NCBI GenBank assembly: GCA_013416795.1
Contig: RQSC01000028.1
Location: 651,138 to 687,890, forward strand
Length of the DNA stretch: 36,753 nucleotides
DNA from: Prasinococcaceae sp. CCMP 1430
Lineage: Eukaryota > Plantae > Prasinodermophyta
Direction of reading: 5' to 3'
Made by a program: the position numbers and the translations under genes. Shown in pieces: positions 1 through 36,753 of the stretch; position 1 is the first letter of the stretch, and the number at the start of each line of letters is the position of its first letter. Under the pieces are notes generated by a model. It did no database searches and had not been told where the DNA came from. It worked only from the letters and a program-made list of their open reading frames with translations.

Positions 1-1380
1 CACGCGGCGCGCGGCGGCAGCGCGCGCCGGTGCGCGCGGGCGAGCGCGACGCAGACCGGCGTGTCGACCAAGCGCTACGTGCCGCCCGGTGGCGGCCGCA
101 CCGACCTGAGCTGCCAGGAGCTCATCCCCGAATGGGCGCCCCCGCGTCTGGAGAAGGGCCCCACCGTGCTCGACTTCGATGAGGACGGCAACCAGATCGG
201 AGGGTACCTGGCCGACATGGACGTCGCGCGCGAGGCCTTCGAGCCCGCCAAGCCGCGCCCCGCCAACGCGCCTGCGATGCCCGAACGCCCCGAGGACACG
301 GTCGTCCTCATCGGCGGCGCGACAGGCTACATTGGCCGCTTCGTCGTCAAGCAGTGCGTCAAGCGCGGCTACCGCACGTACGCGATGGCGCGCAAGAAGT
401 CGGGACCTGGAGGCGCCAAGTCTGAGGCGGACACCCGCAAGGATCTCGCCGGCGCTGAGCTGGTCTTCTGCGATCCGGTGGACGCCGACGGCTCGAACAT
501 TCAGAAGGTGTTTGATGACCTCAACGCGCAGGGCATCAAGGTGAACGCGGCGATCTCCTGCCTTGCGTCGCGCACGGGAGGCGTGCGCGACTCGTGGGAG
601 GTGGACTACCTGGCGTCCAAGCGCTTGCTGGACTCCCTTCGCGCGCAGGGCGGCGCACACTACACGCTGCTTGGCGCTATCTGCGTGCAGAAGCCCCTGC
701 TCGAGTTCCACCGTGCCAAGCTGGCGCTCTTCGAGTACATGAAGACGCTGGACGACATCGGCTGGACTGACGTGCGCCCCACTGCCTACTTCAAGAGCCT
801 GGTGGCCCCCATCCAGATCGCACGCTGGGGCGGCGCGTACTCGACCTTCGACGGCGGTGCGTCCAACCCCAACAAGGCCATGGCTGAGGAGGAGCTCGCT
901 GACTACATCATCGACTGCTTCACGAAGCCCGAGCAGCAGCAGCGCGCGCTTCCGATTGGCGGACCCGGCCGCGCGCTGGACATCAAGCAGCAGGGGGAGG
1001 TCGTCTTTGAGGCGATGGGCAAGGAGCCCCAGTTCAACGAGGCGCCCATCGGTATCTTCGACGCCATCATCGGGACGCTGTCGTGGCTGGACAAGACGTT
1101 TCCGGGCGGCAAGGATGACTCGTTCCTCAACGGCGCTTTCGAGGACCCCGCCGAGTTCGCGAAGATCGGCAAGTTTTATGCCACCGAGCCCATGCTCGCC
1201 ATCAACCCTAGCACAGGCAAGTATGACCCGGACTTCACCCCCGAGCACGGCACGATCAGCCTGGAGGACTGGCTGCGCAAGGCGGCCACACAGAAGGACG
1301 GTCTGGATGACCAGCTTGAGCAGGGTGCCGGTCTGGCGTCGTTCTCGAATCTGCTCAAGTGGGCGAAGGGCGAGTCGTGA
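1..1380 (+). CDS. DVR: Divinyl chlorophyllide a 8-vinyl-reductase (NADPH-dependent, BciA/plant DVR type); 5' partial
   Basis: Rossmann motif VLIGGATGYIGRFVVK, plus CLASRTGGVRDSWEVDY, AICVQKPLLEFHRAK, RPTAYFKSL, LPIGGPG and AEFAKIGKFYATEPML, all matching plant/BciA DVR. Frame is open from base 1 (Ala/Arg/Ser-rich, transit-peptide-like), so the GTG at 61 is probably internal. Stop TGA at 1378-1380. Confidence 0.92.
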   Translation, partial: HAARGGSARRCARASATQTGVSTKRYVPPGGGRTDLSCQELIPEWAPPRLEKGPTVLDFDEDGNQIGGYLADMDVAREAFEPAKPRPANAPAMPERPEDTVVLIGGATGYIGRFVVKQCVKRGYRTYAMARKKSGPGGAKSEADTRKDLAGAELVFCDPVDADGSNIQKVFDDLNAQGIKVNAAISCLASRTGGVRDSWEVDYLASKRLLDSLRAQGGAHYTLLGAICVQKPLLEFHRAKLALFEYMKTLDDIGWTDVRPTAYFKSLVAPIQIARWGGAYSTFDGGASNPNKAMAEEELADYIIDCFTKPEQQQRALPIGGPGRALDIKQQGEVVFEAMGKEPQFNEAPIGIFDAIIGTLSWLDKTFPGGKDDSFLNGAFEDPAEFAKIGKFYATEPMLAINPSTGKYDPDFTPEHGTISLEDWLRKAATQKDGLDDQLEQGAGLASFSNLLKWAKGES

Positions 1381-1467
1381 GCGCGAAGGGCGCTTGGCGG
1401 ACAGTGATAAGTAAGGCGCCGGTTTCAATTTTTCACTCATCGTGCAGCGAACACAGCAGAGCCCTCT

Positions 1468-4400
1468 TTACAGCTCCTCAGGGTGCTGCGGTGGATGTGG
1501 CTCCTGGGTGCGCGACAGCTGCGGCGGCGGAGGCCGCGGCGGCGGAGGCCGCTGCTGGCGATTCGGCAGCGGCGGCGGAGGCTGCGGCGGCGGAGGCTGC
1601 TGCTGGCGATTCAGCAGCGGTGGCGGCGGTGGCACCGGCCTACCTGGCCTCCGCGCCCGCCGCGACGCCTCGAAGGCCTGGCGGCGCTCGGCGGCCGCGC
1701 GCATTTGCTCCTCTTGGGCGACATCTGTTGGCCCGCGCTCCTCCGTGTCAATCTCTTGGAGAGCATCCGTCGCGTTGAGCTCGGATGCCTCATCTGCCTG
1801 ATCTGTCTGATCAGCAGAGCCTTGCTCGGAGGCGCTGGCCGCATCGGGCACGCTCAGGGTGCCGTCTGCCGGTGGCTCGGGCTCGATGCCACTGGCTTGT
1901 GTGCTTTGTGCGTTTGCCTCGGTCTCCTGAACCTCGGCCTGGGCTGCGATGCCCTCAGGCTCACCGGTGATAGCGGTGGCTGCCGTCGCCGCAGCGGCTA
2001 CAGCTTCCTCTGCTGGGCTCGTCTCGGCTGGCAACGCCTCGGTGGCCATGACAGCATCAGCGTCGGACTCGATCCCATCTTCAACGCGCTCCAGCTCGCC
2101 AGCGGTCGCAGCGGCGTCCGCCGTCTCGACTGCCGCCGTCTCGTCTGCCTCGGCTGCCGCCCCTTCCTCCTCAACACACTCCTCCGCTGCCGCCACCGCC
2201 TCGCCCGCCTCGCCCGCTCCCCCGTCCTCCTGGAGGCCTACCTCCTCGATTGCATCACCCGCCTCGACCGCCGCCCCGTGCTCTTCGAGGCCGTCCTCCA
2301 CGGCAGCCGCTGCCTCAGCCGCCTCAGTCGCAGCCGCAGTGCGCTCGAGCTCCGCCTCCTCGGCTTCCCGCGCGATGCGCTTCTCCTGGTCTGCAGCCTC
2401 TTCGGTGACCTTGACGGCCGCGGCCTCGGCCTCAAGGCGCTCCTGCTCGGCGGCAGCAGCGGTTGCAGCGGCAGCCTCGGCCGCAGCGGCTTGTTCCGCC
2501 TGGCGCTTCTGCGCGGACTTGGCTTTGACGGCCTCAATCGCTCGTGCATCTGCCTCAGCCTGCGCTGCTGCTAGCCGCTCTTCCTCCAGACGTTCGGCCT
2601 CGACCTCGTCAACTGCGTCTGGGACGCTTGCATCTGCGTCGGGAGCAACGCCGCTGCCCTCACTCCCGGAGGCCTCCAGGTCCACGTCGACCTTTGCAGC
2701 TTCGTCAGGCTGCTGTGCGGCGCTTTCGACGGCTCCGTCGCTCGCGGCATTCGACTCGACAGGATCGGCCTCGGCGCCATCCAATGGTGTGGGTGCGTCC
2801 GCATTGGCAACCGCCTCTGCACGCCCAGCGTCCGTGTCGACGATGGCATCGGGAGAGGAGTCGGTTCGCAACATCCCCTCAGCAGGCTCGGGGGGCGCCT
2901 GGACGTGCTCGAGCGGTGCATCTGCGACGGGCACTGCAGGTACTGGAGCAGCGGCCGGCGGTGGCTCCGCCGTCGTCGGATGTAGCAAGACACCTGGATA
3001 CTCGGGAAGAGCTGCGTATTGTGCGCGCAGATCGCTGACGACGCACTTCGGAATCCCCGCCGGCAGGCAGCCAGGTACGTATCCGTACCCGGCGTACAAT
3101 AGCCCCAGGGCCAACACCGAGGTGAGGAACGCGCAGTACAGCACGGCCCCGTTGAAGCCGAGCCTCGACGAAAACGCCACCGACAAAACCAGGGCACCCA
3201 CAGCAGCAGCGGCAAGCATGGGCAGGACCCTCATGCCGTGCACGACGGCGGCGCACGACATGGCGTCCGTCGTGCACTCGGTCATCACGGTCACGACGGA
3301 CGGCACGCAGTGCATCCGCGCGTGAGCGGCAGCACTGAGCGCTTCGCGTGCTTCGGGCCGAGCCGCCAGTCCCGCGGCGCCGATGCCGATGGCAATCATG
3401 AGCACGCTCAGCATGATGGTGAACGTGCGTTTGATCCCGCCGGCCTTCGCTCCAGAGGCGCTGCCAGAAACACCGGCGTTTGTCCCGGTCTCTAATGGCC
3501 CCGCCGGCGCCGGTGGTGGAGGCTTGGTCAGCGCCGCAACGCGTTCCTGTTGCTCCTGCATTGATGCGGGCGACGCACTCGTACGACCGCGTCTGCGCAG
3601 GTGCGACTGCGAAGGCGTACTTGCCGCGGCGGTGAATCCTGGCGGGGTCGAGGTGACCGGCGGCGCGGAAAACATGGGAGGCGGCGTGGTCGCAGCTGTG
3701 TCCGTCGCTGCCTGCACGGAATCGTTGGCCTCAGGCGCGGAGCTCGCCCCAGTGAGCGCTGAGTCGGACGTTGTTGCAGCACCAGCAGCGGTGGCGGGCG
3801 GTGGGGGCATCGCCACTGGCGGAGGCGCCATCGTGACGGCCCGCGGCGGGGCGGACACCGCAGTGTCCTCTGCCTCTGCTGCTGTGAGTGCGTTGTCGAC
3901 CCGCTGCGGCACAGCACCATCCGTCGCCGGTGCGCCCGTCACGTCGCTCTGCGCGCGTGCGCGGATGGTGCCCTCCTCCTGCTGCGCCGTTTGTGCCCTC
4001 GCTCGGTCAGCGGCGTGCCTCGCCGCTTCCGCCATGGAGCGCGCCTGGACCGCCGCGGCCTCAGCGGCCGCGTTCGTGCTCGCGTCCCCCGCGGACACGA
4101 CTCGGTTGCGCTCAAATGTTGCCGCGCGAGTAGGCGCATCACCAAGGCGCACGATGCACGCGCCGTGCAGCTCGTCGGCATCGAATTGGCCCTCGTACGT
4201 TGCGGGCGTCCCGCCCGCCGAGAGCGTACACACGCCCGCACCTGCCCGCTGGCCAGATCGCCATTCGCCGGCGTACCTGCGCGCAGCCCAATGCGTCAGC
4301 GCGCGCGTGCAGGCGGCCCAGGATAACCCCTGTGAGCAGGTTGACTTCGCGTGCTCGCGCACGCGCATGCACAGGCGCGCGAGCTCCGAACACCCTCACA

Positions 4401-4763
4401 CAGTGGGCGGCCGCAGCGGCACGCGCCGCGCCGCGCGACGTACGAGTTGCCTGCTGCCGACACGTACACTCCCACGCCCTCGGCCGCGCCGTCAGCAGCG
4501 GACCACTCTCCCGCGTACACCGACCCATCTGCGTCCACCTGCACGTGCAGTGGCTTCTCCCCCCCAGCATGCGCCACTGCGGGCGCCGCCGCCGCCGGCG
4601 CCGCACCCCGCTGCGCAACACCGCCCGCGTCCTCGCCGCCGGCGAGCGCATCCCGCCGATCGGCACCGTGCCGCGGGGGCTCAACCCGCCACCACGGCGA
4701 CCGCGCCTCTGCCCTCCCCCCCAGCCCCTTTTTTAATTTTATTTTCGGGGATTTTTCAGTCAT
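1468..4763 (-). CDS. MORN-repeat, multi-pass membrane protein with a long Ala/Glu-rich region and Pro-rich C-terminus; exons ~4763-4444 and 4276-1468
   Basis: MORN repeats YAGEWSAADGAAEGVGVY, YAGEWRSGQRAGAGVC and YEGQFDADELHG are joined in frame by a phase-2 GTACGT..CAG intron. Three hydrophobic segments follow. The start ATG at 4763 is the first plausible one and is uncertain. Confidence 0.75.
1505..1635 (-). repeat. 48-bp coding tandem repeat (~3 copies; 16-aa unit PPPPLxNRQQxPPPPx)
   Basis: CTGGCGATTC recurs at 1555 and 1603, and the translation shows the 16-aa periodicity. Confidence 0.85.
4277..4443 (-). other. Spliceosomal intron (167 nt, phase 2) in the MORN gene
   Basis: Donor TC|GTACGT, CTGAC branch-like site and acceptor GCAG|G. 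Splicing restores N-S-Y-A-G-E-W. Confidence 0.85.
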
Positions 4764-5002
4764 AATTCCGCGTAAACTCTTTTTTCTGTCTCTTGCCGGG
4801 CTGGCTGGCGGGAAGCTCGCCCGGACCGACCCACCCACCGCAGCATCGGGGATCGGTACGCGTCGGCGGGGCCCCTTTCGTGGGTCGTTTCCTGGGGTGG
4901 TGGCGAGCGAGCGGCGGGGCGCGCTCGCCTTCCGTCGCGGCTTCCATGCCGAAAATGATCCCACTTCCGAGCGACAGAAAGAAAGGATAGACCCTACAGA
5001 AC

Positions 5003-5011
5003 AAACCCTAA
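5003..5011 (+). promoter_or_regulatory. Telo-box (AAACCCTAA) in the MORN/IQCH divergent promoter
   Basis: Exact match to the plant telo-box consensus between two divergent genes. Confidence 0.45.
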
Positions 5012-5179
5012 TACCAACGCCAACGCCGTCGCCAAACCTTAACACTGGCGAGGACTGAGGGGGCGTTCCATAACGGTCGCACAGCGCGTGCGCGCGCGCG
5101 CGCGCGCCCGGCGCACCCGCCGGCCTACGCGCGGCGGTACGCGGCGGCAGGGCGGCGGGGTGAGGGCGCGGGCGCGGGC

Positions 5180-8100
5180 GTGGGAGGGCGATCGGGCCGG
5201 AGGGGCCGCGCCAAGCCCGCGGCGAGCGCGAGGGAGATCTCCGCCGCGCAGGACGTCGGCCAGGTGCTGCTCGACGCGCTCGCCGACCTGCGGGGGCTGC
5301 GTGACCACGCGGCCAGTGAGAGCACAGATGTGTACGTGCGCGCTCGTGCCTGCAACCGCACGCGCAATCGAGATCGCGACCGCATTCTGATGTGTGTGTG
5401 AGCGCTGCGCTGGCGTGCGCTGGAGCCCACCCCACGGGCGCTGTCACGCGGACCTCAGGAAGCATGGCACGCACGGCGCTCACACTAAGTCGCACGCGCT
5501 TGCAACTGCAGCGACCCACGCATGGATGCCGTGCTCGCTGAGGCCGAGGCACGGCTCAAGAAGCAGGCGGTGATTGTGTCTCGAGTGATACTCGACGGCG
5601 TCGAAGAGCGCGAGCGCGCCGAGCACAAGGCAGCCGCGGCGGGGGCGCCGCCCGCCCCTGCCGTGCGACGCGCCAAGATGTACGCCCAGAAGGAGGCCAC
5701 GCGGCGCGAGGAAGTTGAGGGCGTCATACGCGAGGAGCTGCTGCGCAACCCGCGCTCGGACATCGCGCGCGCGTACCTGCACGATACGTACGGCATCGCG
5801 CTCGGTGCGACGCTGCCGGCGGCGCAGCGTGGCGAGGCCGGCACTTTCGCAGCGACAAAGAGGCCACTGCCAGGAGGCCCTGCCCGCGGCAGGACCTTCC
5901 CTGCTAAGGCCACCGCGCCGCTCTCGGCGACCCTCCGCGCTAGCGACGACGACGATAACGCGCCAACTCCTAATGCCGCCGAATGCTTTCTTGATGAGTC
6001 GCTCCTCGCGACCGGAAAGGGCGTCTACGATCTGATCACGCGCGGTGCGATCAGGCACACGGTCGATCTGAGCGCAACGCTGAGCGGGCATGTGTCCACG
6101 GCCCAAGCCCAGCTACACAGGCCACCAAGTCGCTTCCAACGTGGCGCAGCCGCTTCATCTGGCAAGCAAACAGGTGCCAGCATGAATGCGGCCACGCTGG
6201 CCACCTTGCATCTTGACAAACGCGCGCTGGCCGAGCATGCACGAAAGGATCGCGACGCGTCCGTCGGAGTCCCTGCGGTGCCCGCGTCCGAGAGCACGAC
6301 CGCCGGCGGCGACGCCCGCGGCTTCGAGACGCTGCAGGACGCCTACTCGTTGCACCAATTCATGATTCGAAAGGGCGTGGCTATCAAGGGGACGCCCGAT
6401 TTTTCGAGCTTCGAGCGCGCGCATGCTTCCCAGTGGCAGCCCGTCGCGCGACTTATTCGAAGGCTCGAGGACGCGTGCAAGGAAGCGAAGGTGGGCGTGG
6501 TTCTCGTCGATGGAAAAGCACTGGCGGCGCTCGTGGACGCGTCCGGCGCAGTCGACGTCTCACCCGACGACGCAGCCCTCGTTGCGTGTATCGCCAACGA
6601 ATCAGGACGCGAGCTTCTTCAGTCGACGCTCGGTATCATCGCCGGGCCGACCGCTGCAGACCCTGAGATGGAGGCGAGCACGCGTGAGGCGAAGATGCAA
6701 CAAACGGAGCGCAACAATGCCGCACGCGTGATGCAGCGTGAGTGGCGGTTGTATGCACTGAGGCTTAATCTGCTGCGGCGCGCTGCCCAGAGGCGACTCG
6801 CGCGCCGCGCCACCTTTGCACGGCTGCAGAACGAGTTCTTCGAGCGCTGGGACGACTTGCGCAGCTCGCGGCGCGTAGTGGTGCACATACCTTCTGCGGC
6901 GGGCCGCTGCGGTGCCAGCGGAACCGACCCAGAGGCGCTCACGCGCCAAGGTGGCTTCATGTCTCGACTGTGCTGCGTGTCGGATCCGGATGTCGAATGC
7001 GTACTTGTGACACCCACGCGGATATCGGAGGACGTGTTGAGCTACTACGTGCGGTTGCTTGAGGCGGGCGGCTGCGACAACGTGCGCGCGCGAGTGTGCG
7101 TGGTGAATCCCGAGAATGCGCGACGCCTGCCGCCGGGGCTCAGTCTTGCCAAGCAGCTTCTGTGCTCGCCGGCGGCGCTCAAACGCATACGGACATTCTG
7201 TCGCGGGCGGGAGGCGTACATGGTCCCGCTCGAAAGCGGCGCAGACGAGATGGAGCTGTGTGTAGACCTCGGGGTGCCTCTGCTGGGGACCGATCCCGCG
7301 CTCGCGCAGACCTTTCGGCTGCAGAGCGCCGCAAGGGACATTTTTAAGGCTTCGCAGATGCCAGTAGCGCCTGGGCTGATGGGCGTGCGTAGCGAGGGTG
7401 AGCTGTATGTGGGGCTCGCGGAGCTCATGATCGAGCACCCGCGGACGCAACGATGGCTAGTGAAGCTGGAGGACGACACGCGCGGTAGTGGCCACATGTT
7501 CGTTGATGCGCATGCGATCAAACCGGTGGCGGACATTCTGGCCATCGTGAGCTCGAGCGCGAGGACGTACGCAAGCGGGCAGTCCGAGCGCACGGACGCG
7601 CTCGAAGGACTTGCCGCCGCGCTGCATCGCCACATGCCACGGTGCGCGACAATCGTGCGGCCGCATGGACACGTCAGAGCTGCGAGGCGCGCCGCAGCTG
7701 CGCGCGCGCGCGCGCATAGCTCCCACTCGCGCTGCGGCGGAGGAGGCGGTGGTGACGATATGAGCGGTCTCGAAGAGGTTTCGGAGGGGGGCGAGGGCGT
7801 TGGCATGGCTGAGGCCGACGGTCGGTGGCTTCCCCTCGCATACGTTGGGTACATGACATCTGTTGAGCGCGTGGGATGCGTGGTTGAGGCTGCGCCAAAC
7901 GAGGTGTTGGGCTCGCCTTCGGTGTCGCTGATGGTTGAGCCCACTGGGGACGTGCGCGTGCTATCCGCATGCGAGCAGCTGTTCTGCCCGCCGTATGTGT
8001 GCGTTGGTGCGAGCTTCCCGCAGTCGAGCGTGCCGCACAAGGCGCTGGCTGCTGCTGCTGAGGCTGTGGGCGTAACATGCCACAGCGTGGGCGCGATCGG

Positions 8101-8752
8101 CTACATCGGCGTGGACTTCGTAGCATCGTGCGAGGGGGGCGTGCTGAAGTTGTGGCCGATGGAGCTCCACCTGCGTCAGACGGACTCCCAGGCCATTTAT
8201 GAGTTGTTCGACTTTGTGGCTGCGGGCGAGTACGACCCCGAGGCCGGCGCCTACCGCGTGCCGAGTGTTGACTCCGAGGCTGCTCGCGCGCTCCTGTCGC
8301 GCGATAGAGCGCCGGCGCGAGGCACGGCGCTCGCCGCCACACCCACGAGCAGGCGCGCCTTCGCGGCCGCGCACCACGTGTCGCACCCCGCCATCTCGAG
8401 CCTGCTGTACGCCAACTTCATGCAAGACTGCCGCACGGAGAAAGTATGCTTCGACATGGAAGCCCGCTTGGGAACGGCACTGCATCTGCACGATTCATTG
8501 GCCGCGGGCGCGCTCGGTGTGCTCTGCGTCGCCTCGGAGCCGCGCGCGGCGTTAGTCGCGCTCACGCGCGCGATGGACTTCGTCGTCGCGCAGGTGGAGG
8601 CGCACGTCCGCCCAGGCGCTGCCACGGCCACCGCCGGGGCGCCTGCGGACGCGGAAGAGACGCCGCCCACGCTGCAGGCCGTGCACGGCACCCTGCGCTT
8701 CCTCTCGCAAAGTCTGAGCGAGCAGCCGGCGGTCGCCGCGCTGGCGGGGTGA
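5180..8752 (+). CDS. IQCH: IQ motif-containing protein H homolog; exons ~5180/5252-5331 and 5512-8752, start unresolved
   Basis: IQ-like AARVMQREWRLY, then RRVVVHIPS, SRLCCVSDPDVECV, PENARRLPPGLSLAKQLLCSP and VEPTGDVRVLS, as in IQCH. The upstream exon QDVGQVLLDALADLRGLRD resembles the IQCH N-terminal helix and splices in frame. Stop TGA at 8750-8752. Confidence 0.85.
5332..5511 (+). other. Spliceosomal intron (180 nt, phase 2) in IQCH
   Basis: Donor GT|GTACGT and acceptor CTGCAG|C; the join reads S-T-D-V-D-P-R-M-D-A-V. Confidence 0.7.
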
Positions 8753-8828
8753 GCGATCCCCCTTGGCCGGCACGCGCGTACCCTTTGCGCGCTGGAGGGA
8801 GCTGGAGGAAGCCTGCGGCCCGTCCTGC

Positions 8829-8833
8829 TGTAA
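8829..8833 (+). terminator. Putative TGTAA polyadenylation signal of IQCH
   Basis: TGTAA lies about 75 nt after the stop; UGUAA is the established chlorophyte poly(A) signal. Confidence 0.5.
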
Positions 8834-8883
8834 CACGATCACATCGAAGTGGCACACCCGCGTCCTCCGTGCAAAACAGTACG

Positions 8884-11169
8884 TTACGGAGCTGCACTAT
8901 GAGGGGTGATTTCGGGCAGCAGTGCCGCTGACTCGGAGTCGTTCGGCCGCTCCTCCTCATCACTGCACGCGCCGTCGTGGGCGTCGCCTGCTGCGGACGC
9001 GATGGGTGAGAGGGTGCTGTCACCGCCTCCACTGCGGCTACCCATGCTGCGGCTGCTGCTAATGCCTTCCTGCGATGGGCTTTCCACCAGGGTAGGCATT
9101 GTCACAAGTGCCTTGCCCGCGGGATGCGGTGGCGAGAACATCGCCCCGAGCATGCCCTGCTCCTCGTCACATGGCAGTGTTTGCGCGTGCCCCCTACCAT
9201 CAGTAGAGTCGCTGCCTTGGCCGGCCGATGACCGTGCATGCACGCCACGCGGCGGCGACATCGGGTCCGTGGCATCGTCGCAAAGTGGCGCGGGAAATGC
9301 CACGCTCAAAGCGACACCTGTGCCGAGGATAGCCGAGACGATTCCCAGTGAAGCTCCCACTGGCACCTTCACAACATCGGCAAGCGCGAGCACCATCTTG
9401 ACGCCAATGAAAAAGAGCGTGATGGCCACAGCGGGCTGCAGGAAGCGCGCGGAGGCGACTGCGTGGTGCACGAACGCGTACAGCGCACGCAGCGACAGGA
9501 TAGCAAACATGTTGCTGGTGTACACGACGAATGCGTCTTGTGTGATGCCAAACACGGCGGGGATGCTGTCCACCGCAAACACGACATCGGAGATCTCGAT
9601 CACAGCAACCACCAGCACAAGCGGAGTGAACCGGCGACGACCGGTAGGAGAGCGTTGCGCCGAAATGAAGTTGTCTCCTTCGTAGCGATCAGTCACGGGT
9701 ATGAGCTTGCGGCAGAGCTTCACCGTCCAATTGTCAGACAGATCGCCGTCGTCGTCGTCCCCGCCGTCGTCAAAGAGCAGCTTGATGCTGCTATACACCA
9801 GGATAAGAGCAAAGATCCCAAGCAGCCACTCAAAACGCTGCAGTAATGCAGCGCCCAAGATGATGAAGATGGCACGCATGATAGCGGCGCCAACGATGCC
9901 CCACGCGAGCGCCTTGTCCTGCGCGAAAGCGGGTACGCGAAAGTAGGAGAACACAAGGTTGAACACGAAAAGATTGTCTACCGACAGAGACTGCTCCACA
10001 AGGTACCCTGCGAAATACTCTGCAACGCTGCTCGGGCCTTTGTACAAGAACATTCCGAGGCCGAATATGGTGGACGCTGCCACCCAAAGCAGGAGTTTTG
10101 TGTGCGCCGCACCGCTGGCAGCGCTGCGCGCCACCACGGCAACGCCCCTGCCCACCGCGTTCGAGGCAGAACCCACGCGCTCGAAGCCACGGATGAAGGT
10201 GCTCGAGGCCACGCGGCTCAATCGGCGGATTCCACTCAGACGCGGCCGCGGCCGGCGCGGCGGCGGGAGGCTGAAGCGCAGAGCGCTCGGCACAAAGACG
10301 CGCAAGTTGCCCCAACCGTTCTTGCCAGCGTCTCCAGCACGGGCGCCCGCTTCTGCGCCTTCTTGCGAGGTGTTGGATGCTCGAGAGAGTAGCCTGGCGC
10401 CTTCGTCGTCTTCACCGTCTTCGCTCGCGCTGCTTCCCATGTATGGCAACATGTGAGGGTGATCGTCATCGCTGCTTTGTATCTCATGCTGAATGTCGAC
10501 CAGACGGAAGTCTTCCGCGTGCGCGGCGGCGCTTGCTGCTGTCGATGCCTGTTGGCGCTTGTGTTTGTCCCAGGCGTCCGTCGCCGCCGCTTCGCTTGCA
10601 ATGCTGCCATCGTAATTAACAGCCGAGTCTGAGTGCCCTATCGCGTCGTCGTTTGGTGGCGCGAGCGGCGCGGCGCCCTCGCTCGCCCCCCGTCCATCTC
10701 GCACATCAACTCCGACTTCTGCCTGGAACTCGGAGTGCGGGCCTGCCTCTACAATTTCACCGGGAGGTGGACAGGATCCGCCGCGTGGCGCGGCGAATGC
10801 ATTTCCGCCATCGATGTTGTTGGCGCTTCCTCTTCGACGGAGGCTTTCGCGAGTGAGCAGTCCTCGTTCGGCTGCAGTCGCGCCGCCACCGTCGAGCATT
10901 GCGCCGGCGCTCTTTGTTCGCCTCGAGCCGCGCTTCGCGCCGCCGGCGGACGCCCTTATGCGCGCGCCGCCGCTGTGCCGCCGCCGCAGAGAACGACGCG
11001 CACGGGAGTCACTGTCGCTACTACCCTCAGAGTGGCCTGAGCTGTTGCCGAGCTCCTCATCTGAGCTCAACGCCGACTTGACGAGCAGCTCGCCCGAGCC
11101 GGCCTTGCAAAATCGCGACGCGGCTATCACCGCGCGCGCGGCCGCGCGCAGCCGCCTGCCGCGACGCAT
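8884..11169 (-). CDS. TERC: TerC/Alx-family integral membrane protein (plant TERC-like core) with long disordered N- and C-terminal extensions
   Basis: EYFAGYLVEQSLSVDNLFVF, IEISDVVFAVDSIPAVFGITQDAFVVYTSNMFAIL and LQPAVAITLFFIGVKMVL. The first credible ATG is at 11169. The frame also runs from a CAG acceptor at 11218, so an upstream exon may exist. Confidence 0.9.
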   Translation of the reverse strand: MRRGRRLRAAARAVIAASRFCKAGSGELLVKSALSSDEELGNSSGHSEGSSDSDSRARRSLRRRHSGGARIRASAGGAKRGSRRTKSAGAMLDGGGATAAERGLLTRESLRRRGSANNIDGGNAFAAPRGGSCPPPGEIVEAGPHSEFQAEVGVDVRDGRGASEGAAPLAPPNDDAIGHSDSAVNYDGSIASEAAATDAWDKHKRQQASTAASAAAHAEDFRLVDIQHEIQSSDDDHPHMLPYMGSSASEDGEDDEGARLLSRASNTSQEGAEAGARAGDAGKNGWGNLRVFVPSALRFSLPPPRRPRPRLSGIRRLSRVASSTFIRGFERVGSASNAVGRGVAVVARSAASGAAHTKLLLWVAASTIFGLGMFLYKGPSSVAEYFAGYLVEQSLSVDNLFVFNLVFSYFRVPAFAQDKALAWGIVGAAIMRAIFIILGAALLQRFEWLLGIFALILVYSSIKLLFDDGGDDDDGDLSDNWTVKLCRKLIPVTDRYEGDNFISAQRSPTGRRRFTPLVLVVAVIEISDVVFAVDSIPAVFGITQDAFVVYTSNMFAILSLRALYAFVHHAVASARFLQPAVAITLFFIGVKMVLALADVVKVPVGASLGIVSAILGTGVALSVAFPAPLCDDATDPMSPPRGVHARSSAGQGSDSTDGRGHAQTLPCDEEQGMLGAMFSPPHPAGKALVTMPTLVESPSQEGISSSRSMGSRSGGGDSTLSPIASAAGDAHDGACSDEEERPNDSESAALLPEITPHSAAP

Positions 11170-11217
11170 GGCGAGCGTGGCGCGGCGGGCGGCAGCGCCA
11201 GCACCCACCGATCGCGG

Positions 11218-11218
<1 letters not shown>

Positions 11219-11274
<56 letters not shown>
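11219..11274. repeat. Perfect (TG)28 microsatellite
   Basis: Read directly from the sequence. Confidence 0.98.
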
Positions 11275-11275
<1 letters not shown>

Positions 11276-11493
11276 ATGGGTTTCGCTTTTGCTGACACGC
11301 ACACGGGTACACACACACGCCCTCGCTCGTGCATCCACTCGCGCACCCTTCCGCCGCACACAGGTGGTCGCGGGCGACGGCGAGCAGGCGCCCCTGCGCG
11401 TGGCGCTGCGCGGCGCGGGCTGGGCGCGCGGCGCCTTCGTCGTGGGCGGCGACGCTCCGCCCCCGGGCGCGCGCGACCCCGTCCTCGCGCACG

Positions 11494-11698
11494 GTGAGTG
11501 TGTGTGTGTGTATTGTGCGTGTGTGTGCGCGCATGCTCCTGCGCGCGCACGCGCATCACTCTGAGAGCGTATGTGTCGCTGTCACCGCCCGCGCCAGCGC
11601 GTGCATTTTGTGTTGTTGACGACCACTGACACACGCGCGGTCGCACACACACACATACACATACGCGCGCGCGCGCACACACACGCATGCACACACAG
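11494..11698 (+). other. Spliceosomal intron (205 nt, phase 1) with TG-rich 5' end and CA-rich 3' end
   Basis: GTGAGT donor, CACAG acceptor, and a perfect 17-bp inverted repeat at 11516-11532 / 11671-11687. Confidence 0.85.
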
Positions 11699-11919
11699 CT
11701 GACGGCGAGGGTGTGCTTGACGCGGACTCCGACGCCGAGCACGAGGTGGTCCTCACCCTCCCCGGCGATCTGGCGCCCGGCGAGGCCGCCGAGGCGAGCC
11801 TCTTCGTGGGCAGCCTGCCGAACGCCCCCGCCGCCGCAACCTTCGAGCTCGGCGCGGTGACGGAGGCGGCCGCGGCGGCGGGATGGAGCGTCTCGGCGGG
11901 GCAGGACGGCGGCCTGAAG

Positions 11920-12125
11920 GTGTGTGTGTGTGATTGTGTTTGTGTGTATGATTGAGTGTGTGTGTGTGTGTGTTTGCAGGTCCATGTGTGCCTCCGCCGC
12001 CCTTCGCTTCGATGTGTGCGTGCATGTGTGAAGGTGCTTGCCATTGACACGCACACACACACATACACATACACACACATACGCGTGCACACACACACAT
12101 ACACACACATGCAACGCACTCGCAG
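11920..12125 (+). other. Spliceosomal intron (206 nt, phase 0) with TG-rich 5' end and CA-rich 3' end
   Basis: AAG|GTGTGT donor and TCGCAG acceptor; the join reads G-L-K-G-S-A-Q-P-G. Confidence 0.75.
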
Positions 12126-12833
12126 GGCTCGGCGCAGCCCGGCTCCCGCGCGGTCATCGCCTTCGCCTTCGCGCCGCCCGCGACCGCTGCCGGCGGCGCC
12201 GTCGGCGGCCGGGGTCCTGGCCGGCCTGGCCGCCCGTGCCAGTGGGGCCGCACGCGCGGGTCAGCAAGGTGGCGACAGAGATCTCGTCAGTAGCCGCCCC
12301 CTCGGGGCCGGCAGGCCCGCCCGGGGGCGGGCGTCACGGGGGCCGCGCTCTGCAGTGCGCACTGTGGTGTCAGCGGCGCTGCGCGCGGCGCCACCAATGT
12401 TTTCGCCTGGATTTTTTTTTTTGGCCGTGCTAATTTTTGCGGGCGAACGTGCAAGGCCGCGCTCGGCGGCGCCGGGTGCCACAGTGCCGCCGCCAGGTGC
12501 AACAGTGTGCGCGACCCTCGCCCTCGTCCATGCCCCTCCCCGCCACCTCGCCCTTGACGTGACGTCCTTGGAGGCGCCGACCCCGGCGCGAGGTGCCGGG
12601 CTACGTCGCTTGCCATACTTGCCGCCTACGGACGTCGCGGTCTCAGGCGCGGTCGGGACTTGGCGTGGATGACACCCCCCACACGCAACGGTGCACCGCG
12701 CACGGTGCCGCTGGGCTCATGTGGTAGCGCGGGCGTGCTCGCCCCGTGGCGCCGCCGGCGCACTCTGGGGTGTGTGCACCGCATGGTCTCTATTTTTTTT
12801 TTTTTTACAGTGGGCGCTCGGCGGCCCCGCCGC

Positions 12834-14189
12834 TCAATGGGTGAGCTTCTCTTTCTTGGTCACCTCGAGGATCATGGGCGTGAGGTCCTTCCCCTGCGCC
12901 GCCCACTCGTCCATGCAGGCCTTGGTGTAGTCCTCAAACATGCGCTCCTCCTCATCGAGGATCTGGCGCGTGACGCGCGCCTCCTCAAGCGCCTGCGCCT
13001 TGGCGGCCTGCTTCCTGCGCGCCTTGCGCTCGATCTGCTTGAAGTGGTAGCTCTGCAGCGCCTTGGCCTTGTCCACTTGCGCCAGGCGCGCTGCCTCGTC
13101 CTCCTTGGCGAGGCGCTCCGTTCGCGCCTTCCACTGCTCGATGAACTCCTTCTCCTCGCGCTTCTCGACCGCGCGCCTTGCCGCGCGGATCTGCAGCTGC
13201 TGCTCGCGCGAGCGGTCGATGGCGTCCATCTCCTGGCGGCGGAACTCGGCCATCAGCTCGTCGTGCGCCTCCTGCTCCTTCTGCTTGGTGTCGGCCTGGT
13301 TGGCCAGCTGGTCTTCGCGCTCCGCCTGCAGCCTTAACAGCAGCGCCTGGTGCTTCTCTACCATGGCGTCGCGGAGGCGATTCTTCTCCGCGGTGGTCTC
13401 CTCCTCGTACCTGCGCCGCTCCGCCATCATTGCCTCCTTCTTGGCTACGTACGCCTCGATCTGCGCGTCAGCCTCCTTGTCCCGGCGCAGCTCCTCGGCC
13501 TTGTGGCGCTTCAGCTCCAGGTTGACCTTCATGGTGGCCTCGTTGGCCGCCTTAGCGCGCGCGCGACGAGCCTCATCCTCTTCGCGCATGAGCGCGCGCT
13601 CCTTGACGTCCCTCTCCAGGAGCTGGCGCCCGGTCTCCATCCGCTCGGCCCTCTCTGCGAGGATGGTCTGCCTGAGCTCATTGAGCTGCTCGTCCTGTAT
13701 CTCACGCTGCTTGAAGGCCTTCTCCATGCGCACCTGGATGGCGGCGAGCTCCTTCTGCTCGGCCTCCTCAAGTGCCACGCGCTGGGCGACCACGAAGCGC
13801 TCCTCTCGCACCTGCTCGCGACGCGCCACCTCGCGCTTGTACGCGATCTGAGCCTCCCTCTCCTTGAGCACATCCGACAAAAGCAGCCGCGAGTGGAACT
13901 TCTTCGTGCGGTCCGTCTCGTCGTACAGCCGCTTGTTGGCGCGCTCGATAAGGTCGCGGCGCTGCGCGCGGCGCAGGGCAGCCTCCTCGGCATCGATCTC
14001 CTTTCGCTTCTCCTCCTCCTCGGCGAGGCGGCGGGCGCGCTCGGCGCCCTCCGCCCTTCGCTGCCCCTCGATGGTATTGGACCACTTTGAGGCGCGCGTC
14101 TTGGACATCTGCTGCAACGACACGCGCTGCACGACACCGCGTGCGTTGGGTGCGGGAGGCGGCGAGGGGGGCGGCGCATATGTCAGCAT
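12834..14189 (-). CDS. CFAP210: Cilia- and flagella-associated protein 210 (CCDC173)-like trichohyalin-plectin-homology coiled-coil protein; 5' end uncertain
   Basis: SKWSNTIEG..RANKRLYDETDRTKKFHSRLLLSDVLKEREAQI matches CCDC173/FAP210 (..KNFHSGLLLSRVMKERDAQI), followed by a long E/R/K/A coiled coil. CTGAC plus CAG sites near 14185-14110 suggest a further upstream exon. Confidence 0.8.
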   Translation of the reverse strand: MLTYAPPPSPPPAPNARGVVQRVSLQQMSKTRASKWSNTIEGQRRAEGAERARRLAEEEEKRKEIDAEEAALRRAQRRDLIERANKRLYDETDRTKKFHSRLLLSDVLKEREAQIAYKREVARREQVREERFVVAQRVALEEAEQKELAAIQVRMEKAFKQREIQDEQLNELRQTILAERAERMETGRQLLERDVKERALMREEDEARRARAKAANEATMKVNLELKRHKAEELRRDKEADAQIEAYVAKKEAMMAERRRYEEETTAEKNRLRDAMVEKHQALLLRLQAEREDQLANQADTKQKEQEAHDELMAEFRRQEMDAIDRSREQQLQIRAARRAVEKREEKEFIEQWKARTERLAKEDEAARLAQVDKAKALQSYHFKQIERKARRKQAAKAQALEEARVTRQILDEEERMFEDYTKACMDEWAAQGKDLTPMILEVTKKEKLTH

Positions 14190-15384
14190 CACGTCGCCCA
14201 CCACAAGTCACCGGCCTACCCGTCCCCACGCGCTTCGAGCACGCCTCTGAGCGAATGCGCGCACGCGTCGCCGCGGCGCGAAACGCTCACGGCCGCCCCC
14301 GCGCAGCAGTGCGCGTCGTGCAGAGCGGGCGAGGGCGCGCGCGCAGCTCGCGTGCGAGAGCACGTGCGCAAGCACACCCTCCCTTCCGCTAACCACACCG
14401 CTGCCGCCTCTCGCTGACCCCTCGCCCACGCCCACCCCCTTACCCTGCCCACACCTAACCCCCAACCCACTCGGGGAACACAAGCGCGCGCCCGGCTCGT
14501 GCGCACTCGCGCGCGCGCCCGCGGCTCGTCCCCTCCCTCGCCTGCATTCTCCCCAGCCCCCGCGCCCTCCCTCAGCAACTCACCCGCCACGGCACCTCCC
14601 TCTACCCCTCCACCGCACGCGGCGCCGCTTCCCCGCCCGCCCGCCGAGGGGTGGTGAGGCGCGCTGGTGAAGGGGGTTGGGTCCCCCCTCTCTGCCAGCG
14701 GCTGCGCGCGCGGTTCCCCCGGCGACGGCGCGCGCGCGCGCCGGGGAACCGCCCCGATACCAGTCGCACACGTTCTCGATTCTCGCACCAATAATACATT
14801 CGTTCTGAAGTCATACGTACCCACGGGAGGCGACGTGTTTGCGTTTGTTTGCGATGTGTGCTCGCGTGAACGTTGGCGCACGTGTCGTCGACCGCAGCGG
14901 CGTGAGTGCCGCGGCACCCCCGTCCGCGAGGCGAGCCGAGCCTCCGTCCGTGTGCAGGCGGGCGCTGGCCGTGTGAGGGCGTGATGATGAGGCTCGCCAT
15001 CGACAGCGCCGCGCACCCACCAGCCAGCCGGCCGCGCGCAGGTCCCCCCCCCTCCGATCCCGGCGCGCATTGGTTGGCGCGCGGCGAGCGACGCGACGCG
15101 ACGCGGGCGCGAGTCGCGCGGCCGGCCTCTCCCGCTGCCGCGGCGGGGAGCGCGCGCGGTCGCGCAGTTGACAGCAAGTACGCAGCGCACGTCGGCCCCA
15201 CGCGTCACTCTTCCCCGCCGCAGCGCGCAAGCGTCCCGGCCGCAGCGCAGAGCCCGCGCCGCTTTGGGCGCGCGCGCGCGCCCCACTCACTCGCGCGCCG
15301 GATGCGGCGCGCGCCTGCGTTTCGACCTCCCCAACCAACGGAAGGCGCCCGCACCCCGCCCATTTAGGGTCAACTCTGTAAGGG

Positions 15385-15392
15385 TTTATATA
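15385..15392 (-). promoter_or_regulatory. TATA-like element (TATATAAA on the minus strand)
   Basis: Isolated AT island in a very GC-rich spacer between divergent genes. Confidence 0.45.
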
Positions 15393-15445
15393 CACATTTT
15401 TGCACTTGAATTTGATGAGACCCGACGCGATGAGGACTGACAGAT

Positions 15446-15689
15446 CGAGGTCACTCCGCATGCGCGCAGGCGGCGACGGGCAGTGACCCACCGAGGTCAA
15501 AATGCATCGCGCCGCGCGTCGAACTGGGCCGCGAAAGCGCACAAAAAATTGGTATCGCGATGCCAACGCGATGGGGCACGGCGCACCGAGGTCACTCCCC
15601 GTGCGAGCGATGGGCGATGGGGGGTGACGCACCGAGGTCAAAACGCATGCTGAAAAATTGCAAAAGCGTCAAAATAACTGGTATCGCGA
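15446..15689 (+). repeat. Diverged 141-bp tandem duplication with conserved motifs (CGAGGTCACTCC / GTGAC-CACCGAGGTCAAAAyGCAT / TGGTATCGCGA)
   Basis: CGAGGTCA occurs at 15446, 15492, 15587 and 15633; TGGTATCGCGA occurs at 15550 and 15679. Confidence 0.85.
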
Positions 15690-16780
15690 CGCGCGCGCGC
15701 GTTCGCGCGGCCGCCGCGCGCGCCGCATGCGGGTCCAAGGGGCGGGTGCTCGGCAGCGCGCTAGCAGCGGGGGGCGCGGCTGCTGGCGCGGTCGGCGTAG
15801 GCATGGTTGTGGGCGCGGCCGCCGACGCGTCCACGGCGGGAGTCGCCGCGTCGGCGTCCCCTGCGGCAGGCGCTCACGACCACGAGCGTGCGGCCGCGTC
15901 CGCCGCCGACGACTTCATGCGGTCCTCCGGGGCCGGGGAGAACGCGCTCGCGCAGTCCCTCGGGCGGTCGGGCGGCGCTGTGGACAACGCAAAGGGCTGC
16001 CTGGGCGTCGCCATGGTGCAGGCTGCGGCTGGAGGCGGCGGCGGCTCTGGCGGCGCGCTCATCGACGCACTGCGCAAAGACTTCCGCGCCGCGCTCGACC
16101 TGCGCGCCAGGCAGGAGGAGGGGCTGCTCAAGGTCGCGGCGGCGCGCGCGGGCGCGGCGGCCTTCTCGAGCCTGCCCGACGGGAGGCTCGCCGTGCGCTA
16201 CACCGCGGGCGACAGGAGCTGCGCCTCGGGGGCGGGGCGGGCGGCCTCGGGCGCGCGAGGCGAGGTCGTGGCCGACCTCCCCGCGCAGCTGCTGCCGCTG
16301 CTGCTCAAGGCGCTCGTCGGTGACGCCGCCCAGTCGGAGGCCGTGCGTGGCCACCTCCAGCCCGAGAGCATGGCCGTGGTTTGCCCGCGCGTCTTCTGGG
16401 CGATAGTGCGGCACGGTGGGGTGGGTAGTGAGGGCCAGACCTTCGACGGAGCGCTGCGTGCGCTCTGCCCCGACTTCGACTGGGACGGCGCGGCCGTCGG
16501 CCAGCGCCTCAGCCAACGGCCCGACCGCTACGAGGGCTACGTCATTGGCGACGCGGCGCAGAGGGCGGGCAGCGACGAGGAGGCCGAGGTGAAGAGGCGC
16601 AAGAAGCGCGCGCCGCGGGGGTCCAAGAGCTCGCCCAAGAGCTCCCAAAAGGCGGGGAAAGGCGAGGCGGACGCCGCCGCGAGCGAGGGCGGCGAAGGGC
16701 ACGCGCCGTCGGGCGAGGTGAGCGCGGCACGAGACGCCACCAAGCCTGCGGGAGCTGGCGACGCGGCAGGGTTGTTGTAA
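15560..16780 (+). CDS. Hypothetical protein (~350-400 aa; start uncertain)
   Basis: Coding-like codon usage from ~15730, a globular-looking block PESMAVVCPRVFWAIVRHGG..ALRALCPDFDW, a basic NLS-like KRRKKR, and stop TAA within TGTAA. Confidence 0.7.
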   Translation: MPTRWGTAHRGHSPCERWAMGGDAPRSKRMLKNCKSVKITGIATRARVRAAAARAACGSKGRVLGSALAAGGAAAGAVGVGMVVGAAADASTAGVAASASPAAGAHDHERAAASAADDFMRSSGAGENALAQSLGRSGGAVDNAKGCLGVAMVQAAAGGGGGSGGALIDALRKDFRAALDLRARQEEGLLKVAAARAGAAAFSSLPDGRLAVRYTAGDRSCASGAGRAASGARGEVVADLPAQLLPLLLKALVGDAAQSEAVRGHLQPESMAVVCPRVFWAIVRHGGVGSEGQTFDGALRALCPDFDWDGAAVGQRLSQRPDRYEGYVIGDAAQRAGSDEEAEVKRRKKRAPRGSKSSPKSSQKAGKGEADAAASEGGEGHAPSGEVSAARDATKPAGAGDAAGLL

Positions 16781-16867
16781 CATAGTGCGGTGCGATTTTT
16801 TGGTCGCGAGCTGTGTGCCACACCACGCGCCTGGGGGGCGTACGCGGCGGTGCGTGCGCTGGGAGCC

Positions 16868-17473
16868 ATGGCGTCGCGTCGCGGGAGGCAACGGCACGGT
16901 CGGTGGCGTGCGAGGGGAACAGCGCCTGCGCTCGCGCTTGCGCTCGGGGCTGCACTCGTGCTCACGGCGCGGTGGGCCGCGGCGCCGGCGCGGTGCGCGG
17001 CGGAGCCCGAGGCGCACGCGGCCCTCGCGGCAGAGTTGGCTGCGGAGCGCAGGCATGCAGCGGCCGCGCTCGATGCGATGCGGCCGGGGGGCGGTGGCGG
17101 CGGGCCTGTGACAGCGACCAGGATGCCCGCGAGGCGTGGGGCGGCGCCGCCGCCACCCACGCAATGTGGCGTGTGCCAGGCAGCGCTCGCGTCCGTCCGC
17201 GAGGAGCGCGACGCACTTCGCGCCGCCGCTGCCGCCGCTGAGCGGACAGGTGCAGCCCGCGCCCGGTGCGTTAGAGCAGCGACAGGAGCAGCAGCATGGG
17301 GGCGATGCGGACGGCGGCGGCGCCTCGCACGAACACACACATCGGCCGACGACGACCACCGCCGCTTCGGAGGCGTCGCCAGCGGGGAGCAGCTACATAT
17401 CGCTCATGCAGACCATGCGACAGCACCCATCGAGCTCGGAGTTCGTGTACCTCCGGCGGGTGGGCAGCGGTAA
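16868..17473 (+). CDS. Possible small signal-anchor/coiled-coil ORF, or an upstream exon of the dynein gene
   Basis: GCCATGG start context, a basic N-terminus, a hydrophobic segment PALALALGAALVLTA and a CxxC followed by a helical segment. It overlaps the dynein frame. Confidence 0.3.
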   Translation: MASRRGRQRHGRWRARGTAPALALALGAALVLTARWAAAPARCAAEPEAHAALAAELAAERRHAAAALDAMRPGGGGGGPVTATRMPARRGAAPPPPTQCGVCQAALASVREERDALRAAAAAAERTGAARARCVRAATGAAAWGRCGRRRRLARTHTSADDDHRRFGGVASGEQLHIAHADHATAPIELGVRVPPAGGQR

Positions 17474-20400
17474 CGGCGGTGCCGGGGGCAAATTGCCTGC
17501 GTACAACCCGTACGCGCTCGAGGTTGTGCCCTTTGCGGCGGTGGACGAGTCCGACTTCTGCACGATGAGCGCTCGCGGCGTCACGCACTACCTCGGTGGC
17601 CGGAGCACCGACTTCACGACGCTCGAGCAGTGGGAGCGCGAGTACCAGCTCTTCAACGCCGTCTCCACGCTCGGTGTCTTCCGCAAGTACCGCGCGTGGA
17701 AGAGCTTCAGCGTGTGGCGGCGCGGCGTGCGCCTCAGCAAGATGCGGCGCGCGCAAAAGGCCCTCAAACGCAACCTCTTCCACCTGGATTCGGCGTTCCA
17801 GGCGCCGCTGCAGGAGATTCGCGGGCTGTGCCACGGCATGCAGAGCATTCGCCTGCACAGGCTGCGCGGGGGCGTGCTGTACACGCTGGATAAGTTCGTG
17901 CAGGAGCAGCGCGAGCAGCGCGAGCACGTGAGCGAGCGGCTGGTGGAGTTCTCTCGCGCGTGCTTCGGTCACGCGCGTCAGGCTTGCGCGGATGCGCTGC
18001 AGCGTCAGGAGGACTACCTGAACGACTTTTACAGCAAGGACGACGAGGACAAGCTGGACGCCACGCACCGACGCGCGCCCCGCCAAGTTGGCGACATCAA
18101 CGTGGCTGCCGCGGCCAAGGCGGCGTTCGAGGCGTCCGCCGAAGCCTACGCCTACACCATCGCCGCCGCGCGCCGCTCGGAGCAGCGGCGCTTAATGAAC
18201 TTCATCCGTATGGCGGACTACATGATCTGCAACACGCTCATCGAGATTCTGATTGAGTCCATCTCAGACATCCTCATTGTGATGGCCGATCATGGCGGCG
18301 ACGACGGGAACGCCACGCCACGCACGAAGGTCGTGCGCCAGCAGCTGCGCAGCTCCATCATGCAATCGGAAGGGAGCCCGGAGGGCAACCTCCGCGCGTC
18401 CGTTACGGCGCCCGGCCTCGGTGGGACGTCGGGCGGCGGCGCGGCCACTGCGGGCGACGACGCGAAGGAGGAGCACCCCGCAATCTTTGAGGTCGAGATT
18501 CTCTTCGAGGACCGCGAGCTCGTGTTCCACCCCTCCACGGATGAGTTTCAGTCAAGGGTGGACGAGGTGCTCGGAGGCTTCGTGGACACAATTGGCTCGA
18601 TGGGCCTGCTGGCTGCCAACGAAGAGCTCATCAAGATGGTCGCGCAGGAGGGTGAACAGGGCGACGTGTCGGTCGTCACGGACCTCATCGAGGACGAGAC
18701 GCACCAGAATCTGGCCTTGCGCGTGAAGGAGAGTCTCGCGCTGGCGTTTGACATCGCCGAGGAGTACAAGTCGGTCTTCATTCCCTACCAGACGATGGTG
18801 CTCGAGAATGAGACGCTTGACATCGCGGGCATGAAGGCGGGCTACCAACGAAACGAGGTCACGCAGGACCAGTTCCGCGAGGACGTCGCGCGTTTCTCCG
18901 ACCAGCGTGCGATGATTGAGGCGATCGACACCGACGCGTCGGTGGGCATCATCAAGGTGAGCTCGGCCAAGCTACGCGCCACCTTCCTGCCCAGCCCGAT
19001 CAAGTGCCTCGAGGAGCTGCACGTGATGCTGCCCAGCCTGGCAAGCGAGCTGTACCAAAACTTCATTGCCGTGGTGCACGACGCCACTGCGCGTCTGTCC
19101 AGGCAGCTGTCGTCTGCGGAGGACTTCGTCGACCAATTAGGCTTTCTGACCGAGGTGCAGGAAGGCTGGAAGGACACCGACGACAAGATGCTGGAGATCA
19201 AAAACCTCATCGAGCTGATTCAGGGAGCGTCGATTCCCATCCCCGAGCTCGACCACGCTGCCTACCAGACGCTCACGCCCGACTTCAACACGCTCAAGGG
19301 CGCGATTGACGACGCGGAGGCCGCCAAGGAGGACAACATCGCGCGATTCAGCGGCGACCTCGCGCATGGGGTCGAGCAAGTGAGCCGCGAGGTGTCGGAC
19401 ATCCGCAACCGCGCGCAGCACGAGATGATACTCGACGAGCACGCCGACGTGGGCGAGGTCATCAAGTACACCACCGAGCTCTCGACGTTGGTCAAAGCGC
19501 AGGAGGCTGCCGCGAAGCGCATCGCGGGTTTTGAGAGGCTCTTCAAGGTGCCTGAGTCGCAGTTCGAGGACCTCGTCGAGTGCGCCGAGGAGGTAGAGCT
19601 CAAGCGCTCCCTCTGGGTCGGGCTGCGGGAGTGGAGCGAGGTCACCGAAGGATGGCGAGCACAAAAATTCTTCGAGCTCAACGATTCTGAGCTCGACGAG
19701 AAGGTGCAGCGCTTCACTAAGCTCAGCTTCAAGGTGGAGCGCGGGCTACCCTCGAACCGAGTGGTCCCCAAGCTCAAGGACGCCGTCGAAGACTTCAAGC
19801 ACCTCGTGCCCTGCATCAAATCGTTGCGCAACACCGCGCTCAAGGATCGCCACTGGAAGAAGATCGAGGAGGCGATGGGCACCGCGCTGACGCGCGACGA
19901 AAACTTCACGCTGGGGGTCCTGCTGGACCTCAAGATTATGGAGCACATGGACGCTATCGGCGCCATCTCGACCGAGGCCACGCAGGAACAAGCACTCGAG
20001 GAGCTCATGCTCAAGGTGCAGAGGAAGTGGGCGGACATCGAGTTCGTCGTGAGCCCTTACAAGGACACAAAGGACGTGTACATCCTCGGCAGCCTGGACG
20101 ACATCATGGTGGCACTCGAGGACTCGATGGTGACCATGACAACCATCCTGGCGAGCCGTTTCGTCAGCGGCATCCGCGCCGAGGTCGACAAGCTCAACCG
20201 CCAGCTGCGGCTCTTCTCCGACACGCTCGACGAATGGACGGCCGTGCAGAAGACGTGGATGTACCTCGAGTCTATATTCTCAGCGCCCGACATCCAGCGG
20301 CAGCTGCCCAACGAGTCCAAGGCCTTCTTCTCTGTCGACAAGTCGTACCGCGATATTATGCGCCGAGTGCGCGACCGCCCGAGCGCGCTGCAGGCCGGCA

Positions 20401-23400
20401 CCACGCCGGGCTGGCGCGAGCAGTTTCAGAAGAGCAACGACACCCTTGAGCGCGTGCAGAAGCAGCTCGAGGACTACCTCGAGACCAAGCGCATGGCGTT
20501 CCCGCGCTTCTACTTCCTGTCGAACGACGAGCTGCTCGAGATCCTCGCGCAGACGAAGAACGTGCAGGCCGTGCAGCCGCACATATCGAAATGCTTTGAC
20601 GGAATTGCCAGCCTCGACTTCGGGGACGACCCTAAGTCTATCGATATCTTCGCTATGCGCTCCGCGCAGGGGGAGCGCGTGTCGCTCGGCAAGAACCTCA
20701 AAGCGAGGGGGAACGTCGAGAGCTGGCTCGGGCACGTCGAGGCAGCAATGCAGTCGTCGCTGAAGAAGCTGACCAAGCAGTCGTACCAGGACTACGCCGC
20801 GCAGGAGCGCGCGCACTGGGTGCTCAACCAAGCCGCGCAGATCGTGCTGATGGTGTCGCAGATCTACTGGTGCTGCGAGGTGGAGCAGTGCTTTGGCGAG
20901 AACGCGGCCAAGGCGCTAGCCGCCTTCGCCAAGACGAATGTCGACCGCCTCAACGAGCTCACCGCTCTCGTGCGCGGCCAGCTGTCCAAGCTCGAGCGCA
21001 AGATCATCGTGGCGCTCATCACAATCGACGTGCACGCGCGCGACATCGTGCTGAATCTCGTCAAGGAGAAGGTCGACGCGGCCACTGACTTCAACTGGCA
21101 GATGCAGCTGCGCTACGCGTGGTCTGAGTCCGAGGAGATCTCGCTCGTCCGCCAGGTGAACGCCGAGTTCAACTATGCCTACGAGTACCTCGGCGCGCAG
21201 TCACGCCTCGTGGTCACGCCCATGACGGACCGCTGCTACATGACCCTCACTGGCGCGCTGCACCTGAAGCTCGGCGGCGCGCCCGCAGGGCCAGCGGGCA
21301 CTGGCAAGACTGAGACAACAAAGGACTTAGGCAAGGCGCTCGGCGTGAACTGCGTCGTCTTTAATTGCGGCGACACGCTGGACGTGACTTTCATGGGCAA
21401 GTTCTTCGCCGGGCTGTCCCAGTGCGGCGCGTGGGCATGCTTCGACGAGTTCAACCGCATCGACATCGAGGTCCTGAGTGTTGTGGCGCAGCAGCTGCTC
21501 ACCATTCAGAACGCGCTGCAGGCGGGCGTGTCCAAGTTCATGTTCGAGGGGCGCGAGATTAGGCTCGTCCCCACGTTTGGGGCGTTCATCACAATGTGCG
21601 GAGATGTTTTGCTGCTTGTTTCGCGTTTTGTGCATTGTTGTTGTTGGCGCGCGCGTGTGAGCCGGCGGCCGCCCGCGCGCAAACAGCCCCTGGCGCTCTC
21701 GCCTCGCTCAGTCGTGGCGTGTATCGCCATCAAAATGCAATGCGATGCGCGCGGCGCCGCCGCCCCCCCGCCCTCTCCATCTCCCCCCCCAATCTTGTAC
21801 CAATCTTGTAGGAACCCGGGCTACGCAGGCCGCACAGAGCTGCCAGACAACCTCAAGGCTCTCTTCCGCCCGATGGCGATGATGATCCCCGACTACGCGC
21901 TCGTGGCCGAGGTCATGCTCTTCGCCGAGGGCTTCGAGAGCGCCAAGAAGCTCTCGAGCAAGATGGTGAAACTATACAAGCTGTCATCGGAACAGCTCAG
22001 CCAGCAGGCGCACTACGACTTTGGCATGCGCGCTCTGAAGTCCGTGCTCGTCATGGCCGGCTCGCTGAAGCGAGCGTCGCCCGACCTCAGCGAAGACATC
22101 GTGCTCATCCGTGCCATGCGCGACAGCAACATCCCTAAGTTCCTCAAAGAAGACGCTCTGCTGTTCAACGCCATCGTGGGCGATCTGTTTCCCGGTGTCG
22201 AGGTACCCGCCCAGGACTACGGCAGCCTCGAGGTGGCCATTCGCGATCGCCTGCGCGAGAACGCGTTGCAGGAGCGCGAGCCGCAGATCGCCAAGATCGT
22301 CGAGCTCTTCATGACATTCAACGTGCGCTTCGGCGTGATGGTCGTCGGGCCCACCGGCGGCGGCAAGTCCACGGTGCACCGCATCCTCGCGGAGGCCATG
22401 ACCTCGCTGCGCGAGAAGGGCGACCCCGACGAGCGCTACCAGGTGGTGCACACGTCTCCGCTCAACCCCAAGTGCATCTCGATGGGCGAGCTGTACGGCG
22501 AGTACAATGAGCTGACCGGCGAGTGGTCGGACGGCCTGGCGTCCACCATCATCCGCAACGCGGTCACCAACACGGCGAACGATCGCTTCTGGACGCTCTT
22601 CGACGGGCCTGTCGACGCCATCTGGATCGAGAACATGAACACGGTGCTGGACGACAATTGCACTCTCTGCCTATCGAGCGGCGAGCGCATCAAGCTCAAT
22701 CCGACCACGCAGCGCATGCTCTTCGAGGTGAACGACCTGGCGGTCGCCTCACCTGCGACCGTCTCGCGCTGTGGGATGGTGTACCTGGACGCCGATGATC
22801 TAGGCTGGGAGCCATTCGTGCGCACCTGGGTGGATAGCAAGCTCTGCGGCGGCCTCCTCACGCAGGACACGAAGGACTTCGTGTACAACGAGCTCTTCGT
22901 CAAGTTCCTGACGCCCGCGCTGCGCTTTGTGCGGCGCAACTGCGGCGAGGGCATCCCGTCGGTAGACATCAACCTCGCGGCGAGCTGCACGAGCCTTGTC
23001 ACCGCGCTGGTGAACCGCTCAATCGACACGAAGCGCCCTGAGGAGGAGCTGCACCCGACGCTCGCGGCGATCTTTTCGTACGCGCTCTGCTGGTCGGCTG
23101 GCGGAAACATAGCCGAGTCGGACCGCGAGGCGTTTTCCGACTTCCTGCGCGACCTCATGAGCGACTCGCCTGCGCCCTTCCCGCCCAGCGGCGAGGTGTA
23201 CGACCACGTGGTCGACGTGCGCGTGGACGCATCGGAGGGCGGTCTCATGACGGCGGAGTTCCGGCCCTGGAGCGAGCTGGTGGAGCCGTTCAAGTTCGAC
23301 ATGGACGCGCCGTTCTTTTCAATGCTCGTGCCCACTGTGGACACCACGCGCTTCTCGTACCTGCTGGAAGTGCTCATTGAGGCCGACCGCAGCGTGCTGT

Positions 23401-26400
23401 ACACTGGTGTTACCGGCGTGGGCAAGTCCGTGGTGGCCACCGACGCGCTACGCCGCCTCGAAGAGCCCAAGGGCCTCGTGCCTATCTTCATCAACTTCTC
23501 CGCGCAGACCGCCGCGCTCGACACGCAGCTGCTCATCGAGTCGAAGCTAGAAAAGAAGCGAAAGACCAGGCTCGGCGCGCCCATTGGCAAGAAGATCGTC
23601 ATCCTCGTGGACGACGTCAACATGCCCGCGCGCGAGGTGTGGGGCGCCGCGCCTCCCATCGAGCTGCTCCGCCAGTTCCATGACTACCGCGGCTTCTACG
23701 ACCGCCAGAAGCTCTTCTTCAAGGACATCGAGGACGTTGTGCTCTGCGCCGCGTGCGGCCCGCCGGGCGGCGGCCGCCAGGAGATGACGCCGCGCTTCAC
23801 GCGCCACTTCACGATGCTGGCGCTACCGCAGCCCGACGACGAGAACATGCGCACCATCTTCGGCTCCATCCTTGGCGGCTTCCTCAAGGAAGGCTTCGCC
23901 ACTGACCAGCAGATGATGTGCGCGGGCATCGTGAGTGCCAGCGTGGAGATGTACCGCCGCATCTGCGCGGAGCTACTGCCCACGCCCTCCAAGTCGCACT
24001 ACACCTTCAACCTGCGCGACACGGCCAAGGTGGTGCAAGGCATGCTCATGGTGCGCTCGAACTCGGTGACCACCAAGCAAGCGCTCGCGCGCCTGTGGGT
24101 GCACGAGGCCTCGCGCGTCTTCTCGGACCGCATGACAAACAACGAGGACAAGGAGTACTTCAACGGCATGGTGACGGAGCTCGTCGGCAGGCACCTCGGC
24201 GGCGTCCTCACGCACGACGAGCTCTTCGGCGAGGGCGTGCACAACTTCTTCGGCGACTACATGAAGATGGGTGCAGAGGGCAACGATCGCGTGTACGAGG
24301 AGATCACCGACGTGCAGAAGATGCTCAAGGTGTTCGACGACTACCTCGACGAACACAACCTGTCCTCAAAGAGCCCCATGAACCTCGTCTTCTTCATGGA
24401 CGCGGTGGGCCACATCACGCGCGCCGCCCGCGTGCTGCGCCAGCCGCGCGGCAACGCAATGATGGTGGGCGTCGGCGGCTCGGGCAAGCAGTCACTCACG
24501 CGCTTCGCGTGCTTCATGGCGAACTACGAGTTCTTTCAGATCGAGCTCACGCGTGGTTACGGCACCGGCGAGTTCCGCGAGGACCTCAAGAACCTCTTCA
24601 CCACGGCTGGAATGGAGCGCAAGCAGGTGTGCTTCTGCTTCACCGACACGCAGGTGATCAACGAGGGCTTTCTTGAGGATCTGAACAACCTGCTCAACTC
24701 GGGCGAGGTGCCCGGAATGTACGAGGCCGATGAGAAGGAGCGCATCATCGGTGATATCCGCCCGTACGTCGAAAGCCTCGGCCTGCCGCCCACGCGCGAT
24801 GTGTGCTGGTCGACCTTCGTCAACGGCGTGCGTGACAACCTGCACGTCGTGCTGTGCATGTCGCCCGTCGGCGAGGCCTTCCGCGCGCGCTGCCGCCAGT
24901 TCCCGTCGCTCATCAACTGCTGCACCATCGATTGGTACAGCAGCTGGCCGCGAGAGGCCCTCCTGAGCGTCAGCCGCCGCTTTTTGGAGAAGATGGACCT
25001 TGGCTCGGACGAGGCGCACGAGGCCGTCATCTCGTTCTGCCCGGAGATCCATCTGAGCGTCAAGGAGATGGCCGAGCGCTTCTTTGCCGAGCTTCGCCGC
25101 CGGTATTACACCACGCCCAAGTCGTACCTTGATCTCATCGCGCTGTACACGAAGCTGCTCGGCGAGAAGCGCGCCGAGTTTGAGACGGCGCGAGATCGCC
25201 TGCTCAACGGCCTCAGCAAGCTCTCGGAGACCAACGCCATGGTCGATGGCATGCAGGAGGAGCTCACCAAGCTTCAACCGGTGCTCGAGGAGAAGTCCAA
25301 GGCGACCGCCGAGCTGCTGGTCAACGTGGAGCGCGACCAAGCCGAGGCCGAGAAGGTCAAGGCCGTGGTGGCCGTCGAGGAGAAGCAGGTCAAGGAGCAG
25401 GCCGACGCGACAAAGCTCATCGCCGACGACGCCAAGGCCGATCTCGCCGAGGCGCTCCCCGCGCTCGAGGCCGCCGTCGAATCGCTGAACTCGCTCAACA
25501 AGGCGGACATCACTGAAATGCGCTCCTTTCCCAAGCCGCCGCCGCTCGTGCAGAAGACCATGGAGGCCGTGTGCGTGCTGCTGCAGGAAAAGCCCGACTG
25601 GGACACGGCCAAGCGCGTCATGAACGACACCGGATTCCTCAAGCGTTTGTACGATTTTGACAAAGACAACATGCCCGACAAGGTGCTCAAGCAGCTAAAG
25701 AAGCACGTGGAGAGCGAGGACTTCATGCCCGATATCGTGGCTAGGCAGTCCAACGCTGCCAAATCGCTGTGCATGTGGTGCCGTGCGATGGACGTGTACG
25801 CCCGGGTGGCGGCCGTCGTCGAGCCCAAGCGCAAAGCGCTTGCGGCTGCCGAGGCGGAGCTCGCCGAGGCAAATGCGACCCTCGCAGCCAAGCAGGCGGA
25901 GCTCCAGAGGGTCGTCGACAACGTCGAGAGTCTGCAGAGGCAGCTCAAAGAGGCGCAGGACGAGCAGGCCAGCCTTGCCGAGCAGGCCGACACCACGTCG
26001 AAGCGCCTCGCGCGCGCGGGTAAGCTTACCAGCGGGCTGGCTGACGAGCAGGTCCGCTGGAAGGAGACTGCCGAGAAGATCGCCGAGGACACGCGTCTGC
26101 TTGTCGGCGACGTATTCATCGCGGCGGCGTGCGTGTCCTACTACGGCGCGTTCAGCGGCGCCTACCGCGAGGAGCTCGTGGGTTCCTGGGTGGCGCGCTG
26201 CAAGGATCTGGGCATCCCCGTCTCCGAGGTCAGCAGCCTGCGCAACACACTCGCTAACCCAGTGGAACTGCGCGAGTGGGCCATCTGGGGCCTGCCGAGC
26301 GACGACGTGTCCGTCGACAACGGCATCCTGGTGACGCGCGGCAAGCGCTGGCCGCTCATGATCGACCCACAGGCGCAGGCCAACAAGTGGATCAAGGCCA

Positions 26401-29400
26401 TGGAGGCCAAGAACGGCCTGCGCGTGATCAAGCTGACGGACAGCACCTACCTGCGCACGCTGGAGAACTCTGTGCGCATTGGCTGCCCCGTGCTCATCGA
26501 GGACGTCGGCGAGACGCTGGACCCCGCGCTAGAGCCGATCCTGCAGAAGAACGTGTTCAAGCAGGGCAACCGCTCGCTGATTAGGATCGGCGACAGTGAC
26601 GTGGACTACGACCCTAACTTCAAGCTCTATCTGACCTCGAAGCTGTCCAACCCATCGTACCTCCCGGAAGTCTGCATCAAGATCACGCTGATCAACTTCT
26701 TCGTGACCGAGAGGGGTTTGGAGGATCAGTTACTGGGCGACGTCGTTCGCAAGGAGCGCCCCGACTTGGAGGAGCAGAAGGACCGGCTCGTCGTGTCCAT
26801 CTCGAACGATAAGAAGCAGCTCAAGGAGCTCGAGGACAAGATTCTCAAGCTGCTGAAGGAGTCGGAGGGGAACATTCTCGACGACGAGGTGCTGATCAAC
26901 ACGCTCAACAACTCGAAACTCACCTCAAGTGTAATCAGCAAGCGCGTTGAGGAGGCGGAGGTCACTGAGAAGGCCATCAACGAGGCGCGCGAGGGCTACC
27001 GTGTGGTGGCCAACCGCGGCTCGATCCTGTACTTTGTGGTGGCCAACCTTGGCCTCATTGGCCACATGTACCAGTATTCGCTGAGCTACTTTGTGCGCAT
27101 GTTCAACCACTGCATCGACGCCGCCGAGAAGTCCGAGGAGCTCGAGGAGCGCCTGCGCAACCTGAACGACTACATCACGCTCTTCATGTACCAGAACGTG
27201 TGCCGCGGTCTGTTTGAGGAGCACAAGCTCATGTTCAGCTTCCTGATGTGCACGTCCATCGAGCGCGCGGCGGGCGCGATCGATGTCGCCGAGTGGAACT
27301 TCGTCCTGCGTGGCACGGCCGGCCTGAGCGTAACGCCCTCGCGGGGGGCGCCCGAGGGGTGCGAGGCGTGGCTCGGCGACGACCGCTGGCAGCAGCTGGC
27401 TTTCCTTCAGGACAACGTTCCCAACTTCGACGGGCTGCTCGACGCCGTGGCGACCGACCCCGCGGCCTTCGAGGCGTTCGCGCGCCACGAGACGCCCGAG
27501 TCGGCGCCGCTGCCCGAGCCGCTAGCCGCCTCGGGGCTCAACCGTTTCAGCCAGCTGCTCCTCTGCCGCGTACTGCGCGAGGAGCGCATGATGAGCGGTT
27601 TCTCAGAGTACGTCGGCGAGACGATGGGCGAGGATTTCGTGGCGACCCCGCCGTGGAAGCTGCCCGAGGTGTTCCCGGACACGTCGAACCAGATCCCGGT
27701 GGTATTCGTGCTGTCTACCGGCGCCGACCCGACGGCCATGCTGCAGCGCTTCGCCGCGTCCAAGGGATGGGCTCCCGGTGAGCGCCTGCACATGATCTCG
27801 CTGGGCCAGGGCCAGGGCCCCGTGGCAGAGAGCCTCATCTCGAGCGCGAGCAAGTCCGGCGACTGGGTGGTGCTGCAAAACTGCCACCTCGCCAAGTCGT
27901 GGATGCTCAGCCTGGAGCAGATCGTCGAGGGCCTAGCGACCGGCGCGGGCGAGGTGCACGAGGACTTCCGGCTGTGGCTCACGTCGATGCCCGCGCCGCA
28001 CTTCCCCGTGCCCGTGCTGCAGTCGAGCATCAAGCTCGTGCAGGAGCCGCCGCGCGGCGTCAAGGCCAACCTGCTGCGCTCCTACTCGGACTACACCGAC
28101 GAGCAGGTCGACAGCTGCGCCAAGCCCGACGCGCTGCGCAAGATGCTCGTCTCGCTGAGCTTCTTCCACGCCATCATCCAGGAGAGGAGGAAGTTCGGGC
28201 CGCTCGGATGGAACATCCGATACGAGTTCAACCAGTCCGACATCGAGTGCGCCGGGCAGACGCTGCGCATGTTCCTTGACGAGCAGGAGCAGATCCCCTG
28301 GCCGGCGCTGCTGTACGTCACGGGCGACATCAACTATGGCGGGCGCGTGACGGACGACCTCGACAGGCGCTGCATCCGCTGCATCCTGCGCCAGTATTAT
28401 ACCGAGGCGCTCGTGGAGACCGACACGTACAAGTTCTCCAAATCTGGCGTGTACTACGCACCGGCCTGCTCCGACGTGGGCGGCGTCATGGAGTACGTGC
28501 GCGGGTTGCCTGCTTCGGACGACCCCGAGGTGTTCGGCATGCACGACAACGCCAACGTCACCTTCCAGCTTCAGGAGACGCGCAAGATTATCGACACTGT
28601 GCTGGGCATCCAGCCGCGCATGACCGGCGGCGGCAGCGGCAAGACGCCCGAGGAGACCGTCTCCGAGCTGTGCGCAGAGATGTCGGCGGCCATGCCCAGC
28701 AGGCTCGACCCGGAGCAGTGCGCCGAGGGCATGTTTGCCAGGAACGACGAGGGCCAGATGTCCTCGCTGGCGGTCGTGCTGCTGCAGGAGATGGAACGCT
28801 TCAACAAGCTCCTCGACGCCATCACGGGCTCCCTTTCGGACCTGCAAAAGGCCATCAAGGGCCTCGTCGTCATGTCCGGCGAGCTCGAGGCGATGTTCAC
28901 GGCCATGCTCAACAACCAAGTGCCCGAGCTGTGGGCCAGGGCGAGCTACCCAAGCCTGAAGCCGCTCTCGAGCTACGTGCGGGACTTCCACGAGCGCATG
29001 GCATTCATGCACCTGTGGCTCCACGATGGCATGCCCAAGTGCTACCCGCTGCCGAGCTTCTTCTTCCCCCAGGGCTTCATGACGGGCATGCTGCAGACGC
29101 ACGCGCGCAAGTACGCCATCCCCATCGACACGCTCAACATCGCCTACGAGGTGCTCGGCGCCGAGGGCCCCGAGGAGGTGGAGGAGGGGCCGCAGGACGG
29201 CGTGTACGTGTCGGGGCTCTTCGTGGACAGCGCGCGCTGGGACCGCGTCGAGGGGTGCCTTGCCGAGTCGCTGCCGGCGGTCATGCACGATACGCTGCCC
29301 GTGGTGCACTTCAGGCCCGAGGCCAACTACGAGGTGCCCAGCGAGCTCTACGAGTGCCCGCTGTACAAGACCACAGTGCGCGCGGGCGTGCTCAACACGA

Positions 29401-29513
29401 CGGGGCAGTCCACCAACTTCGTGTGCTGCGTGGCCCTGCCCGTGCAGAAGGGCACCAACACCAACTTCTGGGTGCTGCAGGGCTCGGCGCTCATGTGCGC
29501 CCTGTCGTCCTAA
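17136..29513 (+). CDS. DNAH6: Axonemal single-headed inner-arm dynein heavy chain, DNAH6-like; one intron at 21596-21811; start unresolved (first in-frame ATG at 17406)
   Basis: P-loops GPAGTGKT, GPTGGGKS, TGVTGVGKS and GVGGSGKQ; CFDEFNRI; stalk/MTBD; TRGKRWPLMIDPQ; C-terminal ECPLYKT..GQSTNFV. That it is an axonemal dynein is certain; the subtype is inferred from the P3 motif and the N-terminal YNPY..VTHY block. Confidence 0.95.
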   Translation: MGRRRRHPRNVACARQRSRPSARSATHFAPPLPPLSGQVQPAPGALEQRQEQQHGGDADGGGASHEHTHRPTTTTAASEASPAGSSYISLMQTMRQHPSSSEFVYLRRVGSGNGGAGGKLPAYNPYALEVVPFAAVDESDFCTMSARGVTHYLGGRSTDFTTLEQWEREYQLFNAVSTLGVFRKYRAWKSFSVWRRGVRLSKMRRAQKALKRNLFHLDSAFQAPLQEIRGLCHGMQSIRLHRLRGGVLYTLDKFVQEQREQREHVSERLVEFSRACFGHARQACADALQRQEDYLNDFYSKDDEDKLDATHRRAPRQVGDINVAAAAKAAFEASAEAYAYTIAAARRSEQRRLMNFIRMADYMICNTLIEILIESISDILIVMADHGGDDGNATPRTKVVRQQLRSSIMQSEGSPEGNLRASVTAPGLGGTSGGGAATAGDDAKEEHPAIFEVEILFEDRELVFHPSTDEFQSRVDEVLGGFVDTIGSMGLLAANEELIKMVAQEGEQGDVSVVTDLIEDETHQNLALRVKESLALAFDIAEEYKSVFIPYQTMVLENETLDIAGMKAGYQRNEVTQDQFREDVARFSDQRAMIEAIDTDASVGIIKVSSAKLRATFLPSPIKCLEELHVMLPSLASELYQNFIAVVHDATARLSRQLSSAEDFVDQLGFLTEVQEGWKDTDDKMLEIKNLIELIQGASIPIPELDHAAYQTLTPDFNTLKGAIDDAEAAKEDNIARFSGDLAHGVEQVSREVSDIRNRAQHEMILDEHADVGEVIKYTTELSTLVKAQEAAAKRIAGFERLFKVPESQFEDLVECAEEVELKRSLWVGLREWSEVTEGWRAQKFFELNDSELDEKVQRFTKLSFKVERGLPSNRVVPKLKDAVEDFKHLVPCIKSLRNTALKDRHWKKIEEAMGTALTRDENFTLGVLLDLKIMEHMDAIGAISTEATQEQALEELMLKVQRKWADIEFVVSPYKDTKDVYILGSLDDIMVALEDSMVTMTTILASRFVSGIRAEVDKLNRQLRLFSDTLDEWTAVQKTWMYLESIFSAPDIQRQLPNESKAFFSVDKSYRDIMRRVRDRPSALQAGTTPGWREQFQKSNDTLERVQKQLEDYLETKRMAFPRFYFLSNDELLEILAQTKNVQAVQPHISKCFDGIASLDFGDDPKSIDIFAMRSAQGERVSLGKNLKARGNVESWLGHVEAAMQSSLKKLTKQSYQDYAAQERAHWVLNQAAQIVLMVSQIYWCCEVEQCFGENAAKALAAFAKTNVDRLNELTALVRGQLSKLERKIIVALITIDVHARDIVLNLVKEKVDAATDFNWQMQLRYAWSESEEISLVRQVNAEFNYAYEYLGAQSRLVVTPMTDRCYMTLTGALHLKLGGAPAGPAGTGKTETTKDLGKALGVNCVVFNCGDTLDVTFMGKFFAGLSQCGAWACFDEFNRIDIEVLSVVAQQLLTIQNALQAGVSKFMFEGREIRLVPTFGAFITMCGDVLLLVSRFVHCCCWRARVSRRPPARKQPLALSPRSVVACIAIKMQCDARGAAAPPPSPSPPPILYQSCRNPGYAGRTELPDNLKALFRPMAMMIPDYALVAEVMLFAEGFESAKKLSSKMVKLYKLSSEQLSQQAHYDFGMRALKSVLVMAGSLKRASPDLSEDIVLIRAMRDSNIPKFLKEDALLFNAIVGDLFPGVEVPAQDYGSLEVAIRDRLRENALQEREPQIAKIVELFMTFNVRFGVMVVGPTGGGKSTVHRILAEAMTSLREKGDPDERYQVVHTSPLNPKCISMGELYGEYNELTGEWSDGLASTIIRNAVTNTANDRFWTLFDGPVDAIWIENMNTVLDDNCTLCLSSGERIKLNPTTQRMLFEVNDLAVASPATVSRCGMVYLDADDLGWEPFVRTWVDSKLCGGLLTQDTKDFVYNELFVKFLTPALRFVRRNCGEGIPSVDINLAASCTSLVTALVNRSIDTKRPEEELHPTLAAIFSYALCWSAGGNIAESDREAFSDFLRDLMSDSPAPFPPSGEVYDHVVDVRVDASEGGLMTAEFRPWSELVEPFKFDMDAPFFSMLVPTVDTTRFSYLLEVLIEADRSVLYTGVTGVGKSVVATDALRRLEEPKGLVPIFINFSAQTAALDTQLLIESKLEKKRKTRLGAPIGKKIVILVDDVNMPAREVWGAAPPIELLRQFHDYRGFYDRQKLFFKDIEDVVLCAACGPPGGGRQEMTPRFTRHFTMLALPQPDDENMRTIFGSILGGFLKEGFATDQQMMCAGIVSASVEMYRRICAELLPTPSKSHYTFNLRDTAKVVQGMLMVRSNSVTTKQALARLWVHEASRVFSDRMTNNEDKEYFNGMVTELVGRHLGGVLTHDELFGEGVHNFFGDYMKMGAEGNDRVYEEITDVQKMLKVFDDYLDEHNLSSKSPMNLVFFMDAVGHITRAARVLRQPRGNAMMVGVGGSGKQSLTRFACFMANYEFFQIELTRGYGTGEFREDLKNLFTTAGMERKQVCFCFTDTQVINEGFLEDLNNLLNSGEVPGMYEADEKERIIGDIRPYVESLGLPPTRDVCWSTFVNGVRDNLHVVLCMSPVGEAFRARCRQFPSLINCCTIDWYSSWPREALLSVSRRFLEKMDLGSDEAHEAVISFCPEIHLSVKEMAERFFAELRRRYYTTPKSYLDLIALYTKLLGEKRAEFETARDRLLNGLSKLSETNAMVDGMQEELTKLQPVLEEKSKATAELLVNVERDQAEAEKVKAVVAVEEKQVKEQADATKLIADDAKADLAEALPALEAAVESLNSLNKADITEMRSFPKPPPLVQKTMEAVCVLLQEKPDWDTAKRVMNDTGFLKRLYDFDKDNMPDKVLKQLKKHVESEDFMPDIVARQSNAAKSLCMWCRAMDVYARVAAVVEPKRKALAAAEAELAEANATLAAKQAELQRVVDNVESLQRQLKEAQDEQASLAEQADTTSKRLARAGKLTSGLADEQVRWKETAEKIAEDTRLLVGDVFIAAACVSYYGAFSGAYREELVGSWVARCKDLGIPVSEVSSLRNTLANPVELREWAIWGLPSDDVSVDNGILVTRGKRWPLMIDPQAQANKWIKAMEAKNGLRVIKLTDSTYLRTLENSVRIGCPVLIEDVGETLDPALEPILQKNVFKQGNRSLIRIGDSDVDYDPNFKLYLTSKLSNPSYLPEVCIKITLINFFVTERGLEDQLLGDVVRKERPDLEEQKDRLVVSISNDKKQLKELEDKILKLLKESEGNILDDEVLINTLNNSKLTSSVISKRVEEAEVTEKAINEAREGYRVVANRGSILYFVVANLGLIGHMYQYSLSYFVRMFNHCIDAAEKSEELEERLRNLNDYITLFMYQNVCRGLFEEHKLMFSFLMCTSIERAAGAIDVAEWNFVLRGTAGLSVTPSRGAPEGCEAWLGDDRWQQLAFLQDNVPNFDGLLDAVATDPAAFEAFARHETPESAPLPEPLAASGLNRFSQLLLCRVLREERMMSGFSEYVGETMGEDFVATPPWKLPEVFPDTSNQIPVVFVLSTGADPTAMLQRFAASKGWAPGERLHMISLGQGQGPVAESLISSASKSGDWVVLQNCHLAKSWMLSLEQIVEGLATGAGEVHEDFRLWLTSMPAPHFPVPVLQSSIKLVQEPPRGVKANLLRSYSDYTDEQVDSCAKPDALRKMLVSLSFFHAIIQERRKFGPLGWNIRYEFNQSDIECAGQTLRMFLDEQEQIPWPALLYVTGDINYGGRVTDDLDRRCIRCILRQYYTEALVETDTYKFSKSGVYYAPACSDVGGVMEYVRGLPASDDPEVFGMHDNANVTFQLQETRKIIDTVLGIQPRMTGGGSGKTPEETVSELCAEMSAAMPSRLDPEQCAEGMFARNDEGQMSSLAVVLLQEMERFNKLLDAITGSLSDLQKAIKGLVVMSGELEAMFTAMLNNQVPELWARASYPSLKPLSSYVRDFHERMAFMHLWLHDGMPKCYPLPSFFFPQGFMTGMLQTHARKYAIPIDTLNIAYEVLGAEGPEEVEEGPQDGVYVSGLFVDSARWDRVEGCLAESLPAVMHDTLPVVHFRPEANYEVPSELYECPLYKTTVRAGVLNTTGQSTNFVCCVALPVQKGTNTNFWVLQGSALMCALSS
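21596..21811 (+). other. Stop-free 216-nt (3n) intron in dynein AAA1
   Basis: AT|GTGCGG...TGTAG|G; removal restores the invariant FITMNPGYAGR. Confidence 0.95.
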
Positions 29514-29649
29514 CTCGAAGGCGCTAATATTCGTGGCACAGAGAGGCGCACACATTTTTAATAATACTCACACACATTCGCATCAGCAGAGGGCACGCGG
29601 CCACGTGAACGCCGCAAGCGCCCGCGCGCGAGCGCTGCGCCAGCCGCGA

Positions 29650-29700
29650 CTCTCTCTCTCTCTCTCTCTTACACACACACGCACACACACGCACACACAC
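29650..29700. repeat. Compound (CT)n-(CA)n microsatellite between convergent 3' ends
   Basis: Read directly from the sequence. Confidence 0.9.
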
Positions 29701-29777
29701 GCACGGCACAGTCGCAGAATGAATCAGTTTTGAATTGTGTACAGATGGCTGGCCGCCTCTGGCGGCGTGCGCGTCCC

Positions 29778-31229
29778 TCAGCCTTCCTTCTTCTGCGCGA
29801 GCCTGGCGTCGTCCGCGGCGGCCCTCGCCTGCTTGTCGCGGATGTTCCACGCGAGCCCCGCGAAGACGAGCGCCACGGCGCCCCACTGCTCGGCGCGCAG
29901 CGGCGTGCGGTTGACGGCGACGCTCAGCAGGATGTTGGCGAGCTTGCGCGTGGTGGTGACGGTGACGCACGCCAGCGAGCCGAACTGCGATATGGTGGCG
30001 AAGATGAAGTTCTGCCCCACCGCACCGCACAGCGCGAAGAGCGCCACGTCGCGCGCCGCCTGCGGGTGCGCGGCCAAAAACGCCACCGCCTCGCCGCCCA
30101 CGCCACTCAGGCCGAAGAGGTACAGCGCGTAGTAGATGCCGCACCAAAAGTTGGTGCCCGCCATCATCTGGACGCTGTGCAGCCGCGCGCGCGCGCGCGT
30201 GCGCGTGTGTGAGCGCGCGTGTGTCCGCGCGCGCGCGCGCATGCGCGTGTGTGAGCGCGCGTGTGTCCACGCGTGCGTGCGTGTGCATGTGATCGTGCGT
30301 GTATGCGCGTGCATGTTTGTGCGCGCGCGCGTCAGCCTGCTGGGAGCGAAGATCGAATCGCCGCGTGCGCGTGCGCTTGGACACGTGCGCGCGCACACAC
30401 ACACACTGGCGCGGCCGCTCGCTGTGCGCGACGCACGATGTGGTCTCCGGGTGCCTCCTCTTGATGGCGTCCTGGTACGCGTTGGTGTACCCGTCGAGCA
30501 GCAGGTTGGCCCCGCACAGCGCGTAGCCCAGCGGCGCGTTGGCGTCCTGCAGCTTGGCGAGCGCTTTCGCGGAGCCCTTGAAGAAGGCGAACAGCCCCAC
30601 GCCGCCGCCCACCAGCAGCGTCTGCGCGCACTGCGCGGGCGTGTACCGCGCGCCGCCGATCAGCACGCCCATCAGCATCACAGGCACCATCTGGAAGCGG
30701 GGCGGCGGCCGCGGCGGAGGTGGGGGGGGGTGGGTGGCGGCGGCACGAACGAGTGCGGGTCGGGGCGCCAGAGAGTCAGGCACGCGTGCATGTGTGTGCG
30801 CGCGCGCCCGTGTGTGTGTGTGTGTGTGTGTGTGTGTCGATGTGTGTGTACGTGTGTGCGTGCGCAAGCGCGCGTGCGCACCTTTCCCGACTTGACGAGC
30901 ACCTGCGCCGGGTACGATATGTTCCTGAGCGCGACGGTGCCGAGCGCGGGCCCGACGGTGTTGCTAATGCTCGGCTTCCAGAAGGCGAGCAGGCCGCTGC
31001 CGCCCGGCTTCGGCGGCAGGAGCAGCAGCAGCGCCTGCGCTACGGCGTAGCACACGACGGCCTGCGCGAGGTTGAGGAAGACCATGTGCTCGAAGCGCGC
31101 GCCGCTGGCGCCGTAGCGCTCGGTCGACACGCGCTCCTGCAGCACGCCCTGCGTGAGGTACGACGCGTAGATGCCCACCACGCACGCCGCGAACCGCGCC
31201 GCCCTCGCCATCGCCGCGCCGCCCGCCAT
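29778..31229 (-). CDS. UAA-family nucleotide-sugar transporter (SLC35B1/UTr1-3-like UDP-galactose/UDP-glucose transporter); exons 31229-30882, 30690-30437, 30174-29778
   Basis: GIYASYLTQGVLQE, ALRNISYPAQVLVKSGK|MVPVMLMG, NLLLDGYTNAYQD, GAVGQNFIF and VTTTRK..ILLS, with a C-terminal KKEG resembling a dilysine ER motif. Two GT-AG introns are phase-consistent. Confidence 0.93.
30175..30436 (-). other. Spliceosomal intron 2 of the transporter (262 nt, phase 2)
   Basis: TC|GTGCGT...CACAG|C restores T-T-S-V-Q-M-M. Confidence 0.88.
30691..30881 (-). other. Spliceosomal intron 1 of the transporter (191 nt, phase 0)
   Basis: AAG|GTGCGC...TTCCAG|ATG restores K-S-G-K-M-V-P-V-M. Confidence 0.92.
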
Positions 31230-31261
31230 CGCGGCGGCGCGCGCGGCGCGCGGCGCCCCTC

Positions 31262-31285
31262 GTGTGGCACACACACACACACACG

Positions 31286-31328
<43 letters not shown>

Positions 31329-31375
31329 GTGTACACACACACACGCCCACACACGCACGCACGCACACACACGCC
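31262..31375. repeat. Interrupted (CA)n/(TG)n microsatellite upstream of the transporter start
   Basis: Read directly from the sequence. Confidence 0.9.
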
Positions 31376-31513
31376 AGCGCCGATCGGGCGCAAGCCCGCG
31401 CACCGCCGCGCTCGCGCGCGCGCGCGTTCGCGCGCGCGCGCTCACACACACCGTATTCTTACATTTACATTGACGTTACTTTCAGCCACGGGAGATCTCC
31501 TCACATTCTGAGA

Positions 31514-31545
31514 TTAGGGTTAAGGGTTAGGGTTAGGTTTTAGGG
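31514..31545 (+). repeat. Short interstitial telomere-like array (5 degenerate TTAGGG-type units)
   Basis: TTAGGG TTAAGGG TTAGGG TTAGG TTTTAGGG. Confidence 0.85.
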
Positions 31546-31901
31546 TCGGTCGCATCGGGCGGGCCGCTGCCGCGCGCGTGCGCCACACGTCGCGATCGCG
31601 CGCGGAATTCGCCAAATCTCACTGTACATTCGGAAAGACGATGAAAACCGCAGAATGTGTGTTCGAATTGGGATTGAAATGAAATGTTGTGGGTGTGCGC
31701 GGGGGCTGGCGCGGCGGCGCGCCACAGCGGGGCTGCCGGCAGAGCCCCACACAGCACGCCACCGCCGCCTCCGCCACCGCCCGCCCCACCTTCCTCACCC
31801 CAGCGACCCTCTCGCCTCCACCCGCCGCCCTCGCATCGATCCGCCTGCACTGCGAGGGTGCAGCGCGGTCCAGCAAAACGACCTGACGCGTCACGCCACG
31901 C

Positions 31902-33764
31902 GTGGACGCACGTGCGCGCGCGGCCGCCGCGGCCGCCTCCGGCGGGGGCGGCAAGCCGCTTACCATCGTCTACGGCACGCAGACGGGCACCGCGGAGCGC
32001 TTCGCCAAGGCGCTCGCCAAAGAGGCGGCCGCGCGCTACGGCGCCGCCCTGTCCGCGGAGTGCGTGGAGATCGACGACTTCGACTACGAGGAGCGCCTCG
32101 CGGAGGCCGACGAGGAGGGGCTCACAGTGATGCTCTTCGCCACGTACGGCGACGGCGAGCCCACTGATGACGCGATGGAGTTCGTGGAGTGGCTCGCGCA
32201 GGAGGCCGAGATCGAGAGCGACGTTGTGGCGGGGCGCAAGTACGCCGTCTTCGCCCTCGGCAACCGCCAGTACGAGCACTTCAACGCGACGGGCAAGGCC
32301 ATCTTCAAGGACTTCGGCGCGGCGGGCGGCGAGGCCGTCATGCGGCTCGGCCTGGGCGACGACGACGCCGACATCGAGGCCGACTTCGCCGACTGGAAGG
32401 AGGAATTCTGGGGCGCTCTCGAGCAGGCGCTGGACGTGAGCGTCGCCGACGGCGCGGACGGCGGCGCCGGCGTGCCCATGGCCGCCTACGACGTCTCGGC
32501 GCTCGCCGGCGCCGACGGGGCCGCCGCGGCCGCCACGTCAGCCCCGGGCGCTGCGCGCAAGCGGCCCCCGTACACGGAGGCGAATCCCTTCGTCGCCAAG
32601 ATCGGCGCCAAGGCCGAGCTGCATACTGCCGAGAGCGACCGCTCGTGCCTGCACGTGGAGGTGGACCTGTCGGGCTCGAACCTGCGCTACACAAGCGGCG
32701 ATCACGTGGGCGTGCTGCCGTGCAATTCGGACAGGGACGTCATGCGGGCGGCGGCGCTCATCAAGGGCGGCACAGACATGCTCGACACCGCGGTCGCGGT
32801 GTCCGTCCCGGAGGACGTCGACCTGCCAGCGCTGCCGAGCCCCACCACGCTGCGCGCCCTCCTCACGCACTACATCGACCTCACGGGCCCCGTGCGCCGC
32901 TCGCAGCTCCTGGCGCTCGCCGCCTGCGCGCCCGACGAGGAGAGTGCCGCGGAACTGCGCGCGCACGCCGCGGCCGGCAAGGGCGCCGCCGACGTGTTCA
33001 AGGGCAAGTATCACGATGGCAAGGCGAGCGTCCTCGACGTGATGGTGGCCCACGGCTGCACGCCCGACGTGGGCCTGTTTCTGGGCTCGGTGGGCACGCG
33101 GCTGGCGCCCCGCTTCTTCTCGATCTCGAGCTCGAATCGGGCGCATCCCGGCCACGTCCACATCACCGCTGCGGTCGTCACCGAGGACAAGCCGTACAGC
33201 GGCGGGATGCTCGAGGGCGTGTGCACGCACCACCTGTCGCGCCTGCGGGAGGGCGACAGCATTGCCGTGTTCCTTCGCCAGAGCACGTTCCGCCTGCCCA
33301 AGGACCCCACCAAGCCCGTGGTCATGGTGGGCCCCGGCACGGGCCTGGCGCCCTTTCGTGCGTTCCTGCAGGAGCGTGCGGCGCTGCAGGAGGGCGGCAA
33401 CACGCTCGGCCCCGCGGTCACGTTCTTCGGCTGCCGCAGGCCCGACGCGGACTTCATCTACGAGGAGGAGATGAGGGAGTTCGAGCGCACCGGGGTGACG
33501 CAGCTGCAGGTCGCCTTCAGCCGCGTGGGCAAGGCCAAGCGCTACGTGCAGCACGACCTGGCCGAGCGCGGCGGGGAGGTCTGGCAGTGGTTGAGCAGCA
33601 AGAAAGGGTACATGTACGTGTGTGGGGACGCCAAGCACATGGCCAAAGACGTGCACAAGGCGCTCGTGCAGCTGGGGGTCGACAGCGGCCTCAGTGAGGC
33701 CAGGGCGGAGGATGCGCTGAGGCAGCTGCACGACGAGGGGCGCTACCAGCGCGACGTGTGGTGA
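31902..33764 (+). CDS. CPR: NADPH-cytochrome P450 reductase; N-terminus unresolved
   Basis: FMN-binding YGTQTGTAE, TYGDGEPTD and FALGNRQYEHFN; FAD-binding RFFSISSS; NADPH-binding GPGTGLAPFRAF, FFGCR and YVCGDAKHMAKDV; CPR-type C-terminus RYQRDVW. Confidence 0.95.
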   Translation: MDARARAAAAAASGGGGKPLTIVYGTQTGTAERFAKALAKEAAARYGAALSAECVEIDDFDYEERLAEADEEGLTVMLFATYGDGEPTDDAMEFVEWLAQEAEIESDVVAGRKYAVFALGNRQYEHFNATGKAIFKDFGAAGGEAVMRLGLGDDDADIEADFADWKEEFWGALEQALDVSVADGADGGAGVPMAAYDVSALAGADGAAAAATSAPGAARKRPPYTEANPFVAKIGAKAELHTAESDRSCLHVEVDLSGSNLRYTSGDHVGVLPCNSDRDVMRAAALIKGGTDMLDTAVAVSVPEDVDLPALPSPTTLRALLTHYIDLTGPVRRSQLLALAACAPDEESAAELRAHAAAGKGAADVFKGKYHDGKASVLDVMVAHGCTPDVGLFLGSVGTRLAPRFFSISSSNRAHPGHVHITAAVVTEDKPYSGGMLEGVCTHHLSRLREGDSIAVFLRQSTFRLPKDPTKPVVMVGPGTGLAPFRAFLQERAALQEGGNTLGPAVTFFGCRRPDADFIYEEEMREFERTGVTQLQVAFSRVGKAKRYVQHDLAERGGEVWQWLSSKKGYMYVCGDAKHMAKDVHKALVQLGVDSGLSEARAEDALRQLHDEGRYQRDVW

Positions 33765-34121
33765 GGTGCACGCGCCTCGGTACGTCGGGCGTCGCTGCTT
33801 GTATTTCGATTTCAATGGCCCGAGCATGTGGCATTCTTTCCTTGACGGTCGATCCGCCCACCCCCTCACCCTCTCTCTCGCGCGCGCTACGCGCGCGCGC
33901 GCGCGCGCGCCTGGCGGCCAGCGCCGTCACGAGCGCCGCCGCGAGCACTTGCGCGCGCGCGCCTGCCTGCGGCCCCCCGCGGCCGCCAACCGCAGCACTT
34001 GCCTCGCCCCCCCCCCCCCGCTCCGCATCGCGGCTCTCCTCCTCGAGCGACGGGAGGGTGGCGTGGTGACAACTACTCTACACATCAAAATGCATTCGCT
34101 ATATCAAAACGAATCATTTTC

Positions 34122-35147
34122 ATGTGGATAAGATTTGTAAGGCGCACACACGTGTCTGCGTGTGCACCGGTGTGTGTGCCTGCTGTGTGCGCGTGTTGCC
34201 TGCGCACGCGGGCGCGCGGGCGCTCCTGTGGCCGCGTGAGGCACACCGCGCGGCCCGCGCGGGACCGCGCGACCCTGCGCGGCGACGTGGACACGCGCCG
34301 CGGCATCCTGCTGGGCACGGGCGCGGCCGCGGCGTGCGGCCTGACGTCCGCCACGCTGCCGCGCGACGCGGACGCGCTGTCTGCTTTTGTTGACGTCGGC
34401 GCGTGCCTTGCGCCAGAGTACACGCCCTCCGGCGACGGCGCGTGCGACGACGCCGTCGGTGCGGTGCTGCGGGGCGTCGTGTGGGAGGACGAGCCGCCCT
34501 TCGCGCCAGAGGACTTCGAGCGCTACGACGCGAGCGACGACTCGGACTTTTACGAGGCGCCGCGCTTCGTTAAACACGTCGATGATAGCGCGCTCGCTGC
34601 ACTCACCTCGTGGTACGCGGCCAACCTGCCGCCTGCGCGCAGCGGCGCGGCCGTGCTCGACATGTGCAGCTCGTGGGTGAGCCACTACCCCGAGGGCTAC
34701 GCCAACGCGCGCGTGGCGGGGCTGGGCATGAACGAGCAGGAGCTCGCGCGCAATCCGGTCTTCACGGAGCATGTCGTGCGTGACCTCAACAAGGACCCCA
34801 CGCTGCCGTATGACGACGGGAGCTTCGATTTCATCACCAACACGGTGTCGGTTGACTACCTCACGCAACCGCTGGAGCTCTTCGCCGAGATGGCGCGCGT
34901 CCTGAAGCCCGGCGGCACTGCCGCTATGAGCTTCTCCAACCGCTTCTTCCCGACCAAGGTGATCGCCGGCTGGGGCACGGCGTCCGATCTCGAACACGTG
35001 TGGACCGTCGGCGCGTACTTCCACTACGGCGGCGGCGGCGCGTTCGAGGCGCCCGTCGCCGAGGACCTCACGCCTCGCGTCCGCCCGGCGTTCAGCAAGG
35101 ATCACGACCCCATGTACGTCGTGTATGCCACCAAAAAGGCGGCATGA
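34122..35147 (+). CDS. Class I SAM-dependent methyltransferase, plant-chloroplast/cyanobacterial type; start uncertain
   Basis: DFERYDASDDSDFYEAPRFVKHVDD, LDMCSSWVSHYP, LGMNEQEL, VSVDYLTQP, LKPGG..SFSNRFFPTK and DPMYVVYA, preceded by a transit-peptide-like N-terminus with RRGILLG. Confidence 0.9.
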   Translation: MWIRFVRRTHVSACAPVCVPAVCACCLRTRARGRSCGRVRHTARPARDRATLRGDVDTRRGILLGTGAAAACGLTSATLPRDADALSAFVDVGACLAPEYTPSGDGACDDAVGAVLRGVVWEDEPPFAPEDFERYDASDDSDFYEAPRFVKHVDDSALAALTSWYAANLPPARSGAAVLDMCSSWVSHYPEGYANARVAGLGMNEQELARNPVFTEHVVRDLNKDPTLPYDDGSFDFITNTVSVDYLTQPLELFAEMARVLKPGGTAAMSFSNRFFPTKVIAGWGTASDLEHVWTVGAYFHYGGGGAFEAPVAEDLTPRVRPAFSKDHDPMYVVYATKKAA

Positions 35148-35235
35148 GCGCGCGAGGAGCGCGCGCGCGCCCGCGGGCGAGTGTGTGATGACACAATATT
35201 ACTGTACAGGGGGTGTCAATGGACCGCGGACGGCT

Positions 35236-36753
35236 TCACTTGCCGCTGAGCAGCTTGCCGTCCTCGCTGACGTTTAGGCCCTTGTCGTCCGTGTGTCCGG
35301 CGGGCACGTGCGGTGCCGCGCTCATCGCCGCCGGACGGATTCGCAGCACGTGGCGCGCGCTCTCTGGCAGGCCCCAAATGGTGCCGTCGTTGGCGCCGTA
35401 CGCGCCCTGAAACTTCTTGTGCGCCGAGGGTAGCTTGCCCATCAGCTCGAGGCGGTTGGTGGCGCAGTGGATCTTCAGCACCTGCGTGGCGTCGCAGGGG
35501 ATCGCGTACACGGCGTCCCCACCCTCGTCGCCCGCGCCCGGCACGAGCACCCCGCCCTGCCACTTGTTTCCCCAGTCCGAGAGGTTGCCCACGCGCTCGA
35601 ACTTGTCTTTCTCACCCTCCGCTCGCGCCGGCGAAATTTTGAGCGCGTACGTGCAGTCGCTCGGCAGGCACCACACGTGCCCCTCTGAGTCCGCTACCGC
35701 GCCGCCGAACTTGTACTTGCCGTCGCCGACGACGTCCGTGCCGAGGACCTCAATCGTCTCCGTCTCCGGTGTGATCTTCATCACGCCGTTGTAGTGCGAG
35801 CTCACCCCCCAGATGGCACCGGTCGCCCGGTCGGCGGTGCCACCGTGCCACTTCCAGCCGCCCCGCGGGAACTCGGGCCCGACCGTGGTCACCTGGACGT
35901 CGTCCGCGCCTGGCGCGCTCTGCGGCACTATCTTGAGCGCGCGCGTGGCGTTGTACGGGATGCCCCAGATGGATCCGTCCTTGCCCTTGATGCCGCCGTA
36001 CCATTTGTTCTTGGCACCGGGGTAGTCGGTGAGGTCCGGCCCGTGCAGGCTCACGGTGTCCGTCGCGGGCTCGATGCGCAGCACCCGCCGCGCGTTGGCC
36101 GGAATGCAGTAGATGTTGCCGTCGCTCTTGGCGAGCGAGCCGCCGTGCCACTTCCACGTGCCCTTAGGGATGACGTCGCCGCCGAAGAGCGTGTATGAGT
36201 CGTCGCTCGGGTCAATCTTGAGCACCTGCGACGCGCAGGCCGGGATGCAGTAGATGCAGCCGTTGGCCGCGCGCACGCCGCGCAGCCACTTGAAGTCGCC
36301 GCGCGGCAGCGCGCCGTCGTGCAGGCGCGTGCACTCGCCCGTGCGCGTGTCCACCTTGATAATGAAGCGCGCGTGCGCGGGCACGCCGTACAGGTAGCGC
36401 TCGGAGATGTCCACCGCTCCGCCGAGGAACTTGCGGCTGCCATACAGGTGCGGTCCCCACAGGTCGACGATGTCGTCGCTCGCGGGCTCGTCGCGGCCGA
36501 GCAGGCCGAGCGTCGCCGCGCGCAGCAGGGCCCGCAGCGCGCGAGCGAGCGGGGCGCGGCGCGGCGCGGCGTTCGTCGACTTCCTGACCTCGTTCCCGTC
36601 GGCGTCGGTCGCGCGCACGATGCTCACGTGGTCGCCCGGCGGCGCGAGGCTGCCGCACTCGCAGCGCTCCTTTCGCTCGATCGAGCAGTTGGTGAACACG
36701 GCGGCCGTCCGCCGCCGCGCGCGCACCTCGCGCGCCGAGCGCAGCCGCGCGCG
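35236..36753 (-). CDS. Beta-propeller-like repeat protein (8 repeats of ~45 aa, KWxGG..dGxIYxIP..A..VLKIxP); 5' partial
   Basis: Eight alignable repeats are visible in the translation, and the frame is open to the window end. Confidence 0.85.
   Translation of the reverse strand, partial: RARLRSAREVRARRRTAAVFTNCSIERKERCECGSLAPPGDHVSIVRATDADGNEVRKSTNAAPRRAPLARALRALLRAATLGLLGRDEPASDDIVDLWGPHLYGSRKFLGGAVDISERYLYGVPAHARFIIKVDTRTGECTRLHDGALPRGDFKWLRGVRAANGCIYCIPACASQVLKIDPSDDSYTLFGGDVIPKGTWKWHGGSLAKSDGNIYCIPANARRVLRIEPATDTVSLHGPDLTDYPGAKNKWYGGIKGKDGSIWGIPYNATRALKIVPQSAPGADDVQVTTVGPEFPRGGWKWHGGTADRATGAIWGVSSHYNGVMKITPETETIEVLGTDVVGDGKYKFGGAVADSEGHVWCLPSDCTYALKISPARAEGEKDKFERVGNLSDWGNKWQGGVLVPGAGDEGGDAVYAIPCDATQVLKIHCATNRLELMGKLPSAHKKFQGAYGANDGTIWGLPESARHVLRIRPAAMSAAPHVPAGHTDDKGLNVSEDGKLLSGK

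Follow-up and report, generated by a model that had tools for sequence, protein, structure and literature searches.

The 36,753-nt stretch of DNA analyzed here (contig RQSC01000028.1 of Prasinococcaceae sp. CCMP 1430; hereafter, the window) carries, at positions 11219–12189, a patch of 971 nt that is a copy of an internal stretch of a CFAP74 gene and stands in place of 24 native nucleotides next to a TerC gene. The structure of this patch, its donor, both of its junctions, and the empty site are established, as is the fact that independent data lack the patch. Private to this assembly, the patch is on balance probably an assembly artefact rather than part of the alga's genome. The copied fragment runs from a 145-nt 3′ part of an intron through exons A and B, each followed by an intron, to 85 nt of a terminal exon (Table 1).

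Table 1 Features in and around the patch, in window coordinates (L, contigs from other data sets; X, contigs of runs labelled as the same organism)
Feature	Position	Strand	Evidence or remark
TerC gene	8884–11169	−	One uninterrupted ORF, ATG at 11169, stop at 8884–8886; Pfam TerC 1.3e-46
Native TerC 5′ leader	11170–11218	−	X1 rec1 reaches ~11215; L010–L016 match up to 11218
Patch	11219–12189	+	24 nt at the same place in seven contigs; spacing in X7 rec5 agrees
CFAP74 intron, 3′ part (145 nt, ends CACACAG)	11219–11363	+	blastn matches start at 11218–11235 in L001, L002, L004, L007, L009, and L018
(TG)28, microsatellite internal to the CFAP74 intron	11219–11274	+	TRF; TG-rich tracts at the same intron place in relatives
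CFAP74 exon A (43 codons + 1 nt)	11364–11493	+	Identity to related contigs, third-position bias
CFAP74 exon B (221 nt)	11699–11919	+	98.3% identity to related contigs, no gaps
CFAP74 exon C, first 85 nt of the terminal exon	12126–12210	+	L018 and related contigs
21-nt identity CCGGCGGCGCCGTCGGCGGCC	12190–12210	.	Present both in the donor exon and in the native flank of TerC
Native spacer from TerC to the TPH-domain gene	12211–12833	.	L010–L016 and X7 rec5 collinear from 12190
TPH-domain (trichohyalin-plectin homology) gene, upstream neighbour of TerC	12834–14204	−	Pfam TPH 3.1e-16

The patch contains coding exons of a CFAP74 gene

A preceding sequence-only reading of this DNA had pointed to a plus-strand acceptor, CACACAG/GTG, that opens three CFAP74-like exons. 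The sites are present (CACACAG/GTG at 11363/11364, followed by CACG/GTGAGT…CACACAG/C and AAG/GTGTGT…CGCAG/G), and the exons are real coding sequence. For comparison we used nine related contigs (L001–L009) from ENA metagenome assemblies, eight of the nine being Tara scaffolds, which were reached via the cluster of a 90-aa ORF, P0001. Relative to these contigs the window differs by 1.7–4.2% in the exons and by 8.3–9.6% in the introns, the latter with many indels; exons B and C are free of indels, and the exon mismatches distribute over codon positions 1, 2, and 3 as 8, 17, and 50. Exon A alone shows 95.8% overall identity to the related contigs, against about 91% for introns, and is ungapped in all six full-length matches. 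The low exon divergence, the lack of indels in exons B and C, and the excess of third-position mismatches thus support both the exon–intron structure and the plus strand.

In the related contigs, a very long ORF (L002, 1702 aa; L007, 1583 aa) is followed immediately, on its own strand, by the homologues of exons A–C. These parent ORFs (L002:3-5108 and L007:1-4749) match the Pfam families Ig_CFAP74_1st (1e-32), 4th (1e-25), and 3rd (4.5e-16). Judged from its sequence, the parent gene of the window exons is a true CFAP74 orthologue, and the label ‘CFAP74-like’ is borne out for that gene by its Pfam CFAP74 Ig domains. For the window exons themselves, the assignment comes mainly from synteny with the parent gene. 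Pfam searches with each of the three exons singly returned no match. In pairwise comparison, exon B aligned to residues 1622–1680 of P0062, a distant CFAP74 homologue (E 1e-4), and exon A gave a weak match to residues 1575–1592 of the same protein (E 0.03) that is collinear with that of exon B. Among 1.84e9 proteins searched with phmmer, P0001 (95% identical to exon B) was the sole true relative; matches of exon B to bacterial fn3-repeat proteins were spurious, resting on ‘LPNAPAAP’ linkers only. A search with the 1702-aa parent ORF for an annotated CFAP74 protein of P. coloniale recovered environmental relatives only.

The CFAP74 coding content of the window amounts to 145 codons (436 coding nt). 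The about 170 codons counted previously include, as the last 26 of the third exon, read-through into the TerC flank. In L018 the terminal exon encodes 98 aa and is closed by a TAA stop; the ~70 donor codons that follow position 12210 are missing from the window. Also missing are the first 1700+ codons of CFAP74, the start, and the native stop, and a complete CFAP74 gene with a start, >1,000 codons, and a native stop is not found at this locus. By blastn and tblastn of the window, we found no other CFAP74 exon upstream—as the sequence-only reading had stated—and neither a second copy of the patch nor any other CFAP74-like sequence. Rfam searches over the whole window gave no matches. With so much of the gene missing at either end, the CFAP74 patch is non-functional, and we saw no sign of its transcription.

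Introns of the window open with GT-rich runs and close with CA-rich runs ahead of the AG. Those at 11494–11698, 11920–12125, and 29672–31372 begin with (GT)n and end with (CA)n, forming complementary arms of 50–76 nt at 72–86%. Owing to these complementary ends, such introns look intron-like on both strands; for those of CFAP74, the plus strand is fixed by the canonical GTGAGT/CAG sites and the codon-position bias. A contig spanning exons B and C (X1 rec2; 11654–12210, probably RNA) keeps the 206-nt intron 11920–12125 and 45 nt of the preceding intron, and could represent pre-mRNA or DNA carry-over. Among the contigs compared, no spliced form of the (GT)n…(CA)n CFAP74 introns is reported.

One junction is blunt, the other lies in a shared 21-mer

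The left junction coincides with the first base of a perfect (TG)28 array and is blunt, with homology absent at the join. TG-rich tracts occur at the equivalent intron position in L001, L002, L004, L007, and L009. To the left of the tract, the related contigs carry the preceding exon (…EDVLE; EPDREYEHYEDVLE/gtgcgtgcc) and then the TG-rich intron; at the same place in the window, the TerC leader is butted onto the first TG. The CFAP74 contigs match the window only from 11218–11235 through 12210. By this alignment, (TG)28 lies wholly within a CFAP74 intron, and 11219–11363 is the 3′ part of that one intron. Any role of the microsatellite may have been to halt the copying, not to recombine with a second repeat.

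A second breakpoint is found at 12210, in the middle of the terminal CFAP74 exon and remote from any TG/CA tract. Here, the junction falls inside the 21-nt identity between donor and target, a sequence with a single occurrence in the window at a tolerance of up to three mismatches (0.06 expected). Being common to both loci and unique in the window, this 21-mer argues that the right junction made use of the identity. All related contigs that reach beyond 12210 read TCGCGGCGCTGGGCATCGACGCGTGG there, with the frame remaining open for ~70 more codons to a TAA; the window reads GGGGTCCTGG instead, and the departure of the related contigs from it begins with TCGCGGCGCTGGG. No public gene call spans 12210. 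At the patch we found neither terminal inverted repeats (TIRs) nor a target-site duplication, the repeat search yielding TG/CA microsatellite matches only; the target shows a loss of 24 nt.

The sequence-only reading had taken the TG tract for an inversion breakpoint or a misjoin. That DNA foreign to the TerC locus is joined at the left edge of (TG)28 has held up, and a misjoin came close to what we find; the second break, at 12210, had escaped it. Rather than an inversion, the layout is that of a 971-nt insertion which replaces 24 nt and has its second break in an exon.

Environmental contigs and other data of the species carry the empty site

Seven contigs (L010–L016) show 24 nt (AACCGCCCCGCGCGCGCCGCGAAA) between 11218 and 12190, in place of the 971 nt; over the seven, this empty-site sequence is AACCGCCC(C/A)GCGCGCGCCGCGAAA. 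The contigs were obtained on the TerC side via the cluster of a 99% identical TerC protein; their sources are Tara metagenome assemblies and the Logan contigs of ERR11733668, ERR11733670, and SRR22824306. Over 5127–11218 and 12190–14645 their identity to the window is 98–99%, and the TG tract is absent at the empty site in all of them. JGI metagenome contigs, a collection without this locus, matched neither the right junction nor the empty site that served as a positive control. In the native state, TerC and the TPH-domain gene are consequently separated by a spacer 947 nt shorter than that of the window.

More broadly, marine metagenome contigs from Tara and others (L010–L017) compared with 5127–14645 were 98–99% identical over 6–8 kb, with no other large indel. 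This near-identity implies that ocean samples contain close relatives of the cultured strain, which offer a ready control on the assembly.

We further compared contigs from runs labelled as the same organism and distinct from the assembly's own reads. Date and organism label make it probable that X7–X9 are the Illumina runs deposited in 2024 for the mutation-accumulation study of CCMP1413 (PMC11884799); X1 is probably the MMETSP transcriptome of CCMP1413. One X7 contig (rec5; 8702 nt) has zero mismatches to the window over 9900–11208 and 12190–12900. The 34 letters between 11208 and 12190 in this contig are made up of ten masked bases (11209–11218) plus 24, and the contig thus has the length of the empty site. 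To the right of 12210, the depth of X7 equals that of rec5 alone (32.5); with the depth fully accounted for by one contig, the X7 read graph has no branch to the window junction. Both insertion junctions are therefore absent from X7 as well as from the seven other contigs. In X7–X9, 0.98 of the sampled words were present in each, a shortfall consistent with missing junction words.

The donor, in turn, is present in these runs. A second X7 contig (rec8; 1259 nt), at a depth of 42 that corresponds to the single-copy level, carries the patch sequence with no mismatch in its unmasked parts, departs from the window at 12210, and runs 297 letters further. Likewise, X1 rec2 departs at 12210, where its loose end (TCGCGGCGCTGGG) reads as CFAP74 canonically continues in the related contigs. 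Taken together, rec8 and X1 rec2 show that an intact 3′ end of the donor exists in the same organism. It had been proposed that the rearrangement decapitates CFAP74, and that a reciprocal junction elsewhere, or trans-splicing, should follow. With the continuation past 12210 found in same-organism runs and in the related contigs reaching it, nothing is decapitated and no reciprocal junction is expected; with the flanks collinear and the CFAP74 3′ end intact elsewhere, neither a reciprocal junction nor trans-splicing is called for.

TerC lacks an intron at the junction, and the patch has probably distorted a gene model

The TerC ORF matches Pfam PF03741 (1.3e-46) over residues 386–594 of the frame 11169..8887, and two public P. 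coloniale proteins, P0044 and P0045, agree with it at 100% identity; the TerC part is also the same as in the EukProt model PRCOL_00006447 (Prasinoderma coloniale). On the strength of this identity we take the genome to be that of P. coloniale. The patch sits 49 nt upstream of the TerC start codon. On the minus strand, (CA)28-G/CCG opens into TerC without a stop (ORF 8884..12114), which had been read as an intron acceptor in frame with TerC. The letters and the open frame are as described; the acceptor is not supported, the TerC ATG lying 48 nt downstream. The frame carries no weight, since it is stop-free by chance in DNA of 69% GC (65–72% in the window). For an intron 3′ end at 11218 on the minus strand, we found no upstream exon, donor, or spliced transcript. 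Instead, a TerC contig that is probably RNA (X1 rec1) ends at ~11215 with no further exon attached, which disfavors use of an acceptor at 11218; this end may mark the start of transcription. Nor do two intron 3′ ends stand back-to-back here, as had been supposed, the TerC side of the empty-site form having neither a CA tract nor an intron.

The stop-free frame at 8884–12114 (−), 1076 aa in length, leads from TerC across the CA tract and then traverses the entire patch in antisense, and exemplifies how easily very long false ORFs arise in a genome of 69% GC.

Public proteins bear on both forms of the locus. P0044 consists of an M followed by 777 residues identical to the TerC frame of the window (‘M-PRSVG…’; 11217–11220, −). 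The codon before CCG is CAG in the window and TTG in the empty-site form, which suggests that the P0044 record derives from the empty-site form, the putative alternative start TTG being written as M. PRCOL_00006447 (P0045, 1186 aa; ~11156–12380, −) fuses the TPH-domain gene to TerC across the patch, by way of a small exon (AKTLVAPRAAPLTPQ) followed by an ‘intron’ in which the entire patch is lost together with the TerC ATG. This fusion is probably an annotation error induced by the patch.

Elsewhere in the window, an uninterrupted ORF of 4125 aa encodes a dynein heavy chain (17136–29513, +; Pfam DHC_N2, AAA_6 to AAA_9, and Dynein_C), and an IQCH-like ATP-grasp gene (5522–8752, +) lies near the dynein heavy chain and TPH-domain genes. 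Dynein, IQCH-like, and TPH genes form a run of cilium-type genes that are mostly intron-free; the alga is described as lacking flagella (PMC7455551).

Origin of the patch

We infer that the join was probably made by software rather than by the cell. To produce it, a sequence walk or patch would start in the native right flank, switch into the CFAP74 locus at the common 21-mer, proceed leftwards, and stall in the (TG)n microsatellite, whereupon the stalled end would be butted onto the TerC flank. Favoring an artefact are the empty site in seven contigs, including Tara metagenome assemblies, and X7, which with zero mismatches in the flanks has the empty-site spacing and no junction branch. The donor is intact in the same organism, and the patch is 100% identical to X7 rec8, itself at single-copy depth. 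Further points on this side are the two joins (one in a 21-mer unique in the window, the other blunt at the start of a microsatellite), the loss of a very GC-rich native 24-mer, the lack of public gene calls spanning 12210, and the first M of P0044, which fits the TTG of the empty-site form only.

Set against this are the way the reference was built and the shape of the lesion. The published P. coloniale reference (CCMP1413; 25.3 Mb, 69.8% GC), from which the window may derive, was assembled from PacBio reads with NextDenovo, Arrow, and NextPolish, and is described as 22 chromosomes, with raw data in CNSA under CNP0000924 (PMC7455551). This published pipeline has no gap-filling step, and would not normally create 1-kb patches (PMC7455551). 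Moreover, the sequenced culture was raised from one cell (PMC7455551), so that a private variant would have become fixed, and cellular break repair, too, gives homology on one side and, on the other, a blunt join with a small deletion.

Less probable than an artefact, with less than an even chance in our estimate and yet well worth considering, is a real insertion private to the clone: templated ‘filler DNA’ introduced as a double-strand break was repaired in the promoter of TerC or where its transcription starts. By this route, 24 nt would have been lost, and the right end would have invaded the last exon of CFAP74 via the 21-nt identity; ~970 nt would then have been copied leftwards, with exit in (TG)n and joining without homology, and the insertion would be limited to the sequenced single-cell clone. 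The pairing of a 21-nt identity with a blunt join, the 24-nt target deletion, and a donor that is intact and 100% identical all agree with such an event. So do the single-cell cloning of the reference culture (PMC7455551), a long-read pipeline that is an unlikely source of such a patch (PMC7455551), and the position of the site, which is ~3 nt off the point where X1 rec1 ends and transcription may start. However, the insertion is absent from X7 and from all wild-population contigs, and 971 foreign bases would separate TerC from its upstream. In addition, the report on mutation accumulation in CCMP1413 gives, for 25 lines, nine small indels and one duplication, and mentions no such event (PMC11884799).

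If the patch is real, it might also be one case of an active process in P. coloniale, in which breaks at gene 5′ ends or transcription starts are mended with stray DNA, copied or captured, of bacterial origin or out of genes of the alga itself; we think this unlikely.

Capture of a gene fragment by a transposon (of the Pack-MULE or Helitron type) or a retrocopy would account for a gene fragment at a foreign site. The lack of TIRs and of a target-site duplication, together with the retained introns, leaves both only a very slight chance. In place of a duplication the target has a 24-nt deletion, no second copy exists in the window, and the introns are kept with no poly(A).

Comparably improbable is a complete small gene of ~190 aa with a plus-strand ATG at 11168 and a first intron from within (TG)28 to 11363. 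The window does offer an ATG at 11168–11170, an in-frame GT donor at 11222, and a stop at 12288–12290. Yet the exons reproduce an internal stretch of CFAP74 verbatim and break off in mid-exon, and the tail past 12210 is arginine-rich read-through; Pfam gives no match, X1 has no contig over 11213–11616, and its contig for exons B and C belongs to the donor locus. The sequence-only reading had named such a gene, starting near 11168, as an outcome that would overturn it; what the exons represent is a cut internal CFAP74 piece.

The faintest prospect of all is an inversion or translocation via intronic TG/CA microsatellites by which an intron of TerC became fused to one of CFAP74. In its favor, an acceptor-like (CA)nCAG faces TerC in an open frame, and the upstream CFAP74 exon is missing from the window. 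Against it, TerC is intronless and begins with an ATG of its own, the empty-site form contains no CA tract, a second break follows after just 992 nt and falls within an exon, both flanks are collinear in all other sources, and the canonical CFAP74 continuation is found in the same organism.

Implications

A third phylum of green plants has been proposed for which this genome serves as the reference, and it is used in arguments on gene content, flagellar genes, and gene transfer. The patch has probably already distorted its annotation, with PRCOL_00006447 joining the TPH gene and TerC over it. Apparent gene fragments, split genes, and foreign inserts in the assembly hence need checks at the level of reads before they are given a biological reading. 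The empty-site test, which draws on Tara contigs and other runs of the species, is applicable to other suspect fragments. Should the patch prove real, it would be a clean and very recent case of templated break repair with an identifiable donor; and were the active process true, it would offer a route for the shuffling of gene fragments and the entry of bacterial DNA in an early-branching green lineage.

Comparison with known systems

CFAP74 (cilia- and flagella-associated protein 74) is a large axonemal protein with multiple Ig domains, and the parent gene in the related contigs resembles it in having the 1st, 3rd, and 4th of these domains; exons A and B of the window are collinear with the C-terminal region of the distant 1805-aa homologue. 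The window differs from such a gene in holding 145 of >1,900 codons, and is a fragment rather than a gene. With Pack-MULE or Helitron capture and processed pseudogenes, the patch shares a piece of a host gene at an ectopic site; unlike them, it has no TIRs, target-site duplication, or hairpin ends, keeps its introns, and comes with a target deletion.

Templated, or ‘filler DNA’, insertions at repaired double-strand breaks have been described in plants and yeast. The patch displays an intact ectopic donor, junction homology, and a small target deletion, the features by which such insertions are recognized: the donor has been copied and left intact, homology is confined to one junction, the target deletion is small, and the size is about 1 kb. 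It departs from them in being found in no read set examined.

An assembly patch or gap-fill chimera is at odds with the published pipeline of the species, which uses long reads only (PMC7455551). In its other properties, the patch is like such chimeras: it combines an exact 21-mer join with a blunt join at a microsatellite, a GC-rich stretch has been lost, the inserted sequence is 100% identical to its source, and the join is absent from independent reads.
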